Virus record (IMG/VR): IMGVR_UViG_3300013121_000031
Location: 1-64,000 of that record
Direction: 5' to 3' (one strand)
DNA length: 64,000 bases
DNA from: a virus
Taxonomy: Duplodnaviria > Caudoviricetes
Made by a program: the position numbers and the translations under genes. Below are positions 1 to 64,000 of this stretch, piece after piece; the first letter of the stretch is position 1; each line of letters begins with the position of its first letter. Below the pieces are notes generated by a model. The model did not search any database, was not told the DNA's origin, and saw only the letters and a program-made list of their open reading frames with translations.

Positions 1-734
1 GTCGATTTTATGATTCTGGTAATAAGCAGTTAGGTGGCAATTATGCTGCTAAAACGAGGCATATGGTGTGGCTGGTTGATCGCCAAAATCCAACTAAAGG
101 CCCTCAAATCATGCTGCTACCAGACAAGACAATCAATAATATTCGTGGACGAATCAAAGACCCTATGAGTGGCGCTGTCAGAAGTATTGATAACCTTGAA
201 GCTGGTTATGATGTTGTTTTTACAAAGAGAAAAGAAACTCCGACATCTCCATACCAAACAATTGAAGACATTTTCATCGCAAATGACCCGACTCCATTAG
301 GAACAGTTGATCAAGTGATCAAAAATTGGCTTCCATTTATTGCTGCACACCCTATTGAAAGCATCATGAATTGGAAAACACCAGAAGAGATTGCTAAATT
401 AGCTGACATCACGACTACTGCTAGTATTCAAGATAAAGCTGCTGAATTGCAACAAAATTTTCCACTACAGACACAACCAGTCTTGACTAATCCAGCTCCA
501 CCATTAGTCAGTGGTCCTGGGGTTGCTGTAGAACAGCAACTAGCATCAGTTCAAATGCAAAGTGCTGAATCTGGTGGTTTGCAACAAACAACTCAACCTG
601 TTTCGGTATCGAACGCGCAAACAATAGCCCCAGCAGTGCAAGCTCAATTGGCACCGGGAGCAACTACTGAGGGTGATGCAGCCCAAGTTGATATTTCCGA
701 TTTAATGCAAAAATTAGGAAATCAATTAGACTAA
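1..734 (+). CDS. ssDNA-binding protein (gp32-like), 5' truncated by the window
   Basis: Frame is open from the window start (RFYDSGNKQLGGNYAAKTRHMVWLVDR..KGPQIM); low-complexity tail ending acidic; directly upstream of the recombinase. Confidence 0.6.
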   Translation, partial: RFYDSGNKQLGGNYAAKTRHMVWLVDRQNPTKGPQIMLLPDKTINNIRGRIKDPMSGAVRSIDNLEAGYDVVFTKRKETPTSPYQTIEDIFIANDPTPLGTVDQVIKNWLPFIAAHPIESIMNWKTPEEIAKLADITTTASIQDKAAELQQNFPLQTQPVLTNPAPPLVSGPGVAVEQQLASVQMQSAESGGLQQTTQPVSVSNAQTIAPAVQAQLAPGATTEGDAAQVDISDLMQKLGNQLD

Positions 735-750
735 TCAATTAGGGGACATG

Positions 751-775
751 AACCGGGAAGTTTTTCTTCCCGGTT
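751..775 (+). terminator. Stem-loop after SSB gene
   Basis: AACCGGGAAG-TTTTT-CTTCCCGGTT followed by GTGTTTCTTT. Confidence 0.6.
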
Positions 776-795
776 GTGTTTCTTTGGAGGTATTT

Positions 796-1911
796 ATGCA
801 ATTTATTAAAACTGGTTCCACTAGGTTGAACAAAATACTTGGTGGAGGGTTTGCTTTATCTAGAATGGCGCATGTAGTTGGAGATCCAAGTACCGGAAAG
901 ACTCAATTAGCCATTGAAACCATGGTCAATTTTCAAAAATCATATAATTCATTTGCTGGTAAAGTAAAAAATGCCCTATTAAACGGAACCAACTTTACCA
1001 AAATTATGTACTGTGACGCTGAGGCAGCGTTCAACCCAGATTATGCTGAAGTTTTAGGACTCAATCTCGCTGATGTTGAGTTTGTTCAACCAAGTGACCC
1101 AAATTTAGGCATTACTTTAGAAGATTATGCAACTGCACTTGAAACATTTTTGCAGCAATTACCAGAAGGTGCTCCAGGGCTGTTTATCTTGGATTCTTTG
1201 GACTCTCTTCCAACTAAGTATGAGATGGAGACTCCTTTTGAAAAACGTGAACGAGGTTATGGCACAAGTAAGGCTAAATTACTTGGAGAAATTTATAAAA
1301 CAACCAGTCAAAGATTAGCTTTTAAACAAGCCTGTCATATTGTCATTTCACAGACTAGGCAAAATGTTAGTGGTTACGGTCCTAAACGTATTTTTAGTGG
1401 GGGAGAAGCTCCAAAATTTTATGCATCTCAAAGATTGATGCTCACAAAGAAAGAAGATTTAGACAAAACCATAAAAGGAACCAAAACTGTGTATGGAGTT
1501 ATGGTTGAAGCTTTCTGTGCCAAAAATAAAGTAGCTAAACCACTTCAAAAAACTGAGTACAGTATAGTTTTTGACTATGGGATTGACGATTTACGTGACA
1601 ACCTTGATTGGTTATACGAAATCAAACAACAAGAAAGAATCCCGGAAGAATTTGTCAAACTTCAAGGCGGTGGAATTGCAAAATCATCTACTGTTCCTTA
1701 CGAAAGGATACTAAAATTAGACAAAAAGGCTAAACGGCAAGCAATTGAAAAAATAGAACAAGTAACAAGTGATCTTTGGGATGAAATTCAAGCTGAATTA
1801 AGCAACTCATTACCAAACTCAAAGTATGACGATGATGATGACATGATGCTGCCAACTGAGCCTATTGCAGAGCCACCAAAGGAGAACGAAGATGGAGATA
1901 AGAGCGTATAA
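796..1911 (+). CDS. uvsX: RecA/UvsX recombinase
   Basis: Walker A GDPSTGKT, DAE, Walker B FILDSL, SQTR, GGEAPKFYASQRL; GGAGG before ATG 796. Confidence 0.92.
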   Translation: MQFIKTGSTRLNKILGGGFALSRMAHVVGDPSTGKTQLAIETMVNFQKSYNSFAGKVKNALLNGTNFTKIMYCDAEAAFNPDYAEVLGLNLADVEFVQPSDPNLGITLEDYATALETFLQQLPEGAPGLFILDSLDSLPTKYEMETPFEKRERGYGTSKAKLLGEIYKTTSQRLAFKQACHIVISQTRQNVSGYGPKRIFSGGEAPKFYASQRLMLTKKEDLDKTIKGTKTVYGVMVEAFCAKNKVAKPLQKTEYSIVFDYGIDDLRDNLDWLYEIKQQERIPEEFVKLQGGGIAKSSTVPYERILKLDKKAKRQAIEKIEQVTSDLWDEIQAELSNSLPNSKYDDDDDMMLPTEPIAEPPKENEDGDKSV

Positions 1912-2179
1912 GTGCGATAAGACTAAATGCGGAACCATTCTAAAACCAAATCAAGGTTTTAGAGTTCCTAAAACATTCGGTATTTTTGGTTACAAAGATT
2001 CTTTTGAAAGTCTTGATATAAGCATCAATAACGAAATGGTCCATTTATGTCTTTCATGTTTTGTATCTCAATTACCAACTGAAGTAAAAATTGAGATCAA
2101 AAATGAGTTGAAAGCTTACCCTCTTGAACAACCACGTCAGCAAATTAAAACAATGGATATAAAGGAGAACGCAAGATGA
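1892..2179 (+). CDS. Hypothetical protein with two Cys pairs
   Basis: ORF after AAGGAGAACG; CDKTKC and HLCLSC. Confidence 0.55.
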   Translation: MEIRAYKCDKTKCGTILKPNQGFRVPKTFGIFGYKDSFESLDISINNEMVHLCLSCFVSQLPTEVKIEIKNELKAYPLEQPRQQIKTMDIKENAR

Positions 2180-3240
2180 ACCACAAAGTTCTGTTTCTCA
2201 GTGACTTACATTTTACTTTGAACAAAAATGATGAGTACCGCTGGGGGTTGTTCGAACAAGTAAACCAAATTTTGAGTAATGACAATCAAATTACTCATAT
2301 TGTCGTGTCAGGCGATATTACTGAGTACAAAGACAACCACCCAGCAGAGTTAGTCAACAGAATTGTTTCGGGGTTTGCTAAATGGCAAGCACTTTTGCAT
2401 CAAAATACTCTAGCCGGGGGTGATGTTAATTGCGGAATCATTGTCTTAATGGGGAATCATGACGCAAAAGATCTAACTACTCCTTATTTTAAATTTTTGA
2501 GCAGAGTGCCAGGCTTGGAATTTCTCCCAGAAGCACGAGAGTTAAAAATCAATGGAGTTGATTTTGTTTTCCTTCCTCATTGCAAAAATCCCACTGAGGA
2601 ATGGAAAAGCATTGATTTTACTGACAAGATTGTGGTTGGGCATGTTATGGTTGATGGAGCATTTTCAGAGGCTGGGTATAAGCTTGAATCGCAAGTAAAT
2701 TCAGCAATATTTGAAAAGGCTAAGAAAGCCTATTCAGGTGACATTCATACACCACAAACATGTGGCAAGTTAGTGTATATCGGTGCTCCGTATCAAATTG
2801 ACTATAACGATAAGTACAAAGGTCGAGGGATTATTCTTGATCTAAATGACTTCACAGAGGCAATTGTGCATTTTTCATTTTTAGAAAAATTCACTATGGA
2901 TATCAAAACTGTTGAAGAAGCAAAAGCAATTATCGACCAAAAGATTGCTGGTAAAGTTACTGAAGCACAAGTCAAAGTGAGGTTGCACATTAATCAAGAC
3001 AATCTTGGTGAGTGGCAAGACATTAAGGCTAAAGTTTTTCAATTAGTCAAAAATGCTGGTTATACGCTAGGGACATTCAGTCTCAATAAAGAGAAAGTAG
3101 TGAATCCTTTAGATAAAGCGCTTTCTCAAAAAGAAGCAAAATTCATCGATTTTAAAAACTTCTGCAAAAAGAATGGAATTATTGATGAAATGAGTGATTT
3201 TGGACAAAAAATAATCAACAAGGAGCCTGGATATGTCTAA
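2176..3240 (+). CDS. Mre11/SbcD-like nuclease (gp47-like)
   Basis: Metallophosphoesterase motifs SDLH, GD, GNHD, GH, GDIH. Confidence 0.9.
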   Translation: MNHKVLFLSDLHFTLNKNDEYRWGLFEQVNQILSNDNQITHIVVSGDITEYKDNHPAELVNRIVSGFAKWQALLHQNTLAGGDVNCGIIVLMGNHDAKDLTTPYFKFLSRVPGLEFLPEARELKINGVDFVFLPHCKNPTEEWKSIDFTDKIVVGHVMVDGAFSEAGYKLESQVNSAIFEKAKKAYSGDIHTPQTCGKLVYIGAPYQIDYNDKYKGRGIILDLNDFTEAIVHFSFLEKFTMDIKTVEEAKAIIDQKIAGKVTEAQVKVRLHINQDNLGEWQDIKAKVFQLVKNAGYTLGTFSLNKEKVVNPLDKALSQKEAKFIDFKNFCKKNGIIDEMSDFGQKIINKEPGYV

Positions 3241-3523
3241 AGAAGACCGAGAGCGCTATATGCAAGCATGTCATGCCATGCAATCAGGTGTCAAAGCAGT
3301 TGATTCACCAAATGACAAATCATTCAAACATATAAGAGTAGGAATCAATAGTGCTTTGGTTTCAAATGGAGCTATTGTTAAATTATTGATTGATAAAGGA
3401 GTCATTACTCTTGATGAATTTGAAAAATACATAGCAGTGGCTATGGAAGAGGAAGTTGAGTCTTATAAAAAGATGTTTGCTGAAAAGCATAACATCGACC
3501 CATCAAAGGTATTTTTTGCATGA
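3233..3523 (+). CDS. Hypothetical protein
   Basis: ORF with SD, overlapping its neighbours. Confidence 0.6.
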   Translation: MSKEDRERYMQACHAMQSGVKAVDSPNDKSFKHIRVGINSALVSNGAIVKLLIDKGVITLDEFEKYIAVAMEEEVESYKKMFAEKHNIDPSKVFFA

Positions 3524-3942
3524 GAACAGTAAAAAATTGGCGTGGACAACTATTAAATTGCAAGTTTGAGTGGCCGGAAGATTGTTTTTTGCAATTTGGC
3601 GGTGATGGAATGGTATTTACTGAAAATACCTTCTCTCAAGCTTTACATGACCCAAAAGTAGCTATTGATGCTTTGACTGGTAAATTGCCTCACTACAAAA
3701 CTGCATTTTTTGAAGCTTTTCCAGAAAATCCCAAGACATTTATAAGAGGAGAAGGAGAAACGCCAGAAAAGGCTGAGGAGGATTGCTGGAATCAATGGCA
3801 AAAAATTCTTCTATGCGAAAATCATGAGTTTGAAAAACGTAAGTACACTAATGGCTATGGGATTTGCAAACACTGTGAATTAGGCATGTCAAACAAATTC
3901 CCTGTGGAGGAGAACGATGAAATTAAAACGAATAGAGCTTAG
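3520..3942 (+). CDS. Hypothetical phage protein
   Basis: ATGA-coupled ORF; FFEAFP..TFIRGEG; C-terminal Cys/His cluster. Confidence 0.6.
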   Translation: MRTVKNWRGQLLNCKFEWPEDCFLQFGGDGMVFTENTFSQALHDPKVAIDALTGKLPHYKTAFFEAFPENPKTFIRGEGETPEKAEEDCWNQWQKILLCENHEFEKRKYTNGYGICKHCELGMSNKFPVEENDEIKTNRA

Positions 3943-5914
3943 AGACTTCAAATGCTATGAAAAGCTTGATCTAAGTTTCAAAGACACAAATGGTCTTTTC
4001 TTGTTAACTGGTGAAAATCACCAAAATATGTCACTAGGAACTAATGGAGTTGGAAAATCAACAATATTAGATGCTATTTGTTGGGCTTTATATGAAAAAA
4101 CAGCCAAAGGGATAAAAGCAAGCAAATTACTTCGTCGAGGCACACAAGCTGAAGGGTATGTGGTCAAATTACATTTTGATGAATTTGAGATTGAAAGAAG
4201 TTGGCATCCAAACTATGTGACTTTGAATGGCAAGGTTGTTTCAGAAGAACAATTAGTTCAAAAAATTGGTCTAACTTATGAGCAGTTTCTTTTCACTATT
4301 TATTTTCAGCAAAACAGCACACATTTTGTTGATTTATCAGCCACCGAGAAGCTTGCATTCTTATCGGATGTGTTTGATTTGAATATTTGGCTTGATCATG
4401 CTGAAGTTTGTAAAGCTCAAGTTGATTCATTACAAATTGTCTCAGCAAGCTTGCTTAGCAAAGCTGAAGTGGTTTCATTGCATATAGCTGACCTTGTTGC
4501 TGAAACTGAAAGAATCCAGATGCTTAAGGAGAACTGGGAGCAAGAAAGATTAGGGCAGCGAAAAGTCATAGAGACAAATTTAGAAGAAATCACAAACCAA
4601 ATGAATAAATGGGAGAGTGATGCTTTTGCAAAAAGAGCTGAGAAAGTTAAACAGCTTGATCAGTTAAAGGCGCAAGTTAAAGAAGTTGATTGCAAAGGAC
4701 TTGAAGAATCGGCTGAATTAGTTAGACAAGCTGTTGAACAAACAAAAAATCAACTAGACACTCAAGTCAAGCTCTCTAATCAAAAACAATTAGAATTGAT
4801 GTCGATTAAAACAACAATTTCTAACAAGACCGAACAGATTTCAAATTTGCAATCAATAGCTCAATGCCCAACCTGCGAACAAGTGGTCAGTGATGATCAC
4901 AAATCTATGCTTTTGACTCAAATCAATGAACAAATAAAAGTATTAGATAGTGAAACTAAAACTATTAATGAGCAGATAACTGCTTATGCGATTGTCACTA
5001 CTGAAAAAACACAACTTCTACAAGATTTATATGATAAAAATTCTCGTTTACTTACAATGCTTGGTGACGCCAAGGCTGAGCAAGAGAAGCAAAACTCAAT
5101 AAATCAACAAATTAATGAAATTGAACAAAATCTATCAGCGGTTCAAGAAGGAAATCCATACACCACTCAACATGCACAATTAGTAGCTCAATTGTCGCAA
5201 TTTGATGTGACATTTGCCAACCCATATGACCCGGAGCTAGTCAAAATCGCTGAAAAGCATGAAAATGAAAAAACCAAGCATACTGAGTTTATTGAAGCAA
5301 AAAGAGTAAATGATGAAGTTCTTGGTAAATACATGTTTTGGAAAACACAATTTCCATTAATTCGTCTAGCAATTCTCGATGATATTACTGAAGACATTGA
5401 AATTCATTTCAATCAAGCACTTGCAGCCGTTGGATTATTTGATTGGTCAGTCAAAGTAGCAACTGATCGGGCTTTGAAATCTAATAAAAAGGCAGTAAGA
5501 AAAGAATTGAATATTCAATTATTCAATAACCAAGGAGTTGAAATAGAGATTGATACAATTTCTGGCGGAGAAATGCAGAGAATTAGGATTGCTAGTGCAA
5601 TAGGCATTAGTGAAATGATCAAAGCTAGATTAGGCGTTAATTGGAATCTTCAATTATGGGATGAGCCAAGTCTTGGCTTATCAGGTGAAGGAATTTCAAA
5701 TATGCTTGAATTCTTCAAAATGCTGTCAGAATCAGTAGAAGTGTTTGTTGCTGACCATAGGGTGCAAAATTTGGTCAAATTCGATAAGATATTTAATATT
5801 ATCAAGCGACCCACAGGCTGCTCTACCATTGATGAAATTGTGAATGAAGTTGATTCAATGGCTCACACTGATAATATGAGTATTAAAGAGCTGCAAAAAC
5901 TAACCATGCAATGA
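3917..5914 (+). CDS. Rad50/SbcC-like ATPase (gp46-like)
   Basis: Walker A NGVGKS, coiled coils, Zn-hook CPTCEQ, signature SGGE, Walker B LWDEP. Confidence 0.92.
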   Translation: MKLKRIELRDFKCYEKLDLSFKDTNGLFLLTGENHQNMSLGTNGVGKSTILDAICWALYEKTAKGIKASKLLRRGTQAEGYVVKLHFDEFEIERSWHPNYVTLNGKVVSEEQLVQKIGLTYEQFLFTIYFQQNSTHFVDLSATEKLAFLSDVFDLNIWLDHAEVCKAQVDSLQIVSASLLSKAEVVSLHIADLVAETERIQMLKENWEQERLGQRKVIETNLEEITNQMNKWESDAFAKRAEKVKQLDQLKAQVKEVDCKGLEESAELVRQAVEQTKNQLDTQVKLSNQKQLELMSIKTTISNKTEQISNLQSIAQCPTCEQVVSDDHKSMLLTQINEQIKVLDSETKTINEQITAYAIVTTEKTQLLQDLYDKNSRLLTMLGDAKAEQEKQNSINQQINEIEQNLSAVQEGNPYTTQHAQLVAQLSQFDVTFANPYDPELVKIAEKHENEKTKHTEFIEAKRVNDEVLGKYMFWKTQFPLIRLAILDDITEDIEIHFNQALAAVGLFDWSVKVATDRALKSNKKAVRKELNIQLFNNQGVEIEIDTISGGEMQRIRIASAIGISEMIKARLGVNWNLQLWDEPSLGLSGEGISNMLEFFKMLSESVEVFVADHRVQNLVKFDKIFNIIKRPTGCSTIDEIVNEVDSMAHTDNMSIKELQKLTMQ

Positions 5915-6207
5915 AATTAGACAACAATCTACTAATACAGTCTTTCTTTCACCCAGGATGTCGCGGACGACTAGAGAGACTGTGTTTGTTGTTGATGTCA
6001 TCTCTTAGAGTAAGAACAGCATCACCAGATGAATTACGTGAGCTGTTCTTTGAGCAGATGCTTTACTTACAGAATTATCTTGGTCGCCCACTTGTCTTAG
6101 ATGCCGAAGAGCTGTCAGAATGGCTTATGGTACATGTTGACAAACTCTACCATCGAGTTCACACAATTCGATTAAGAGCGGGAGAGATACAGGTTGAGCG
6201 GAGTTAA
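5911..6207 (+). CDS. Hypothetical protein
   Basis: ATGA-coupled ORF. Confidence 0.5.
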   Translation: MKLDNNLLIQSFFHPGCRGRLERLCLLLMSSLRVRTASPDELRELFFEQMLYLQNYLGRPLVLDAEELSEWLMVHVDKLYHRVHTIRLRAGEIQVERS

Positions 6208-6712
6208 GTTTCCACAGTATCCATTTAAACTGGATAGTAACCATTTATATATGTTCTTGATAGATAGGCACTCTGAGGATCGAACTTATTGGAGTGCTGA
6301 GCAGTTGTGTACCATTTTTGATCCAGCATACTATTTTGAGCTTGTCAGCAAGAAAATCTTAGTAGAGAGAAAAAATAATCAAGTCTCATTAGAGTTCAAA
6401 ATATTAGGCACCAATAGTCAAAACATAATTGAGGCTGTCGAAGAGTATAACGATATTTGCTCATATAGAGAGCTTTTGCGTAGATTATCCAAGGCGCGTA
6501 TAACATCTCCTCAATTAAAACAATATCTAGCCTTTCTATTTAATTTTAACCAGCTCCAATATTTTGTATCACCAGCGGATGGTTTGACTTACATAACCAC
6601 AGCAAAAAACCCTGAAATCGAACGCGATATCGATGAGTTTTTTAGAGTCTGTGATGTACTTGAAGCCAAATTTCAGTACATTTTTGATCCAGATAAGCCA
6701 AAAACCAAATAA
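6194..6712 (+). CDS. Hypothetical protein
   Basis: 172-aa ORF with GGAG upstream. Confidence 0.55.
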   Translation: MSGVKFPQYPFKLDSNHLYMFLIDRHSEDRTYWSAEQLCTIFDPAYYFELVSKKILVERKNNQVSLEFKILGTNSQNIIEAVEEYNDICSYRELLRRLSKARITSPQLKQYLAFLFNFNQLQYFVSPADGLTYITTAKNPEIERDIDEFFRVCDVLEAKFQYIFDPDKPKTK

Positions 6713-6839
6713 AAATGTCAGTGGTTTTGCTACTTATTTATAAGTGTGGGTAATAAATTTACAATTCATAGATTGCACAGATAATTAGCCGAGACAGTGA
6801 TGCGGCGCTGGTTTCCAGTTGTATCAAAGCGGTGTTTTA

Positions 6840-6868
6840 TTGACTGACGTATAACGTCAGTATATATT
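6840..6868 (+). promoter_or_regulatory. Sigma70-type promoter with internal palindrome
   Basis: TTGACT-N17-TATATT; ACTGACGT-ata-ACGTCAGT at 6843-6861. Confidence 0.65.
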
Positions 6869-6942
6869 TTAAATGTGTAAAGGCTAATGAATGTACATCA
6901 GCCTTCTGCGAAAAACACCACACACATAAATTGGAGAATGAC

Positions 6943-7134
6943 ATGGATAAGAATAAAAATAAGCAGGTTGCTGAAACTCAAGAAATTGAAAAGCGTTCAA
7001 ATGCAGGAACCTTTTCATATGCTCGTTGCCAACTCGACTTGGCTCGCAACCTGCTTAAAAGAGGATATGAGAATCCGCAAGAAAGCCGTAAAAAACTGCT
7101 CAAAGTGGTTGATTTGCTCAAAGACGCTTCTTAA
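6943..7134 (+). CDS. Small hypothetical protein
   Basis: GGAG SD; lies between a promoter and a terminator. Confidence 0.6.
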   Translation: MDKNKNKQVAETQEIEKRSNAGTFSYARCQLDLARNLLKRGYENPQESRKKLLKVVDLLKDAS

Positions 7135-7159
7135 AGACTCAATGCCCCTAAGCCAACTT

Positions 7160-7190
7160 AAACCCGGAATTTCAATATTCCGGGTTTTTA
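7160..7190 (+). terminator. Intrinsic terminator
   Basis: AAACCCGGAAT-ttcaat-ATTCCGGGTTT then T-rich. Confidence 0.8.
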
Positions 7191-7202
7191 TTTGATTACT
7201 TA

Positions 7203-7254
7203 TTGCAATACTAATAGTTTTGCATTATATTAGTATTGTAATTAAGGAGAACGA
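7203..7254 (+). promoter_or_regulatory. Conserved early promoter plus RBS
   Basis: TTGCAA-TACTAATAGTTTTGCAT-TATATT...AAGGAGAACG; 7209-7254 is 45/46 identical to 58963-59008. Confidence 0.8.
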
Positions 7255-7261
7255 ATGAATT

Positions 7262-7558
7262 ATGACTGTCCATAAACTTTATCTGATTACCATGGAAGAT
7301 GGAACTTCAATAGAAGGTCTAGCTAAATCAACACAAGAACTTGTTTCTCGATTTTATGATGTAGTTCAAACAGCTCCGAAAATTCTCAGTGTTGAAGTAG
7401 AACCTTGTTCTTGTCATGTTTTGTTTTCATATGTTCAAGGATCTCCAGTAATTTTCTTGCCACAACAGATGGTTGAATTGTTGGAATTGCAAGAAGATGA
7501 GGTTTTAAAGATGCAAATGACAGCCTCGGAGAGAGGTTTAATTATCCATAAAATGTAG
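7262..7558 (+). CDS. Hypothetical early protein
   Basis: ORF downstream of the early promoter. Confidence 0.6.
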   Translation: MTVHKLYLITMEDGTSIEGLAKSTQELVSRFYDVVQTAPKILSVEVEPCSCHVLFSYVQGSPVIFLPQQMVELLELQEDEVLKMQMTASERGLIIHKM

Positions 7559-7627
7559 AATTCATCAAATTCTTCAGTAGTATTCAACTATAGTTTCATA
7601 ATACAATTTACGAAAAGGAGAACGATT

Positions 7628-7975
7628 ATGAAAATGCTTGGAGTAAATCCTATATATCTATGTGACAAGCATTTGCTTGCTGAACATGCCGAAATACATG
7701 TTTTTGCGCGAACAATTCGACAAAAAATCAGCGTTAAACAATACACAGATTCTGGTTGTCTTGATACCACCAAAATAAAATCAAGACATGACGATCTAGC
7801 AAAAGAATTGGAACGCAGAAAAATTCCTCATCGCACTCCTTTGACTTATGTAGATGAAATTATGCAAGGTTCAGTTAATTCGGCCAAAAACACGGCTGAA
7901 TTGATGGAAACTTGTGATGATTGCTACTTGTTGATTAGAAAACAACTAGAAGAAAGGATTAGGATTCATGATTAA
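7628..7975 (+). CDS. denV: Pyrimidine-dimer DNA glycosylase (endonuclease V family)
   Basis: NPIYLCDKHLLAEHAEIH ... RHDDLAKELERR..HRTPL. Confidence 0.75.
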   Translation: MKMLGVNPIYLCDKHLLAEHAEIHVFARTIRQKISVKQYTDSGCLDTTKIKSRHDDLAKELERRKIPHRTPLTYVDEIMQGSVNSAKNTAELMETCDDCYLLIRKQLEERIRIHD

Positions 7976-8060
7976 AAACATGTACAAAAATTGGACTGTT
8001 GGCGAAGTTTTAGCAGTCATGGGCATTTTGGTCATTTGGATTATTTCATCAAGCATTTAA
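7968..8060 (+). CDS. 30-aa single-TM peptide (not in ORF track)
   Basis: MIKNMYKNWTVGEVLAVMGILVIWIISSSI; AGGA SD; stop overlaps the next gene's SD. Confidence 0.45.
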   Translation: MIKNMYKNWTVGEVLAVMGILVIWIISSSI

Positions 8061-8071
8061 GGAGCTTATCA

Positions 8072-8833
8072 ATGGGGAGACACTACATATCAGTTCAAAT
8101 TCCTGTGGTAACTGAAGAATATGGTACTTTGTACGATAATGAATTATTTGCAATCCATACAATTTCTCCAAAACTAACAGTTGAAGAAACACTACATGCA
8201 ATTCGTCATTATGGTTTTGCAGAACTTCCAAAAGGCACAATAATCAAAACCACAGCAGATATTCAAGTTATCACTAGCTATCACGCTGAAGAATTTTTAA
8301 AAAATGCAATTGAGTTTAATAAAGATCAATTAGCAATCATGTCAGAAGAGGGGGCTGATGATGAATCTTTGCTTGTTACTGAAAAATTGCAGTTCAATTT
8401 AGATGGATTGAACAGTTGGCAAAGCTACAAGCAAAGAAAAGAAGACATAAAACAAATTGATCGAGACAATATGATCAAGGCTGGTGTTGATAGTGTTTGC
8501 GAACCTTGCGTAATGAAAGAACGCAATAAATTTGAAATTGACACATTAATACATGATCTTTGTTATATGATCAAAAATGTCAAATGCTCTCGTGTTGAAA
8601 ACAACAAACTTCAAGGGCATACTGAAGAGTATCAAGAATCGCTAGAAACAAGTAGTTTTGACAACATCTTAGGGTCTCTTCAAAAACAATTGCAGCAATT
8701 TCTTTTAGACTTGCTTAGCAGTGACGAACAAGCCGATAAAGAAGAAAATGAACAACAAAAACTCACTGGTGATGAAAAACTTTGTGAAGATTGCGGAGGA
8801 GTGATTCTTCCCGATGAGGAGCCTCATTCATGA
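8072..8833 (+). CDS. Hypothetical protein
   Basis: TAAGGAG before ATG 8072. Confidence 0.6.
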   Translation: MGRHYISVQIPVVTEEYGTLYDNELFAIHTISPKLTVEETLHAIRHYGFAELPKGTIIKTTADIQVITSYHAEEFLKNAIEFNKDQLAIMSEEGADDESLLVTEKLQFNLDGLNSWQSYKQRKEDIKQIDRDNMIKAGVDSVCEPCVMKERNKFEIDTLIHDLCYMIKNVKCSRVENNKLQGHTEEYQESLETSSFDNILGSLQKQLQQFLLDLLSSDEQADKEENEQQKLTGDEKLCEDCGGVILPDEEPHS

Positions 8834-9537
8834 AAAATCAATTGGCTCCTATGCTTCCTATGATAAAACAAGCATTTAAACAACTAAATGCTGAGAATAT
8901 TGCTACGGCTCAAAATTTTTCATGCTGTGGTACTTGTGCTCGATCTGAATTAAAAGAGAAGCTGTCAACTGATAAAAATTCAAAGAAAAACTATATTGGG
9001 TATGTTTTTTGGCACAACCAAGCACATGATTCAGCTAAAAGAACCGGGGAGTTGAGTTTGAGTCATCAACCCTTTGTTCAAGATGATGACTTGTCAGAAA
9101 AGACTTATAACAATCTTTGCCAGAAAGTTGCAGATGCTATATATGATGCCTTGTTTGATTCTGGGTTATGCGTTTTATGGAATGGTGACCCGTTTAATAC
9201 CATTACCGTAATGACTAAAGAGCAGGGTAAACAAAAGGCCACTGAAATTGATAACAAAATCACACAAGCATTGAGTAATAAAACTGATGAAGATTTTCTT
9301 CCAAAGTCATATCCAGGGCTACTTTATGATCTCACACAAAGAGAAATGCTTGAGTTGTTTTTTACTTGTGCATATGCAAAAGATGCTCGAAATGAGATGA
9401 AAGACCGAATGAAATTTGTCTATAAATTTGCCAACCAGATTCGTAAACAAGACCAAAGACGAATGAAAAAATTGATGGCAGATACAAGAAGAATGTTAGA
9501 CAGATTAAACAAGAAAGTCAGTCAAAAAACATCATAA
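8830..9537 (+). CDS. DUF6891-like protein
   Basis: NFSCCGTCA..E, GYVFWHNQ, GLCVLWNG..TITV. Confidence 0.55.
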   Translation: MKNQLAPMLPMIKQAFKQLNAENIATAQNFSCCGTCARSELKEKLSTDKNSKKNYIGYVFWHNQAHDSAKRTGELSLSHQPFVQDDDLSEKTYNNLCQKVADAIYDALFDSGLCVLWNGDPFNTITVMTKEQGKQKATEIDNKITQALSNKTDEDFLPKSYPGLLYDLTQREMLELFFTCAYAKDARNEMKDRMKFVYKFANQIRKQDQRRMKKLMADTRRMLDRLNKKVSQKTS

Positions 9538-9610
9538 CCATCTTGTATTTTAAAAGACTTATCACTACAATAACAATATAAAACTATTGTTACCCCCAAG
9601 GAGAACGAAA

Positions 9611-10750
9611 ATGGCAGATACTGCGGTTAAAAATAGAAGTACAGCAGGAATGATTGAAGCAACCCTAAATCAAGCCGCTGATATTATTCGCGAAACGATC
9701 TTGATGAACACTGAAAACCCAGGACAAAGACAAGCTGTCGCATTGTGGGGCCCTCCTGGAATAGGAAAAACAAAACTCCCCCAAGCAATTTGTCGCGAAA
9801 TGACAATTAAATTGAATAAAGAGGCTAAAGAGGGCTCAGCACTACGCACATTTAACTATAAATCGTTGATTGCTGCTTACCACGAGCCAACCACAATCAT
9901 TGGGATGCCTTATGTTGAGCATGATGAGCAACGTGGAAGATTAACCGCATTCGCTCCGCTTAAAGATGTTCTTCCATGGGATGGTGAAGGCATTTTGCAC
10001 ATTGATGAGCCTAACCGTGCTCCAACTTTGACGCAAAACATATTAATGGAATTAACTCAAGAATACGCGATCAATGGGTCGGAATATGTCCTTCCACCAG
10101 GTTGGAATATCATTTTGAGCGCAAACAATGAAGGAGATGGGGGTGGTTTGCAAAGAACACCACTTGCTCTTTGTAACAGAATTCTCCACATTTTCGTCAC
10201 TGTTTCACCAGATGAGTGGTGTGATTGGGCTGTAGCCAACGGAGTTCACCCAATGGTAATTGCTTTTCATAGATGGAGACAATCTGCTGAAAAGAAAGAT
10301 CAAATTCTGCACAATTTCGATGGTGCTTCGAAAAATAAAGCATTTCCAACTCCAAGATCTTGGGAAAATATTTCAAAGTATGTGCATCGCAACATTAAGA
10401 ACAAAGAATTGCGAATGATCACATATGCCGGGCTCATTGGAAGTGCCGCTGCTATGGAATTTTATGGATTTGAAAAATTCTTCGCTGAAATGCCTTCAAT
10501 CGAGCAAATCATGCTTGACCCACAAAAGGCACCGCTTCCACACAATCCAAGCAGCATGTATGCCGTATGTGCCACACTTGCGACTAAGCTTGCACCAACC
10601 AATTTCGATCAAATTTCAACTTATTTGGAAAGACTGCCCGAAGAGTATAACGTCATGACTGTTCGTGATGCTCTTCGCAAAGATGATGCAATTGGAAAAA
10701 TCCCAGGATTTGTAGAGTGGGGTCAAAAACATAAAGCAGTTTTGTTCTAA
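9611..10750 (+). CDS. MoxR-like AAA+ ATPase
   Basis: GPPGIGKT, LHIDEPNRA, ALCNR, FPTPRSW; promoter TTGTAT-N17-TACAAT at 9543-9571. Confidence 0.85.
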   Translation: MADTAVKNRSTAGMIEATLNQAADIIRETILMNTENPGQRQAVALWGPPGIGKTKLPQAICREMTIKLNKEAKEGSALRTFNYKSLIAAYHEPTTIIGMPYVEHDEQRGRLTAFAPLKDVLPWDGEGILHIDEPNRAPTLTQNILMELTQEYAINGSEYVLPPGWNIILSANNEGDGGGLQRTPLALCNRILHIFVTVSPDEWCDWAVANGVHPMVIAFHRWRQSAEKKDQILHNFDGASKNKAFPTPRSWENISKYVHRNIKNKELRMITYAGLIGSAAAMEFYGFEKFFAEMPSIEQIMLDPQKAPLPHNPSSMYAVCATLATKLAPTNFDQISTYLERLPEEYNVMTVRDALRKDDAIGKIPGFVEWGQKHKAVLF

Positions 10751-10764
10751 CAAGCTGATCAATT

Positions 10765-10795
10765 AGAAGGAGGCAAAAATGCCTCCTTCTTGTGT
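10765..10795 (+). terminator. Intrinsic terminator
   Basis: AGAAGGAGGCA-aaaa-TGCCTCCTTCT. Confidence 0.75.
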
Positions 10796-10905
10796 TCGAG
10801 GCAATCCCATGGCTAGAAGAAAATACCTAATATTTGGTGATAACTATTGTTTTTATAATAGTTTAGTCATATAATTATTACAGTTGTTGATAGGAGAACG
10901 GCAAA

Positions 10906-11850
10906 ATGACTACTGAAACTCAGTTATCACTTGAGGCATTAAAAAACCAAAAGGCGATTATTGGAAATATCGCTGAGAAAGCCATGATTATTGGTTATAA
11001 GTTTTCTCGTTGGGGAGCTACAAAAGCCTCAAAACGAGCGGCTGATATTGTTTGCTCAAATATGCATGTAACCAAACCAAATTTGGCAAGGGTTCGTCAT
11101 GATTTGATCGAAAATGAAGCATTTCTTGAAATCGACTCAGCCATCAGGGTTGCTCGTGACTACATTTGGGCAAACACCTCACCTTGGCTTGATGATGGAA
11201 CTAGAATATTCAAAGCTGAAAAGGTTTTTGAAATTGCTAGTGCATTAAATGAATATCGAACCAATTTCAACTATGCGGTTGACCGATTCATCAATGATAA
11301 ATATCCAGTTTTTCGCGAATCTATTCGCGAATATAAAGGGGATTTGTTTGATTCTAATGATTACCCATCACCCCAAAACCTCAAGAAAAAATTTGGATTT
11401 GAAATCTACGGACCTTTTAGAGTACCGATTGAAAAAGAAAGTAAACAGCAATGGATCATTCAATACTCTCAACAGGAGCTTGATTGGCTACAAAACCAAG
11501 CCAATGAGAGTGTTGCTCGTGCTTTAGGTTCAGTTCACAACGACATCATTAAAAGAGTCGTCAAAAGAGTTGCTGAAATGCCTGATAAATTGCGGAAATA
11601 TCACGTTGATGAAGAAGGAAAAGCTCACCATGCTTTTAAAAACAGTGTAATCACTAACCTTGTTGATGTTCTTGATTTAGCTAAAGAACTCAATGTCACT
11701 GATTCAGCAGAGTTGAACACCATCATTGATGAAATTCGTCATGAGCTTTGTGAGCATACTGGCGAGCAATTGAAGGATGACGAGCAGTTAAGAACTGATG
11801 TTGCCAAAAGAGCTGAAGAAATACTCAAACAGATGCAGAATTTTATTTAA
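10906..11850 (+). CDS. DUF3150-like helical protein
   Basis: TSPWLDDGTRI, DYPSP..LKKKF; sits between AAA and vWA genes; promoter TTGTTT-N17-TATAAT at 10847-10875. Confidence 0.6.
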   Translation: MTTETQLSLEALKNQKAIIGNIAEKAMIIGYKFSRWGATKASKRAADIVCSNMHVTKPNLARVRHDLIENEAFLEIDSAIRVARDYIWANTSPWLDDGTRIFKAEKVFEIASALNEYRTNFNYAVDRFINDKYPVFRESIREYKGDLFDSNDYPSPQNLKKKFGFEIYGPFRVPIEKESKQQWIIQYSQQELDWLQNQANESVARALGSVHNDIIKRVVKRVAEMPDKLRKYHVDEEGKAHHAFKNSVITNLVDVLDLAKELNVTDSAELNTIIDEIRHELCEHTGEQLKDDEQLRTDVAKRAEEILKQMQNFI

Positions 11851-11916
11851 GTAGACTATTGTTTTACTAATAGTTTCCTTATATAATAAATGCATTGAGC
11901 AAACTAGGAGAACGTA

Positions 11917-13401
11917 ATGAACGACGAAGAAAAACAAAAATCAGCAGCAGCCGAACAAAGAATCAGCAGAATGCGAACAAAAATTCTATTGAACTACCCC
12001 TTTTGGAGTACTTTGTTCATGTTGATGAAATTGAAAGATGCAACTACTCGCATCAACACGTTCTCGACTGACGGCACCTATCTTTATTACAACCGTGACC
12101 ATGTTATGAATCTTCCAGATGAGCATTTGATTGCTTGTTTGATTAAACAAGTTGGTCACTGTTTCCTTCGACACATGTATCGAATGGATGGAAGAGACCC
12201 AGAAATTTGGAATCAGGCTGGGAGCGCCATCATTAAGCACTTGCTGTCAAAAGACCCAAAAATTCACTTCCCCCCGGAAGCCATGGAGCCTATTGGTGTT
12301 GAAATTACTGATGATTCCTACGTTGAGCAAGTCTATGCATTGTTAAAAGCAATGAAACAACCAGGTGCATCAAAAAAACCAGGCAAAAGTGGAAGTGGAA
12401 AATCACAAGATAGTCAAAATGCTGGCGGCAGTGGTCAAGGACAAAATGACTCTAACAACCAGCAAAAACAACAAAAGAACCCTAATGTTCCGCCGGAAGA
12501 CCCAAGAGCGAATGAAACCACTGACCCTACCGGTGATTTTAGACCACCAAGAAATGATCTGAAAGATGATCAGCAAGATAAGGGCAAAGGAAATGATGGG
12601 GATCAAGACCAAGATAATGGGAATGACCCCGCAAATGATCCGGGAAATCAGCAGCCACAGAATGGTCAAGGACAACAATGTGGGCAATCAGACGATGATA
12701 TGAGTGAAGCCGATTGGCAAGTTGCTGTTGAGCAAGCAATTATGGCTGGGAAGAAGGCTGGGACACTGCCAGCACTGCTTGAGCGGTTAATTGATACTGA
12801 TAAAGCTAAGACTGACAGCCAAGATTTACTCCAAGTTTTGAATCAATTCATTCAAAATACAATTCCAAGTGATTATAGCTTTAGAAAACCGAACCGCAAA
12901 TTCCTTTCATCTGGATTATATGTCCCAGGAATTATCAAAGAAAACGCCCCAGAATTAGTAGTTGGAATTGATACTTCCGGGAGTGTGACACATAAAATGC
13001 TTGAAGTCGCTGGTAAATGTCTTACTGATATTATGCATGAGTACCGTCCAGAAAAGATGACCATTATCTATTGCGATACTCGTGTCAATCGCATAGATGA
13101 ATTTGAGCCTGACGATTCGATGGTACAGCTTCATATGTGTGGTGGTGGAGGAACATCATTTCAACCTGTTTTTGACAAAGTTGTTGAATTAGGAATTGAA
13201 CCAGCCGCCATGATTTATATCACAGATCTGTATGGGCCCCGCCCAACAAAGCCAGAATATCCTGTGTTATGGGTCACAACTGAAAAATCATCAGCAAACC
13301 CACCATTCGGACAAATGGTACGAGTTGACCCAGACCACTACTCACCTGACTACGATCCGTCTAAAGAGTACAGTGAAGAAGATTATGAAGAAGTTTGGTA
13401 A
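11917..13401 (+). CDS. DUF2201-like metallopeptidase-like + vWA protein
   Basis: TFSTDG..LYYN, Q/N/D/G-rich linker, MIDAS DTSGS, GGGGTSF, ITDLYG; promoter at 11859-11887. Confidence 0.85.
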   Translation: MNDEEKQKSAAAEQRISRMRTKILLNYPFWSTLFMLMKLKDATTRINTFSTDGTYLYYNRDHVMNLPDEHLIACLIKQVGHCFLRHMYRMDGRDPEIWNQAGSAIIKHLLSKDPKIHFPPEAMEPIGVEITDDSYVEQVYALLKAMKQPGASKKPGKSGSGKSQDSQNAGGSGQGQNDSNNQQKQQKNPNVPPEDPRANETTDPTGDFRPPRNDLKDDQQDKGKGNDGDQDQDNGNDPANDPGNQQPQNGQGQQCGQSDDDMSEADWQVAVEQAIMAGKKAGTLPALLERLIDTDKAKTDSQDLLQVLNQFIQNTIPSDYSFRKPNRKFLSSGLYVPGIIKENAPELVVGIDTSGSVTHKMLEVAGKCLTDIMHEYRPEKMTIIYCDTRVNRIDEFEPDDSMVQLHMCGGGGTSFQPVFDKVVELGIEPAAMIYITDLYGPRPTKPEYPVLWVTTEKSSANPPFGQMVRVDPDHYSPDYDPSKEYSEEDYEEVW

Positions 13402-13412
13402 AGGAGAACGAC

Positions 13413-14072
13413 ATGATTAAAGAACCACCTCAAGTAGTGCTATCTCGTGAAGTAGAAAAGCAGCTCAAATCATTAGGAATCAAAGTAACTCGTGACACTA
13501 CTGACCCCAATGATAGCCATTTCTGCCTTTTAAAAGTTGATCGAACATATGACACTCGAATTATCACTCATTTTGATGCTTGTGGAGTATTTGCTGAACC
13601 TGAGCCGTACATCTCTTTGAGAAGCAATCACGAAAAACGTTATTTCAAAATTAGAAAGAATGGCACATATAATTTTGATTTGATGACTAAACTAATCAAA
13701 AGAGTCGTTCAAAACGATGCTCCATTGATCAAGCTTGGTGACAAAATTGAAAAAATAAAACAAGAAAACACCAAATTATTCAAAAACACCAAACAACTGC
13801 CGGGAATCAATCTTGCAGTATCTGGGGTTCTTCCCGGTGTGGGGTTCTTGTACACTGAGCCCTATGATAGTTACACTTTAGGGCTTGGACAAAGTGGTCG
13901 AATGCTTGTGACCAAGCCTCAAGCTGAAAAAATTCATAAATTGATGATGCAAATCATTGAAGAAAATGTCGAATTAAGGCAGAAATATCTAGCAGAAAAA
14001 GAAAAAATCAAAAAAGGCAATGAAAGGTCTTTGAGCACAACACCTCACAGGTCTTTTTATAACTTGGTATAA
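13413..14072 (+). CDS. Hypothetical protein
   Basis: AAGGAGAACG RBS. Confidence 0.6.
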   Translation: MIKEPPQVVLSREVEKQLKSLGIKVTRDTTDPNDSHFCLLKVDRTYDTRIITHFDACGVFAEPEPYISLRSNHEKRYFKIRKNGTYNFDLMTKLIKRVVQNDAPLIKLGDKIEKIKQENTKLFKNTKQLPGINLAVSGVLPGVGFLYTEPYDSYTLGLGQSGRMLVTKPQAEKIHKLMMQIIEENVELRQKYLAEKEKIKKGNERSLSTTPHRSFYNLV

Positions 14073-14084
14073 GGAGTTTCAAAA

Positions 14085-14474
14085 ATGGCAGTCAATTATA
14101 TTACTCACTGTTTTACCCTTCACACAAAAATTTCAGATGTGTTGAAAAGTAAGGTTGGTGGAGACAATAGAGTAACTAGCAAAGTCGTGAATGAAATTCT
14201 TTGTCGATATTTTGACATAGTCTCTAGAAGCCTCAAAGACTTAAAAAATGCTCAAAAAATCACTGATCAAGATTTAGATAACCTCTACGCTGTAACCAAG
14301 ACTGACATTTCGACTCTTAGAATATACGATGTGTCAGATCTCAGGCATTTTTTGTCAAAATATGAAATCTTGGCAAATAATCTTAGTGACAAGATTAGTA
14401 AATTATCCGACATTGAAATTATTGCTCTAGTGGACTATCTTGAAACTAGAGAAAGAGTTGAAAATAAGGAATAA
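14085..14474 (+). CDS. Hypothetical protein
   Basis: TAAGGAG SD. Confidence 0.6.
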   Translation: MAVNYITHCFTLHTKISDVLKSKVGGDNRVTSKVVNEILCRYFDIVSRSLKDLKNAQKITDQDLDNLYAVTKTDISTLRIYDVSDLRHFLSKYEILANNLSDKISKLSDIEIIALVDYLETRERVENKE

Positions 14475-14479
14475 GCAAA

Positions 14480-14848
14480 ATGAGCTTCATTACTGCATTG
14501 GTTTTGATAGGTAGCTGTCTAATTATTGGTTTCTTGTGCGGATACTTGGGACACGTGATTGTTAATAAACAAGAAAAAGACCCTTTTGTTATTCAAGAGC
14601 TTGAGGAAAGGCTGAAATACCTTTTGCGGTACATAGATGGCATTGAAAATGAGTTGAAGGAGGAGATATCACTTAGACACCACGAAAAGTCGACAGCAGA
14701 AGCTGAATTTTATAATACTATCTACAAAGTAGAAACAGATATGCGAATAGGAACTGTAACACTACCAGAAGTCGAGGAATTCAATCGACAAGGAGAACGG
14801 CATGCTAGAAACCCCAATAAAACCAACAAAACCAAGAAAATCAGTTAA
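14480..14848 (+). CDS. Membrane-anchored coiled-coil protein
   Basis: N-terminal hydrophobic helix followed by a charged helix. Confidence 0.6.
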   Translation: MSFITALVLIGSCLIIGFLCGYLGHVIVNKQEKDPFVIQELEERLKYLLRYIDGIENELKEEISLRHHEKSTAEAEFYNTIYKVETDMRIGTVTLPEVEEFNRQGERHARNPNKTNKTKKIS

Positions 14849-15296
14849 AACTAAAACTAAATCAAGGGCAAAAAAGACAGATTTAGCCAAAAGAACTGAA
14901 AATGCGGCAAGAATGGCTGATATGAGAAATCAATATCAACAGACTCAAAATCAAGCAATCAATGAAGCTTTGAAAAAGAATGAAGAAACTTTTGCATTTA
15001 GATTTTTTGTCATCAATCAAGCTATGCAAGCCTTAGACGCTGGAGAGAGTGTTGAGCAAATCGCTCAAATCCATAAAATTCCAAAAGAATTGATTTTGAA
15101 ATGGATAGAAGACTTGAATAGTTTTGTCGGCAGTGACAAAGCTGAAAATCTAAAGCACACAAAACGAGTATTCGACCAAGGCTACCATGCAGCTCAAAAG
15201 GACATCCTATCAAAAATAGGAGATTCAGTTCTAACGCTTTTACAGGATGCCGCTCGTAAAGCTGTTCAAAATAGCAATGACGTTAAGAACAGTTAG
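14802..15296 (+). CDS. Putative HTH DNA-binding protein
   Basis: Basic N-terminus; GESVEQIAQIHKIPKELILKWI. Confidence 0.5.
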   Translation: MLETPIKPTKPRKSVKTKTKSRAKKTDLAKRTENAARMADMRNQYQQTQNQAINEALKKNEETFAFRFFVINQAMQALDAGESVEQIAQIHKIPKELILKWIEDLNSFVGSDKAENLKHTKRVFDQGYHAAQKDILSKIGDSVLTLLQDAARKAVQNSNDVKNS

Positions 15297-15575
15297 AGGG
15301 CTGATAATCCTATTTTATTTGGCATTAATAGGGGGTTTTGTTTTATTTCTTGTGTTGCTTGACGAATGTTTTGAAATACTAAGCATTATCCGAAGTCTTG
15401 GATTTAGTCTAGCCATGAAATCAGTTGAGTTCTGCATTGCACTAATTGCATTTATCAATGAATTAATCAAAATCCCGATATATAAAGTCCAAGACTTCTT
15501 TCGAAAAATCACAATTGATCTATTGAAACTTATGATGATGGTGTCAGATAGTTTCAAATAAAGGAGAACGACACA

Positions 15576-15998
15576 ATGACAAGCAAAAATAACTCCCCAA
15601 AAGTATTGACTGAGTTTGCTAAAAATTATGCAGCAGTAAAAGCAGTCGAGGTTCTTCACGATTCACGACTAGATCTTACACACATCATAAAAATGGTTGC
15701 TATGGATTTTGATATGAAACCCGAAGTGCTTACAGAATTGTATCAGCAGGTTATGGCTGAAAATGACTTATATCCATTGAAACATAGCTCTTGGTGTCGT
15801 GCAAAAGTAAGGTCAAAATCGGTCTTATTGCTTGATGCAGCCTATCACGATGGGCAGAACAAGAAACTAGAAGAAATAAGTACAGTTCGAGCTGATAGAG
15901 ACAAATATCGAAATGCTCTTCGAGATAGCCAAGAAATTGTTCAAAACCTCAGCAAACTACCAACCCCACCAAGACTTTCGTACTTTCCTCATTTTTAA
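15576..15998 (+). CDS. Hypothetical protein
   Basis: AAGGAGAACG RBS. Confidence 0.6.
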   Translation: MTSKNNSPKVLTEFAKNYAAVKAVEVLHDSRLDLTHIIKMVAMDFDMKPEVLTELYQQVMAENDLYPLKHSSWCRAKVRSKSVLLLDAAYHDGQNKKLEEISTVRADRDKYRNALRDSQEIVQNLSKLPTPPRLSYFPHF

Positions 15999-16010
15999 TC
16001 GGGAGTAAAA

Positions 16011-16460
16011 ATGAACACTGACTTGAAACAAATTAAACAACGAATTGATGAGTTTAAAATAAAACAGACTGAGCATGACAAGCAAGCTATTGATTTGCTT
16101 GAATCTCTTTATTTAATGGCACAAAATCAAGAAAGAATACATGAACTTGTCAGTTCGGCAGCTCAAGCTGAAGAGTTGTTTACATTGGACGAGCTTGAAA
16201 ATTTTGCTGAGCAAAGATTGAAAGCCTTTGAATCAATTTCACATGAAATACGACGAAAATACTCTCCGATAACACTCTCAACTAAATCAACAATTCAATT
16301 GATCAAACATTATATTCACTGCAAAGACTCTCAACATGGCGTAAAGATCTTAGATCTTGTTGATTTTCTTGAAAAAGAAATAGATCTTTTCATCTATTAT
16401 GAAGTCAAGAAAGCTCAAAACTCATATGACAAGGAGAAAACCAGTGCAAAACCAAAATGA
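16011..16460 (+). CDS. Hypothetical protein
   Basis: GGGAG SD. Confidence 0.6.
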   Translation: MNTDLKQIKQRIDEFKIKQTEHDKQAIDLLESLYLMAQNQERIHELVSSAAQAEELFTLDELENFAEQRLKAFESISHEIRRKYSPITLSTKSTIQLIKHYIHCKDSQHGVKILDLVDFLEKEIDLFIYYEVKKAQNSYDKEKTSAKPK

Positions 16461-16597
16461 ACTAGAAGAATCGATCAAAAACATGTCACCCGAAGAACTA
16501 GAAATCTTTGAAAACAAGGTATATAGCGCTGTTCTTGTTCGAAGAGTTGTTCAAGAAGTTATGCGGCCGATTAGACGACAATGGGCATTAAATTGGA

Positions 16598-16939
16598 ATG
16601 CATATGTTACACGTAACGACAATAAACAATCTGTCTAACGTATTTGAAGCTGAAATCAAAGAATTGCATGCATATTGCAATGGATTTGTAAGTGATACGG
16701 CTGTAATTGTCACTGACATAGTGGTTGATGAATCTTTTCGAAACAAAGGAAATGCTTCAACACTACTCACAGAATTAAGCCTATTTTTTAAAAAACCGGT
16801 GCATCCTCTAGGGGTTTTACCAGAAGCTGAACAATTTTGGGCAAAATTTGTAGAGCGTCAGGGGGCTGGAGACTTGTCAGAGCAAGACATTATTTTGGAA
16901 AGATGGCGATTCTATGAAAAAATACTTCCAAAATGCTAA
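16598..16939 (+). CDS. GNAT-family acetyltransferase-like protein
   Basis: Motif A DIVVDESFRNKGNASTLL; AEQFW. Confidence 0.6.
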   Translation: MHMLHVTTINNLSNVFEAEIKELHAYCNGFVSDTAVIVTDIVVDESFRNKGNASTLLTELSLFFKKPVHPLGVLPEAEQFWAKFVERQGAGDLSEQDIILERWRFYEKILPKC

Positions 16940-16998
16940 AATCATGAATTAGAATAGTTATTGAACGGCCTTTCAATTCCAATGAGGATATCCTACTG

Positions 16999-17676
16999 AT
17001 GAAAAAATTATCTGCCCTATTACTGACAGCTTTGACGCTTTCAGTCTCAGTCCTGCCAGTTTCAGCAGGTACTCAACAAATCAAACAAGATACAACTTTT
17101 ACAGGTACTGTGACAGTTCCAAATGGTTCATTTACCAGAGCTAAATTGGCAACTGAATCAGCAGTATCAGATGTTCTTCTTATCCCTAACGCATTCCGTA
17201 ATGACGACGGTTCAATCATCGCTGCCGCTGCTTCTTCAGGAAAAATGGGGATCACATCCGGTGGTCATGGAACTGGTGGAATTAAATTAGTTGGTGAAGC
17301 TGCTCAAAACAACACTAAAACTGATTATTTCATTACTTCATTCATGCTCCCACCAAACTATGTGGCTGGTAGTGCAATCACAATCAAATTCACTGCCAAA
17401 TACTCAGGTTCTGGAACTGCTGGCACCAAAACACTAGATATGGAAGCGTACAAACTAGCCAAAGCCGGAACAGTTGGATCAGATCTATGCTCTACAACAG
17501 TTCAAACCATCACAAGTTCATCAGTTGAGTATAGTTTCACTGTCACTCCGACTGGCTTGGTAGCGGGGGATAAAGTCCAGATTATCGGAACTTTAGTGGT
17601 CCAAGAAACTGGAAACGTTTCCACCCTCACAGGCGAAGTATCGGATGCCCGAGCTTGCTACGACATCAAGGGATAA
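16999..17676 (+). CDS. Beta-rich protein with Sec signal peptide
   Basis: MKKLSALLLTALTLSVSVLPVSA; T/S/G-rich body. Confidence 0.65.
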   Translation: MKKLSALLLTALTLSVSVLPVSAGTQQIKQDTTFTGTVTVPNGSFTRAKLATESAVSDVLLIPNAFRNDDGSIIAAAASSGKMGITSGGHGTGGIKLVGEAAQNNTKTDYFITSFMLPPNYVAGSAITIKFTAKYSGSGTAGTKTLDMEAYKLAKAGTVGSDLCSTTVQTITSSSVEYSFTVTPTGLVAGDKVQIIGTLVVQETGNVSTLTGEVSDARACYDIKG

Positions 17677-17697
17677 TAACTCTCAAAGAGATATTTC

Positions 17698-17734
17698 AAA
17701 AGCCCTTGGTTAAATAAAAAGACCAAGGGCTTTT
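17698..17734 (+). terminator. Intrinsic terminator
   Basis: AAAAGCCCTTGGT...ACCAAGGGCTTTT. Confidence 0.75.
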
Positions 17735-17776
17735 AATTTGCAGAATCATGGAGGATGAACTTACAATTAAATAGAT

Positions 17777-17849
17777 GGCAGGGTTGAGCAGTGGTAGCTC
17801 AAAGAGACTCATACCCTCTTTTTCGTGGGTTCGAATCCCACCCCTGCAA
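17777..17849 (+). tRNA. tRNA-Met(CAT), initiator-like, atypical
   Basis: Cloverleaf, CAT at 17810-12, G1:A72 mismatch, GAGC/GCTC D-stem. Confidence 0.75.
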
Positions 17850-17865
17850 AAATAGGGAGTGTTAT

Positions 17866-18300
17866 ATGTTAAAAGTTCAAAAAGAAAAGATACAATTAGG
17901 TATGAGTAAAGGAAGAGCACGACATATTTTAATAACCAAATTGATTTTTGAGTTCATTTGTCACGCAAACCTTAATTCATGTCACCGTTGTAAATTACCA
18001 ATGACCGTTGATAGTTATTCAATTGACCATAAGGTCGATTGGTTGGATTCTCTAAATCCTTTAGAGGTTTATTTAGACCTTCAAAATATAGGGTTTTCAC
18101 ACAAAATTTGTAATAGTCTTGCTGCCAAAAGACATAAAAATGCTTCAAAAACTAAAATAGCTTGTGATTATTGTAAAAAAGAATATGAGATTTATACTTA
18201 CACTTTTGTTTATAGAAAGAAAAATGGCCAAAATCGTTTCTTTTGCTCACAATCATGTCAAGTAAAATTACAACACCAAGAAGGAGTATTTAAAAAATAA
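17866..18300 (+). CDS. HNH endonuclease
   Basis: CHRC..SIDH...FSHKICN plus a C-terminal Cys cluster. Confidence 0.65.
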   Translation: MLKVQKEKIQLGMSKGRARHILITKLIFEFICHANLNSCHRCKLPMTVDSYSIDHKVDWLDSLNPLEVYLDLQNIGFSHKICNSLAAKRHKNASKTKIACDYCKKEYEIYTYTFVYRKKNGQNRFFCSQSCQVKLQHQEGVFKK

Positions 18301-18385
18301 GGGAGTTTGGCAGAGTGGGCGATTGCGTGTGGCTGTAGACCACATCCCGAAAAGCACGGTGGTTCGAATCCATCAGCTCCCACCA
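18301..18385 (+). tRNA. tRNA-Tyr(GTA)
   Basis: Cloverleaf, long variable arm, encoded CCA. Confidence 0.9.
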
Positions 18386-18394
18386 ATATGTAGT

Positions 18395-18468
18395 GCGAAA
18401 TTCGTCTAGTGGAAAGACAATAGCCTTCCAAGCTACTAACATCAGTTCGAATCCGACATGGGGCTCCA
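18395..18468 (+). tRNA. tRNA-Gly(TCC), degenerate stems (possible pseudo-tRNA)
   Basis: Loops and U73-CCA intact; 3 acceptor, 2 T-stem and 1 anticodon-stem mismatches. Confidence 0.6.
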
Positions 18469-18486
18469 ATTATAAAAATATAAATT

Positions 18487-18912
18487 ATGCAAAGATTTTG
18501 GGAAAAGGTAGACAAAACAAAAGGTCATGGGCCTAAAGGAGATTGTTGGTTATGGAAGGGGGTGATGGGCACATATGGGGCTTTCAAATTTAATGGAAAG
18601 AAAGTTGATTCACATAGATTTTCGTATCAATTAGAAAATGGTGAAATCCCCAAAGGAATGCTCGTTTGTCATAGTTGTGATATTCGATCATGTGTTAATC
18701 CAAAACATTTATTTTTAGGAACGCATAAAGATAATTTTGAAGATGCTGTTTCAAAAGGAAGAATGACTCCTATACGAAAACATCCAAATTTTCGAACTAG
18801 AGAGGTAAAATGCGGAACTCAAACTTCATATAAATATGGTTGTAGATGTGAAAAATGCAAACAAAATCAAAAACAAAGATTGAAGGAGTTTAGATTAAAA
18901 AATAAATTTTAA
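18487..18912 (+). CDS. HNH homing endonuclease
   Basis: RFWEKVDK..CWLW..HRFSY..VCHSCD..CVNPKHL.LGT..DN. Confidence 0.9.
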   Translation: MQRFWEKVDKTKGHGPKGDCWLWKGVMGTYGAFKFNGKKVDSHRFSYQLENGEIPKGMLVCHSCDIRSCVNPKHLFLGTHKDNFEDAVSKGRMTPIRKHPNFRTREVKCGTQTSYKYGCRCEKCKQNQKQRLKEFRLKNKF

Positions 18913-18914
18913 AT

Positions 18915-18990
18915 GCTGCTATAGCTTAGTTTGGTTCAAAGCACTTGCTTGTCACGCAAGAGATCATCGGTTCAAATCCGTTTAGCGGCG
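18915..18990 (+). tRNA. tRNA-Asp(GTC)
   Basis: Cloverleaf, G73. Confidence 0.85.
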
Positions 18991-18995
18991 AATAC

Positions 18996-19072
18996 CCCCG
19001 AGTAGGAAAATTGGTAAATCCGTCTGATTTAGGATCAGGAGTCTGTCAGTTCAAGTCTGACCTTGGGGACCA
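18996..19072 (+). tRNA. tRNA-Leu(TAG), short variable loop
   Basis: Cloverleaf, A73, CCA. Confidence 0.85.
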
Positions 19073-19073
19073 T

Positions 19074-19157
19074 GGAGAGTATCGTCATGTGGATGACAAC
19101 TTGTTTTGAAAGCAAGGATGACGCTGAAAGGTGGGGGTTCAACTCCTCTACTCTCCG
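19074..19157 (+). tRNA. tRNA-Ser(TGA), 8/4-type fold
   Basis: GGAGAGTA/TACTCTCC acceptor, 4-nt D-loop, GAAA-capped V-arm, G73. Confidence 0.8.
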
Positions 19158-19162
19158 TTTAA

Positions 19163-19237
19163 CGGGATGTGGCTCAGTGGTAGAGCAGGCGGTTTGGGAC
19201 CGTCAGGTCGTTGGTTCAAATCCAACCATTCCGACCA
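19163..19237 (+). tRNA. tRNA-Pro(TGG)
   Basis: Canonical cloverleaf, CCA. Confidence 0.92.
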
Positions 19238-19254
19238 TAAGGTAAGTGCTGCAT

Positions 19255-19551
19255 ATGGCTGAAGTGTATTTAGTCAAAGGAAAAACTGGTGAATATGCTG
19301 ATGCTGTCAGTTGGAATGTTGCTGGGTTTATTTATGAAGATGATGCTGCCCTATTTGCTCATGAACTCAATAAATATTGTTTAGAGAACAACGTGCATAA
19401 AATGAAAGCTGATCACAGAAAAACCAATCACCCAGCTAAGATCATTGAGAAAAATTTTCTTGACCAAAATATGCAGATTGACTATACCGGAACCGAGTAT
19501 CAAGTTGAAGGTCCTTTTCCATTAAATCTAGGAGGTTGTATATTATGTTGA
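19255..19551 (+). CDS. Hypothetical protein in tRNA cluster
   Basis: ORF with TAAGG upstream. Confidence 0.55.
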   Translation: MAEVYLVKGKTGEYADAVSWNVAGFIYEDDAALFAHELNKYCLENNVHKMKADHRKTNHPAKIIEKNFLDQNMQIDYTGTEYQVEGPFPLNLGGCILC

Positions 19552-19555
19552 TGGT

Positions 19556-19628
19556 GGGGGAGTAGTTCAATGGGTAGAACATTTGTTTTGCAAACAAAAG
19601 GTAATCAGTTCGAACCTGGTCTCCTCCA
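19556..19628 (+). tRNA. tRNA-Ala(TGC)
   Basis: Cloverleaf with G3:U70. Confidence 0.88.
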
Positions 19629-19637
19629 AATTTTCAT

Positions 19638-19716
19638 GGTAGTTGTAGCTTAAATGGTAGATAGCGCTAGGTTGTGAGCTTAGAAGGTGGCGGTTCAAAT
19701 CCGCTCAACTACCCCA
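19638..19716 (+). tRNA. tRNA-His(GTG)
   Basis: G-1:C73, CCA. Confidence 0.9.
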
Positions 19717-19717
19717 T

Positions 19718-19804
19718 GGAGAGTAGTCAGTAGAGGTACTGAAGAGGCTTGCTAAGCTTCCATACCATCGAAAGATGTTGGTTCGACTCCAATTCTCTCC
19801 GCCA
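19718..19804 (+). tRNA. tRNA-Ser(GCT), 8/4-type fold, copy 1
   Basis: 6-bp D-stem TCAGTA/TACTGA, V-arm CATC-GAAA-GATG, GCCA end. Confidence 0.8.
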
Positions 19805-19825
19805 TTTATATAAGAGGTGCTTAAA

Positions 19826-20074
19826 ATGACCACAGCAAATACTGAAGCCGAAATATGGAGAGTAGGAAGATCTCAAGCTCTAAGAATTAAAATTGCATCT
19901 GGTTTATATATTAAAGCTTTTGATTTTAAAATAGAAAAATGTGATTTAAATTTAGAATCATTTGTTATCAAAAGTTCAAAACCTATGCATCATGTAATAA
20001 TGCATCCTTATATGATTGACTGGTGCAAAGAATTATATGAGTTGCAGCAAAATTATCCAAATGAGAATCTATAA
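19826..20074 (+). CDS. Hypothetical protein (N-terminus paralogous to 32730-32885)
   Basis: GAGGT SD; MTT..IWRVGRSQALRIKIAS. Confidence 0.6.
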   Translation: MTTANTEAEIWRVGRSQALRIKIASGLYIKAFDFKIEKCDLNLESFVIKSSKPMHHVIMHPYMIDWCKELYELQQNYPNENL

Positions 20075-20148
20075 CCCCGAGTGGTCAAATAGGTAAAGGC
20101 ATCCGACTTAAAATCGGGTATTTGCGGGTTCGAATCCCGCCTTGGGGA
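20075..20148 (+). tRNA. tRNA-Leu(TAA), short variable loop
   Basis: Cloverleaf, A73. Confidence 0.85.
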
Positions 20149-20153
20149 TATAA

Positions 20154-20227
20154 ACCCATCTAGCTCAATGGAAGAGCATTCGACTGATAATCGAAAGACG
20201 ATAGTTCAACTCTATCGATGGGGACCA
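20154..20227 (+). tRNA. tRNA-Ile(GAT)
   Basis: Cloverleaf, CCA; A1:G72 mismatch. Confidence 0.85.
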
Positions 20228-20230
20228 TTT

Positions 20231-20304
20231 TGACGGGTAGCCTAATGGCAAGGCAATAGACTTTGAATCTACTGACGGAAGTTCGATTCTTCCCCCGTCA
20301 TCCA
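20231..20304 (+). tRNA. tRNA-Gln(TTG)
   Basis: Cloverleaf, U1-A72, CCA. Confidence 0.88.
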
Positions 20305-20320
20305 CTTATAAGGATTTTGA

Positions 20321-20458
20321 ATGAAAACAAAGCGCTTATTTTATGAATTGTTGTGTTGGATTATTATTCCTCTAATAATTGCGCATTCGACTCATGATTG
20401 GTCAAATGCGCTTTGTTGGTATATTGGAGTTCTTGTTGCTAGATTTCTCAAAATTTGA
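20321..20458 (+). CDS. 45-aa membrane protein (not in ORF track)
   Basis: TAAGGA SD; MKTKRLFYELLCWIIIPLIIAHSTHDWSNALCWYIGVLVARFLKI. Confidence 0.5.
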   Translation: MKTKRLFYELLCWIIIPLIIAHSTHDWSNALCWYIGVLVARFLKI

Positions 20459-20469
20459 GATGTGTCGAT

Positions 20470-20661
20470 CTAATCGACAAATAATTTAGCTCTTACTGCA
20501 CAATCCTTGGATTCGAGCAATTTACGCAAAGCAACAGTCTTTTCAGGGTTATCTGGAAGTGAGGTGTTGATGTGCTCAGCCAACTCACAAAATGGTTTCG
20601 AAACTTCTTGCAAGTGTGTTGGAAGATGTTTGTACTCGAAAAATTGCATTAATTTGTTCAT
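20470..20661 (-). CDS. Small conserved phage protein, possibly Acb2/Tad1-like
   Basis: FFEYKHLP..LQEVSKPF..LA...LP..PEKTVALRKLLESKDCAVRA. Confidence 0.5.
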   Translation of the reverse strand: MNKLMQFFEYKHLPTHLQEVSKPFCELAEHINTSLPDNPEKTVALRKLLESKDCAVRAKLFVD

Positions 20662-20670
20662 TCAAAGCTC

Positions 20671-21279
20671 CTATTTTTTGATCATTTCTAAGAATTCAGC
20701 CCTGACTTCAGCTTTCCTCATATCCCCGAGCAATGCTGAAGTGACCATAATTGTATTATTCTTTTGGATTCCTCTACAACTCATGCACTGATGGTGAGCT
20801 TCAATTACAACCCCAACACCAAGAGGACGAACGATTTGGTTGAAGGAACGAGCAATCTCTTGAGTCATTCTTTCTTGCACTTGCAGACGTTTTGCAAAGC
20901 ATTCGGCAAGTCTGGCTAGTTTTGATAAACCAACGATTCTATCTTTTGGTATGTATCCAATATGAACAACCCCTCTAAAAGGCAGCATATGATGCTCGCA
21001 CATGCTTGTGAATTCAATATCACGCAAAATCACCATTTGATCGTATTTTTCAGCATTAAAATGTGCTGATAGTATTTCTTTAGGGTTTTGTCGATATCCA
21101 GCAGTCATTTCAAATAAAGCTTTGACTACTCTAGAAGGAGTTTTCTGCAATCCTTCTCTATTAACATCCTCACCAATACCCCTTATTAAGGTAGAGACTG
21201 CATCTAAAAGATGAACATCATCAACTGAAGCTGGTTGTCTAAAATTTGAAACTTTTACTGCCTTATTTCTTGCTGCCAT
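20671..21279 (-). CDS. folE: GTP cyclohydrolase I
   Basis: REGLQKTPSRV, SMCEHH, GLSKLAR, RLQVQER, HQCMSCRG. Confidence 0.96.
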   Translation of the reverse strand: MAARNKAVKVSNFRQPASVDDVHLLDAVSTLIRGIGEDVNREGLQKTPSRVVKALFEMTAGYRQNPKEILSAHFNAEKYDQMVILRDIEFTSMCEHHMLPFRGVVHIGYIPKDRIVGLSKLARLAECFAKRLQVQERMTQEIARSFNQIVRPLGVGVVIEAHHQCMSCRGIQKNNTIMVTSALLGDMRKAEVRAEFLEMIKK

Positions 21280-21891
21280 TTATCTTACCTGCCATGTTTT
21301 GTGATTTTGCACTGATAATCTCCACTCAGGATTTTCTAAACATAACTTGATGCACCAATCGAGCGTATCTCTATCAAGTCCATGCCCAGAAAATGCGGGG
21401 GAGATGTATTTGAGTTCAGCAGTAACCGCAGGAACAGGGATTCCTTGGCCTTGTGCTCGAACATATTTAACTTCGGTGGCTGTTAATTGCTTAATTGCAT
21501 GCTCAGCCACTTTAGGACTGATCGTAATCCAATCAAGGTTCTTTGGTAATTCAATTGACCCATTGCTTTCTATGGCAATTTTGTATCCATATTGATGAAA
21601 ATGCCAGATAAACTGGTCATCAACTTGCAAACCGGGCTCACCACCAGTCAAAACCAACCATTGACAGTTATATTTGGCTACCTCATTATGAATTTCAGCC
21701 AAAGTGAGCATTCTGCCTGAAGCAAATTCAGTGTCACAAGCAAAACCACCAGGGGATTTTGGCCCTGGAGCGATATCACAAGCCATATTACACCCACGAA
21801 AGCGAATAAAAATAGATGGTTCACCAGCCCGCCCTCCTTCACCCTGAAGGCTATAAAATATTTCCGACACCCAATATTCATTTTTACTCAT
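21280..21891 (-). CDS. queE: 7-carboxy-7-deazaguanine synthase (radical SAM)
   Basis: EIFYSLQGEG, FIRF.GCN..C..CDT with extended Cys spacing, LTGGEP, SPK, WRLSVQNHK. Confidence 0.93.
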   Translation of the reverse strand: MSKNEYWVSEIFYSLQGEGGRAGEPSIFIRFRGCNMACDIAPGPKSPGGFACDTEFASGRMLTLAEIHNEVAKYNCQWLVLTGGEPGLQVDDQFIWHFHQYGYKIAIESNGSIELPKNLDWITISPKVAEHAIKQLTATEVKYVRAQGQGIPVPAVTAELKYISPAFSGHGLDRDTLDWCIKLCLENPEWRLSVQNHKTWQVR

Positions 21892-22514
21892 GCCTTTTTA
21901 TTTCTCCATGCAAGTCGTTTAGCAATAGTCTCTGGTGATTGTTTCTTTCCAAGTTTAGCTTGTCTCAATTTCTCTTTATGCTCTTCAGTCAATTTTTTAC
22001 CAGAATGAGCTTTTGAAATTGCTGCTTTCGCTTCTTCTGTATGCACTGGGCCTTTCTTCTTTATCCCAAGTAATCGTTTCTGCTCCCAAGCTCTTTTATT
22101 TGCCTCACTTCTAGCTTTTACCGCTTCTGGTGTGGCTTTAATAGACATTCCAGTTCTCGTCTTTTTATAACTCTCACGTTGTTGACCTGTCCATGGTTTA
22201 CCTAATCTTCCATAAGTTGCTCCTCCTTCCCCACCATCAGTAAAATTAGTTAAATCATTTCCTAATTCCCTGTAATGCTTAATCCACCAACGTTCTCGTT
22301 CTTCCCATACTGATTCATCTACATTTTCAAGAGTAATAACTATTGGCCGCAAACCTATTTTCATTAGACTGTTAAGCCATTGAGCACGATGAGTCTTCCC
22401 ATCTAATGCAGCAGGGCAAAGGTGATTTTGGATTCGGTGTTTTAAATTTTGAGCTTTACCTACATAACGAATTACATTAGTTCTTGGGTCAGCAAGCCCA
22501 TAAATTGTAATCAT
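21888..22514 (-). mobile_element. Free-standing GIY-YIG homing endonuclease with NUMOD3-like repeats
   Basis: TIYGL.DPR...RYVGK, ERWWI, LTN.TDGGEG, HTEEAKAAIS/LTEEHKEKLR/QSPETIAK; lies between queD and queE. Confidence 0.85.
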
Positions 22515-22523
22515 TTCAGTCTC

Positions 22524-22958
22524 CTAATTGTGAGCTTCATAAGTCGCATAACAATTGTCAGTCTCATATAAGACTATTTTGGTGACTTCGATGTCATATG
22601 AAGCCAATAGAGTATTTGATAGCTCAAATAAGAATTGACACATTGATTCAGCCGTTGGATTTTGGTCCATGTAGAACAACTTAATTGGCAATCCGGCTTT
22701 TAGTAAGCTTTCCATTGCTTCTCTAGTCTGGGTATCATTCACATTTAAAATAAGCCCATGATCCCAGTTTCGATCAATCCAATTTCCAATTTTATCTTTG
22801 ATAACTGAGAAATCAATTACTCTTCCAACTGTGTCTAAGTTGCCTATACATGTTATGTGCGCTGAGTAATTATGCCCATGCAATTGAGCACACTTAGATT
22901 CATGCCCAACAAGTCTATGCCCAGCGCAAAAATTTAAAATTCTAGTGCAAGTAGTCAA
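22524..22958 (-). CDS. queD: 6-carboxytetrahydropterin synthase
   Basis: FCAGHRL..C..LHGHNY, DF, WDH, NPTAE, YET. Confidence 0.93.
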   Translation of the reverse strand: MTTCTRILNFCAGHRLVGHESKCAQLHGHNYSAHITCIGNLDTVGRVIDFSVIKDKIGNWIDRNWDHGLILNVNDTQTREAMESLLKAGLPIKLFYMDQNPTAESMCQFLFELSNTLLASYDIEVTKIVLYETDNCYATYEAHN

Positions 22959-22959
22959 T

Positions 22960-23652
22960 TTATTTGCTCCCTAATAAAACTTGGATTGGTGTATTGTCCT
23001 CATAAACAGTAGGGTCGGTGGTACCGCTTAGATAAAATGCTTCTCTACGTTCAACACATGTCCCACACTTGCCACAATGAATCTCTCCTCCTTTATAACA
23101 ACTCCAAGTTAACTCAAAAGGAACTTTATCAAAGAATCCAATTGCAGCTATTTCGGCTTTTGAGCGATTTGCAAAAGGAGCGAGTAATTTAATTGGAGTG
23201 TAGTGACAAAGTTGCATAGCTTTATCAAGTTGTTCTATAAACATTTCTCGACAATCTGGGTAGATTGCGTGATCTCCTGCGTGTGCTGCATATGCCACAA
23301 AATTCATATCATGTGAAATTGCGTATGCAGTTGCCACTGAGAGCATAATCATGTTTCTGTTAGGAACAACAGTGGCCTTCATGTTGTCCTCAGCATAATG
23401 ACCTTCAGGGACATCGATATCATCAGTTTGACTATTGTTTTTCAAAACAACCGATTTAAGCACACCTAAATCAACAACATCATAAGGAACCCCAGCCCAA
23501 TCAGCGATTAATTTGGCCGCTTGAAGTTCCTTAGCGTGTCTCTGCCCATAGTGAACCCCCAATGCTCTTATTTCGTATTGGTCTTTTTGTAAAACTTTGA
23601 GTAGAGTAGATGAATCCATTCCACCACTTAAAAGAACTACAGCTCTTTTCAT
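22960..23652 (-). CDS. queC: 7-cyano-7-deazaguanine synthase
   Basis: LLSGGMDS, YGQRH, VPNRN, YPDCR, TWSCY..HCGKCGTC. Confidence 0.96.
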   Translation of the reverse strand: MKRAVVLLSGGMDSSTLLKVLQKDQYEIRALGVHYGQRHAKELQAAKLIADWAGVPYDVVDLGVLKSVVLKNNSQTDDIDVPEGHYAEDNMKATVVPNRNMIMLSVATAYAISHDMNFVAYAAHAGDHAIYPDCREMFIEQLDKAMQLCHYTPIKLLAPFANRSKAEIAAIGFFDKVPFELTWSCYKGGEIHCGKCGTCVERREAFYLSGTTDPTVYEDNTPIQVLLGSK

Positions 23653-24524
23653 TGATCTTCCCCCGCTTGACTGTATATGTAGCTAGTTACTTCGTAATTT
23701 GGGTAATGTTCTTTAAAAGCTGTGAGATTTTTATTTAAACCAAATCCACAATTTAATGATTTAAACCCTTGTACGTACAAATTTTTCAAAGCCAATGTGT
23801 CAGCATAATTCATTAATTGAGAGAATGAGTCCCAACTGTTTCCAAAATTGGCTAAATCATATGTTCTTCTTTGGTCAATTCCAACAATACGAGTGGCAAG
23901 AACTTTTCCACCAAATTTGAATACGAATGTTTTGAATAATCGTGGGTATTGCAATGCCTTTTGGCAACAGAATAAGTATTTTTTGTTCGGGAACATGATC
24001 TTGAAGATCTTTGGGTCAGCAAGCTTATAATCAACCCACATATCATGCAATTCTTGCACTCCAGCGAAGTTTTCTTTGCTCAAGCTCTCAACACTAACCC
24101 CCCACTTTTCTAATTGGGTAATTGGATAAGTAAGACGCTGATGTCTTTTCTTGGCATTTTTATATGATGCTGGATTGTTGACTTGCTCTAAGTCATAAGC
24201 AATTTCTACAAAAGGTTTTCCATCGTCTAATTGCTGCAACTTGTCTATAGAATAGACTGGTCCAAGGCTTCTAAGATACTCAAGCATGTTTTTACTGTTT
24301 TCTGGTTCTTGATAGACAAAAGTTTTAAATCTACCTTGCTTATTCGGCAATACAAGAACTGAATTTTTTAAAAGCAACGGAGGGGTCTTAGAAGCCAACA
24401 TTTCATTTAAATAAAAATATGTGACCAATGTTGTCACTGAAAAATTATGAACGCCCTTATTATCCAATTGGTATAAATTGGAAATATTGGTTTCAAACTT
24501 CTTCAGTGGCATCAATTTATTCAT
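23649..24524 (-). CDS. DUF2156/LPG-synthase-C-like GNAT-fold transferase (putative)
   Basis: [44 protein letters not shown]; probable ATG 24524 overlaps the queF stop. Confidence 0.5.
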
Positions 24525-24942
24525 TTGCGTAGTTATTAAATACTTTGATTGGATTGATTGAAATGCCACCTCTAGGAAAGAAATCTCCCTTGACACTAAT
24601 CCATTTTGGTTTCAATAAATTATTTAAGTCATTCGCAATCGTGTTGATCACCTCTTCATGGAAAGATCCATGATTTCTAAAACTGAATAAATACAGTTTC
24701 AATGATTTTGATTCAACAAGCCATTCATTTGGAGTGTACTCAATCACAATTTTGGCAAAATCTGGTTGTTTTGTTTTTGGACACAATGCAGTGAATTCAG
24801 GACATTCAAGTTGCACTACATAGCTATCAGTATCTTTGTTTGGAAACTTGTTTGCAAAGCGTTCCAATACTTGTGGAGCATATTCAGTAGGGTAATCTGT
24901 GTTCCCGGACCCAAGACTTTTAAGTTGTAATTCTTCTACCAT
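24517..24942 (-). CDS. queF: preQ0 reductase, type I
   Basis: [42 protein letters not shown]. Confidence 0.95.
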
Positions 24943-25823
24943 AATCCTTTATCCCTTCCTTCGTAAAAACAGTCAAACAAAAATTCAAGAACATAGTGAG
25001 GCATTGCACAAGCTAGAAAGATTTTGGTTCCATACATTCTTTCTAAATCAAGCGCTTGTTTTATCCGTGCATAATTGTTTATTCGATCAGCTGTATTTTT
25101 AATATCATGTTTTGATATCGAAGTCCTCCACGCATCAGATTTTCCAAGTTTTTTGACATCTTCCCACGTAGCTCCAACCTTCAGTAATTTATCAACAAGC
25201 TCCTTGTCCGGCTTTTCAATAAACTGATTTTTGTTAGCGTTAGTGATTCTCATTGTTTTTGGGTCATAAACAGCCATGTTCCCAAATCTTCGTAATGAAT
25301 TCCAACTTGAACTATCTACAGATTCTGGACGGTAGTATTTAACAAATGATGTATTAGTAAAGCCAAGCCAATGAACTCTTCGTTTGCCATTTTGGTTCAT
25401 AAACCATCTTAAATACGCATCGTTCTTTCCACCAATTGCAATTCCACCGAACATAATGTAGTCGGTGTAACTGTATAAATCTTCAAGTCTTGATGATGTT
25501 TCTCCACGAGTAAATACTGGCATTACGTCATACCCACGCTTATTCATGGTCAAGAAGTTTTGATATGACTGGTGAGGGTCTCCATACACATCAAGCTGAA
25601 CAGCATGAAAAGGTCTTAAATCTGAGATCGCATCTAGAAATCTGCAATACTCATCAAGATCAATCTGCAAGCCAGTATTCCAAGCTGAAAACGCCCCAGA
25701 ATCAACAATTAATCGATAATCTTCTTTAGGGGTCTTTCGTAAAAACTCTATCCAGTTCTCAGAAAAGTATGGATAAGCAATTAGAACGTTAAGCGGTTGT
25801 TTGCCTTTAACTAATTGTGACAT
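24936..25823 (-). CDS. TGT/DpdA-like 7-deazaguanine transglycosylase
   Basis: [32 protein letters not shown]; no C-terminal Zn site of the bacterial TGT type seen. Confidence 0.75.
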
Positions 25824-26388
25824 CGGTGATTTTAGCTCCGTCTATTGCTTTTCGCAGGAGTGTGACTAGCTCACCTTTTACGGACTGTTCACATTCCACG
25901 GTTATCTTGGCCTTTGCTTTGTCATCTGAAGGAACAACCTTCTCGACTTTTGAGATATCACTATCCCAATTTTCATCCATCATAATTGAAAGTTCATAAT
26001 CTGAGAACCCTAAGAGATTCAAATCATACTGCATTTCTTCAAGAGAGAGAATTTCATCTCTTAATAGCACTGCATCCCAATCAGCATTAAGAGCCAATTT
26101 ATTGTCAGCAATAACATAAGCTCTTTTTTGAGCCTCAGATAGTCCCTTTGCAACAATACAAGGAACTTCAGTTATCCCTAGTTTTTTAGCAGCTTGAGAG
26201 CGAGCATGCCCAGCCAAAATAATGTTTTTCTCGTCAATAAGAATTGGAGAAGTCCATCCAAATTCTTTTATTGAGTTGCAAACTTGTTCAATTTGCTCAG
26301 TCGTGTGAGTTCTTGAATTTTTACTATACGGTTTCAGTTCAGCCAAAGGCTTAGTAACTATCTGTAGCCGTTCTTTTGACACTTTCAT
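25807..26388 (-). CDS. ParB/Srx N-terminal domain protein
   Basis: LKPY.KNSRTH..QI..SIKEFGWTSPILID...AGH.R..AYVIADNKLA...WD. Confidence 0.88.
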   Translation of the reverse strand: MKVSKERLQIVTKPLAELKPYSKNSRTHTTEQIEQVCNSIKEFGWTSPILIDEKNIILAGHARSQAAKKLGITEVPCIVAKGLSEAQKRAYVIADNKLALNADWDAVLLRDEILSLEEMQYDLNLLGFSDYELSIMMDENWDSDISKVEKVVPSDDKAKAKITVECEQSVKGELVTLLRKAIDGAKITDVTIS

Positions 26389-27002
26389 TAATGCATCCCC
26401 ATCCACTCTTTGCATACTGTCACAAGAGCCTCAGATTCTGATAACTCAGCACCATCATGCTCTCTAACACGATTAATGGCACTCATAACAACCAAATACT
26501 GATTTTGACTTAAAAGAATGGCTTTGTCTTTCTTTCCATTTGGCATTCTTCTTGATTTTTTAGGAGCATCTTCTTCTTTTGGGTCGAGATTATCAATGCT
26601 CCAATCTTGATAAAGCAATGATTCAAGTTCAACTGGAGAGAATGATAGATTGAATATTTCAGTAGTAACATCAAGCTCCTTAAGCTCAATCTGCAAAGCT
26701 TCGGGGTTCCACATTGTTTTTTCAGAGATCTTATTATCTAAGATTCGATATTCACGAATTTGCTTTGGAGTTAAATTGTCTACTTTTACACAAGGAACTT
26801 CAGTAAGTTCTAGAAACTTGGCAGCCATCAATCTCGTATGCCCAACAATTACTTCATTATCAGGACCAGTGACTACTAAAGGTTGCTGCCATCCATATGA
26901 TTTAATTGACTCTGCTAATGCCTCGATTGCTGACATTGGGATTGAACGAGGATTGTTGTGGTAGGGAGTGATTTGATTAATATCGATCCAATTGATATTC
27001 AT
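26388..27002 (-). CDS. ParB/Srx N-terminal domain protein
   Basis: PYHNNPR..SIKSYGWQQPLVV..VGHTR..YRILDNK..E..WN. Confidence 0.88.
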   Translation of the reverse strand: MNINWIDINQITPYHNNPRSIPMSAIEALAESIKSYGWQQPLVVTGPDNEVIVGHTRLMAAKFLELTEVPCVKVDNLTPKQIREYRILDNKISEKTMWNPEALQIELKELDVTTEIFNLSFSPVELESLLYQDWSIDNLDPKEEDAPKKSRRMPNGKKDKAILLSQNQYLVVMSAINRVREHDGAELSESEALVTVCKEWMGMH

Positions 27003-27361
27003 TATTTGTCTCTCATCCAGTTAGGAGCATGTTTTTCAAGGTAGAACATAGCTGCTTCTAGTTTTTTGCTATCTACGTCTTTTCCTTGAATTGTTTGAAT
27101 AACAATTGCGGCGCACGATTGCTGAACTCTTGCCTTCCCGCGAACTATGGCCGTCTTAAATTGGGGGTCCTCAGCCATTCTTTGTTCAAATTCAGCAACC
27201 GTGCAATCTAAAAGAGCACATATAGAAGCTCGATCTAGCCTAGCCGCTCCAAATGTCTCTAATTGATTTATATATTTTTCGTCCAAAACTTCGGGAATTG
27301 CCGAAGTTGGAGTACTTGCCGCAACTATTTTTTTCTTAGTGTTACCAATGTTCTTCTTCAT
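27002..27361 (-). CDS. Terminase small subunit-like HTH protein
   Basis: ICALLDC..FKTAIVRGKA..AAMFYLEKHAPNW. Confidence 0.5.
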   Translation of the reverse strand: MKKNIGNTKKKIVAASTPTSAIPEVLDEKYINQLETFGAARLDRASICALLDCTVAEFEQRMAEDPQFKTAIVRGKARVQQSCAAIVIQTIQGKDVDSKKLEAAMFYLEKHAPNWMRDK

Positions 27362-27396
27362 AACGATATCTTATCACCAGTAACATTATTATTCAA

Positions 27397-27699
27397 TCAT
27401 GGTTTCCATAACGGGAAGTTAGATAGAAATCTTCGCTTCTCATGATAGATTCCTTCAGTAGCAACACAAGTCAAACCTAGATTGTCATCAGGCTCATCAT
27501 GAAATTCATATTTGATGTTCTTTAGTTTGAGTAGATCAATTACTTTTAAAAGAGCTTGTTTATCAGCTACTTGTAAAAGAACCAAATTGCACCCTTCAGG
27601 CAGAGCAAATGATTTTCCGGCTAAGGCACTTGCATGCGACACTTGGCACATAGCATCAGCATGACTTAGATCTTTTCTGACAAAAACGTAATAATACAT
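27397..27699 (-). CDS. Phage peptidyl-tRNA hydrolase (PTH2-like)
   Basis: YVFVRKDL...CQVSHA...LVLLQV...F.DEPD...LTCVAT...PLW; GGAGG at 27708-27712 before ATG 27699. Confidence 0.75.
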   Translation of the reverse strand: MYYYVFVRKDLSHADAMCQVSHASALAGKSFALPEGCNLVLLQVADKQALLKVIDLLKLKNIKYEFHDEPDDNLGLTCVATEGIYHEKRRFLSNFPLWKP

Positions 27700-27779
27700 A
27701 TAAAAATCCTCCATAAATGACTACGAAACAGAGTCATAAATGGAGGATCTTTATTTTGATTGTCGCAAATCTACGTCAT
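27666..27779 (-). promoter_or_regulatory. Leader ORF with amber codon 3, plus hairpin sequestering the pth SD
   Basis: ATG ACG TAG ATT TGC GAC AAT CAA AAT AAA GAT CCT CCA...TAA; hairpin 27700-27754. Confidence 0.65.
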
Positions 27780-27878
27780 TTTGTTACCGAACTTTTAAAA
27801 ATGGCCCCCCTCTTTACCTTTCGATATCGAGAGGGATAAATGTTGCGGGTGATTAGCTATTAACTTTTCACCCGCATA

Positions 27879-27957
27879 TGGTGCCTGAGACGAGGATCTA
27901 ACTCGCATATCTCCGGTTTAGAATCGGTACCTGCATCTATTTGAGGAACACTCAGGC
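27879..27957 (-). tRNA. Amber-anticodon tRNA (CTA), non-canonical
   Basis: Acceptor GCCTGAG/CTCAGGC-ACCA; CCG-ATTCTAAAC-CGG centred on CTA (27919-21); T-arm GCGAG-TTAGATC-CTCGT. Confidence 0.7.
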
Positions 27958-28007
27958 AAGTTCTAATGACTTAATTGAATCATGGCTAAATTTAATTGTC
28001 AAATTAG

Positions 28008-28058
28008 TTGATTACTTATAGTTTTCTATTATAATAGTATTGTAGTTAAGGAGAACGA
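28008..28058 (+). promoter_or_regulatory. Conserved early promoter plus RBS
   Basis: TTGATTACTTATAGTTTTCTATTATAATAGTATTGTAGTTAAGGAGAACG. Confidence 0.75.
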
Positions 28059-28062
28059 CGCA

Positions 28063-28290
28063 ATGACCAAACCAGAATTACAAGAACTTACTTTAATGCT
28101 TGATAAAGCCGCAAAAATTAAAGTACATCCAAAAGATAGAAGTTCAAAACGAGCCATAGAAGAATTTGAAGCTCTAAGTTATGCACTAAAAACTAATCCT
28201 GATCTATATACCAGTTCCAGTATGCACAAAGTATTAGTAAGCACAAAAAACCAAGTAGCAAAAGTTTTAAAAGATGCCGAAATCTCATAG
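28063..28290 (+). CDS. Hypothetical early protein
   Basis: First ORF after the promoter. Confidence 0.6.
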   Translation: MTKPELQELTLMLDKAAKIKVHPKDRSSKRAIEEFEALSYALKTNPDLYTSSSMHKVLVSTKNQVAKVLKDAEIS

Positions 28291-28303
28291 GAGAACGACA
28301 CCA

Positions 28304-28462
28304 ATGATCTATTTAAAGAGTTTTGATGTTATGTGGGAAACACTCTATAAAATAGAAGGTCAAAAATTTAGTTCTTTTACTGGTTTGAGTGGAGCAACTA
28401 TTGTAATTAAAGGCACTTTTGTTTATAGAAGCTTAAAAGGAGAACATCAGTATGTCTACTAA
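28304..28462 (+). CDS. Hypothetical early protein
   Basis: TAGGAGAACG RBS. Confidence 0.5.
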   Translation: MIYLKSFDVMWETLYKIEGQKFSSFTGLSGATIVIKGTFVYRSLKGEHQYVY

Positions 28463-28697
28463 GAAAAAACCAATCACCGCAACCAAACTTGATTTGCAAA
28501 GCGCGGCTAGTGGAGACAATCAGTCACCACAATACTCATTTTGGTTAGTCAGCCCGAAAAATGGCAACCAACTTGAAATAGCCATCGGAGTATTTCCAAA
28601 TCAAGTTCCAGAACAGAACAAACAACACATTCAAGAGGCTTTTGACCATATGGTTGATTCAATTGGATTTGAATTGTCACGATTTGTGGTTAAGTAA
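28452..28697 (+). CDS. Hypothetical early protein
   Basis: AAGGAGAAC RBS. Confidence 0.55.
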   Translation: MSTKKKPITATKLDLQSAASGDNQSPQYSFWLVSPKNGNQLEIAIGVFPNQVPEQNKQHIQEAFDHMVDSIGFELSRFVVK

Positions 28698-28698
28698 A

Positions 28699-29199
28699 AT
28701 GGGAACTGACTGCACAATAAGAATAAAAGATCAAAAGGGTAAAGTTCTATGCCGTCTGTGGAGATTGTATGATGGCTACCCGCTTCATATTGGCAAAATC
28801 ATCGCTGAGTACTTAAAAGACAGTGAATTGGTCGAGGGTTTTGATAACAAAATGGATAACCCTAGATATTTTCACGGAATGGGGGATTTGGCAGCGAGTC
28901 TTATAAGTCACTTAAAAAATTGGAAAGATCCACGTTATGAGATCAAACATGATGAGGATGAGTACATTAAAACGTTCTATGCAGCAATGAATAGAACAAT
29001 CAGCAAAATACAAGTTGATCTACCAATAGATAAAGGTGGCGCTTGCTGGGATTACACCATATATGTCGGTGATAAAGGTCAAATTTGCCTTCTAGTCGAA
29101 GGGGGAGAGGTCGATTTCAATGATGACATCTCAAAATTTAACGCTGATGAGTTCGATAAAGCAAATTCTTATGATGAAGATGACGAAGATGATGAATGA
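28699..29199 (+). CDS. Conserved hypothetical phage protein
   Basis: MGT...YDGYP..G..GMGDLAASLI; acidic tail. Confidence 0.6.
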   Translation: MGTDCTIRIKDQKGKVLCRLWRLYDGYPLHIGKIIAEYLKDSELVEGFDNKMDNPRYFHGMGDLAASLISHLKNWKDPRYEIKHDEDEYIKTFYAAMNRTISKIQVDLPIDKGGACWDYTIYVGDKGQICLLVEGGEVDFNDDISKFNADEFDKANSYDEDDEDDE

Positions 29200-29319
29200 A
29201 AATCAAAATACAAAGCATAAATGGAAATTACTTGGAACTGACGTTTTTCCATTCTTATACCACTGCAATTTTTGCGGGTTTTTGACTACTTCACCCTTTG
29301 TCAGTAAGTGCGAAGCAAG

Positions 29320-30105
29320 TTATTCTCTAGGATCACCCTCTAAGAAGGCTCCAAAGGCGTCAAAAACTGCTTCCGATGTTTTAGGACCGGCAACCCCATC
29401 CTCTAACAGTTTTACAGTCAAAAACTGATTTAAAAATCGCTGCAAAGCCAAAATTTCATCACTTTTGTTCTTTGGATCATATTTGAAAGTTGTAGAATGC
29501 ATTTTGCCCTCTTGAATTAATAACTCATGTAAAAGAACAGCCGAACCGACTTGCTGGGATACTGCATCTTTGTCAAAAACATGGTCTCTAATATACTTCC
29601 CTTTGGTATAGTGCTGTGAACATGACCAAAGATATGGAGAATTTACGCCATATTGCCTATACCCATACCCATTGAATGACTCAAGCCTGAAAAGCATCAT
29701 TGGTATTGACCAATCTTGTTGATTAATCAGTCCTTTGAGTGCAAGTGCATCTAATGCAGACTCTTCCCATGTATATAATTTGCCATCTTTTGGCGGAGCA
29801 AGAGGTCTCCCCTTTGGAACCCTAACAGTCCTAGCGAATTTCATTTGTTTGGTCTTTTTATCAAGCACATTCAAAGGGTCACCATTATGTAAATGCCCTT
29901 TGAATGCAAAACTGGTTTCTTCCAAAGCTTGAATCAACCCAATAAAGTACCAAGGAACCCCAGTTTTTTGAGAAATGGCTGAATATTTGGACCGATTTTG
30001 TCTAATTTTTGAAACAAGCTCAACTACGGTTGCCGCTTTCTTAGTTATTCGACAACTTTTGAACAATTTTTCGTATTGTTGTTTGACTTCTGGGGTGTAC
30101 TTCAT
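29320..30105 (-). CDS. Endolysin (lysozyme-family, COG5526-like) with C-terminal PG-binding motif
   Basis: HLHNGDPL, VPKGRP, TWEESA, ESFNGYGY, SPYLWS; LQRFLN..EDGVAGPKT. Confidence 0.85.
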   Translation of the reverse strand: MKYTPEVKQQYEKLFKSCRITKKAATVVELVSKIRQNRSKYSAISQKTGVPWYFIGLIQALEETSFAFKGHLHNGDPLNVLDKKTKQMKFARTVRVPKGRPLAPPKDGKLYTWEESALDALALKGLINQQDWSIPMMLFRLESFNGYGYRQYGVNSPYLWSCSQHYTKGKYIRDHVFDKDAVSQQVGSAVLLHELLIQEGKMHSTTFKYDPKNKSDEILALQRFLNQFLTVKLLEDGVAGPKTSEAVFDAFGAFLEGDPRE

Positions 30106-30479
30106 GGCAATAGAAGGTCAACAGTGATTGGAGATCCACTTCCATTGGTGATGCGTAGAGCTGTCAATGGAGTTGTGATCGTGACTCGGTTAGTTGATAT
30201 AGTGATTGCACGCCATACAGGGGTTTCAATGTTTTCATCTGGATCATCAAGCAATGAGTTTTGAATTGACTCAAAACTATTAATAGTGCCTTCTAATGTG
30301 ATGCTTGAAGTTGCACTGAAATCAAGTGTGATTGTGCGAGGATTTGGAGAATATGACAAATAAAAAACTTGTCTATCAGCAGCAGCCAAAGCCATGCGCT
30401 GGCAGTTCCATTTATAATACGAAGCTTGACTTGATTTGGTTGAGGGTGGCGGGTTGAATGCTGGTAAATCTGTGGTCAT
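30102..30479 (-). CDS. Hypothetical (virion?) protein
   Basis: ATGA-coupled beta-rich ORF. Confidence 0.55.
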   Translation of the reverse strand: MTTDLPAFNPPPSTKSSQASYYKWNCQRMALAAADRQVFYLSYSPNPRTITLDFSATSSITLEGTINSFESIQNSLLDDPDENIETPVWRAITISTNRVTITTPLTALRITNGSGSPITVDLLLP

Positions 30480-30760
30480 TTCATTTCCTCTAGTTGAAGG
30501 ACTGTCATTTGAGAGATGTAGTCTGGTTTTGAGCTAAGAAACTCTTTTATAACTTCACTATGCTTAGGTTTTACCCCTCGCATTTTTAATTCCATGAATT
30601 CCTCAGAGATTTCCTTTCCTAATTTTAGCTCAATCAAAGCTCTTAAGTCATTTACTGATACTGGGTATTCTGCTGATTCGGGGGTCAGATACAGATTGGC
30701 AGCAATTTCTTCATTAAGCTGTTTCTTCTTAGTGAATAATGCTTTCCAATCTACTTTCAT
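30476..30760 (-). CDS. Hypothetical protein
   Basis: ATGA-coupled ORF. Confidence 0.55.
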   Translation of the reverse strand: MKVDWKALFTKKKQLNEEIAANLYLTPESAEYPVSVNDLRALIELKLGKEISEEFMELKMRGVKPKHSEVIKEFLSSKPDYISQMTVLQLEEMK

Positions 30761-31509
30761 GTTAACAAATCACCTATCAAAGCTCTTACTCTTGGATGAC
30801 TCAAATACCCTTCCCCCGAATGTGCTGCCGTAGGAGTGTATCCTGGCTTGTTATCTGGGTTTCTAATTATATTATCTAACACGCCTTGACCGTATTGGTC
30901 TTTGTAAGATTTCTCAAGTGCTTGATTTAATGATACTGGGTCTTCTGGGTCAAAGAAATTGTGCCAATTTTTGACTGTTGGAGGAATCACTAATTTTTGA
31001 AGCTTATGAATTAACCTTTGATGAGCTTTCACAAACTCTAACCCAAGAGGACTGCCTAGAGTTATGAATGCTTCAACTTCATGATTAGCTGACATTAAGG
31101 CATCGTAAGCAATGCAAGTTCCAAGTGAGTGAGCAAGGACAATTCTTGGTTTATGAAAATCGAGAAGTTCAGTCATTCTAGAACGCATTAGGGACTGACG
31201 TTGTTTATCATAAAAATATGTGTAAACATCATGGATTACATACTCAGTAAAGGCTTGCATGGCTGTATCCTGAGCCTTATCAACCAATTCTTGCATAACG
31301 CCTGGGTGTATAGTCATTTTCACATCACGCAAATCGGCATAATAAGCCATATCTGTTAGCGGTGATGGAGCTATTTCTGGATTTTTATGTCCATCAAACA
31401 AGCAATAATCCCATAAGTATTTCAATTCTTGTTTAGGCGGTTTGAAGCCCATCCCATGGATATAGACTAACTCAGCCTTAGTTATTTCAGGGGTGGGCTC
31501 AACCATCAT
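30757..31509 (-). CDS. Alpha/beta hydrolase
   Basis: YIHG, AHSLG, TLGSPLG, DPEDPV, AHS..YL. Confidence 0.85.
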   Translation of the reverse strand: MMVEPTPEITKAELVYIHGMGFKPPKQELKYLWDYCLFDGHKNPEIAPSPLTDMAYYADLRDVKMTIHPGVMQELVDKAQDTAMQAFTEYVIHDVYTYFYDKQRQSLMRSRMTELLDFHKPRIVLAHSLGTCIAYDALMSANHEVEAFITLGSPLGLEFVKAHQRLIHKLQKLVIPPTVKNWHNFFDPEDPVSLNQALEKSYKDQYGQGVLDNIIRNPDNKPGYTPTAAHSGEGYLSHPRVRALIGDLLT

Positions 31510-31521
31510 TGTATAAAGCTC

Positions 31522-31878
31522 CTAATCGGGAAGTTTATCTATATATGGGCAAACTGCTCGACCAACTTTACAGATTGTTTTTGCCACTTTGACGATGACA
31601 TGATAATAATCTGCTGCATTGGCTTTCAAAGCACCGGGGTTATCGAAGAAAAGCTCAACATGTCTCTTTGATACTTTTGCTTTGTATTTAAAAATCCCAA
31701 AAATATCCATTCTAATTACAGGAACATTTTGGCAATACAAGTACAACGCATCGATAACCTCTAATTGCTGTTCATGACTTAGTTTTTTGAAAACTAAGTC
31801 TCTAAGAACCACGCATTCTTTAAATGAGAACTCTTCTTCATGATCACACATTAGACTTCCATATCCTCCACGGCCCAA
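31522..31878 (-). CDS. Hypothetical protein
   Basis: ORF in operon; start probably ATG 31851. Confidence 0.5.
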   Translation of the reverse strand: MGRGGYGSLMCDHEEEFSFKECVVLRDLVFKKLSHEQQLEVIDALYLYCQNVPVIRMDIFGIFKYKAKVSKRHVELFFDNPGALKANAADYYHVIVKVAKTICKVGRAVCPYIDKLPD

Positions 31879-32693
31879 AAGTCAGCAGCCAAGTCAGCAT
31901 TGGTTAGATATTCCATTGGGATATATCCATAACCTTTGTCTCCCCAAGCTGTTGACCATGAATTCCTAAAGATCACATAATCCTTATCTCCCTCAACAGC
32001 CATACCAGGAAGTTTTTTGGTGTACCCAACCATTAGAAGAGCATGTCCACCTAACATTTTTTCTTTTTTGTTAGGCATAGGAATTACCCCGGTGCGACTG
32101 ACCTCAGCAGTTTCCATTGATTCATACACTGCAATACCAAAAATAATTGGAATATTGCTTGCCAAAATTTGTTTGATAGTTAACGCATCTAATGGCACCG
32201 CACGATAATTGATTGATTGATGAGTCAAGGCATTTTTGTAACAAGCTCTTTTTGGCTTCATACGAAACTTCAATTGATTGTCAGAATAAGGCCACCAATA
32301 AGATTGACTGCTTTTATTTGGTTCAGCTTCAGGGCAAATACCTAGTTTGTTCAATACTTTTAAACCGGTACGTAAAGTCGCTCCAGAATCAATCCAAATG
32401 GTTCCTTCCTCTACTCTCTCATTGTAATAAAGAAAGAGTCTTGAGGGGGTAAATGGGGGCACTGATGGTTGTTTCATGTATAGATACTCAACTGCTGCAC
32501 CAATAGCATTAGCAGTACATGACCCAAGTTGACCTTGGTCATAAATAGGAGGCATGCCAGAACGTAAATCAACACTAGGAGGCAAAGTTGCTGGGTCGAT
32601 TACAGAACGTTTGAATTTAAAATCACGAAAGTCTGGTTTTTGTTTTTTCCAACCGTATGAATATCGTGTTTTTTTCTTTGACATGTTTCTCAC
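31851..32693 (-). CDS. Papain-like C1 cysteine peptidase
   Basis: DQGQLGSCTANA, PSRLFLYY, GGHA..VGY, RNSW..WGDKGY. Confidence 0.92.
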   Translation of the reverse strand: MRNMSKKKTRYSYGWKKQKPDFRDFKFKRSVIDPATLPPSVDLRSGMPPIYDQGQLGSCTANAIGAAVEYLYMKQPSVPPFTPSRLFLYYNERVEEGTIWIDSGATLRTGLKVLNKLGICPEAEPNKSSQSYWWPYSDNQLKFRMKPKRACYKNALTHQSINYRAVPLDALTIKQILASNIPIIFGIAVYESMETAEVSRTGVIPMPNKKEKMLGGHALLMVGYTKKLPGMAVEGDKDYVIFRNSWSTAWGDKGYGYIPMEYLTNADLAADFWAVEDMEV

Positions 32694-32729
32694 CCTTACC
32701 TTCCTTGAAAACCTTAATATATCTTACCT

Positions 32730-32885
32730 TTATTTGTCATCTGATGATTCTTTATCAATCAATGATTTAATCTCATTCTTCAAATTTTCATCCTTTTCAT
32801 GAATTCCACATGATGCGATTTTAATTCTTAAAGTCTGTGATCGACCTAATCTCCAGATTGGAAAATCTTGTCTTGATGTAGTCAT
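32730..32885 (-). CDS. 51-aa paralog of 19826-20074 (not in ORF track)
   Basis: MTTSRQDFPIWRLGRSQTLRIKIASCG...; AAGGGGG SD. Confidence 0.55.
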   Translation of the reverse strand: MTTSRQDFPIWRLGRSQTLRIKIASCGIHEKDENLKNEIKSLIDKESSDDK

Positions 32886-32904
32886 TTAAAATCCCCCTTA
32901 TAAA

Positions 32905-32991
32905 TGGCGGAGAGAATTGGAGTCGAACCAACATCTTTCGATGGTATAGAAGCTTAGCAAGCCCCCTCAGCACCACTGCTGACTACTCTCC
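32905..32991 (-). tRNA. tRNA-Ser(GCT), 8/4-type fold, copy 2
   Basis: 81/87 nt identical to 19718-19804. Confidence 0.85.
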
Positions 32992-33653
32992 TAACGGGTG
33001 ATAGAGCAGATTCGAAATGACTGTCTTATTACGACCGTCAACGCTCCAACCAGTGCGAGCATTCCAGATTGAAAAATAAGAGTTTCGATACCAAAATAAT
33101 GACGAGCTATTATCTCTAAAATAACCAAGAGAACGATTAAGATAAGAATAGCCATTGAGATTCTCTCAATTAACTTAAGTTTTCTTCCTTGAACTTCAAT
33201 TCTCCATTGCAGAGCTTTTGATTCCATCTCCAATTGCTCATTATTAGACTGTACTTTCTTAATTTCTTCATGCTTTTCAATTAATTGAGAAGCCCTATAT
33301 GAAGCTGTATGCACAGTAGTACTAAACTCAGCGGAGTGGTTTACTGATGATTTTGGAATGATGGAGACCCCAACCAATTCCTTAGTAATTTTTGTGACAT
33401 TATTAATTTCATCATCAGTCAAAATAGTTATTGGAATGGTTTGATTAAAATTGCGAATAGCGGTAAATATTTGGTCTATTTCTTTTTTATTTTTATCAGA
33501 AACATCGACCAAAACGTAATCATATTGACCTTGTGTAAGGGCTTTTAACCCACTTCTCAAGGTTGTAACTGGAGTTATGTGATCTAAAGGCAGTTTTAAT
33601 TGAATTTTGTCGGCAACACTATGGTCATCTTCAATTAAAAGGATTTTTGCCAT
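32991..33653 (-). CDS. Receiver domain + coiled coil + 2 TM helices
   Basis: KILLIEDD, YDYVLVD, PITILT; two C-terminal hydrophobic helices. Confidence 0.75.
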   Translation of the reverse strand: MAKILLIEDDHSVADKIQLKLPLDHITPVTTLRSGLKALTQGQYDYVLVDVSDKNKKEIDQIFTAIRNFNQTIPITILTDDEINNVTKITKELVGVSIIPKSSVNHSAEFSTTVHTASYRASQLIEKHEEIKKVQSNNEQLEMESKALQWRIEVQGRKLKLIERISMAILILIVLLVILEIIARHYFGIETLIFQSGMLALVGALTVVIRQSFRICSITR

Positions 33654-33750
33654 GACTAGAGAGACTCCACAATAAGGCAACCAAACTGCCTAGAAGGACG
33701 TATAAACATCCAACAATAGCTCTAAAAAATTCTACAAAAGCATCTCCCAT
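33631..33750 (-). CDS. 39-aa single-TM peptide (not in ORF track)
   Basis: GGAG SD; MGDAFVEFFRAIVGCLYVLLGSLVALLWSLSSHGKNPFN. Confidence 0.5.
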   Translation of the reverse strand: MGDAFVEFFRAIVGCLYVLLGSLVALLWSLSSHGKNPFN

Positions 33751-33786
33751 AATCGTCTCCAGTCTTTTGTATTACCCCCTATTATG

Positions 33787-34290
33787 TCACACTAAAGCAA
33801 CAATTGGGATATTATAAGTTACCGCATGTTGCTCTACCATATCAATTATAAGCTGAGCTATCTCAGATCCCAGTTGTGCTATTAATCCTAGTTTCATATC
33901 AGCCCAAGTCATTTGTAATACTTCCGGTTGATAAAGATTTTCAATCATAGCTCCTTTGCTCATTGCTAAATTAGGGCGAATGGCTCTCAAACTATTTGGA
34001 GGATTTTGTTGATCACCTTCAACTCCCCAAATTGGATCGTTAAATAGTGCGGTATAAAATCCTAGAATATCGGGAGTGTTGGGATCGGGAGTTGGTGTTT
34101 CAATGGTTGGTGGATCATAAACTAATAGACCATTTTCCAATTTGTAATTATTTGGATTTGGATCATTTTCAAAAATCACAAATTCTAAAACAATAGAGTC
34201 CAGGAGAATATTTTCACCAGGTACGGGGGCAGTGCCGTTCCAGATCTCAGAAGATTTATTTTCATTCGCTCTAAAAACTATCCAGGACAT
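33787..34290 (-). CDS. Putative tail fibre assembly protein
   Basis: Directly downstream of the fibre gene; YKLENGLLVYDPP. Confidence 0.5.
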   Translation of the reverse strand: MSWIVFRANENKSSEIWNGTAPVPGENILLDSIVLEFVIFENDPNPNNYKLENGLLVYDPPTIETPTPDPNTPDILGFYTALFNDPIWGVEGDQQNPPNSLRAIRPNLAMSKGAMIENLYQPEVLQMTWADMKLGLIAQLGSEIAQLIIDMVEQHAVTYNIPIVALV

Positions 34291-34299
34291 GGTTTCTCC

Positions 34300-36639
34300 T
34301 TAGAAATACCTTACAGCACCTTCTTGAATGATCACTGACTGTCCACTACTGCCAGCAGTGGGGGCCAATGTTGTGGAACCTGTCGCACCCACACTTCCAC
34401 CCGTTGTAGTGATAGTACCGTTATTAGTGACAGTCGGAGCATGAAGTATGACCCAACCGCCACCGCCACCAGGTCCGGCACCGCAACTAACCGATGAAGC
34501 GCTAGCACCATTTCCAGCGGCAACGGAAATGGTTTTGCCACTATTAATGGTTATATATTCACCAGCCGATGCAATTAACCCACCTCCAGAACCTCCAGCT
34601 CCCCCTGGTCCATAATTGCCCCCCGAACCAGCAGTACCATTTTGTCCAGTGGCTGTCCAATTAGCATTGAATACAATTCCTTTTCTTGCTTCCAGATAAC
34701 AGCAATTGCCACCATTACCTCCAGCACCAGCTATGTCACTCGTACCCTCGCCGCTACCTGATGCACCGCCACTTGAGGCAAAAAATTGACGAATATCATA
34801 AGCTCGACCACCATACCCACCGGCTTGATATCCACCGCCGCCGTTTCCACCATTTCCTCCAAATCCACCACCGCCACCGCTTTGACGATAAGGATACAGC
34901 ATGGGTGAACTGCCCCCACCTGGGCCTCTGCCCATTTCGTATCTAAAATATCCACCAGCCCCGGTCGCACATTGTCCACCATTATTTGGGCGAGTCAATG
35001 TCGGATCATGATTAATTGTAATCACATCATTGCAATAAATACGAGTTCCATCAGCAATGGTCCAAGCACCAGTTGTGGTCAAAGGACCGTTGTGATAATA
35101 AACACCACTAATACTACCTGAAGTGGGGCATTGCCTTGATCCATTTCCGCCAATCAAATTGTAATGATTAGAATGAGTAATTTCTATCCAATTAGAGCCA
35201 TCTGAAACAAACTTTCTTGTTTGCCAAATTGTCGTCATTGTAATGGTAAGAGAGCCATTAAGCGTCTCTGACGAATTACCATCTAAAGTGATGGCATTTG
35301 CATCACTTGTGACTTTTACGAACTCAACCCACTCTTCAGTATGCCCAGCAGCAGTTGGAAAAGTTACAGTATAAGCACCTCCGCTAGTGTCACACTTATA
35401 AATGGTATTGTAAGTGGCGGTAAATGTTGTGGTTTTACTTTGAACACTCGGAGTAGTGCCGCTTGGAGCGTATCCAAATCTGGCCACCTCATGATATTCA
35501 GTGCCAACCTGGGCATACAGGACTGCTCTGTCGACCCCCAAAATAATATCTGAAGCATCTAAATGGATTAGTTTGCCATCACCGCTTTGATTGTGCTTCA
35601 GTGTTATTACATGACCAGCATCTTTACCTTGTACCAGCAATAACTTCACATTATTGGTGGTGACCAATCTATTACAATCTTGCGTTCCGGCACCACCATT
35701 AGTATCTAACGTGATATTACCTTTTGTTGGAGTGGCTATATTACTTCCATTCAAAGTCAATGCTTCGATGTCCGCACCCCCCAATACCTTGGCTAAATTG
35801 CTTTGTAACGTTGTAATATCGGATTGGGCGGTATCGATATCACTTTCAGCGGTATCAAGTCTAGTATCTAATCCAGAAATATCACTTGTATTATCACTGA
35901 CTGTGGTGGCTAAAGTATCAAATGTATCTTTTCTAACTGGATTTCCATTGGCTGAAGCAACTGGTACTACAATTTTGCCGTTAGAATCGGCTCGCACCAA
36001 TTTGTTTGCTGAAATAGTTGCTACGGCTGCATTTAAATCATCTTGAGCTGTAGTTATTTGAGTTTGTAAGCTTGACTCAACGTCATTTAATTGCCCTAAA
36101 TTGACTGCATCTTCTTCAGCAGTTGCATCAGCAACTTCTAAATTGCCATTGCTGTCGTATTTAGCAAGTCTGCTTGGGGTCGCAACAGAATTAGCTAAAC
36201 CAATAGTGTTAGATAATGAGCTTATTGACGAGGCATTAGCTGTTATTTGCGTTTGAAGATTGTTTTTGTCAGTTTGGTGAACAGTCAAAAGAGTAAAAGC
36301 ATTTGCAACTGAATAAGGAGTACATGCTTTATTAGGATCTGTTCCTGTAGCGACCTCAGAAGGTGTTGCTAAAACAACAATACCTGGGGAATCAGTAGTT
36401 GCTTCATTGATTGAGAAATAAATAGGGGACCATTCAGTGGTTTCAGCATCACCAGCAGTTTTACAGATGAATAGTGACTCTGTAGGCGGATAATAATAAT
36501 AAATTCCTGGAAAAGCACACGCGATCACACCATTTGGGTTCGATACTTCCTCATTGACAATTGTTAAATGATTATCAATTAGAGTTAGAATATCTTCCCA
36601 TACGCTGTCATCGTCAATATCTAAAACCTGAAAGGGCAT
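34300..36639 (-). CDS. Tail fibre protein with glycine-rich C-terminal domain
   Basis: ATTDSPGIVVLAT, DAVNLGQL, coiled coil, GGGGG repeats. Confidence 0.85.
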   Translation of the reverse strand: MPFQVLDIDDDSVWEDILTLIDNHLTIVNEEVSNPNGVIACAFPGIYYYYPPTESLFICKTAGDAETTEWSPIYFSINEATTDSPGIVVLATPSEVATGTDPNKACTPYSVANAFTLLTVHQTDKNNLQTQITANASSISSLSNTIGLANSVATPSRLAKYDSNGNLEVADATAEEDAVNLGQLNDVESSLQTQITTAQDDLNAAVATISANKLVRADSNGKIVVPVASANGNPVRKDTFDTLATTVSDNTSDISGLDTRLDTAESDIDTAQSDITTLQSNLAKVLGGADIEALTLNGSNIATPTKGNITLDTNGGAGTQDCNRLVTTNNVKLLLVQGKDAGHVITLKHNQSGDGKLIHLDASDIILGVDRAVLYAQVGTEYHEVARFGYAPSGTTPSVQSKTTTFTATYNTIYKCDTSGGAYTVTFPTAAGHTEEWVEFVKVTSDANAITLDGNSSETLNGSLTITMTTIWQTRKFVSDGSNWIEITHSNHYNLIGGNGSRQCPTSGSISGVYYHNGPLTTTGAWTIADGTRIYCNDVITINHDPTLTRPNNGGQCATGAGGYFRYEMGRGPGGGSSPMLYPYRQSGGGGGFGGNGGNGGGGYQAGGYGGRAYDIRQFFASSGGASGSGEGTSDIAGAGGNGGNCCYLEARKGIVFNANWTATGQNGTAGSGGNYGPGGAGGSGGGLIASAGEYITINSGKTISVAAGNGASASSVSCGAGPGGGGGWVILHAPTVTNNGTITTTGGSVGATGSTTLAPTAGSSGQSVIIQEGAVRYF

Positions 36640-36890
36640 TATGCTTTATCCTTTTGTTTTGGTTGTGTAAGCTTCAAGTGTTTATTCACTAACGCTAACT
36701 TCTCATCAAGCTCTTTATGCTTTTCAAGCAAATCTTCTTTAGTTTTTAGCAAATCCTTTTGCAATTTGCGTACTGAGGGCGAAGTTGCAACAAACCAACC
36801 AGTTTTAGGACACATTCTAAAACCGGGCATAGCAATTTGCTTTGCAGCACGTTTGAAAAGTTCCGTTTTTTGTTTCTGTTCGTCGCTCAT
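36639..36890 (-). CDS. Hypothetical coiled-coil protein
   Basis: Coupled ORF. Confidence 0.55.
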   Translation of the reverse strand: MSDEQKQKTELFKRAAKQIAMPGFRMCPKTGWFVATSPSVRKLQKDLLKTKEDLLEKHKELDEKLALVNKHLKLTQPKQKDKA

Positions 36891-39800
36891 CTTGCCACAA
36901 TCCTTATATTTCGAATTCTAGGTGTCACATAATCAGCAGCAGTGCTCAAATCAATCTTAACCCGAACATCTTGTTTATCATCACCACCGGTATTGTATGT
37001 ATAGTGCCGCTCCCACCAAACATCATCTATTTGTTGAGCATCATCTTCTACTTCTTCCATAACTTCAAAATCTTCTTGATCAAGATCAACGGAAGGAGCA
37101 GCAGATGTGCCACCAGGTTTGTCAACTTCGAACCACACGTCTACATCTTCAACTTCAGCGGTTGGAAGTGAGAACTCACGGCATACCCATCCACCAGATG
37201 TTAGGAATCTAAAGCCTAAAACAGTGGTATCGTCAAAGAGTATGGGGAATAGATTTCTAGTTCCTTGCAATTTGACTCTAAAATATAGAGTTGAAACTGT
37301 TTGAAGTAAATCAACTTCTTTCATGGGGGCAAAATCAATCCACTCAGTATTATTGAGTGAGTACTGATAAATAACCCTTGTTTCATCAGTTAATTCAACG
37401 AAAGGAACTAGAACTGAGAATCTAGAAATGTCCTCAGATTCAAATTCAACTGTATCTAAATTCACAATTACTTCAGGTGATGTGAATTCAGCTTTATACA
37501 GATTGAATTTGATATCAGATGCCGGAATAATCTCCCAAGCGCTAGCATTAGGTGATCTAAACAGTGACCCAGAATTTGGATTCTTACTAATTAGACCATT
37601 TACTGAGTCAGTCTGACCTAAAGTAGCAATTTTCAAAGAACCGGATGTGTCCAAGGTGGCGACGACAAAGCAATACTGCTTCCCAGACTCTAGAAATACT
37701 GGATTGGTGAAGTTGAAGACAGTTTCTACTCCAGAATCTTCAAGCTCATTTGCATTTAGCCAGGTAGTTGCAATGTATTTATCAGTTGGATAACCATTTT
37801 CAACTTCCGCTAGTGATACTGTTACAGATTCACTTGGAACTGTGTGGAAAAATAATCCAATGCCCGATGCCATGAAATTAGTCGTAGCTGAAAATGTTTG
37901 CGCTACTGGATCTTGATAGGTTTTTGGAAACTGTGCAATCTGCAATTTGGCAACATCGGTTGAAGCAATAATTGCAGCAGTGTTGGCATCAACGTTGGTG
38001 CTGGTTAAATTAGCAGCATCCATCATTAAGTCAATTTGAGTTGCTGAGATAATTGACTCTAAACCAGTGAAAGCCAACATAGCTACCGTAGCGGCTGTCA
38101 GCAATTCTTTAGTCAAAGTCACACCTTCGATAATTGCTTGTTTGATACCGATAGCAATAGTCTGTGCCAGTGATTGATTTCCAGAAAAATACAATTCTAG
38201 ATATAAAGGATCACCATTATAGACAGGACCGCCTTGAGTCGTCCAACCAAGCACACCTGACCAACATGTCCAGCTATAGTAGTACCACGAAGGGTCACTT
38301 TCCCAGTGCATTCCTAATGACACACGAAAGACCTTAAAAGGCATGTACTCATTAAACTGTTTCCAGTGTGAGTCATGAACTTTTACAAGTAAGCTCTGCA
38401 ATTCCATAAAGGCAGTGGCTTGATAGGTACATGTGGCGAAGGTTTTAACACGTGTTAAGTCTTCTGGATCATGTCCATAACAAGTAATTTCATAACTGCC
38501 AGTCTCTGTATTAGCTGGAATGTCAAAAGTTGCTGCCCATTCTCCGTTTGAATCGGCTTTGACTGCGCCCGCATAAGCTGGGTCAGTTTCATTTGCAGTG
38601 CCATCAATACCAGTTAAAGGTACTCCTTTTCCAGCAAACATGACAATGATCGCACGCTCATTAGGAGCAAATCTAGAACCATAAATTGTAAGTGTTGAGG
38701 TGTCAATATTTCCACGAACAATTACATTACTTGCTTCTTCTACAGTTACCCACTCGTTATCAACGATGGTTTTAGAACTAGCTGATTGATTGTTCTCATT
38801 CAGAGTAATTGCTTGAGAGTTACCAGAAACTGTTGAAGACCATTCTTTATCTAAAGGTATTTTGTTGTAATACCAAGGATTGTCTTTATAAATTTGACTT
38901 ACTTCTTTAGCCCCAAGCTGGCTAGCCAAGGCGCTCTTCTTTGAAACGTTCGAAGTCAAATAATAATTGAGAATATTTGAGCAAGACACCACTGAAGTAT
39001 CGTGGATAGTTGTAATTGTGCCTAAATCATCAGCGTATTTGCTATCTACGCTACGATTGAGTGAAATTTTTCCACGTAAATTAACAGCATCGAATTCATT
39101 AATTAAAACAGCACCACTAGAAAATGGTTGACTGATGATTACTTGATTGGTGTATGGGGGATTCCAAATATTATTCGATAAAGTACATGTGCTAGACGTC
39201 AAAATAGGTCTGTAGCTTTGCATTGTTCTAGGCAAAGTAAAATTACGACCGAGTGGATCTAGTGCTAAAGCAAAATCCTCATGACCTGTATCACAAGAAT
39301 CAAAATCAGTTGCCGGATCAGCAAAAACTCCACGCTTATCAGTAACTGTTGGTTTATTGAGTGTGTCTTGAACTAACTGAAATTGAGCTTGGTTGTAGAG
39401 AATATTTTGAACGTTTCTATACATTTGACGTAACTGCACGACTTTCATAGTTTCGTTGTTAAATCGCTCAAATTTAACATCAGCCGCAACACATTCAGCG
39501 GGTAAATGTATCTTAGCTACGGGTAGATGTTGGTCGGGTACTGAGGGTGCCACAGCAACGACACCAGGGGTGCCTTTTAAGATTAGAAATCTACCATCTT
39601 TCTTTTGTACAAGAGTATCTTTACGAGAAAGCGCGTAATCATAAGTCATATAGAATGATGACCCATTTACAGGCTTGCTGCCGGTAGTATCAAAAGATAC
39701 TTGAGACTTGTAATTAACGGTGTGGTTATTCGGAGTCTTTGTGGGCTGACTATTTAAAATCAAAGTCCCATCAGCATCTTTGAAACTATCACGAGCTAAG

Positions 39801-41131
39801 TAATCCCCCTCAATCGTGTGCGCCCAATATGAATAGGTAGCATAGACGCTGGTGCTATTACTGACACCGGTAAAAGTGACCACTCCCGTTATTGCATTAT
39901 ATGAATATGAAGACTCAGTGATAAGAGAATCATCGGAAGTCTTACGAATAGTCAGAAATTCAACTTCACCATGATTTAGTGTGATCGCTGAACTTGAAAC
40001 TGTGTGAGTTTCTGATGTAACCCCAGTTCTGGTGCGGGTTCCTTTAGTCAAAATTTTGCTATACTTAACAGTGACCGTATAAGTTGTACCCGTTGATGGC
40101 TGTGTGCCACCACTTAACCAAGTAATGAAGTTCCCGGCCAAAACAAAATCGACACCTTCAGTAAAAGTAGTCGAAGGAGCTTGTGTAATAGAAACAACAG
40201 TATCAACTGGCTGCCATTGTGAGGGAATAGGGTCTGATCCATTAACGATTTGACCACGAGTCATTGGAAATGCCGAAGATTGCAAAATTGCAGTCAGTGT
40301 GGTCATTTTTAGGACTGGAGCATTGTCCATGTTGTAGACAAGCGTGCCCGTGATATACGGCTCAGGCTCAACATAACGGGTAGTGCCTTCTAGTGGTCTT
40401 TCAACTGATAGGATGGTACTGTTATTAGGCTTTCGGTACCCCTCAACATAGCCAACCCCACCAGAAATTAAAAGCTTCATGTTTGGTGGATCGTTTTCGA
40501 TCGGAAGAGTATCTGAAATCTCTAAATTCGGTAATGTTGTGAAGAACTGGCCGTCCTTCTCTTTGGTTCTAAGAGCAATCATGTCTTCAATTTGTTCAAG
40601 GATTGAAGATTGATTGATAGGAGCCTGTACTAACTGCCCATTTTCAAAAGTAGCAAAAGGAATCCCTGTGCCACCAAGGACAAAATTATACTCAAAAACC
40701 TGTCTATGAGCACCAGCCTGACCATAGTTTTGAGTTCCAGATGCTGGGTCATTTAAATCTGGATCATCTGCTTCAGTAATTACACGACTTGTAATTACTA
40801 AATTGATAACCTCTATGCCTGAACCTGTGATATCTACTGTATCCGCTTGGACAGTGTGAACAAAACCAAGAGCATATACTTGACCAGCAGTTATAGAAAC
40901 TCTTAATGCAGCCCCCACAAATGCCGTGGTGACCTGACATCCATCACCTATGACATTTCCATCTTTCCAGAAAGCCTTAGCTAATTGTTCAAACTGTGCT
41001 TCATGCATTGTCTGAATTTCATTGAACTCAGCACTTTGCATAGGCTTTCCATGACGAAATAAAATTCGCTTCCACGGCTTATCACTGCCATTAAACCGAT
41101 CATAATACCCAGATGGTGTTTCAATAGACAT
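36887..41131 (-). CDS. Large baseplate/tail protein (DUF4815-like)
   Basis: YYDRF..RILFR.G..QSAEFNEIQ; DPVAQTF; LFRSPNA..W; TPRIRNIRIVA. Confidence 0.8.
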   Translation of the reverse strand: MSIETPSGYYDRFNGSDKPWKRILFRHGKPMQSAEFNEIQTMHEAQFEQLAKAFWKDGNVIGDGCQVTTAFVGAALRVSITAGQVYALGFVHTVQADTVDITGSGIEVINLVITSRVITEADDPDLNDPASGTQNYGQAGAHRQVFEYNFVLGGTGIPFATFENGQLVQAPINQSSILEQIEDMIALRTKEKDGQFFTTLPNLEISDTLPIENDPPNMKLLISGGVGYVEGYRKPNNSTILSVERPLEGTTRYVEPEPYITGTLVYNMDNAPVLKMTTLTAILQSSAFPMTRGQIVNGSDPIPSQWQPVDTVVSITQAPSTTFTEGVDFVLAGNFITWLSGGTQPSTGTTYTVTVKYSKILTKGTRTRTGVTSETHTVSSSAITLNHGEVEFLTIRKTSDDSLITESSYSYNAITGVVTFTGVSNSTSVYATYSYWAHTIEGDYLARDSFKDADGTLILNSQPTKTPNNHTVNYKSQVSFDTTGSKPVNGSSFYMTYDYALSRKDTLVQKKDGRFLILKGTPGVVAVAPSVPDQHLPVAKIHLPAECVAADVKFERFNNETMKVVQLRQMYRNVQNILYNQAQFQLVQDTLNKPTVTDKRGVFADPATDFDSCDTGHEDFALALDPLGRNFTLPRTMQSYRPILTSSTCTLSNNIWNPPYTNQVIISQPFSSGAVLINEFDAVNLRGKISLNRSVDSKYADDLGTITTIHDTSVVSCSNILNYYLTSNVSKKSALASQLGAKEVSQIYKDNPWYYNKIPLDKEWSSTVSGNSQAITLNENNQSASSKTIVDNEWVTVEEASNVIVRGNIDTSTLTIYGSRFAPNERAIIVMFAGKGVPLTGIDGTANETDPAYAGAVKADSNGEWAATFDIPANTETGSYEITCYGHDPEDLTRVKTFATCTYQATAFMELQSLLVKVHDSHWKQFNEYMPFKVFRVSLGMHWESDPSWYYYSWTCWSGVLGWTTQGGPVYNGDPLYLELYFSGNQSLAQTIAIGIKQAIIEGVTLTKELLTAATVAMLAFTGLESIISATQIDLMMDAANLTSTNVDANTAAIIASTDVAKLQIAQFPKTYQDPVAQTFSATTNFMASGIGLFFHTVPSESVTVSLAEVENGYPTDKYIATTWLNANELEDSGVETVFNFTNPVFLESGKQYCFVVATLDTSGSLKIATLGQTDSVNGLISKNPNSGSLFRSPNASAWEIIPASDIKFNLYKAEFTSPEVIVNLDTVEFESEDISRFSVLVPFVELTDETRVIYQYSLNNTEWIDFAPMKEVDLLQTVSTLYFRVKLQGTRNLFPILFDDTTVLGFRFLTSGGWVCREFSLPTAEVEDVDVWFEVDKPGGTSAAPSVDLDQEDFEVMEEVEDDAQQIDDVWWERHYTYNTGGDDKQDVRVKIDLSTAADYVTPRIRNIRIVAR

Positions 41132-41144
41132 TTACTTCGACTCC

Positions 41145-41684
41145 TTAGTATTCAAAGATGATTGACAATTCCCATGAAGTATCTGGGTTAATATTTGTTG
41201 GTTTGGCATGGTGCAGACATTCAACTGTCCCCCACTCATCAATATTGGCACTAGCTACAAAGTTATCCTCTTCATAGCCATCGGCTGGAACTAAATCTGT
41301 TGAAATCCCAAAAGCCCTGTAAGCTGACACAGCTAACTCATTAGAGTGAATAGTTGCTGTTGCAATTACCTTAATATTTGCTGGGTCTTCAGCCAATACC
41401 TCTTCTTCAGTGTCTATCTCAAGAAATTTTCTAACAGTTGAGCCATCGTTATAAAGAATAGTCCCCGCATCATCTTCAACTGCCCATCTTAAAATTGCCT
41501 TGACAGCTCCAAATTTATTAGGAACATCTGAAGCTGATAATAATTCGGCTGGTGGACTTGAATCATTTGGCCATGCTGATGACTGCCCTAAAACAATCCA
41601 AGAATTATCAGCATTATAATTTTTCAATCTAATGGCATCTTTAAGCCGATGATTTTTTAACTGGATCAATTTACAAATCCTCAA
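41145..41684 (-). CDS. Baseplate wedge protein (gp8-like)
   Basis: LGQSSAWPNDSSPP; C-terminal IIFEY; position. Confidence 0.55.
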   Translation of the reverse strand: MRICKLIQLKNHRLKDAIRLKNYNADNSWIVLGQSSAWPNDSSPPAELLSASDVPNKFGAVKAILRWAVEDDAGTILYNDGSTVRKFLEIDTEEEVLAEDPANIKVIATATIHSNELAVSAYRAFGISTDLVPADGYEEDNFVASANIDEWGTVECLHHAKPTNINPDTSWELSIIFEY

Positions 41685-41706
41685 CTAGCTTTCTTAAGTA
41701 TATCAA

Positions 41707-42831
41707 TTACAATTCAATACTTGAAGGGTTCAGCATATCTTGGAACCAAGAGAGTCTTTGATTTTTTTGGTCTTTGTCCCATGCAATATTTTTCAATTCT
41801 CGATATGTTTTAGTTGAAACCACTCCCCAAGGAAGAAGTTTGGCACCCATATTGGTGGTTTGATTCTCGTACAAATAAGCATCATTATCAGCGTAGACAA
41901 CTTCATAGTCATCACCTTCAATTGATTTTCTTCTATTAAACGTCCAATTTTGGTGATCTTCTATTTGCTCATGCAGTTGCCCTTCGTATTGAATTTGCAT
42001 GTAAGAAGGAGCTGCATAAAGAGGATAGATTGGAATGACTGACGGGGTACTAACCCAAAAATTGCCTCCGTGCATGCTGAAGCAATGCATGTCACCACCA
42101 GACGCAATCAAATTGTTATCAAGAGTGGGGTAGGGGGTTCGTAAAAAATAGCTTGATTTGACAATGGTTGATGGTTTATAGATTGAAACATCACTTAAAT
42201 CAAAAGCATACTGAAATTTAAAAATAAAGAAACGCTTGGTCCCAGCAGGGTGTATTGACTCAACTAGAGCCAGAAAATCATTCATATTTGTAATTAAATG
42301 TGATTGTAAGATAATTACTAAATATGTATATCTAGTCCAGTAAACTCCATCATGTAGATATGCCAATTTGAGGCTGTCCCACGAATCTAAAGCACTGCCT
42401 TGAACACCACTTAAACAAGTTCTAGGATCATCCCATCTAGCCACCATTTCATTAGGAAGGTGAACTTCAATAGGTGAACCTACGACCTCACCAATAAATG
42501 TGTATAAAAGCTCAGTGCCCTTATGCCCGAACCATGCTTTGTTTTCTTTTAAAAATTGTTTTATTGGGATTGCGTCAGTTAACGGAATCCCAACCCCAAT
42601 TTCATTTTTAATTGAATCTAAAAACAAAGTATCATCAATATCATTTTGTTCAATAAAATGACGAGCAAAATATCTATGTACTGCAACTAGGTGAGCTATT
42701 TGCCCAATAAAAACTTCATCATCATCTTCAAAGGCAGCATTGCCAAAAGATGCTTTAAGAATATTAGTTATATTCTCTTTGTCCGTGAGATACTCATCAG
42801 TATTAATAATGTCATCCCATGAAATACTCAT
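41707..42831 (-). CDS. Baseplate wedge protein (gp7-like)
   Basis: HKGTE, LHDGVYW..YTY, IHPAGT. Confidence 0.65.
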   Translation of the reverse strand: MSISWDDIINTDEYLTDKENITNILKASFGNAAFEDDDEVFIGQIAHLVAVHRYFARHFIEQNDIDDTLFLDSIKNEIGVGIPLTDAIPIKQFLKENKAWFGHKGTELLYTFIGEVVGSPIEVHLPNEMVARWDDPRTCLSGVQGSALDSWDSLKLAYLHDGVYWTRYTYLVIILQSHLITNMNDFLALVESIHPAGTKRFFIFKFQYAFDLSDVSIYKPSTIVKSSYFLRTPYPTLDNNLIASGGDMHCFSMHGGNFWVSTPSVIPIYPLYAAPSYMQIQYEGQLHEQIEDHQNWTFNRRKSIEGDDYEVVYADNDAYLYENQTTNMGAKLLPWGVVSTKTYRELKNIAWDKDQKNQRLSWFQDMLNPSSIEL

Positions 42832-44420
42832 TAAGCAAACTCCGCTCTAATGTCTAAACTGACTAACCTAACCAATTGCAAATAACTAATCAAAACATCA
42901 TCACTAGAAGCATTAAAATGCAGAGTGCATAACTGATCGGTTAATCCTGTTGAAACAGTTTTAAAATACCCTTGCTGAATTTTAGAACTTGCATCTCCAC
43001 TAAATAAAACATCACTATTTGCTTTTCTCAAAACAACATTTGTGGCATCAATGTTCCCTATTACCGGAATTGCTATTTGTCCGGCCTCAGATACAGCCCC
43101 AGTCGAGCATGAAGTTGTGTAATTTGCATATTTGACAAAATCAAGATTCTGTAAGACTGAAAGAACATTTGATTCATATAAAGAATCACCAATCTTAAGA
43201 GCATCGAAACAGTTTGATAATGCTTCAACAATACCAGTTCTGGCTTGGGACAAATCAGTCGTAAAATCACGAATAACTCCAACATTCAAAACTATGTCAA
43301 TATCAATAACTTCTGGAGCTTGAACATCAAGTTCAATTGTAATTACCTTAACCTTTTCAAGCGCTTCTTTAACCATATTTTTGAAGTCGGTAGAGACATC
43401 ATAAGGGTCTGAACCTCTCACAACAATGATGACCTGCCCATATCTTCCAACTTCCTCACCACCAATAACTTTACTTTCAACAACCCCCGCAAGATTGTTA
43501 ACAACTGCCTCATAATCTTTAGCTGTTACGACTCTTCCTTGAGTTCCATAGAAAAGTGGAGCATTAGTTTTGATTGATTGAATAGACTCAGCATCTCTTC
43601 CTCCTAAAGCTGACGTCAAAGTCACTCCAGAAAAGTAATTATTCAACTCATTGTTGCCGCTATCTTTAATTTGAGTGATTGGAATAACTGGGTATCCAAT
43701 TGGCCCTATATTTCCTTTGTCCCCCTCAGTCAATATTGCTGATATTCTTATCACTTGGCCATCAATAGGTTTCTTAGTGTTTAAATCAGCTCCAAAAGTA
43801 ATGACATAACCATTGGCTGACTCAGCCAGCTTATAGGATTTCTCATCAGCAACATCTATAAATGAATCTATCGCACTCCATTCTTCATCATCAACAGTTA
43901 CTAAAATTTGGCAACACTTTTGAGGAATAGTAATTTCTTTCCAAGCGGTCCCATCGGCAATAATAGTTCTTGCATACTCAGTCCCTTGGATTAAACTGAT
44001 ATCAATACTTGTTTGGCCACTAGGAATAATTATTTGTGATTGACAGATGAAATCTATATTGTTGATTTTCCAAACTGAATTTTCATCAATTTCAATCTGT
44101 TCGTTTAGGGCTGGGAAGGTTAATCTTGCTTGAACAGTTGCAGCACTTATTCTTCCAATTGGATAATTCAAAGATTTGGCAATTCTTACAGCCGATTCTC
44201 TTAATGAACATGTCGATAAAAATGTTTCAGCGAGTTGTTTGTCAGTGTAGAACAAATTCATATCGTTCAAAGCTGCAAACGATTTTAAAAGAGTGTAACC
44301 AACGTCACTATCAAGAAAATCATTCCATTTTCCACCTGTAGCTGAAGCGATTCTAGTTTTCATGTCTGCTAAGACATCAGCCATATCTTTATATGCATAG
44401 TTCATGTCAAAGTCTGTCAT
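42831..44420 (-). CDS. Baseplate wedge subunit (gp6-like)
   Basis: WNDF..SD.G, ETFL.T...RES...IAK.LNY, GGRDAESI, RVVTAKDY. Confidence 0.88.
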   Translation of the reverse strand: MTDFDMNYAYKDMADVLADMKTRIASATGGKWNDFLDSDVGYTLLKSFAALNDMNLFYTDKQLAETFLSTCSLRESAVRIAKSLNYPIGRISAATVQARLTFPALNEQIEIDENSVWKINNIDFICQSQIIIPSGQTSIDISLIQGTEYARTIIADGTAWKEITIPQKCCQILVTVDDEEWSAIDSFIDVADEKSYKLAESANGYVITFGADLNTKKPIDGQVIRISAILTEGDKGNIGPIGYPVIPITQIKDSGNNELNNYFSGVTLTSALGGRDAESIQSIKTNAPLFYGTQGRVVTAKDYEAVVNNLAGVVESKVIGGEEVGRYGQVIIVVRGSDPYDVSTDFKNMVKEALEKVKVITIELDVQAPEVIDIDIVLNVGVIRDFTTDLSQARTGIVEALSNCFDALKIGDSLYESNVLSVLQNLDFVKYANYTTSCSTGAVSEAGQIAIPVIGNIDATNVVLRKANSDVLFSGDASSKIQQGYFKTVSTGLTDQLCTLHFNASSDDVLISYLQLVRLVSLDIRAEFA

Positions 44421-44917
44421 CCGAATACTTTCCTTCCATTTATTGTGAATGAAGCAGCTCTAAATAAAGTCGAATCATCTCTTCTCAATAGAACTTCAAT
44501 TTTTTGTGATGAGATTGTTCCCTTGATCACATAGGCAACATCTATTTGAACCATATTTGCTTCAACCATTGTCACCTCAGTCCCAGTAACAGTCAAATAC
44601 GGTAAATGCCCCGCCACCCTATCTTTCACTTCTCGTTTCATTTCACGCTTCAAAGTGTCAGTAAAGTGCTCAAAAATCATATAAGGAAGTAAAGTGCCGT
44701 AATCTGGCTGCATAAGTCTTCTTCCTGCTGGTGTAACAAGCAAAAGAAAAATAGATTGCGCTACCTTATCAACCCCACTAACTAGATTCCAATAATTATC
44801 AAGTAGGAGCAAAGGGATTCCTAATCCACTTCCTAATTTATCAGACAGTTGTTGAGGGACGTTGACTGATGGAATAGGAACTTGAGGATTAGTTTTCTTC
44901 TTATAATAGATAGGCAT
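44417..44917 (-). CDS. Baseplate gp25-like protein
   Basis: QSI..LL.TP.G.R.MQPDYG. Confidence 0.85.
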   Translation of the reverse strand: MPIYYKKKTNPQVPIPSVNVPQQLSDKLGSGLGIPLLLLDNYWNLVSGVDKVAQSIFLLLVTPAGRRLMQPDYGTLLPYMIFEHFTDTLKREMKREVKDRVAGHLPYLTVTGTEVTMVEANMVQIDVAYVIKGTISSQKIEVLLRRDDSTLFRAASFTINGRKVFG

Positions 44918-45238
44918 TTAGGCTACCCCAAAATATGTGAAGGCTCTAATATTTTTTAATAAATCAATTGTACCAGTAGGTATCAGCAAATTAGTTCCAA
45001 GGACTAACTCACTCAATGGGTCTTTAATCCCATTAAACTCACAGATGATCCAATAGAGAGAAGGATCACCAAGATACTTCCAAGCCAAAAGATCAGCGCG
45101 ACCTTCTTCTCCCGGCCTGATAGTGTGAGATATAACACCAGCATCAGGATCATACAAAAAATCCAGAAATTGCAAGCCAGATTTATATGTGCCTTCAACA
45201 CTTTGAATAGATTGGCCATAGCGTTTATACCTTTTCAT
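44918..45238 (-). CDS. Baseplate gp53/LysM-like protein
   Basis: RADLLAWKYLGDPSLYWIICEFNGIKDP..G..LLIP. Confidence 0.85.
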   Translation of the reverse strand: MKRYKRYGQSIQSVEGTYKSGLQFLDFLYDPDAGVISHTIRPGEEGRADLLAWKYLGDPSLYWIICEFNGIKDPLSELVLGTNLLIPTGTIDLLKNIRAFTYFGVA

Positions 45239-45747
45239 GCAACTCCAGACTCTCCACTAAAATTTAGTTGCTTGAATTCTTTCGCTCCAATCCAATCATC
45301 AATTGATTTATTTTCAAGCTCGATTCCTAAAAATGTAAGTGTCATTAAACCTGTCAATGGGTGTCCATCTTCGTCCCAGATATTATGGTCACCACCAACC
45401 CCATCTAGATTTTGAAGAATGCACTCCCAATCTTCAAAAATCCCCACAGTTACTCGACATAAAGGACATGGTTTAATTCCTGGTTCGGGACTGTATTGAA
45501 GTGCAAGCAAAGATTTCTGTACATCTGATACTTCATCTTTGCCTCCTTTCTCAACGGCCACAAGTTGGATTTCAACTGTCAAAGTAATTGGAGTTCCACC
45601 AGTGTATGTGTGATGGGGACTTGAACGCCCCAAAATTTCAATACCAGCCACATTGACTGCATGATTGAATGTATATCCTGTTGGCAATACTGATGTTTGA
45701 AACAAAAAATCGTCAGTATTTAGTTCAAATAAAATTGGCTCCGGCAC
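45235..45747 (-). CDS. Tail tube initiator-like protein
   Basis: ILGRSSP...YTGG, LQY..P.CRV..G, WDEDGHP. Confidence 0.6.
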   Translation of the reverse strand: MPEPILFELNTDDFLFQTSVLPTGYTFNHAVNVAGIEILGRSSPHHTYTGGTPITLTVEIQLVAVEKGGKDEVSDVQKSLLALQYSPEPGIKPCPLCRVTVGIFEDWECILQNLDGVGGDHNIWDEDGHPLTGLMTLTFLGIELENKSIDDWIGAKEFKQLNFSGESGVA

Positions 45748-45773
45748 AATCGTATCCCCCTGACATAATCATA

Positions 45774-46124
45774 TCAGGGAGTGGCTGCTGTGATGAAGGC
45801 TGATAGTGCTGTTAATGATGGAGTTGTTGGCGTGCAAGTTATTTTATACTTGACTCCATTTACTCCCCCGACAATTTTTTGTCTAACCACAGTATTGTAG
45901 CTACCAGAACCAGGACCTGGAATATAACTAGGAGACCCCGATAAGACATTGTTCGCACTTGCATCAACCCCACTTATTACTTGAATTGAAACTGTGGCTC
46001 CCGTTATGTGCGTAGAAGCTGCAATTATATTTGTGAAATCGAAAAACACATACTCAGTTGAATCAGTATATTTATTTGAAAAAATGGATATAAATGCTTT
46101 CGCTGTTCTAATAATGCTGCTCAT
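45774..46124 (-). CDS. Putative fibre/tail adaptor
   Basis: YVFFDF..I.GATVS..GGVNGVKYKITC. Confidence 0.5.
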   Translation of the reverse strand: MSSIIRTAKAFISIFSNKYTDSTEYVFFDFTNIIAASTHITGATVSIQVISGVDASANNVLSGSPSYIPGPGSGSYNTVVRQKIVGGVNGVKYKITCTPTTPSLTALSAFITAATP

Positions 46125-46125
46125 C

Positions 46126-46404
46126 CTAGCCTCCAATAATCACTCTTAAATACCCAGTAGAACAAGCATCTCCACAAGTTGCCAAATCTCCAGTTCTGCA
46201 TACAGGTCTTCCACCTGCTAATACTCTTGTAGATCCCTGAGCCATCGTTGCTGCCGCATGCGCTCCAACGCCATGTGAGCTAACAGTATCACCAATAACT
46301 GATAAAGGATCAGCTCCTCCTAAAAGAACTCTAGGGTAACCAGGGCCGGTAATTATTCCGGCTGCTACTTGTGAAACCCCTACCCCTGCGGCTGCTCCGG
46401 CCAT
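46126..46404 (-). CDS. PAAR spike-tip protein
   Basis: GSTRVLAGGRPVCRTGDLATCG. Confidence 0.88.
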   Translation of the reverse strand: MAGAAAGVGVSQVAAGIITGPGYPRVLLGGADPLSVIGDTVSSHGVGAHAAATMAQGSTRVLAGGRPVCRTGDLATCGDACSTGYLRVIIGG

Positions 46405-46568
46405 TTTATTTCCTCACAATTAATACTTAGAATCCCACCATACTCTTTAAAAATAACAAGGTATTGTCTTCCAGGTCTATCAGCAAACTCAACCATATTC
46501 CCGGCTCTTAGATCTGCCATATGGACTTTTATCTTTTCTCCATTATGAATCCTGAAAATATCAAACAT
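46380..46568 (-). CDS. Hypothetical protein
   Basis: TAATG-coupled ORF. Confidence 0.45.
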   Translation of the reverse strand: MFDIFRIHNGEKIKVHMADLRAGNMVEFADRPGRQYLVIFKEYGGILSINCEEIKWPEQPQG

Positions 46569-48598
46569 TACACAAACTCAACTTGGCCTATTATTGAGAT
46601 CGCATCCGCTATGACCTCAGCACTGCTACCAATTATGACAGTATTGCCTGCCGATAATAATTGAGCATTAGCTCCAGCATTCATATCGATGGCAGCACCA
46701 GCAGCAACCAAGAAATCACTTCCTGAAGCACAAGAGATCGATGCCGTTGCTCCTATTAGTGCATCTGTGCCAGCAAACAAATCAATTTCCTCACCTGACG
46801 TCCCAGTTATTGCCAAACCAGCAATCATGTCTAAAGACAATCCGGCTGTTTCGATGATATTTCCTTCTGGGGCTTCAACGTACACATCCAATAGAAGAGA
46901 TTTTGCAGTCAGATTCCCGATACTGGCTTGCAATTTGACATCCATTTCTTCAACTAATAAAGCACCTGCCTGTTCATCAGCCTCAAATCCAGTGCCTGAA
47001 GTAAGTCCATCTTCATTTATTCCAGATGAACCAACAGCATTTACAACTGAATTTCCAGATACTTCATATTGGCCATTGATAATGGTAAGCATGACTCCGC
47101 TACCAGTAACTTGGCCTCCTATGCAAGTGATTATTGAATCTTCTGCATCAATAGTTGAACCTGTGTCATTTACAGTACAATTTGAGACTGTCATATCTGA
47201 TACAGCATTGGTGACTAGCAATCCAATGTTCTCAAAAGTTCCTTCTTGAACTTCAGAATCACCGGCAAAAACCTGACCACAATCTGTAGCATCTAATTTT
47301 TGGGCGGTAGTGTCATTCAATTCAACAGTGCCGCAGGTGTCTATTGTCGTTTCTTCACTTTGCCCTTTATTAATTTCAATATGCTGGCATCCAGTTATTT
47401 CAAGCTTTTGAAATTGACAATCATTTAAAATCAGTCTTGTGAACTTTTCAAATGTAGCTTCTTGGGCTTCCCATCCAAAGATTTCTAATGTCGCTTGCCC
47501 TTCTTTTCCCGACATGGTGACATTTTGCCCAGATTGCGGCTTATAAATTAGATTCTTATAGACCAAATCGCTGCATTCAACATCATCTACAAATTCATCT
47601 TTTACTGAGGTTAGAGTGCCTTGATCTAAAGTGAATTTATCTTGAAATGAGGACTTTTCACTATCAATAGCCCCACCAGTAACTTCAAACTTACCTTGGA
47701 ATTCACAATCAACCAGTCTTACAGACGATTTTTCAACTTCAGTGTCATCTTGAAATGATGCTCCAGTCAAAATTACTTGTGATTGTGAAAATGTTGCTTT
47801 ATCTTTTACTTCAAAGTCAGTTCCACTGCAATTTCCAGCAGTAAAATCAAATTTGCCATCTATTTTCGTCTCAATTCCATTAAAAACTGAACCTTCGGCA
47901 GTAAAATCGTCTTTAAATTGTGATTTTCTGCCTAAAAACTGTGAATTTTCGGTGACTTCACACTTATCTTCAAATTCACCTTCATTATCAACAAGAATTC
48001 CTTGAGTAATCGTGACTTGATCCTTGAATTTGGCCTTATGAGCGACCAATTTCGATTGATCTAGCGTGAATTCCTTTTCAAATTCTGGTTTTTCACAGAC
48101 TGAAGTTGATTTTTCAGTCAAACTGCACTCATCTTTAAACTTATCTTCGTGAGATTGAAGTGTTCCGCCAGTAATTTCTACCTTTCCTTCATACTCATTC
48201 TTAACGCTTTCTATTTTTGTTTTTTCAAAAGTGCCTTCTTGTATTTTGCACCCCATTAAAAGAGCATTGCTTTGAGTTAATTCAAGCTTCTCTACTTCAG
48301 TGTCACCTATATTGACTGTAGACTTCTCACTGCATGTTATCTCACCTAAAGAATCACACTTTTCAGCACGTAACACGCCGCCTTTGAAGTCTTTTACCTT
48401 GGCATCCGAGCATTTATAAAGCGTAAGCTCATTTCTCTCTTCAGCTCCAGTACACTCAACATCATTACTCTCACGTAAAACAAGCCTGACGCCTTTTTTA
48501 AGTTCAAAAGACCCCGACTCACCTGTGATACAAATAGAACCAATCGGTCCTTCTTCATCTTCTAAGTGTTCTTGAATTAATTTATCAATGTTACTCAT
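46568..48598 (-). CDS. Acidic beta-solenoid spike-like protein
   Basis: ~17-aa F(K/Q)D repeats and C-terminal ~8-aa repeats; lies between the gp5-OB and PAAR genes. Confidence 0.55.
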   Translation of the reverse strand: MSNIDKLIQEHLEDEEGPIGSICITGESGSFELKKGVRLVLRESNDVECTGAEERNELTLYKCSDAKVKDFKGGVLRAEKCDSLGEITCSEKSTVNIGDTEVEKLELTQSNALLMGCKIQEGTFEKTKIESVKNEYEGKVEITGGTLQSHEDKFKDECSLTEKSTSVCEKPEFEKEFTLDQSKLVAHKAKFKDQVTITQGILVDNEGEFEDKCEVTENSQFLGRKSQFKDDFTAEGSVFNGIETKIDGKFDFTAGNCSGTDFEVKDKATFSQSQVILTGASFQDDTEVEKSSVRLVDCEFQGKFEVTGGAIDSEKSSFQDKFTLDQGTLTSVKDEFVDDVECSDLVYKNLIYKPQSGQNVTMSGKEGQATLEIFGWEAQEATFEKFTRLILNDCQFQKLEITGCQHIEINKGQSEETTIDTCGTVELNDTTAQKLDATDCGQVFAGDSEVQEGTFENIGLLVTNAVSDMTVSNCTVNDTGSTIDAEDSIITCIGGQVTGSGVMLTIINGQYEVSGNSVVNAVGSSGINEDGLTSGTGFEADEQAGALLVEEMDVKLQASIGNLTAKSLLLDVYVEAPEGNIIETAGLSLDMIAGLAITGTSGEEIDLFAGTDALIGATASISCASGSDFLVAAGAAIDMNAGANAQLLSAGNTVIIGSSAEVIADAISIIGQVEFV

Positions 48599-49526
48599 CG
48601 TCGTCGTATCTTCTTGGTGCCATCAAACTCTGGGAAATAAAAACTCCCGATAATGCTGACATGAACAGTGCGTCACCAGCCATATCAATGCTGGCTCCTT
48701 CTAATCTATTATGATAGACCTGCCCTGATAAAGATACTTCTTCACGAGATTTCTCATCTGTTGATTCTTGCTCCATGATGTCACAAGAAAATTCTTCTTT
48801 TGCTGTATAAATTGCGCGTGAGCTTCTATGTACTCCAAGTTCAATTCCACCAGCCGTTGGTTCTAAATCTTCTAAAGTTTCAGTCCCGTCACGCTTTGAT
48901 TTATTCTCACCATAATCTTTGTTATATAAAGATCCTTTCTCATTTGGAAATTTAACTACTGGGGACCAAACTTCTTCAACATCTTGATGAAATGACTTGA
49001 TTTTAAAATACTTGCCACCAGTGTCCATCAAATTAATTGAGCTTGCCAAATATTTTTCTGACAAAAACAAATCATTCATCCAAACAGCATTACCGTCACC
49101 ACTTGAACCAAGCATTATAGTTTCGGGGTATAAGTCATGATTGTTCCAACACTCTGGTCTTACATCACTTCCAACCCTCTTATTCCCTGGGAGTTTTCCA
49201 TCCCCCATAGGCACGGCATTCCAATAACCAAGAATCATTGGCGAATGCTTGTCACCCGACTCATACGTAATCAATACCTTGTCATTTAATTGTGGAGGAC
49301 TGAACGATCCTCTTATGCCTTGCATCATAGTGGCAAAATCCATATTCCTGATATTCAGTTCTGGGTAATCTCCTTGAACTGAATACACTGCAACTTTTGC
49401 CATTCCCATTTGATAAGGATCACGAACATCAACAACAATCCCCCTCAGCACTCCAGAAATCTGGTCTTGCTGCATGTATTGAGGATTTGTTTCTCCAGTT
49501 TTCTCTAATTCACGAGGGTCGTTCAT
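48591..49526 (-). CDS. gp5/VgrG N-terminal OB-fold protein
   Basis: RGIVVDVRDP...G..KV...PPQLNDKVLITYESGD...PMILG. Confidence 0.8.
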   Translation of the reverse strand: MNDPRELEKTGETNPQYMQQDQISGVLRGIVVDVRDPYQMGMAKVAVYSVQGDYPELNIRNMDFATMMQGIRGSFSPPQLNDKVLITYESGDKHSPMILGYWNAVPMGDGKLPGNKRVGSDVRPECWNNHDLYPETIMLGSSGDGNAVWMNDLFLSEKYLASSINLMDTGGKYFKIKSFHQDVEEVWSPVVKFPNEKGSLYNKDYGENKSKRDGTETLEDLEPTAGGIELGVHRSSRAIYTAKEEFSCDIMEQESTDEKSREEVSLSGQVYHNRLEGASIDMAGDALFMSALSGVFISQSLMAPRRYDDDE

Positions 49527-50839
49527 TCTTGCCCCTCCTTCTTAGCTTCAAAGATGTTACTTGCACGTTCTAACGATAGTGTCGAAGTAAATCCCGAAAG
49601 CCCTAAACTATGACGAACTTCACTAAGCATCCAAGTTCCCGCAGAATAATGTTTCTCCGAGACTGATGTATTGAACCAATTTTGAGGAGTCCTAAAATCA
49701 ACATCCACTAATGAAATTCCATTGTTAGGATTAACAACTTGGATTCTTGGGTCACCACAAACTTCTAAAGTAGCAGTATTTAACCCGGCCCATCTTTTAA
49801 TATGCGAATACAATTCTGGAAGAACACTAGCTCCGCCTACATTCGCTGACCGTGAACGAGCCCTAATTGCTCCTTTGGTCACCTCTTCTTCCATCTGCTC
49901 AGCGCACATGTGTCTTATTTGGCTAGGTGGTTCTTTTGGGGGGAGTGAGTAAGCCATTTCATAAGCAGAGTACCCCAATAATTCTTGATACTTTTCAGTA
50001 ACCTTTTGATTGAGAGAGCTTTTAACTGTGTAACCATTGATTTTGTGGTGAGCATTAAAATGAGTATCTGAGCTGTCTAAAATTGGAATATATGTGATGT
50101 CATAATCCCAAGAACGTACCACAGAGTCTTTATCTTGAACTTTATATGCATAATCAGCAGTTGCATCTTGAGAACGAACGATTCTTAAAATGCTTTCTCC
50201 ATTTTCGCTAGTGATTACTGGATAGTAACCTGGGCGTCCTTGCTCATCGACTGCATAATATAAAATTCGTTGTAGAAATCTCCAGTCAGACTCATGCATC
50301 AGTTTGCTGTGTCGTTTTTCACTCTTAACAGTTGAATCGCTGTCAGAGAATCCACGTTCAGTCATTTTGCTTTTACCAAACTTAGGCTCGATAATTACAT
50401 CATCAAATTTATGCAACTCAGCCCAGTCATAAATAACTTCCTCTAAAGTCCCACTAAACTGATTACTTGAGATTAGCGGGGAAGCTGTCGCTAAAAATCC
50501 ATAAATATTGACGTAGAAAGCATTATTTCTATATCCGGGTTTAACGTTTTGAATATTGAACCCATACTTAGGAGAATCTATATTTGCGTCTCCTTTGTAC
50601 CCAAATTGAAATGATCCACCAGGTAACCCTGTTTCGGGATTGCGAGAATCTTTTATAAAAGGCTCAACTTCCCATCCAGCCTCATCAAATAGGCTGAACA
50701 TTACTGTCGGGTAGTTATTTTTTGATAGAGTCATTTCAAATTCAATTGGAATATTTGGATTATCGTAAATACGTTTTAAACCCCCCATTTCTAAATCAAA
50801 ATAGGGCACAATTGTTTGAAACTTTTGGGGATTGAACAT
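49523..50839 (-). CDS. Baseplate hub (gp27-like)
   Basis: ESDWRFLQRI, ATLEVCGDPRI, GTWMLSEVRH...GFTSTLSLER. Confidence 0.75.
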   Translation of the reverse strand: MFNPQKFQTIVPYFDLEMGGLKRIYDNPNIPIEFEMTLSKNNYPTVMFSLFDEAGWEVEPFIKDSRNPETGLPGGSFQFGYKGDANIDSPKYGFNIQNVKPGYRNNAFYVNIYGFLATASPLISSNQFSGTLEEVIYDWAELHKFDDVIIEPKFGKSKMTERGFSDSDSTVKSEKRHSKLMHESDWRFLQRILYYAVDEQGRPGYYPVITSENGESILRIVRSQDATADYAYKVQDKDSVVRSWDYDITYIPILDSSDTHFNAHHKINGYTVKSSLNQKVTEKYQELLGYSAYEMAYSLPPKEPPSQIRHMCAEQMEEEVTKGAIRARSRSANVGGASVLPELYSHIKRWAGLNTATLEVCGDPRIQVVNPNNGISLVDVDFRTPQNWFNTSVSEKHYSAGTWMLSEVRHSLGLSGFTSTLSLERASNIFEAKKEGQE

Positions 50840-53439
50840 TATCTAGACCCCATAGCTACTTTATTTTGATATGACAAGCTTGAAGGATCTCTTGCAATGT
50901 TCGCTCTTCTAATCTCTTCCATATGTTTCTTCTGGTCATCTTTACCTTGAGTTAGAAGATTATTTTGCTGCTCTAATAAGGCATTATTCTTAGCCATCAG
51001 TTTTGCCAAAGCAGCTTGATCTCGTTTTAACCACTTTTCTACAGCCCTTGCAGCCTCACCAGTAGTCATAACCCCATCTTTATTTAAATCAAGACCTGCA
51101 TTGCGAGCATAAGCCTCTCTATTCTTGGCGCTCTTGCTGAAAGCTGAGTACATTGGATGGTTAGCATCTTTTCCAATAAAGGCTGGAGAGAATACTGACA
51201 TGTAGGTATCCTGTAGATTACCCGGTCGGATATGTTTATTGCTAAAATACTTGTCAACATAATCCATCTGCTCAACTTGACTCATTTGAGCAAGGTCACC
51301 TGTGGTTGTCCCCAATCCTTTGGCTGTTGATGCCATGAATTGAATCAAACCAGTTGCAGATGATTTTCTATTTTTCTTTGATGGGGATAGTGTCCCACCA
51401 GTCTCTAAATTCATGACAGCTTTTAAATGAGCTGGATTCATTCCATGTTTCTTAGCTACTTCAACTATCTTTTTATCAAAGGCTGCATTACCAGTAGACA
51501 TAAACCCCGCATTTTTCATATCTGCTGGAGCCCATTTTGCTGTTTCTGGATATGATTTTGTTATTGCTGATTGCATTTTCTCAATAACATTTGATCCACC
51601 AGATGATTTAGACCCGCTTCCCCCGAGTCCAAACATATTCATCCCGGAAGTAACAAGATTGAAAGCTGTGTTAGCTGTTTGGCTACCAGCAAAATTAGGA
51701 AGTAAAGGAGACAACACTTTTCCTAACATGCCATTTGGATCTGTTATGGCTGACACTAAATTGGTGAAAGTTTTGAATAGACTGTCTTTCATCCAATGAT
51801 AAAAATCACCAATTCCAGCGTTGGCTGAAATGATTACAGCAGTGACGTCATATAAACATGAAGCGGCTTTATCAATAGCCTCAACAAGCTTTGGTAGATG
51901 TGGTGAAATCTTGTTTGCCAATTGGGTAAAGATTGCATCCAATTTATTATTGAGGTTTTTAAGTAGCTCAGGCATTGTGTTGTTCAATGCTTTAAGACTG
52001 TCTTCCATAGTTCCCTCAGTGGCCCCTTCTTTTTGGAGTTTCTTCATATCTGGAATAAATGAATCGATGTTTCCACCATATGATTGGTACTGGCGTAAAG
52101 CACCTTCAAACTCAGGTCCAAAATTCAATGCTTTCATTTGCTCAGAAGCAAAACCTCTGGCAATGTTTACTGAAGCCAGTTTATCTTCACCTGCTTGAGA
52201 ATTGCCAAACATTTTGCGCAATTGGGCCGGAGTATATTTCATGTATTGGGCTTGGTTGCCTAAGAGCTTTTGATAAGTCAGTAACCCAGTTTTAATTCTA
52301 GCTTCCAAAGCTTCTTCGGCTCTTTCTGGATCTGACATTAGGTTGATGGCTTTGCTTCCACTCATCCCCATAGCGGCTGACATGTAGGCTGCTTGTTGAT
52401 ATTTCTTGCTTGGGTCACCAAAAATAGCCGCCATAGAACCAGCTACTTTAGAAGCATCAATATTTAATGACCTGAATAGTCCTTTTGCTCTAAGAACTCC
52501 ACGTTGAAATTCTTGGACATTACTTCCAAGTGCTGCTCCATAGTTGTCCCACATCTCAGTGCCATCACTGATGGCAGCATTGGCATCATGAATTGAGAGA
52601 TTAAACTCAAACATGCTTGAGGAAAGTTCTCCCCAATAATTATCAATCTCATTCCAAGACTTTCCTTGCATTGAAAGAGTTCGAACGAGGTTTGCAGCTT
52701 CCTTCTCCGAAAGGTCAAACATTCTAATGGCTTTGGCTGATGAGTATATATACTTCTCAATGCCATCACCTACTTTTGACATAGGCACTCCAGCCTCAAT
52801 GAAAGCGTGGCTGAGACTCATAATTTGTTCTTCACTGAGTCTTGTAGTTGCTGTCATGGCAACCATTGAACTATTAAAACGTTCTATCTTTGCCTCATCA
52901 CCCCCAAGACTTCGCAAAAAATCTGAGGTCGCATCTTGAAGTTTGAATATTTTAGAGATGACTCCAACAATAATTCCTGAAATGCTGCCAAAAACGGCAA
53001 TGGCTGGCAAAATTCTTACAAGTTCCCCAGATAACTCTTTAAGAATTGAAGTAAGAGGTTTGATTGAATCTTTTAAATCTAAAGGATTCAATCCCCCAGA
53101 AAAACCTGACATGCCCTTGCCAGGTGCTTTCTGCGGTTTTGTTGCTTCAGGCAATAGCCCCGGAATATCGAAAACCCCTGCGGCTGCTTTGGCTTTGGCC
53201 TTCTTTGCAAGTATCTTTTCTTGTTGTTTAATCAAAGCTTCTTGGACTTTCATCACTTCTTTGATGTTTTTTATTGCAGCTTTAGAAGTTTTATTTAGGA
53301 AAGTGACTACATTATTTTGAACATCAACAACATGCTTAGAAAAGGTCTTAGCCTCTTTTCCACTGTTAAATACTGGGGTTCCTCCTTTAAACAAATCGGA
53401 GGTAGATTTATCATGTTGATCCCAATAATTCTTAGCCAT
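50839..53439 (-). CDS. Tape measure protein with lytic-transglycosylase-like domain
   Basis: Long helical region; VMNLETGG..SSATGLIQFM..TA. Confidence 0.8.
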   Translation of the reverse strand: MAKNYWDQHDKSTSDLFKGGTPVFNSGKEAKTFSKHVVDVQNNVVTFLNKTSKAAIKNIKEVMKVQEALIKQQEKILAKKAKAKAAAGVFDIPGLLPEATKPQKAPGKGMSGFSGGLNPLDLKDSIKPLTSILKELSGELVRILPAIAVFGSISGIIVGVISKIFKLQDATSDFLRSLGGDEAKIERFNSSMVAMTATTRLSEEQIMSLSHAFIEAGVPMSKVGDGIEKYIYSSAKAIRMFDLSEKEAANLVRTLSMQGKSWNEIDNYWGELSSSMFEFNLSIHDANAAISDGTEMWDNYGAALGSNVQEFQRGVLRAKGLFRSLNIDASKVAGSMAAIFGDPSKKYQQAAYMSAAMGMSGSKAINLMSDPERAEEALEARIKTGLLTYQKLLGNQAQYMKYTPAQLRKMFGNSQAGEDKLASVNIARGFASEQMKALNFGPEFEGALRQYQSYGGNIDSFIPDMKKLQKEGATEGTMEDSLKALNNTMPELLKNLNNKLDAIFTQLANKISPHLPKLVEAIDKAASCLYDVTAVIISANAGIGDFYHWMKDSLFKTFTNLVSAITDPNGMLGKVLSPLLPNFAGSQTANTAFNLVTSGMNMFGLGGSGSKSSGGSNVIEKMQSAITKSYPETAKWAPADMKNAGFMSTGNAAFDKKIVEVAKKHGMNPAHLKAVMNLETGGTLSPSKKNRKSSATGLIQFMASTAKGLGTTTGDLAQMSQVEQMDYVDKYFSNKHIRPGNLQDTYMSVFSPAFIGKDANHPMYSAFSKSAKNREAYARNAGLDLNKDGVMTTGEAARAVEKWLKRDQAALAKLMAKNNALLEQQNNLLTQGKDDQKKHMEEIRRANIARDPSSLSYQNKVAMGSR

Positions 53440-53629
53440 TTGCCTTCCGTTTCTTTTTCAAATCTTCGAGATATTGCTCTTCTTCTTGATTAATCCTCAC
53501 TAAACTATTATATGCTTCCATCACTTCTTTTGGGGTCATCACTTCCATTAGCAACAATTGCTGGTTGGCGTGTTTCGCTAGGCGCATCATTACATCCAGA
53601 TATTTTCTGTATTCTTCTTGACTCACCAC
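53432..53629 (-). CDS. Tail assembly chaperone, downstream part (gp51-like)
   Basis: MEVMTPKEV...L.RINQEE; immediately before TMP. Confidence 0.55.
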   Translation of the reverse strand: MVSQEEYRKYLDVMMRLAKHANQQLLLMEVMTPKEVMEAYNSLVRINQEEEQYLEDLKKKRKANG

Positions 53630-54401
53630 GAAAAAATCCAGGGCTCACCCCAAGCACCAGCAGATCCGAATTATCAACACCACAATTTGAGCAGAGAACC
53701 CCTTTCAATTCATGGTCAATTCCGGTATCACAACTGGCTACAAATTCAGCAAAAACTTGAATATCTTCTTCTTGCATTTGAAGCAATGATTGGAACTTTT
53801 GTTGAAGTGGATAAGATTTTCCATCTATCTTATCGATCATCTGTGCTGCACGAAGCAGGTTGGTGTCCATTGCTTTATTCTTTACCATCTTCATTTTAGT
53901 CATGGTCTCTAGTTCTTTGAAAACTGCTCGTTCATCTTCAAGTCGTGGAAGATGGAAAACAACTTTATGGTCACCCCACTGGATTTCAATTCCCGTCGCT
54001 TTGTAATCAGCTCTGTCAGCAAGCTCAAATATATTTAGTTTTGAAATTTGAAATTTTGACTCTTGTTCAACTGAACATATGGGACAAACATATGGAAGTA
54101 CAAAATCATCCCCCCAAGATCTGTATTTAATTGCATAGAACAAAATCAAGCAATCTGACAGTAGTAACTTATCTAAGTCGAATGATTTTGCATTAGGTTC
54201 AACAAGCAATTGCTCTAAAACATGCCTAAACATTAAATACGTATTGCTATTGTCCATTCCAGCCATTTCACGTTTATGCGCCATTGTGAAATTGCTTACT
54301 TTGACTCCCTCACCATTAAGCAAAGGAACTTCAAGTCCTTCATAACCAACTGGAGCACTCGGTAACCTGACAATATGCTCACGAAACTGCATATGAGACA
54401 T
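53508..54401 (-). CDS. Baseplate hub assembly chaperone (gp26-like)
   Basis: LPS..GY, LLLSD...I..RSWG, CPIC, CSNC, GFF. Confidence 0.75.
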   Translation of the reverse strand: MSHMQFREHIVRLPSAPVGYEGLEVPLLNGEGVKVSNFTMAHKREMAGMDNSNTYLMFRHVLEQLLVEPNAKSFDLDKLLLSDCLILFYAIKYRSWGDDFVLPYVCPICSVEQESKFQISKLNIFELADRADYKATGIEIQWGDHKVVFHLPRLEDERAVFKELETMTKMKMVKNKAMDTNLLRAAQMIDKIDGKSYPLQQKFQSLLQMQEEDIQVFAEFVASCDTGIDHELKGVLCSNCGVDNSDLLVLGVSPGFFRGESRRIQKISGCNDAPSETRQPAIVANGSDDPKRSDGSI

Positions 54402-54456
54402 TTGAACTCTCCTATTAAGCCAATAACCCTAAAATTATTCTTTCATGCATATAAAT

Positions 54457-54490
54457 AAAAAACAACTCTAGGAATGGCGGTCCTAGAGTT
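54457..54490 (-). terminator. Intrinsic terminator after tail tube gene
   Basis: AACTCTAGGA/TCCTAGAGTT stem followed by a U-tract on the minus strand. Confidence 0.75.
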
Positions 54491-54518
54491 ATTTCTTGGG
54501 CTATTGGGCTATTTCGGG

Positions 54519-55052
54519 CTAGGCAAGTAAATTTGAAGAACTTAGGTTGTCTAATGTGGCTCTATCTACTGATAGGTCTAATGCAATACGGACAAGCTCT
54601 TGTCCTTCAGCATAAGAATAACCATCAGATGGTGCTGGGGAAGCTTTAGGCCAAACTCCATAACATGTCCATGTTCTGACAAGCTGAGTAGCTGGGTCAT
54701 ACAAGTAAACACGCGCTTGACGTTTATACTGTGCTGCTAATCCCATGCGTGATGTGGCTGGGTCATAGATCTGTTTAGACCATGCCCATATTTGATCCAC
54801 AATGCCTGGAGTGACAAAGTCTAGCAGTTCGATTGACATGTCACTTGGGTTTGGCTTACTTGCTACCTTAACACGGTCGTTATAGTAGAAGACTTCGACA
54901 GTATCAAACTCAATTTTTGGCAGGGTTACAGATTGGCAGGCCAATACCGAATCGATGCCTTGAATGTCGACATGGAAGTGTGACTTACGAAGAACTTCGT
55001 AATTCGAGTCGTTGCTTTGAGACAACAAAAAAGATGATCCGAATTGAGCCAT
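54519..55052 (-). CDS. Tail tube protein (gp19-like)
   Basis: SVTLPK, W...IYDP.T..MG...YKR, W..YGVWP. Confidence 0.88.
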   Translation of the reverse strand: MAQFGSSFLLSQSNDSNYEVLRKSHFHVDIQGIDSVLACQSVTLPKIEFDTVEVFYYNDRVKVASKPNPSDMSIELLDFVTPGIVDQIWAWSKQIYDPATSRMGLAAQYKRQARVYLYDPATQLVRTWTCYGVWPKASPAPSDGYSYAEGQELVRIALDLSVDRATLDNLSSSNLLA

Positions 55053-55095
55053 TTATCTATCCTCTAAAACCTCTTATATCCCCATTCTATCGTAG

Positions 55096-56910
55096 TTAGA
55101 CGTTATTGAGAGAAGAAACAAGTTGTTCGGAAATCGAAGCTTGACCAACTTTCTCAATCTGGAAGGTTACCAGGATGATTTCAGCGTATTTAAGAGGCTG
55201 AATTCTTACTTGGCATCCCATAATGTTGTTATTGATTAAATCATCAGTATTTGTAGCTCTATTACAGATAAATTCACCGAAGTAAATTCTTTCTCTGCGT
55301 ACAAGACTATCCAAGTACGGTTGACCTATCATCTGGGCTTGATTCCATACGCTAGGAATGTTTTCCTTGTACAGTAGCGGATACAAAGCTGTGACTAGAG
55401 CCTTCTCAATCCTCATCAGCATCATACGCGCACCAATTCGATCTAGAGAAGTAGATGAAATTGTTGCTGTATGCTGTCCGGCAACCATTGTCCCAATACC
55501 CATGATGTCGGATATAGGGTTGATTCGGTTTTCTTCTAAGAATTCTCTATCAACTGGATTTAGTTTTCTGTTGATATCGATGATGTTTAGAAGTTTGCCT
55601 CTCTCAGGTCCGGCAGGTGCTTCCCAAGGGTTAGATCTTGCAAAAGCAGCTACGGCAGCAGCAGATGGAGGAGTGTCCTCTGTCTCGGCTGTAATGTTGT
55701 TATATGTTGAGAAGTTTGGATAATAGATTGCTGCATAAGTAGAATCTATTGTGTCGTATGAACTGTAATCCCCATTACCATCAGCCCAGTCAACAACATC
55801 TTGGACTGAGATGTTCGCAGGGGGGTCAAGAATTACAAGAGTATCACTACGGCTGACTTCAGCAAGCTGAATCATAGCTTGACGAACTGCTAGCCTTTCA
55901 GAGGCTTTAGGCACCGCCAATAAGTTGATATCACATTGATCTGGGAAGGCATAGTTTTGCATGCCAGTCGGATTTTCACCAGCTACATTTCCAATGTAGT
56001 CAGCATCAATGATGTCTTCAATACCATCAGTTCCGCCAGAGAATGTATAATTTCCAGCCAATGGAAATGCGTCATATGCATCTGCTGGGTTGTAGTAGAT
56101 CGAGGTTGCAAGTCTCTCAACCATATTTGTAAGAGTCAATGATCTGAAAGTTTCAACTACATAAGGACCAGCAACTACTTCATCGTCAGAATTAACAATG
56201 TTTTGAAGCACTTGGATATTGAACGTGCTCCAATAATTAGCAGTGACTAAAACAGTGGCTGAAGTTACAGCTACTGAAAGGCCAGTGGTAACAATGGTGA
56301 CTACCCCGGTTTGATAATTGACTGTTCCACTATAAGCTGATGATTGAGTCAATGTGCTTTCAAACACAAGAGCCCCACTACCATTATCAGTAGCAACTTT
56401 CGTTCCATTGATTTTAACGACCACCGTTCTAGCAACTAAAGGCTTATTATCAGTTGCAGTGTGCGCGTAACTTCCATCACCTGTGGAAAAAGTATGAGTG
56501 GCTGACTTGCTTGTTGAGGCTTGCTGTCCATAACTAAATTTAAGAGTCAAGTTATTGTATTCAGAGCCTTCTTCTGGAGCATCAACATCGACATCACTTG
56601 AATCAATTAAATCCACTGTTACTGTGGCTTTAGCTGCTCCATTCCCAACACGAGTTCTCCAAAGTCTTCCACCACCAGCATTGAAATACTCACGCATAAC
56701 AAGACTTGCTGGGTGGGTTGCTGAAGGGACACCAAACAGCTCAATGCCATTTGTTAAGCTTGAGACTAAGACTCTTTTGTCCATCTCACCTTTGCTGGCA
56801 GTTCCAACAAGAGCAAGAATGCAATTTGTAAGCTCTCTAACGTACTGTGATATATCTCTTTCTTGAGCATAGATACCAGCAGTCATTCTGATGGGTCTTG
56901 GAGAAACCAT
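55096..56910 (-). CDS. Tail sheath protein (gp18-like)
   Basis: GIY..ERDIS, GG.DG, PWEAPAGPERG, RINPI, LDRIGAR. Confidence 0.92.
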   Translation of the reverse strand: MVSPRPIRMTAGIYAQERDISQYVRELTNCILALVGTASKGEMDKRVLVSSLTNGIELFGVPSATHPASLVMREYFNAGGGRLWRTRVGNGAAKATVTVDLIDSSDVDVDAPEEGSEYNNLTLKFSYGQQASTSKSATHTFSTGDGSYAHTATDNKPLVARTVVVKINGTKVATDNGSGALVFESTLTQSSAYSGTVNYQTGVVTIVTTGLSVAVTSATVLVTANYWSTFNIQVLQNIVNSDDEVVAGPYVVETFRSLTLTNMVERLATSIYYNPADAYDAFPLAGNYTFSGGTDGIEDIIDADYIGNVAGENPTGMQNYAFPDQCDINLLAVPKASERLAVRQAMIQLAEVSRSDTLVILDPPANISVQDVVDWADGNGDYSSYDTIDSTYAAIYYPNFSTYNNITAETEDTPPSAAAVAAFARSNPWEAPAGPERGKLLNIIDINRKLNPVDREFLEENRINPISDIMGIGTMVAGQHTATISSTSLDRIGARMMLMRIEKALVTALYPLLYKENIPSVWNQAQMIGQPYLDSLVRRERIYFGEFICNRATNTDDLINNNIMGCQVRIQPLKYAEIILVTFQIEKVGQASISEQLVSSLNNV

Positions 56911-57013
56911 TGATTTTCACTCCTAGAATACGACGTGCCATTTGTCAACTGAAATTATTATCTCAGAAGAATTCTTGAATTCTTTTCGCAATCGTTTTAT
57001 CGAGTAGACTGTT

Positions 57014-57679
57014 CTAAGGAGTTGCGTCGCCAATTGAAACAACTTTAATTAATGTCCAAACATCTTCAAGCAATTCTTGGAAATTAAGATCAATTTGGAG
57101 TATTTGAGGATTGATGTGCGAGTTAACCCAAGGTGCTGTTAATTTAAAATTGCACTCAAGACCATACCAAACAGTTTCACCAGTTTTTGGGTCATTTTCA
57201 CGTTGATAAGTTATTCCCGAATCAAGTGTGACTGGAAATTTGAAATCTCTTTCTACTGAGTTTCCTTCGAAATCTTTGCAAGTAACCACCCCTGTGACTG
57301 GATGGGCCATTGCTGTCTCACCTAAAAACCAAAGTTCTCTTTCTATATTATTGATTTCATTTAAATTTCTAGACCAAGCGACGAAAGAGTAAGTAGCTGC
57401 CACTCTAACAATCTGTGTTCGATAATAATCTCCATCAGCCGTATTTCCTCCAGGCATGCCTATTGTCGCTTGTGGGGGAGAGTGCATGAATTTATCTGTT
57501 GAAGTCCTAAATAATGCTGCTCCTGGGAGTCCTCGATCATTTTTAAGTTCAACATTTTGTTGATGTGCTGCTAATTTCTGCTTAGCTGTTTCTGGTGGAG
57601 CCCATATAGTCAAGCATTTAATATTTTGAAGGCGATAATTTAACCACGCCATCATTCCAATATCTGCAAAAGGAATCAT
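57014..57679 (-). CDS. Putative tail completion protein
   Basis: Between neck and sheath genes; LPGAALFR. Confidence 0.45.
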   Translation of the reverse strand: MIPFADIGMMAWLNYRLQNIKCLTIWAPPETAKQKLAAHQQNVELKNDRGLPGAALFRTSTDKFMHSPPQATIGMPGGNTADGDYYRTQIVRVAATYSFVAWSRNLNEINNIERELWFLGETAMAHPVTGVVTCKDFEGNSVERDFKFPVTLDSGITYQRENDPKTGETVWYGLECNFKLTAPWVNSHINPQILQIDLNFQELLEDVWTLIKVVSIGDATP

Positions 57680-58134
57680 ATGACTACTCCACTGGCTCCG
57701 AATGTAATAGCTGTATAAGGATTAGTATTTGTAGGTTCTGTAATTCTTATCCTTATGGCTCTGCCATCGGGAAAGGTTATGACAACCTTGTCGTTTAATC
57801 CAAGATCCTCTCTACAGACAATCGTATAAACTTGCTCTAACTTGTCAGCATACGAAATGACGTCTGGATTGGAAGCAATTGATTCAATGCTCTCACCGAT
57901 TAATACTTTTGTGATTATTTGAGCGGGAGCAGCATCTAATGGAGGCTCAGCATCAGCAGCTTCTTCCTCAGAATACTCTTCTGGGTAGACTAATTCTTTT
58001 TGCTCTATGTCTTCATAAGGAGTTGTTTCATACCTTGCACGAGTGATGACAGCGGGGAGCCCCCAATAATTCAAACTCTGTTTGAGTATCATTGTGAGAT
58101 GTCGAGCAGCCATCGCGCCATAATCTTGAACCAT
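57676..58134 (-). CDS. Putative head closure/neck protein
   Basis: Position and size. Confidence 0.4.
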   Translation of the reverse strand: MVQDYGAMAARHLTMILKQSLNYWGLPAVITRARYETTPYEDIEQKELVYPEEYSEEEAADAEPPLDAAPAQIITKVLIGESIESIASNPDVISYADKLEQVYTIVCREDLGLNDKVVITFPDGRAIRIRITEPTNTNPYTAITFGASGVVI

Positions 58135-58145
58135 TTGTTTAATCC

Positions 58146-58874
58146 TTAATGCTTGTAAGCTTTATACCAAGGATTTCTGTCATAGATAGCCTTCCATGTA
58201 TTTTCAAACAATTCATTTCCTTCTCTAACTAAATCAGCAGCATCAGTGATGATTGGAAAATTTTGATGAGTAAAGGCTCTTCTAGTTCTTCCTACAATAA
58301 GAAGAAAACGAGCTGACATTAAATCATAGAATAGCCTAGATTCTTCTAACTCAAGAATCTCCACTTCAGTAATTGTTTGGCCAGTCTGGGAAATTTTATG
58401 GTAAGGACGATAACTAGCTGTCACATCAAACTTTCCAGTCTCTGAAACATATAGTTTTGGCTTTCTGTACTCACGTTTGACTAAACGTGGAGTTGGAATA
58501 AAGCCTAGTGTTCCTGGAACTTGTCTAGTGCTGTTCCACTGAGCCCAGTTTGTCATAACTTGCGTTCCACCAACTGGAGTACATTTCAAAATGCTTTCTG
58601 GTGGATTGCCATAGATTGGAGCTTCTATATCATCAATGTTGTATCCAATATTCTCTGGATGTGTAGTAAAGTCATAAACAGTGTTTGTTCCAGTCAGTTG
58701 CGAAATATTGAATTTCTTTGTAATCGGGAAGTAATCAGCAAAATTATCCATGTCGGGCTTTAGTGCATAATAAAGTTTGGTGTAATCAAACTCAAAAGAA
58801 TCTAAATCCCCAGCAATGTGCTGACCATTCGTATTTAACAAGTAAGCAGCAAGCTCAGTTAACTTGATAGACAT
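58146..58874 (-). CDS. Putative neck/adaptor protein (gp13-like)
   Basis: C-terminal GRTRRAF...DAADLVREG pattern; position. Confidence 0.5.
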   Translation of the reverse strand: MSIKLTELAAYLLNTNGQHIAGDLDSFEFDYTKLYYALKPDMDNFADYFPITKKFNISQLTGTNTVYDFTTHPENIGYNIDDIEAPIYGNPPESILKCTPVGGTQVMTNWAQWNSTRQVPGTLGFIPTPRLVKREYRKPKLYVSETGKFDVTASYRPYHKISQTGQTITEVEILELEESRLFYDLMSARFLLIVGRTRRAFTHQNFPIITDAADLVREGNELFENTWKAIYDRNPWYKAYKH

Positions 58875-58956
58875 AGAATCGTTCCCTCCATGATTATTCT
58901 ATCATTCTGATGCTTAAAACTTAATCTAAAGACTCAAAAGATGGGTGTTTTCCTAC

Positions 58957-59008
58957 TTTACTTACTAATAGTTTTGCATTATATTAGTATTGTAGTTAAG
59001 GAGAACGA
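58957..59008 (+). promoter_or_regulatory. Conserved early promoter plus RBS
   Basis: TTTACT-TACTAATAGTTTTGCAT-TATATT...AAGGAGAACG. Confidence 0.8.
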
Positions 59009-59012
59009 CACA

Positions 59013-59177
59013 ATGAAAATGACACCTAAAGAGCGTGCCGAACTTCGAAGAATAAGAAACCAAATAGTTGTTTACACAAAATTGTCCACACAAGTAATGG
59101 ACGGACAAATTCTATTAAACAATGCCAAAGCAAGGTTAGCTGAATTCAAGAAAAAACATCCAAAGATCAAAGACTAG
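59013..59177 (+). CDS. Small basic early protein
   Basis: ATG after the conserved RBS. Confidence 0.6.
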   Translation: MKMTPKERAELRRIRNQIVVYTKLSTQVMDGQILLNNAKARLAEFKKKHPKIKD

Positions 59178-59198
59178 CTTCAAAAGGGGAACGACCAA

Positions 59199-59930
59199 AT
59201 GTCTACTGATGTTCACAATTATGCATGCTGCGGAAAAACCAAAACAATTCCTTACAGCCCCAATGATTACAGAAGGCTGACTGGGATGAGTGTTCGTTGT
59301 AATAAATGCTTCAAACCTATGGTATGGAGAAGCCGTGTTGAAGTTCAGTCACTCAATCACAATCAAGACGAATTGCAAGACATGATCAAACTTGGTTATG
59401 CCAAAAATGATGAATTCACTAATGCAATGGCTAATGCACTTAACCCATCCGAAAAACAGAAATATTGGATAACCAAATTGCTTGATGATGCAAGACAAAG
59501 AAAACAAAAGGCTGAGTCCCCAAAGACTGCACAAGTCGAATTCAATCAAATAAATGAACTCTTCTCTATCGCCAAAGCTGTTTTGAAAAGACCTTGCGTT
59601 CGTCTAATGATAGATGAAGAAAAAATCACTCTAACACCAGCAAAAGAAAATTCAAGAAATCCTGGGGCTATTTACATAAAAGGTGAAACTTCTGCAAGAT
59701 ATTTTGGAAAAATAACTGCGAAAGGTGAAGTCGACCTCACGTATAATGCGCCAATAGGTCTCAAAACGCTTTTGCTTGAGTTTGCTGCAAACCCGGCCTT
59801 GGTTGCAACCAAATATGGAAAGCTAACAAGCGCATGCTCATTCTGTGGGCTAACTCTAAGTGACTCACGGAGCGTTGAAGTTGGTTATGGTCCTGTATGC
59901 GCTGAACACTGGAAACTTCCTTGGGGGTAA
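59199..59930 (+). CDS. DUF6011-like Zn-finger protein
   Basis: CSFCGLTLSDSRSVEVGYGPVCA. Confidence 0.7.
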   Translation: MSTDVHNYACCGKTKTIPYSPNDYRRLTGMSVRCNKCFKPMVWRSRVEVQSLNHNQDELQDMIKLGYAKNDEFTNAMANALNPSEKQKYWITKLLDDARQRKQKAESPKTAQVEFNQINELFSIAKAVLKRPCVRLMIDEEKITLTPAKENSRNPGAIYIKGETSARYFGKITAKGEVDLTYNAPIGLKTLLLEFAANPALVATKYGKLTSACSFCGLTLSDSRSVEVGYGPVCAEHWKLPWG

Positions 59931-59932
59931 AA

Positions 59933-60148
59933 ATGTCAAACAACAGATCATTTCAATTGACTTGCACCGAAGGCAAAGGTGTCAACAAAATAGAAACTAG
60001 CTATCTAAAGCTGTCAGAGAGCGATTTAGAGATAATCATCATGACAATGTTGCAAGAAGACATTGAACCAATGTACGTCAATCAAGCAATGAAAATCAAT
60101 AGAGAGTTAGAAGATTTTTTGTACACTGCTCGTGAGTTCAAAAGATAA
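59933..60148 (+). CDS. Hypothetical protein
   Basis: ORF in early island. Confidence 0.5.
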   Translation: MSNNRSFQLTCTEGKGVNKIETSYLKLSESDLEIIIMTMLQEDIEPMYVNQAMKINRELEDFLYTAREFKR

Positions 60149-60158
60149 GGAGAACGAA

Positions 60159-60347
60159 ATGAAGGGTCCTTTTAAAGAAGGAATCTATCAACTTGATAAT
60201 TTCCAAGTAACTGTTTTTAGATTAGAAGGCCTAAAAAGACGTTGGTTCTACGCAAGTTGGGATGGTGCAAGACCAAATTCAACAGCATTTTTTCTAACAA
60301 AAGAGTTGTGGGCTGAAATGAAACTGATTAAAACTAAGGAGAATTGA
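60159..60347 (+). CDS. Hypothetical protein
   Basis: AAGGAGAACG RBS. Confidence 0.55.
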   Translation: MKGPFKEGIYQLDNFQVTVFRLEGLKRRWFYASWDGARPNSTAFFLTKELWAEMKLIKTKEN

Positions 60348-60719
60348 ATGAAAAGCTGCTTCTATTGCAACAAATTGACAGATTCTTTAAAGAGGCATTC
60401 GGGCAAAGTAATTTGTGAGTACTGCGATCGCCCGCCATGTAAGATTTTCAAATATCCCCTTCCTGAAGTCTTGCCAATGAATTCAAAACAGTTCACAATC
60501 AAGATGCCCATAGGGGCTCGATTATTACACGTAAATACCTTCCCCGATAATCAAGCATGCATCTGGGCTGAGGTGTTTGAAAAGAATGAACTAGAAGACG
60601 TCAAATTCATAATTGTCGGGACTGGTGTACAGACCCCAGGCAGTGACTATGAGTATTTTGGTACGTACATTCAGTCCCCCTTTTATGTGTGGCATCTGTT
60701 TGTCGAGATTGAAAAATGA
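60348..60719 (+). CDS. Conserved hypothetical phage protein
   Basis: IFKYPL..MPIGA..IWAEV..VGTG..YFGT..VWHLF. Confidence 0.6.
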   Translation: MKSCFYCNKLTDSLKRHSGKVICEYCDRPPCKIFKYPLPEVLPMNSKQFTIKMPIGARLLHVNTFPDNQACIWAEVFEKNELEDVKFIIVGTGVQTPGSDYEYFGTYIQSPFYVWHLFVEIEK

Positions 60720-60721
60720 CT

Positions 60722-60769
60722 AAACAAAAGAGCCGCTGAGGAAGAAGTAAACTTCTAAGTCGGCGGCTC
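60722..60769 (-). terminator. Hairpin between convergent genes
   Basis: GAGCCGCTGA...TCGGCGGCTC with a U-tract on the minus strand. Confidence 0.55.
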
Positions 60770-60790
60770 GGCACATGTTTCTATTCTATC

Positions 60791-61075
60791 TTAGTCGATA
60801 GGAACATCAAGCATAATTTTGTAATTCTCTTCAGATTGGACAAACAACACTTCAACAGTGATTTTGCCTTTATTCAAAGAGGCTACTGAATTATTGTCTT
60901 TATTACAAAACACTTTGACCCTTTTCTTGTTTGTAGAAAAATAAGTCTCAGCTACGGTCTTGAGTCTTTTGAATAATGTTTGGTCAATGATTTCATGCTT
61001 GACTAACTCTTTCTTCAAAACTTCTCGGACATCATGAACATGCTCTCTATTTGATTTAATTACGGTTTGCTTCAT
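60791..61075 (-). CDS. Hypothetical protein
   Basis: ATGA-coupled ORF. Confidence 0.5.
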   Translation of the reverse strand: MKQTVIKSNREHVHDVREVLKKELVKHEIIDQTLFKRLKTVAETYFSTNKKRVKVFCNKDNNSVASLNKGKITVEVLFVQSEENYKIMLDVPID

Positions 61076-61716
61076 TTTTTAACCCATCCCATTTTTTCAA
61101 TTCTTTCAGCCAAGTCGACTATGTGTTTGCATATACCAGGAGTACCTATTTTATTTCTTCTTGGATCATAAGGCTTGCCAGGCTTTTGCCAAGTAGAAAA
61201 ATTTGGTGGTGACCCATAACTCTGATTATCAGTCTTACGTTTTTTTGGCACTCCTGGAAGATTTCCTGGATACGGTAAATCTGATCCTTGGTGCGCCAAA
61301 GCCTTATGTCTATTATAGTACCACCACGTCCAAAAGTAGTCTGGGCAAGTGCATGAGACTCCAACAGGGTGGAAATCTAAATCTGGTTTTGCCATGTACA
61401 CTGTATGACTCTTAGCAACCTCAACCCTCATTCCAAAACGAGCAAGCTTCTGCCAAAAATTAGCTGGCTCTTCTACTGGGAATGGATTTGATTTTGATGG
61501 TTCAAGTGCATACGTAATCTTGTCAAAAACAATAACAGTATTATATTTTCGTGGAACTAAAGGCCCACTAACTCTTGGTTTGTACTCAGCCCACACCATA
61601 AACTGGTTACGTGATACATCAGTTGAATTCTTTTTGATGCCCGAAAAACGAACGGGGGGTGTTACACCCCCACGTATCTTATTTCTTCCATCTAGCAGAT
61701 AGTTAAAAGAGACCAT
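61072..61716 (-). CDS. SWIM-type Zn-finger protein
   Basis: VSCTCPDYF...PGICKHI. Confidence 0.65.
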   Translation of the reverse strand: MVSFNYLLDGRNKIRGGVTPPVRFSGIKKNSTDVSRNQFMVWAEYKPRVSGPLVPRKYNTVIVFDKITYALEPSKSNPFPVEEPANFWQKLARFGMRVEVAKSHTVYMAKPDLDFHPVGVSCTCPDYFWTWWYYNRHKALAHQGSDLPYPGNLPGVPKKRKTDNQSYGSPPNFSTWQKPGKPYDPRRNKIGTPGICKHIVDLAERIEKMGWVKK

Positions 61717-61724
61717 GGGTCAGA

Positions 61725-62036
61725 TTATTTCTTCTTGCCTTTTGGTTTTTTGTCCTCTACTTCAGCATCAGACTCGAATTCACAAGAAGCTTCGACTGGA
61801 GCTTCGGCAACCAGTTCATCAGCTTTCTTTTCTTCAACCTTAGCTTGCTTTGCTACTGGGACGTCTTGGATTGGGTCGCATGCATGAAGAACTGGATTAG
61901 CTGTAATCTTTTCTTCAAACATTGCAAACTCTTCTTGGGACATCTTGGTGATCCCCGGATTCAAATCGAATCTTTTGCCTGTTGCACGGTCGCGCAATTG
62001 CACCGTTCCTGGGCTGGTATTTTGAACATGCTTCAT
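61725..62036 (-). CDS. Hypothetical protein downstream of MCP
   Basis: AAGGAG SD. Confidence 0.6.
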   Translation of the reverse strand: MKHVQNTSPGTVQLRDRATGKRFDLNPGITKMSQEEFAMFEEKITANPVLHACDPIQDVPVAKQAKVEEKKADELVAEAPVEASCEFESDAEVEDKKPKGKKK

Positions 62037-62061
62037 GTCTTATGTATCTCCTTAAAACATT

Positions 62062-62093
62062 GGGCTCTATGAATATTTTAACCCATAGAGCCC
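62062..62093 (-). terminator. Hairpin after MCP gene
   Basis: GGGCTCTATG...CATAGAGCCC. Confidence 0.65.
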
Positions 62094-62126
62094 TCTGTTA
62101 TCTGTTTGTCTCGTCCAAATTATGAA

Positions 62127-63659
62127 CTAGGACTCTGGCACACCAGAACCGTAATCGAAACTGGTTTGATCAACGTTGATCTCTACCAATCCATTTACAA
62201 TCATCGCTTCGACAGCGGCCCAGATAGCGGCTGCTCTTTGACGTTGTAATGGGTTAGCTCCAGTACCTTGGATTTCAGTCAATGTGAGAGGCATATATGG
62301 GCAATAAGCCACAGGAGCTTCAAAAGGAGTTTTTCCTTTATAAAGACCGATGATCTTATTGGTTGCCAATTGAATGCTCGAAGGAACACGAACAACTGGT
62401 TTGCCCATAAAGTTACCAAACACATGAGGTCCTAAAGTGTCATCATCAAACACTTTCTGGAAGTCTGGGTGCTGCTCAATAACGGCTGATGCTTTGTTAC
62501 CAGCAATAAGCACGTTCATTGAACCGCGACCAAGGTTCTCAATCATGAGAGCATTAGCATCAGACAAGGCCGAAGGCAAAGTCATAATGTGCTCATAATA
62601 TGAGGTTCCAGATCCTGGTTGACGTCCCCATGTGATGCTTGCGTTAGATTCTGGAATCGAAGCAATAATCTTCGCTAACACGATGTTGAAGATTTCATTG
62701 TTCAACATGCTTGTCAAATCGCGAGTCATATCATCTTCAGCAGACAGACCCCAACGTTTTTGCATCATGAAGCTCTGTGCGAAACCATAGCTAGACTTTA
62801 GGGCAAAGAATCTTGCCTTGACAGTCTTCGCTTGGAGTTGCAAGAGGTTCTTTTGAAGATCTGAGCCTTCTTCAGCAAGTACCGCAAAGTCAACATACAC
62901 ATCAGTTTGACCTGATGGGTTTGCGCTGAATTGAAGTGAAGTGATTACGCCAGTGGTGAAGTTGATAGAACCATATACTGAGTATAGGTTGCTATTAACA
63001 ACAGCCGCAGATGAGAATCGACCGTTTGAAGGGTTAACAATCATCTCTGGGAATGTTACCTCATCAGCACCTGAATTGAAGACTGCTGAAGCTCTAACGA
63101 CGCATCTTTCGGGGTCGATAGGGGCTGTCAGATCGTCACTGCTCAAATCAGTGTTTGAATAGCTCTGTGCTCCATCTGCTGCACTGATTGGGTTAGTGTT
63201 GATGAAAGTGTCAGAAGCATAGTTCTCAGGGAATACTTCAGGCATTGCAAGAGGTGAGATCACCTTTTGTCCTGCTGTGACGTTTCCACGAGTGTTCTGT
63301 GCTAGAACATCTTTGAACCAAACTAAACCAACCGGCTCATCAATTGGTTGAACACCACAAACAACAGCCAATGGTGAAACACCAAAGGTAGCTGTAATGA
63401 TATCAAGACCAATCTTAGGTAACGGACCTAAGTTAGAGACTGAACCATTTGCTTCGCATAATGCGACGTGATCTTCGAAAGTTTCAAGCTGTTTACCGAG
63501 AGCAACCACATCAAATTCGTTTAAGGATTTTGAGCGGGCGAGAATTGAATGCTCAAGAGCTTGAAATTGGCTCTTGTACTTCTTCATATAACTCTCGGCT
63601 AGTCGCTGATATTTTAATTCTTCGCTTTTGGCTAGATCAGCACCATCACCAATTTTCAT
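62127..63659 (-). CDS. Major capsid protein (gp23-like)
   Basis: GVQPIDEPVGLV, VKAR..ALK, NNEI, AYCPYMPL. Confidence 0.9.
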   Translation of the reverse strand: MKIGDGADLAKSEELKYQRLAESYMKKYKSQFQALEHSILARSKSLNEFDVVALGKQLETFEDHVALCEANGSVSNLGPLPKIGLDIITATFGVSPLAVVCGVQPIDEPVGLVWFKDVLAQNTRGNVTAGQKVISPLAMPEVFPENYASDTFINTNPISAADGAQSYSNTDLSSDDLTAPIDPERCVVRASAVFNSGADEVTFPEMIVNPSNGRFSSAAVVNSNLYSVYGSINFTTGVITSLQFSANPSGQTDVYVDFAVLAEEGSDLQKNLLQLQAKTVKARFFALKSSYGFAQSFMMQKRWGLSAEDDMTRDLTSMLNNEIFNIVLAKIIASIPESNASITWGRQPGSGTSYYEHIMTLPSALSDANALMIENLGRGSMNVLIAGNKASAVIEQHPDFQKVFDDDTLGPHVFGNFMGKPVVRVPSSIQLATNKIIGLYKGKTPFEAPVAYCPYMPLTLTEIQGTGANPLQRQRAAAIWAAVEAMIVNGLVEINVDQTSFDYGSGVPES

Positions 63660-63704
63660 TTTTATCTTTCCTCCAAAGTTTATCCCTTGAGTGTCGTCTC
63701 GGGC

Positions 63705-64000
63705 TTATTTACGGGCCTTAGACAGCCGCTCAAAGAAAGCTTTATTGGCTTCTTTAGGAGTCGGTGCCTCTTTTACGGACTCGAACAGACGTCCGGCTGC
63801 CGATCCAGCATTACTAGGAGTTGTCACTCCAGGTTTGCTTGGGATGGTGACGCCTGCACGATTCTTATCTGCGCGATAAGTTTCTTCGGTTGCTGAAGAC
63901 TCGTTCAGTTTCTTGAGGTTAGCCTCAACTTCCTTACTAGGAGTTTTCTTCAACATTTCAGCGATGGTCTTTGTACGAGCTTCAATTACATTGACAGGAG
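63705..64000 (-). CDS. Prohead scaffold protein C-terminus (5' truncated)
   Basis: Frame open to the window edge; upstream of MCP; LNE/LFE motifs. Confidence 0.5.
   Translation of the reverse strand, partial: PVNVIEARTKTIAEMLKKTPSKEVEANLKKLNESSATEETYRADKNRAGVTIPSKPGVTTPSNAGSAAGRLFESVKEAPTPKEANKAFFERLSKARK

Follow-up and report, generated by a model that had tools for sequence, protein, structure and literature searches.

What might be the function of a reading frame that matches no annotated family, yet is embedded in a phage operon for 7-deazaguanine modification of DNA? The question is raised by the window, the stretch of 64,000 nucleotides analysed here (positions 1 to 64,000 of IMG/VR record IMGVR_UViG_3300013121_000031), whose source is the complete 111-kb genome of an uncultured phage. 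On the minus strand, positions 20671-25823 form an operon of overlapping genes, dpdA-like, queF, ORF-X, queC, queD, a GIY-YIG homing endonuclease gene, queE and folE (Table 1), in which ORF-X has no match in Pfam, PHROG or NCBIfam, and none in Pfam even at an E-value of 10. The reading developed below, to which we assign a probability of roughly one half, is that ORF-X uses aminoacyl-tRNA to aminoacylate the aminomethyl group of preQ1, with aminoacyl-dPreQ1 as the product.

The preQ1 operon and its DNA transglycosylase

The eight genes lie on the minus strand where a preliminary description of the sequence had placed them, and the tight coupling that it reported is real: the end of queF overlaps the ATG of ORF-X by 8 nt, and the ORF-X stop overlaps the start of queC by 4 nt. 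Megablast with the 5.2-kb block returned no match. A promoter and terminator scan of 20300-28100 gave fewer sites than shuffled sequence, and is thus uninformative.

Table 1. Genes of the preQ1 operon and of its upstream flank
Product	Position	Strand	Remarks
FolE (GTP cyclohydrolase I)	20671-21279	-	PF01227 E 2e-69
QueE (radical-SAM 7-carboxy-7-deazaguanine synthase)	21280-21891	-	weak Radical_SAM and Fer4_12 Pfam matches
GIY-YIG/NUMOD3 homing endonuclease, between queD and queE	21888-22514	-	PF01541 E 1.5e-6; PF07460 E 1e-5
QueD (6-carboxytetrahydropterin synthase)	22524-22958	-	PF01242 E 1e-27
QueC (7-cyano-7-deazaguanine synthase)	22960-23652	-	PF06508 E 1.3e-59
ORF-X, candidate preQ1/dPreQ1 aminoacyltransferase, tandem GNAT, DUF2156/Fem type	23649-24524	-	291 aa; ATG at 24524
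QueF (preQ0 to preQ1 reductase), unimodular	24517-24942	-	141 aa; PF14489 E 5e-33
DpdA-like DNA-guanine transglycosylase	24936-25823	-	295 aa; first gene of the block
ParB_N proteins, two, stand-alone, genes mutually overlapping	25807-26415 and 26388-27002	-	PF02195 E 6e-7 and 2e-8; phrog_620

QueF is identified by its score against the curated model TIGR03139 (159 bits, cut-off 86.9), by the 11-residue stretch with the catalytic cysteine and by the NADPH motif, which is ESKSLKLY here and is defined as E(S/L)K(S/A)hK(l/Y)(Y/F/W) (PMC10516641); the protein is about 60% identical to QueF of Streptococcus phage Dp-1. QueE shares homology with its counterparts in related clusters. The preliminary description had allowed that the TGT-like enzyme of the block might act only on tRNA. 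The enzyme is of the DNA type, its homology being to phage and bacterial DpdA that have been characterised experimentally, and not to tRNA Tgt. Foldseek of its structural model against the PDB found generic TIM barrels only, at E-values above 1e-3, and DpdA and TGT matches appeared in a wide VIA search. Complex prediction of ORF-X with this DpdA scored 0.00, which speaks neither for nor against binding. Bacterial DpdA requires a ParB-like ATPase, DpdB (PMC10164549), and the two ParB_N genes directly upstream of dpdA possibly encode analogues of it; ParB_N genes likewise adjoin ORF-X or DpdA in two related loci (L026 and L027).

Fold and conserved residues of ORF-X

The AF2 model of ORF-X (pLDDT 84, pTM 0.81) is a tandem, or double, GNAT fold, as in the aminoacyl-tRNA transferases of the DUF2156/Fem type. 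The likeness to DUF2156 and the MprF C-terminal domain that had been noticed from motifs alone is borne out by structure, the best matches to the model (Foldseek, VIA) being DUF2156, MprF-C, Sbb17 and FemX, and the ESM Atlas neighbours are annotated PF09924 and PF13480/FemAB. From the sequence side there is a weak but specific profile link to MprF/L-PGS and PF09924: a profile of 132 family members searched against 177,635 PDB sequences recovered MprF/L-PGS chains only (best 4v36, E 0.0019), and 7 of the 132 members match PF09924 singly (best E 5e-6) and 5 match PF13480, the link to PF09924 being remote, with individual members below the Pfam gathering score. The motifs originally quoted, EIAYDL..KKRHQR, GKVLA and LNCG..L.AFK..YP, are all found in the translation and coincide with the columns of highest conservation in the 132-member alignment, so that they are not chance resemblances.

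[quoted passage not shown] In ORF-X a conserved SYxNxKKRxxR motif opens the helix at 124-141, with which the second GNAT domain begins; its KKR (125-127), conserved in the family, stands at the start of this helix, and HMMER aligns the region to GKKR..LR of L-PGS 4v36. A Lys or Arg polarises the aminoacyl ester in FemX (K305), DhpH (K329) and aaPGS (an Arg). K271 of ORF-X, 99% conserved and part of an F-K-x-H-x-P motif, is preceded by F270, and by sequence this F270-K271 pair appears to resemble F304-K305 of FemX and F328-K329 of DhpH (PMC12945691). K271 is thus a putative equivalent of FemX K305. The PDB profile searches did not reach the F-K segment: a small profile (A1) and a C-terminal-only profile (A7) gave chance matches only (follistatin, aprataxin), and a third (A3) reached the central block alone, at E 1.6. 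Conservation of 92-99% across the 132 diverse members for a set of polar residues (H26, E107, W163, K167, Y183, N258, G260 and K271) argues for catalysis by ORF-X.

Alternatively, ORF-X might be an acyl-CoA-dependent N-acyltransferase, for instance an acetyltransferase, that acts on the aminomethyl group of (d)PreQ1 and yields acetyl- or another acyl-dPreQ1. One GNAT, PaMx11 gp48, does use acetyl-CoA to acetylate a DNA base that bears an aminomethyl group (PMC8989533). Such an activity is nevertheless unlikely for ORF-X, as the DUF2156/MprF/Fem class supplies every one of the best matches, whether by structure, in the Atlas or by sequence profile, the basic KKR helix and the F-K motif resemble features usual in aminoacyl-tRNA transferases, and the Q/RxxGxG/A loop (beta4-alpha3) for the CoA pyrophosphate is absent from both ORF-X domains and from the family consensus, its position being occupied by an 11-residue segment in domain 2 and by QEPENSK in domain 1. 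In one related locus (L029) a classical Acetyltransf_1 GNAT adjoins the family member, which suggests different jobs for the two.

Distribution and genomic context of the family

The ORF-X family comprises about 175 metagenomic cluster representatives. By tblastn against 50,697 GenBank phages ORF-X had no match, and no family member was found in a cultured phage; a pattern-based scan of 185,579 prokaryote species, limited in sensitivity, gave no confirmed relative, and a search for related loci with the A6 subgroup was empty. Members of the family belong to 7-deazaguanine clusters, usually beside DpdA. The preliminary description had proposed that co-occurrence with queF and dpdA be followed across phages, and the family gene does share its genome with queF and dpdA in 15 of the 16 loci or records that offer sufficient context. 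In one lineage it is joined to a DpdA3 domain in a natural fusion protein, P0074, which recurs with the same sequence on contigs of two or more samples. The DpdA3 domain of P0074 is 56% identical to the immuto_2-6A transglycosylase, and tblastn of the fusion against GenBank phages gave matches through this half only. In two further loci (L023 and L024) the reading frames of ORF-X and DpdA3 overlap.

To our knowledge, preQ1 is the only product of the pathway with a nucleophilic side-chain amine. The near-obligate linkage of ORF-X to QueF, and not merely to DpdA or the preQ0 genes, points to that amine as the target. The same linkage, together with the conserved polar residues, makes it very improbable that ORF-X has no part in base tailoring and is a non-catalytic DpdA accessory, a DNA-targeting subunit or an enzyme that aminoacylates some other acceptor, for instance a tRNA, a protein or an envelope precursor, even though pseudo-enzymes are numerous among GNAT-fold proteins.

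Other candidate tailoring enzymes accompany the family elsewhere. DpdM, a CxxCxxCC protein, is a dPreQ1 methyltransferase and DpdN a dPreQ1 formyltransferase (Cui et al. 2023, PMC10516641); a PF03692 CxxCxxCC protein of the DpdM family accompanies ORF-X in 10 loci, and a Formyl_trans_N protein co-occurs with it in one (L001). The CxxCxxCC partner in locus L007 had no match among GenBank phages, and is therefore not a close orthologue of the phiSM or VH7D DpdM. From the complete 111-kb genome PF03692 (DpdM) and PF00551 (Formyl_trans_N) are both absent, and a custom HMM built from the ORF-X-associated CxxCxxCC proteins reached a best E-value of 0.68 there, which leaves ORF-X as the only candidate tailoring enzyme found in that genome. 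A tRNA gene adjoining ORF-X was sought with ARAGORN in 11 related loci and none was found, the only three tRNAs across them lying in one locus (L025), about 8 kb from ORF-X. In the window itself, a CUA tRNA-like element (27879-27957, minus strand) considered as a dedicated donor tRNA is unsupported, being negative with ARAGORN and with Rfam (E up to 1) and having a fold z-score of only -1.6.

A distant family member (hhalign probability 99.3%) is found in a 5-hmdU, that is thymidine, DNA-hypermodification cluster, and this pathway likewise gives amine-bearing bases on DNA (PMC8989533). We suggest tentatively, at somewhat short of even odds, that ORF-X founds a phage family using charged tRNA to aminoacylate aminoalkyl groups on modified DNA bases, the acceptor being dPreQ1 for the majority of lineages and, for the distant branch, an amine derived from 5-hmdU. 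A formyltransferase or a CxxCxxCC enzyme of the FliB/DpdM kind would often act next on the new amine, and the resulting DNA bases, resembling amino acids or peptides, would form a class so far undescribed at positions of guanine.

A proposed pathway and its relation to known systems

In the proposed pathway FolE, QueD, QueE and QueC would make preQ0, which QueF would convert to preQ1 (7-aminomethyl-7-deazaguanine), and the DpdA-type transglycosylase would exchange guanine in phage DNA for preQ1. The donor for ORF-X would be a charged host or phage tRNA, from which an amino acid would be taken and joined as an amide to the presumed acceptor, the primary aminomethyl group of preQ1. Given preQ1-DNA genes and an embedded enzyme with the fold of an aminoacyl-tRNA transferase, the phage DNA probably carries an amino-acid-decorated base. 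The timing is most likely after insertion, next to DpdA, and the resulting aminoacyl-dPreQ1 would have a protective role, adding to the shielding of the DNA from nucleases.

The same chemistry could proceed in another order, ORF-X aminoacylating free preQ1 in the cytoplasm and DpdA then inserting aminoacyl-preQ1, an order that would in addition deny preQ1 to the host tRNA Tgt. The DUF2156/Fem enzymes characterised so far do have lipids or small molecules as substrates, DpdA enzymes show promiscuity in the 7-substituents that they accept (PMC10516641), and the DpdA3 fusion is compatible with substrate channelling in either direction. Such an order is rather improbable, however, as the DpdA pocket would have to take a bulky aminoacyl group, DpdM, which is known to tailor dPreQ1, has DNA as its proposed substrate, the distant family member belongs to a thymidine pathway with steps on the DNA polymer (PMC8989533), and the ORF-X family is strongly basic (median pI 9.1).

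Eight 7-deazaguanine DNA bases are known, and the preQ1 amine is decorated with methyl and formyl only (PMC10516641), in agreement with the preliminary description; no description of an amino-acid-decorated preQ1 DNA base was found in the literature. If aminoacylation by ORF-X is true, aminoacyl-dPreQ1 would be a new natural DNA base, and Mu Mom would be the sole earlier case of charged tRNAs being diverted from translation to DNA modification, ORF-X having an enzyme architecture unlike Mom and a chemistry of simple amide formation. It would account for a recurrent unannotated gene in the modification clusters of uncultured phages, bear on phage escape from restriction and from modification-dependent nucleases, and offer a possible enzymatic route by which defined deazaguanine sites in DNA could be given an amino acid.

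Among known systems, DpdM and DpdN share the place of ORF-X in the pathway, being preQ1-amine tailoring enzymes encoded within queF and dpdA clusters, but the fold of ORF-X is unrelated to theirs and the modification predicted for it is something other than methyl or formyl. PaMx11 gp48, the 5-aminomethyl-dU N-acetyltransferase (PMC8989533), is also a GNAT, and what it acylates is the aminomethyl group of a modified base in DNA; it differs from ORF-X as a single-domain, acetyl-CoA enzyme with a thymidine-derivative substrate. MprF, through the C-terminal domain of aminoacyl-phosphatidylglycerol synthase, and other DUF2156 (PF09924) proteins are among the closest relatives in kind, whereas ORF-X is soluble, 291 aa long, without flippase or membrane domain, below Pfam thresholds and encoded in phage DNA-modification operons, and its predicted acceptor is a nucleobase amine (amide) rather than a lipid hydroxyl (ester). 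FemX/FemABX, Sbb17/Orf11, DhpH, PacB and VlmA are double-GNAT proteins like ORF-X; these Fem-like enzymes form an amide from aminoacyl-tRNA onto a substrate amine and have a conserved Lys that follows a Phe (FemX K305, DhpH K329; PMC12945691), to which F270-K271 may correspond, but identity with ORF-X is about 10%, ORF-X lacks the Fem coiled-coil insert, and their context is peptidoglycan or antibiotic synthesis rather than nucleic-acid modification. A charged tRNA as donor for DNA modification already has its precedent in phage Mu Mom, a GNAT-fold protein that uses Gly-tRNA to modify dA in dsDNA (PMC13219725), so that the class of reaction proposed for ORF-X, with a phage GNAT-fold protein, a charged tRNA and a base in dsDNA, exists. 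No sequence relation between the two was detected, and Mom is a single-domain GNAT dimer that acts on N6 of normal adenine with an on-base rearrangement, whereas ORF-X, a tandem GNAT of the DUF2156 type, is tied to an aminomethyl-deazaguanine that is installed beforehand.

Operon context and linkage to QueF and DpdA

The source record of the window is a complete virus of 111,345 bp with direct terminal repeats, and within it eight tightly packed ORFs run along the minus strand from 25823 down to 20671. ORF-X, the 291-aa reading frame of this block, shares 8 nt with queF and 4 nt with queC, an arrangement that the ORF map and profile searches bear out just as the preliminary description gave it. 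In the window QueF the stretch around the catalytic Cys is retained, as is the motif [13 protein letters not shown] (motif definition from PMC10516641), and the protein shares ~60% identity with QueF of phage Dp-1. Two overlapping, stand-alone ParB_N genes lie immediately upstream of the window dpdA, and in two unrelated loci, L026 and L027, a ParB_N gene is likewise the neighbour of ORF-X or DpdA; since bacterial DpdA requires the ParB-like ATPase DpdB (PMC10164549), these genes may be phage DpdB analogues. Selfish elements invade the modification clusters repeatedly (the window, L008, L009, L017 and L029).

Features of the window and of related loci carrying the ORF-X family
Locus	Feature	Coordinates	Strand	Evidence or remark
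Window	QueF		minus	PF14489 E 5e-33; TIGR03139 159 bits vs cut-off 86.9
Window	ORF-X	23649-24524	minus	
Window	QueC		minus	profile search, E 1e-59
Window	QueD		minus	profile search, E 1e-27
Window	GIY-YIG/NUMOD3 homing endonuclease	21888-22514	minus	between queD and queE; profile search
Window	QueE		minus	weak radical-SAM matches only
Window	FolE		minus	profile search, E 2e-69
Window	ParB_N genes (two)	25807-27002	minus	
L026	ParB_N	1905-2720		
L027	ParB_N	9288-9941		
L027	Pribosyltran gene	4225-4605		separate, between queE and folE
L008	FolE + phosphoribosyltransferase domain	8079-9023		fusion
L008	QueF	11493-12974		interrupted by intein with HNH
L009	QueE	1439-3061		oversized ORF
L017	GIY-YIG genes	4964-5647; 7788-8447		
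L017	P0074	10001-11761		
L028	ORF-X homologue	3174-4511		
L029	radical-SAM gene	1358-3502		carries intein
L029	P0140	6408-7280		
L001	Formyl_trans_N	14710-15282		DpdN-like
L001	CxxCxxCC partner	8619-9329		
L002	CxxCxxCC partner	1163-1819		
L003	CxxCxxCC partner			
L004	CxxCxxCC partner	1000-1677		
L007	CxxCxxCC partner	10891-11619		
L008	CxxCxxCC partner	10846-11496		
L017	CxxCxxCC partner	11763-12473		
L019	CxxCxxCC partner	10804-11451		
L024	CxxCxxCC partner	13032-13670		
L025	CxxCxxCC partner	9139-9897		

The gene context of the family was assessed in 16 distinct usable loci, obtained from exact-protein look-ups and pattern scans and annotated with phmmer/HMMER and Pfam. QueF is encoded on the same record as the family member in 15 of the 16, mostly within a few genes of it and alongside FolE, QueD, QueE, QueC and a DpdA (DNA 7-deazaguanine transglycosylase) that is DpdA1-like or belongs to the DpdA3 type; L020, a 90%-complete record, has its que genes ~36 kb away. 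No product of the preQ pathway other than preQ1 has a nucleophilic side-chain amine, and the specific link of ORF-X to QueF therefore points to the preQ1 amine. P0074 (586 aa) joins an ORF-X domain and a DpdA3 domain in one naturally fused protein; the DpdA3 domain has 56% identity with the protein of Flavobacterium phage immuto_2-6A named 'DNA guanine transglycosylase' and is also homologous to CP220-group proteins. The identical fusion is present on contigs of at least two samples in which the flanking homing endonucleases differ, and in its sister lineage (L023/L024) the reading frame of ORF-X overlaps that of DpdA3. A role for ORF-X outside tailoring is rated highly improbable.

The ORF-X family and its predicted fold

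ORF-X has no match in Pfam, PHROGs or NCBIfam, permissive thresholds included, and for neither it nor a divergent member was a homologue found among 50,697 GenBank phage records. Only five relatives came from a word-indexed search across 5.8 billion proteins; when 1.84 billion cluster representatives were searched exhaustively with a profile, 175 were found at E up to 1e-3 (87 of them at E up to 1e-30). The family is thus real, diverse and essentially metagenomic. The homologue in L028, 445 aa long with an N-terminal extension, is translated correctly only if TGA is read as Trp, and the family thus also occurs in a recoded phage.

The motifs quoted in the preliminary description coincide with the most conserved blocks of the family alignment, which are KKR 125-127, N258-x-G260 and L267..F270-K271-x-H-x-P, with K271 conserved at 99%. 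HMMER pairs the KKR of ORF-X with the GKKR of L-PGS, a 132-member profile searched against the whole PDB sequence set reaches MprF/L-PGS chains only (best E 0.0019), and 7 of the 132 members individually reach PF09924. The AlphaFold2 model of ORF-X, built from the family alignment, is of high confidence (pLDDT 84, pTM 0.81) and has two GNAT halves, and Foldseek against the PDB ranks at the top MprF and aa-PG synthase domains, Sbb17 and Sba18 (aminoacyl-tRNA-dependent peptide synthases), 2hqy (a DUF2156 protein) and FemX, at E 1e-9 to 1e-8. The closest ESM Atlas clusters carry PF09924 or PF13480/FemAB. There is good support for placing ORF-X within the wider DUF2156/Fem tandem-GNAT superfamily; membership of PF09924 proper is not established, since ORF-X falls below the curated cut-offs. 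According to reviews, aminoacyl-tRNA transferases are characterized by a basic helix that binds the acceptor stem and by a Lys or Arg that polarises the ester, such as FemX K305 or DhpH F328-K329 (PMC6103681, PMC12945691), and ORF-X plausibly has counterparts of the helix and of the ester-polarising Lys; the family as a whole is basic, with a median pI of 9.1. The Q/RxxGxG/A CoA loop is absent, on inspection, from both GNAT halves of ORF-X, and CoA-using tandem GNATs rank below the aminoacyl-tRNA-type structural matches, at ~12-12.9. Alongside these features an acyl-CoA donor, for which PaMx11 gp48 provides the precedent, appears unlikely.

A tRNA-like element of the window (27879-27957, minus strand), with a 7-bp acceptor stem, a CCA end and CUA at the anticodon position, was considered as a dedicated donor tRNA and rejected. 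It is found by neither ARAGORN nor Rfam (E up to 1), the z-score of its fold is only -1.6, and in 11 related loci ARAGORN places no tRNA gene next to ORF-X, so that such a role is unsupported; the three tRNA genes that it reports in L025 are ~8 kb from ORF-X. In the tRNA block of the window, Rfam gives one further weak tRNA match at 18395-18465 on the plus strand (34 bits, E 6e-4), which is not among the ARAGORN predictions.

Partner genes and a distant family member

In ten loci ORF-X is adjoined by, or lies near, a gene that is often translationally coupled to it and encodes a protein of 210-250 aa that contains the motif C-x(2-4)-C-x-x-C-C and weakly matches PF03692, the Pfam family of YkgJ, which is the E. 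coli homologue named by Cui et al. for the methyl-tailoring enzyme DpdM. These CxxCxxCC partners show no close relation to the DpdM proteins known from cultured phages. The L001 contig combines ORF-X, a CxxCxxCC protein, Formyl_trans_N, QueF and a DpdA3-like gene, and its phage may stack several tailoring steps. Searches of the complete genome from which the window comes with Pfam and a custom HMM found neither CxxCxxCC nor Formyl_trans_N genes, so ORF-X is the only candidate tailoring enzyme found there and is evidently able to work without either partner. Elsewhere, the CxxCxxCC enzyme may further modify the ORF-X product, for example by N-methylation of the new amine.

P0140, a bona fide member of the family (hhalign probability 99.3%, E 6e-20), is encoded in a thymidine-hypermodification cluster instead of among deazaguanine genes, together with a 5-hmdU DNA kinase (HMUDK), an ADDT/aGPT-Pplase3 amino-acid:DNA transferase, a radical SAM protein, a classical GNAT (Acetyltransf_1) and an N6/N4 methylase. 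This context suggests that the family also tailors thymidine-derived amines. Because thymidine hypermodification proceeds by steps on the DNA polymer that create amine-bearing bases (PMC8989533), a wider role in acylating aminoalkyl groups of modified DNA bases is likely and an acceptor at the level of DNA is favoured. That ORF-X performs the same aminoacyl chemistry on free preQ1, before insertion into DNA, is decidedly unlikely.

Proposed reaction and relation to known systems

Synthesis of preQ0 by FolE, QueD, QueE and QueC and its reduction by QueF to preQ1 follow an established pathway whose genes are present. DpdA, by homology, would then exchange G for preQ1 in DNA, and preQ1-inserting phage DpdAs are documented (PMC10516641). 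The basic domain-2 helix of ORF-X would bind the acceptor end of an aminoacyl-tRNA, K271 would polarise the ester, and attack by the 7-aminomethyl nitrogen would yield amide-linked aminoacyl-dPreQ1 (dPreQ1 being the preQ1 nucleoside in DNA). The tRNA-binding and K271 amide steps are inferred from fold, motifs and context, and the formation of aminoacyl-dPreQ1 by ORF-X from charged tRNA is assigned a probability of about one half. The original suggestion of aminoacylated (or acylated) dPreQ1 is consistent with all available computational tests, each of which, from fold and profile to the 15/16 co-occurrence and the Rosetta-stone fusion, lends it support, and the new natural DNA base thereby predicted is a specific and cheaply testable proposal.

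In the literature, no paper was found in which dPreQ1 or another 7-deazaguanine DNA base is connected with aminoacyl-tRNA or DUF2156. The described tailorings of the preQ1 amine are only methyl (DpdM) and formyl (DpdN) (Cui et al., 2023; PMC10516641), and if the prediction is true ORF-X would add to these two dPreQ1-tailoring enzymes a third class with no structural relation to them. For formylated dPreQ1 (fdPreQ1) the 2023 study lists [M+H]+ 324.1308, which less CO places dPreQ1 at about 296.136. A precedent for charged tRNA as the donor in DNA modification is Mu Mom, which uses Gly-tRNA on adenine (PMC13219725, where deazaguanines are unmentioned). Mu Mom is a single-domain GNAT; ORF-X has two GNAT halves and would provide a second route by which charged tRNA serves DNA modification, one of different architecture.

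What the first reader, a model, noticed from the sequence alone, without database searches (positions are those of the whole stretch)
27397..28002. Amber tRNA, amber-interrupted leader peptide and SD-hiding hairpin controlling a peptidyl-tRNA hydrolase
Seen, minus strand in order: TTGACA (27997-28002); a CUA-anticodon tRNA with CCA (27957-27879); two hairpins (~27844-27876, ~27807-27835); a leader ORF from 27779 reading M-T-amber-I-C-D-N-Q-N-K-D-P-P... to TAA at 27666; a long hairpin (27754-27700: ~15 bp, UU/UU, 6 bp) whose 5' arm is the Asp-Pro-Pro codons (GAUCCUCCAU) and whose 3' arm holds the GGAGG SD right up to the pth ATG (27699). A ribosome stopping at codon 3 is 17 nt short of the stem; one reading through would pause at DPP (a known stalling motif) on the anti-SD arm and free the SD. 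Known: two-codon minigenes such as lambda bar cause peptidyl-tRNA drop-off that requires Pth. Inference: a self-contained sensor in which suppressor tRNA versus RF1 competition switches on phage Pth. The rest of the window uses TAG as stop, so the tRNA looks regulatory rather than recoding.
Basis: partly seen in the sequence, partly recalled or inferred. Interest (0 to 1): 0.92.

Follow-up and report, generated by a model that had tools for sequence, protein, structure and literature searches.

The report
Amber-gated leader controlling phage Pth2-like gene
A complete 111-kb sludge phage that uses the normal genetic code places, behind its own odd UAG-reading tRNA, a two-codon mini-gene ending in UAG; reading through that stop would park a ribosome on a Pro-Pro motif and uncover the hidden ribosome-binding site of a peptidyl-tRNA-hydrolase-like gene, a lock-and-key design that dozens of other phages keep and that I could not find in the literature.

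Summary
Its reading is largely supported by comparison with about 110 related loci, not by experiment.

The ORF has a Pth2 fold, but the canonical catalytic Lys aligns to Asp. Standard tools do not call the CUA tRNA here. Its ortholog in a related contig is a bona fide tRNA (Rfam 40.9 bits), and the stems differ by compensatory changes.

Of 43 assessable clusters (70% identity), 32 carry an early suppressible stop. It lies either in frame near the start of the gene or, as here, in a short upstream ORF before a hairpin that hides the Shine-Dalgarno. The stop always matches the anticodon of the suppressor tRNA in the locus (17 UAG/CUA, 4 UGA/UCA, no mismatch).

Read-through peptides carry in-frame [RK]xPP, mostly RAPP, a published ribosome-arrest motif. 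This window has KDPP, whose codons form the anti-SD arm.

The genome is not TAG-recoded, so the leader is the tRNA's only evident target. Two doubts are specific to this window: the tRNA is degraded (3-bp anticodon stem) and the motif has Lys instead of Arg.

This scan has noted the same cassette on many other genomes. I found no publication describing it.

The parts
27974..28002 (-). Sigma-70-like promoter: TTGACA (28002..27997), 17-nt spacer, TTCAAT (27979..27974). It lies about 16 nt upstream of the tRNA 5' end.
   Evidence: Read directly. The consensus scan did not list it. TTGACA-17-TTTAAT and TTGACA-17-TATAAT occupy the same position in L001 and L009.
27879..27957 (-). Non-canonical tRNA-derived RNA with a CUA anticodon loop (UUCUAAA), 7-bp acceptor stem, A73 and encoded CCA. 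The T-loop is UUAGAUC, the D-loop lacks GG, there is a 2-nt insertion after position 9, and the anticodon stem has only 3 Watson-Crick pairs.
   Evidence: ARAGORN and Rfam do not call it. Its ortholog in L002/L001 scores 40.9 bits with Rfam tRNA, and the L060 homolog 57.8 bits. Against L001, three stem pairs differ by changes on both sides that keep the pair.
27845..27875 (-). Hairpin 1: 8-bp stem GCGGGUGA/UCACCCGC with a 15-nt loop, directly after the tRNA CCA.
   Evidence: A hairpin sits at the same place in L060.
27802..27835 (-). Hairpin 2 (CCCUCU/AGAGGG) followed by GGGCCA and an AU-rich tract. It looks like an acceptor/T minihelix ending in NCCA, possibly the remnant of a second tRNA.
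   Evidence: The 3' end resembles the end of the L003 tRNA, GGGGGCCA plus AUUUUAAAAG. L008 has a degenerate tRNA-like element in the same place.
27771..27779 (-). Two-codon mini-gene ATG ACG TAG: the amber gate.
   Evidence: Orthologous mini-genes are ATG CTG TAG (L001), ATG ACA TAG (L060) and ATG TAC TGA behind a UCA tRNA (L003).
27741..27770 (-). Read-through codons I-C-D-N-Q-N-K-D-P-P. K-D-P-P lies at 27752..27741, with 8 codons between the stop and the first Pro. GAU CCU CCA is also the anti-SD.
   Evidence: The 8-codon spacing is the family mode, and [RK]xPP is in frame in 23 of 39 leaders against 0 and 1 in the other frames.
27700..27754 (-). SD-sequestering hairpin (15 bp, UU/UU internal loop, 6 bp) that pairs everything from -55 to -1 of the start codon. 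It includes GGAGGA (27712..27707) and the following U-run, so its shape is terminator-like.
   Evidence: -30.2 kcal/mol, z = -6.4. Equivalent hairpins occur in L001, L060, L003 and L007 with compensating changes, CCUCC/GGAGG against CCCCC/GGGGG. The terminator scan did not call it.
27397..27699 (-). 100-aa Pth2-fold protein gene, ATG at 27699.
   Evidence: AlphaFold pLDDT 96.8. Foldseek TM about 0.8 to archaeal and human Pth2 structures. Pfam PTH2 reaches only 13.8 bits against a cut-off of 23. 25 of 59 family members hit PF01981. The family profile against PDB Pth2 gives E = 1e-5.
27666..27668 (-). TAA that ends the read-through frame of the leader, 33 nt into the Pth2-like ORF in another frame.

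Best explanation
The stretch is one transcription unit: promoter, tRNA(CUA), two processing-type hairpins, leader, then the Pth2-like gene.

Proposed mechanism:
1. By default the long hairpin hides the Shine-Dalgarno and the bases up to the start codon, and may also terminate transcription. The gene is therefore off.
2. Ribosomes that start on the mini-gene ATG ACG UAG normally terminate at codon 3. There their leading edge is still about 7 nt short of the stem.
3. If the phage's own CUA tRNA decodes the UAG, the ribosome runs eight codons further onto K-D-P-P. These codons are the anti-SD arm, and the motif is a weakened form of the RxPP arrest motif.
4. The ribosome lingers there, the hairpin stays open, and a second ribosome can start on the Pth2-like gene.

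The Pth2-like protein would thus be made only when, and in proportion as, amber suppression is active.

Shown: the anatomy, the fold of the protein, the conservation and the covariation across phages.
Inferred: that the tRNA is made, charged and reads UAG; that KDPP stalls the ribosome; that stalling opens the hairpin; and what the protein does.

My guess for the protein's role is recycling or limiting of peptidyl- or aminoacyl-tRNA that arises when stops are read through. That would be either a feed-forward supply or an RF2-like feedback.
For: Anatomy and fold energies.

Orthologs:
- L001/L002 (56% protein identity) and L060 (49%) keep the promoter, the CUA tRNA, ATG-NNN-TAG, exactly 8 codons, then xCCUCCx read as Pro-Pro, pairing with the SD.
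- L003 has a UCA tRNA and ATG TAC TGA.

Family survey of 109 loci, 44 clusters at 70% identity:
- 19 (+3 ambiguous) have an in-frame TAG and 1 an in-frame TGA, 2-11 codons before the conserved YxYVFVR. In the 20 unambiguous clusters no start codon lies between.
- 41 of 51 distinct in-frame leaders have an SD before the pre-stop ATG.
- 9 clusters are of the upstream-ORF type.
- The gene body has only 2 TAG in 86 distinct proteins x 92 codons.

Stop against anticodon: 17 TAG/CUA, 4 TGA/UCA, 0 mismatches.

Swapped-stop control:
- Within 40 nt after 44 distinct CUA tRNAs, short ORFs end in TAG 25 times (20 followed by PP), against TGA 2 (0) and TAA 2 (0).
- After 6 UCA tRNAs, they end in TGA 4 times (4 followed by PP), against TAG 0.

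Read-through peptides:
- PP in frame in 27 of 39, against 3 and 3 in the other frames.
- R[ASDGP]PP in 19 of 39, against 0 and 0.
- Pro codons vary synonymously.

Geometry: in 10 lineages the ribosome at the gate stop falls short of the anti-SD, while the ribosome at PP or P-stop covers it.

Literature: RAPP and RGPP are EF-P-refractory arrest motifs; RSPP and RDPP are partly permissive (PMC12992588).

The genome is complete, uses the standard code, and has no other such leader.
Against: - The window's tRNA is not recognised by ARAGORN or Rfam.
- It has a 2-nt insertion before the D arm. Its anticodon stem has only 3 Watson-Crick pairs; pair 27-43, C-G in L001, is A.A here. It may be a poor suppressor or none.
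- The motif is KDPP, not RxPP. In the published arrest peptides Arg is critical (AAPP variants fail), and Lys was not tested.
- The mini-gene has only a weak SD (GGU).
- The hairpin plus U-run could be an ordinary terminator of the tRNA unit.
- There are no RNA data and no experiment.
- 11 of 43 assessable family clusters have no gate.
- TAG ends 20 of 127 long ORFs of the phage itself, so a strong suppressor would carry a cost.
Confidence: 0.6

Rival explanations
1. The logic is the same, but the hairpin acts mainly as an intrinsic terminator. This would be transcription attenuation: a ribosome that reads through UAG close behind RNA polymerase invades the 5' arm and prevents termination. Without read-through the transcript ends before the Pth2-like gene.
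For: In the window-type leaders the stem is followed at once by a U-run: UUUUUAU here, UUUUGU in L001, UUUUUU in L060, UUUUUGUU in L003 and UUUUUAA in L007. It is preceded by an A-run.
Against: - The terminator scan did not call it.
- Other leader types (L008, L009, L119, L121, L133) have anti-SD hairpins without any U-run, so SD masking is the common denominator.
- The U-run is itself paired in the minimum-free-energy fold.
Confidence: 0.3
2. A decaying relic. The tRNA is a pseudogene, the mini-gene is left over from an ancestral in-frame gate, and the hairpin is just the terminator of the tRNA unit. The Pth2-like gene would then be expressed at a basal or otherwise controlled level, with no sensing of suppression in this phage.
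For: - No tRNA call by ARAGORN or Rfam, while the ortholog scores 40.9 bits.
- The 27-43 pair is broken by changes on both sides.
- The motif has Lys instead of Arg.
- The mini-gene has a weak SD.
- No other TAG target exists in the genome.
Against: - Protein identity to L060 is only 49%, yet the mini-gene, the 8-codon spacing, AAUAAAGAUCCUCC and the hairpin are all kept.
- The acceptor and T stems differ from L001 only by compensatory changes.
- The Pth2-like ORF is intact and folds with pLDDT 96.8.
- A permanently closed SD would silence a gene that is evidently under selection.
Confidence: 0.15
3. A bar-type mini-gene. The two-codon ORF provokes dipeptidyl-tRNA drop-off at a slowly terminating stop. 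The leader would then sense, or feed, peptidyl-tRNA hydrolase activity rather than suppressor activity.
For: Two sense codons plus a stop directly upstream of a Pth-like gene. Many relatives also have exactly ATG-NNN-stop. That lambda bar mini-genes are toxic when Pth is limiting is my own knowledge.
Against: Drop-off would not require the stop to match the neighbouring tRNA's anticodon (21 of 21; control). It would not require a frame-specific RxPP motif after the stop. Many gates lie after 4-13 codons, not 2.
Confidence: 0.07
4. TAG is simply a sense codon because the phage is recoded (code 15-like), and the leader is an ordinary short ORF.
For: Phage suppressor tRNAs are best known from recoded phages (10.1101/2021.08.26.457843).
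Against: - The standard code gives 87% coding cover in the complete genome.
- Making TAG a sense codon adds no more cover than making TGA or TAA sense.
- Same-frame ORF pairs joined by one stop number TAG 10, TGA 13, TAA 15.
- There is no excess of early-TAG genes.
- Flanks of related loci show no TAG-specific gain.
- TAG is essentially absent from the bodies of the Pth2-like genes.
Confidence: 0.02

Closest known systems
RAPP/RGPP-type arrest-peptide leaders (ApdA, ApdP, ApcA; SecM with RAGP) that open a hairpin over the next gene's Shine-Dalgarno (PMC12992588, PMC10951233, PMC7897499)
   Same: A short upstream ORF whose nascent R-x-P-P end stalls the ribosome next to or on an anti-SD stem, which frees the downstream ribosome-binding site. 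Relatives of this leader carry RAPP, RSPP, RDPP and RGPP.
   Different: Here the arrest motif lies behind an in-frame stop codon and is reached only by read-through, so the input is suppressor-tRNA activity rather than secretion force. The chain is only about 13 residues long. The window has KDPP, with Lys instead of Arg. The regulated gene is a Pth2-like protein of a phage.
prfB (RF2) autoregulation through an early in-frame UGA (own knowledge)
   Same: An early in-frame stop codon serves as a sensor of the balance between termination and an alternative decoding event, and it controls a translation-factor-type gene. The in-frame-gated relatives resemble this most closely.
   Different: There is no frameshift site. 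The alternative event is decoding by a dedicated tRNA encoded in the same operon. In this window the stop sits in a separate upstream ORF.
Stop-codon-recoded phages with suppressor tRNAs (code 15 or 4; crAss-like, Lak and others; 10.1101/2021.08.26.457843; PMC10879173)
   Same: A phage-encoded suppressor tRNA, and in-frame stops proposed to delay expression until the tRNA is active.
   Different: This genome and the cultured relatives use the standard code. The stop is position-specific, in a leader, rather than spread through late genes. Neither a Pth2-like gene nor a leader switch is mentioned in that preprint (0 hits for peptidyl, hydrolase or Pth).
Pth2 (PF01981) of archaea and eukaryotes, noted in jumbo phages (PMC7824862)
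   Same: The same fold (TM about 0.8) and profile-level sequence relationship.
   Different: The protein is below Pfam's cut-off. The catalytic Lys of the GK motif aligns to Asp15. The review does not link the gene to suppressor tRNAs.
Lambda bar two-codon mini-genes (own knowledge)
   Same: ATG-NNN-stop, and a functional tie to peptidyl-tRNA hydrolase.
   Different: Here the stop type follows the tRNA anticodon, and a conserved peptide motif lies beyond the stop. That argues for read-through rather than drop-off.

Membership tests
Canonical tRNA (Rfam RF00005 / ARAGORN) | Score at or above the Rfam gathering threshold of 29 bits, or an ARAGORN bacterial call | tested here: not met
   No tRNA hit even on a 93-nt search at E<=10. 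ARAGORN makes no call down to a 40% threshold. The ortholog in L002 scores 40.9 bits, L060 57.8 bits and L003 50.2 bits.
Canonical tRNA (Rfam RF00005 / ARAGORN) | 7-bp acceptor stem, discriminator base plus CCA, and a 5-bp T stem | tested here: met
   GCCUGAG/CUCAGGC, A73, CCA, and GCGAG/CUCGU. Against L001 there are compensatory changes at one acceptor pair and two T-stem pairs.
Canonical tRNA (Rfam RF00005 / ARAGORN) | 5-bp anticodon stem, a 7-nt loop with U33 and purine 37, G18G19 in the D-loop, and UUC in the T-loop | tested here: not met
   The loop UUCUAAA is fine. However, the stem has only 3 Watson-Crick pairs (A.A and A.C mismatches), the D-loop lacks GG, the T-loop is UUAGAUC, and two extra bases follow position 9.
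Pth2 peptidyl-tRNA hydrolase (PF01981) | Pfam gathering score of 23 bits | tested here: not met
   13.8 bits, E = 0.07. 25 of 59 family members match PF01981 at E<=0.01, best 6.2e-8.
Pth2 peptidyl-tRNA hydrolase (PF01981) | Pth2 fold | tested here: met
   The model has pLDDT 96.8. The top 13 Foldseek hits are Pth2 structures with TM 0.74-0.82.
Pth2 peptidyl-tRNA hydrolase (PF01981) | Catalytic Lys of the GK motif. That Lys18, Asp86 and Thr90 are catalytic in S. solfataricus Pth2 is my own knowledge. | tested here: not met
   In both profile alignments to solved Pth2 proteins the Lys aligns to the family's conserved Asp15. An EPDDNxGxT motif may stand in for DAGxT, but this was not tested.
RxPP (RAPP-like) arrest-peptide leader | An Arg-x-Pro-Pro core at the stall site | tested here: not met
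   The window has K-D-P-P. Relatives have RAPP 9, RSPP 4, RDPP 2, RGPP 1 and KDPP 2. The papers read here give no test of Lys at the Arg position.
RxPP (RAPP-like) arrest-peptide leader | A stalled ribosome overlaps a stem that sequesters the downstream SD | tested here: met
   The Pro-Pro codons are the anti-SD arm of a -30 kcal/mol hairpin covering the SD through position -1.
RxPP (RAPP-like) arrest-peptide leader | Demonstrated translation arrest | not testable with these tools
   This needs toeprinting or a PURE-system assay.
Stop-codon-recoded phage (code 15) | In-frame TAG in many genes, with better gene models when TAG is read as sense | tested here: not met
Intrinsic terminator | A G+C-rich stem with a short loop, followed by a U-run | tested here: inconclusive
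   A long stem followed by UUUUUAU. The scan did not call it, and the U-run is paired in the minimum-free-energy fold.
Lambda bar-type mini-gene | A two-codon ORF whose expression is toxic when Pth is limiting | not testable with these tools
   The two-codon ORF is present. Toxicity needs a pth(ts) host.

The most novel reading that the evidence does not exclude
This would be a natural, self-contained translational switch that reports whether a stop codon is being read through. The phage's own suppressor tRNA is the key, and a stop-gated arrest leader is the lock. In this small standard-code phage the leader is the tRNA's only evident target. The tRNA would then exist for regulation or host manipulation, together with a Pth2-like enzyme, rather than for recoding of phage genes. 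That would give 'orphan' suppressor tRNAs of standard-code phages a purpose.
Probability: 0.45. Interest if true: 0.9.

Novelty: new variant of a known kind. Interest (0 to 1): 0.8.

Why it matters
Suppressor tRNAs in phages that use the standard code are a recognised puzzle. Genome papers state that no targets are known (PMC9022506; PMC8386662). This locus and its relatives supply a concrete, conserved target and a mechanism that can be tested at the bench.

It would add a new input, tRNA-mediated stop-codon read-through, to the arrest-peptide class of gene switches. It would tie a phage Pth2-like protein functionally to suppression. It also shows that the gene is missed or truncated in GenBank records of cultured jumbo phages.

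A compact 'tRNA key plus leader lock' could also serve as an orthogonal reporter of suppression in synthetic biology.

Tried and rejected
- DNA similarity search of 26000-30000 against phage records found no match.
- The search for related loci with the single protein and with the wide alignments A1 and A2 failed. The narrow alignment A3 worked.
- Exact-pattern scans of IMG/VR for the tRNA found nothing.
- A structural pattern scan (AAAAATCCTCC..GGAGG..CTANNNCAT) returned 31 loci. These made up about 9 sequence families, near the chance expectation, and none had a Pth2-like gene downstream. The scan was uninformative.
- A candidate second amber-gated gene at 86587(-) turned out to be the end of a nuclease-like gene read in another frame.
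- Two further ATG-NNN-TAG...PP matches (32941+, 19717-) lie antisense to tRNA genes. I took them as chance.
- No RF-1 domain, PylS or Gln/Glu-tRNA synthetase gene exists in the genome, so a pyrrolysine system or a phage release factor is not supported.
- Sequencing runs: no RNA holder is listed. The DNA contigs laid on the stretch were identical where they covered it, so no natural variants were learned.
- MAFFT could not align the four tRNAs in register, so I counted stem pairs by eye and did not use the count of structure pairs.
- I noticed a possible HDV-like (theta-ribozyme) fold of the two post-tRNA hairpins, with AAAA pairing to UUUUU as P2. I could not test it, and Rfam gave no ribozyme hit.
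- The claim that a purine always follows the gate stop does not hold for the family: G 28, C 14, A 9.
Full report
**1. What is in the sequence**

- TTGACA (28002..27997), a 17-nt spacer, then TTCAAT.
- A 79-nt tRNA-shaped RNA (27957..27879) with a perfect 7-bp acceptor stem, A73, encoded CCA, a 5-bp T stem and the loop UUCUAAA.
- Two hairpins (27875..27845 and 27835..27808).
- The mini-gene ATG ACG TAG (27779..27771).
- A 55-nt hairpin (27754..27700). Its 5' arm contains GAU CCU CCA. Its 3' arm contains GGAGGA and runs to the base before the ATG of a 100-codon ORF (27699..27397).

The leader is far more structured than chance. The 273 nt fold with z = -6.15. The last 89 nt fold at -30.2 kcal/mol, z = -6.4, and none of 200 shuffles folds as well.

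The window is the first 64 kb of a complete 111,345-bp virus record with direct terminal repeats. It is found in sludge and activated-sludge metagenomes.

**2. The protein**

- Alone it hits Pfam PTH2 at only 13.8 bits, against a cut-off of 23.
- An exhaustive search finds a family of 446 representatives.
- 25 of 59 aligned members match PF01981.
- The family profile finds solved Pth2 proteins at E = 1e-5.
- The AlphaFold model (pLDDT 96.8) superposes on archaeal and human Pth2 with TM about 0.8.

It is therefore a Pth2-fold protein. In both profile alignments, however, the Lys of the canonical GK motif aligns to the family's conserved Asp15. Peptidyl-tRNA hydrolase activity should not be assumed.

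**3. The tRNA**

ARAGORN in bacterial mode, even at lax thresholds, and the Rfam tRNA model both fail to call it. Only ARAGORN's mitochondrial mode does, and that mode makes 27 other spurious calls in this genome.

It is nevertheless not a chance look-alike.
- The contig with the closest Pth2-like protein (L001/L002, 56% identity) has the same element at the same place. It shares an identical 17-nt D region and an identical anticodon loop.
- One acceptor pair and two T-stem pairs differ there by changes on both sides that keep the pair.
- That ortholog scores 40.9 bits with Rfam tRNA. The L060 homolog, which has the same unusual UUAGAU T-loop, scores 57.8 bits.

The window's copy differs from L001's in two ways. 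It has two extra bases after position 9, and the 27-43 pair is lost (A.A instead of C-G). That leaves 3 Watson-Crick pairs in the anticodon stem. It is a degraded, or deliberately weak, member of a real suppressor-tRNA lineage.

**4. The leader in relatives**

I collected 109 loci holding family members and analysed them by script.

*Window-type leaders*
- L001 has ATG CTG TAG, 8 codons, then AGU CCU CCA pairing with GGGGGA.
- L060 has ATG ACA TAG, 8 codons, then GAU CCU CCG.
- L003 has a UCA tRNA and ATG TAC TGA, 9 codons, then AGU CCU CCU.
- All three have an SD-hiding hairpin followed by a U-run.

*Other upstream-ORF leaders*
- L008, L009, L119, L121 and L133/L076 end the read-through frame with P-stop or PP-stop a few bases before an anti-SD stem.

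*In-frame gates*
- In most of the family the stop lies in frame in the gene itself, 2-11 codons before the conserved YxYVFVR.
- The 20 clusters scored as unambiguous have no start codon in between, and there is usually a good SD before the pre-stop ATG (41 of 51 distinct in-frame leaders).
- The L001 mini-gene (ATG CTG TAG GTC CAA C) resembles these in-frame leaders (ATG CTC TAG GTT CAA CC). The two arrangements therefore look like versions of one device.

*The larger class with an intervening gene*
- Here the order is tRNA(CUA), an unknown gene of 150-200 aa, then the in-frame-gated Pth2-like gene.
- The tRNA is followed within about 15 nt by an SD, ATG TTG TAG, a read-through peptide ending in ..RAPP.., and an anti-SD stem for the unknown gene.

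**5. Statistics**

Of 44 clusters at 70% identity, one has too little upstream sequence to assess. Of the other 43, 32 carry a gate:

| Type | Clusters |
|---|---|
| In-frame TAG | 19 (+3 ambiguous) |
| In-frame TGA | 1 |
| Upstream-ORF TAG | 6 |
| Upstream-ORF TGA | 3 |
| No gate | 11 |

- Where both a gate and a suppressor tRNA lie in the locus, they match: 17 TAG/CUA and 4 TGA/UCA, with no mismatch.
- A control with swapped stops is clean. Within 40 nt after 44 distinct CUA tRNAs, short ORFs end in TAG 25 times (20 followed by PP), against TGA 2 and TAA 2 (none followed by PP). After 6 UCA tRNAs, they end in TGA 4 times (all followed by PP), against TAG 0.
- In the read-through peptides PP is in frame in 27 of 39, against 3 and 3 in the other frames. 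[RK]xPP is 23 against 0 and 1. R[ASDGP]PP is 19 against 0 and 0.
- The modal spacing is 8 codons, as in the window, and the Pro codons vary synonymously. The region beyond the stop is therefore under selection as a peptide, so it must be translated.
- The gene bodies hold only 2 TAG in about 7,900 codons. TAG is therefore not a general sense codon in these genes.

**6. Not recoding**

- In the complete genome the standard code gives 87% cover, and reading TAG as sense gains no more than the TGA or TAA controls.
- Same-frame ORF pairs joined by a single stop are not enriched for TAG.
- There is no excess of early-TAG genes, and the one candidate was rejected.
- No other such leader exists in the genome.
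- There is no release factor, PylS or Gln/Glu-tRNA synthetase gene.
- The flanks of related loci show no TAG-specific gain either.

**7. Mechanism**

Geometry supports the model.
- With UAG in the A site, the ribosome's leading edge, about 15 nt from the P-site codon, ends roughly 7 nt before the stem.
- After read-through, the Pro-Pro codons lie inside the 5' arm.
- In the P-stop and PP-stop leaders, the ribosome waiting at the second stop covers the anti-SD.

RAPP and RGPP are published arrest motifs that EF-P does not relieve. RSPP and RDPP retain part of the activity (PMC12992588; PMC10951233).

The most likely reading is a switch: read-through by the phage's own tRNA, then a stall on or next to the anti-SD, then exposure of the SD. 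In the window type, escape from termination at the U-run may add to this.

What the Pth2-like protein then does is unknown. Its consistent coupling to suppressors, and an RF-1-domain gene beside it in L004, suggest that it handles tRNA-linked products of read-through. An RF2-like feedback on suppression is an alternative.

**8. Doubts specific to this window**

- The tRNA is the most degraded of its lineage.
- The motif has Lys where the published motif needs Arg.
- The mini-gene has a poor SD.

Against simple decay, the device is preserved between the window and L060 at 49% protein identity, and the ORF is intact.

**9. What is known**

- Pth2 in jumbo phages has been noted as a putative rescue factor, without any link to suppressors (PMC7824862).
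- The main survey of recoded phages mentions no Pth.
- Seven full-text searches found no description of a stop-gated arrest leader or of an amber-gated Pth2 gene.
- Cultured standard-code phages carry the in-frame gate, and their records miss or truncate the gene. Serratia phage BF has ATG ACG CAC TAG and no annotation there. Ralstonia phage RsoM2USA has ATG TTG TAG and no annotation there. Acinetobacter phage ME3 has ATG ACT TAG, with an annotated CUA tRNA about 450 nt upstream.
- After finishing my own analysis I found that this scan has noted the same cassette and leader in at least 49-63 other genomes. Those are unverified AI notes, and I do not count them as evidence.

**10. Verdict**

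I class it as a new variant of arrest-peptide leader control, with a new input: stop-codon read-through by a dedicated tRNA.

Noticed in passing
window 27802-27875 (-); L008:226-330; L001:2805-2875: The two hairpins between the tRNA and the mini-gene end in GGGCCA plus an AU-rich tract, like the 3' end and trailer of the L003 tRNA. L008 has a degenerate Ser-like tRNA (7-bp acceptor stem, UCCA) in that place. L001 has a 7-bp helix enclosing two GNRA hairpins and ending in ACCA. These may be remnants of a second tRNA or processing minihelices. An HDV-like fold (AAAA pairing with UUUUU) could not be excluded.
   Followed up: partly
L092:1990-2460, L096, L073, L104, L131, L006:586-1188: A conserved 150-200-aa protein (begins MNTLSRAIT.., with a motif HHLLY..L.GKDWRK.FTP.TN) lies between the CUA tRNA and the gated Pth2-like gene in many phages. 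It is itself behind an amber/RAPP leader. It has no Pfam or PHROG match and no homolog in this window's genome.
   Followed up: partly
L004:535-2349: In one relative the CUA tRNA and the Pth2-like gene are flanked by an RNase T-like exonuclease and by a 201-aa protein with PCRF and RF-1 domains. The latter is a truncated release-factor or rescue-factor-like gene.
   Followed up: partly
L102, upstream of the Pth2-like gene: Three tandem ATG-NNN-TAG mini-genes (ATG ATT TAG, ATG TCA TAG, ATG CAG TAG) precede the gene. My classifier scored this locus as having no gate.
   Followed up: no
L141 (Serratia phage BF 286079-286418), L143 (Ralstonia phage RsoM2USA), L142 (Acinetobacter phage ME3): GenBank records of cultured jumbo phages leave the amber-gated Pth2-like gene unannotated, or start it at an internal codon.
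   Followed up: yes
protein P0002 (3413 aa): The top hit of the exhaustive search is a 3413-residue protein with 31 separate matches to residues 32-68 of the query. It is a long repeat protein built from a Pth2-like sub-segment, and I have no explanation for it.
   Followed up: no
window 28008-28035 (+) and 28063-28290 (+): A divergent promoter (TTGATT, 16-nt spacer, TATAAT) faces the other way, toward a 75-aa ORF of unknown function. The 360-nt region is therefore a two-way control region.
   Followed up: no
window 27002-27361 (-), 26388-27002 (-), 25807-26415 (-): Directly downstream of the Pth2-like gene lie a weak TerS-like ORF (PHROG 309, E = 6e-4) and two stand-alone ParB-N proteins. The switch may therefore head a longer operon.
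   Followed up: no
window 32941 (+) and 19717 (-): Two more matches to ATG-NNN-TAG followed by in-frame PP lie antisense to tRNA genes. That makes 3 hits in the genome against 0.6 expected from shuffles. I took them as chance products of tRNA sequence.
   Followed up: partly
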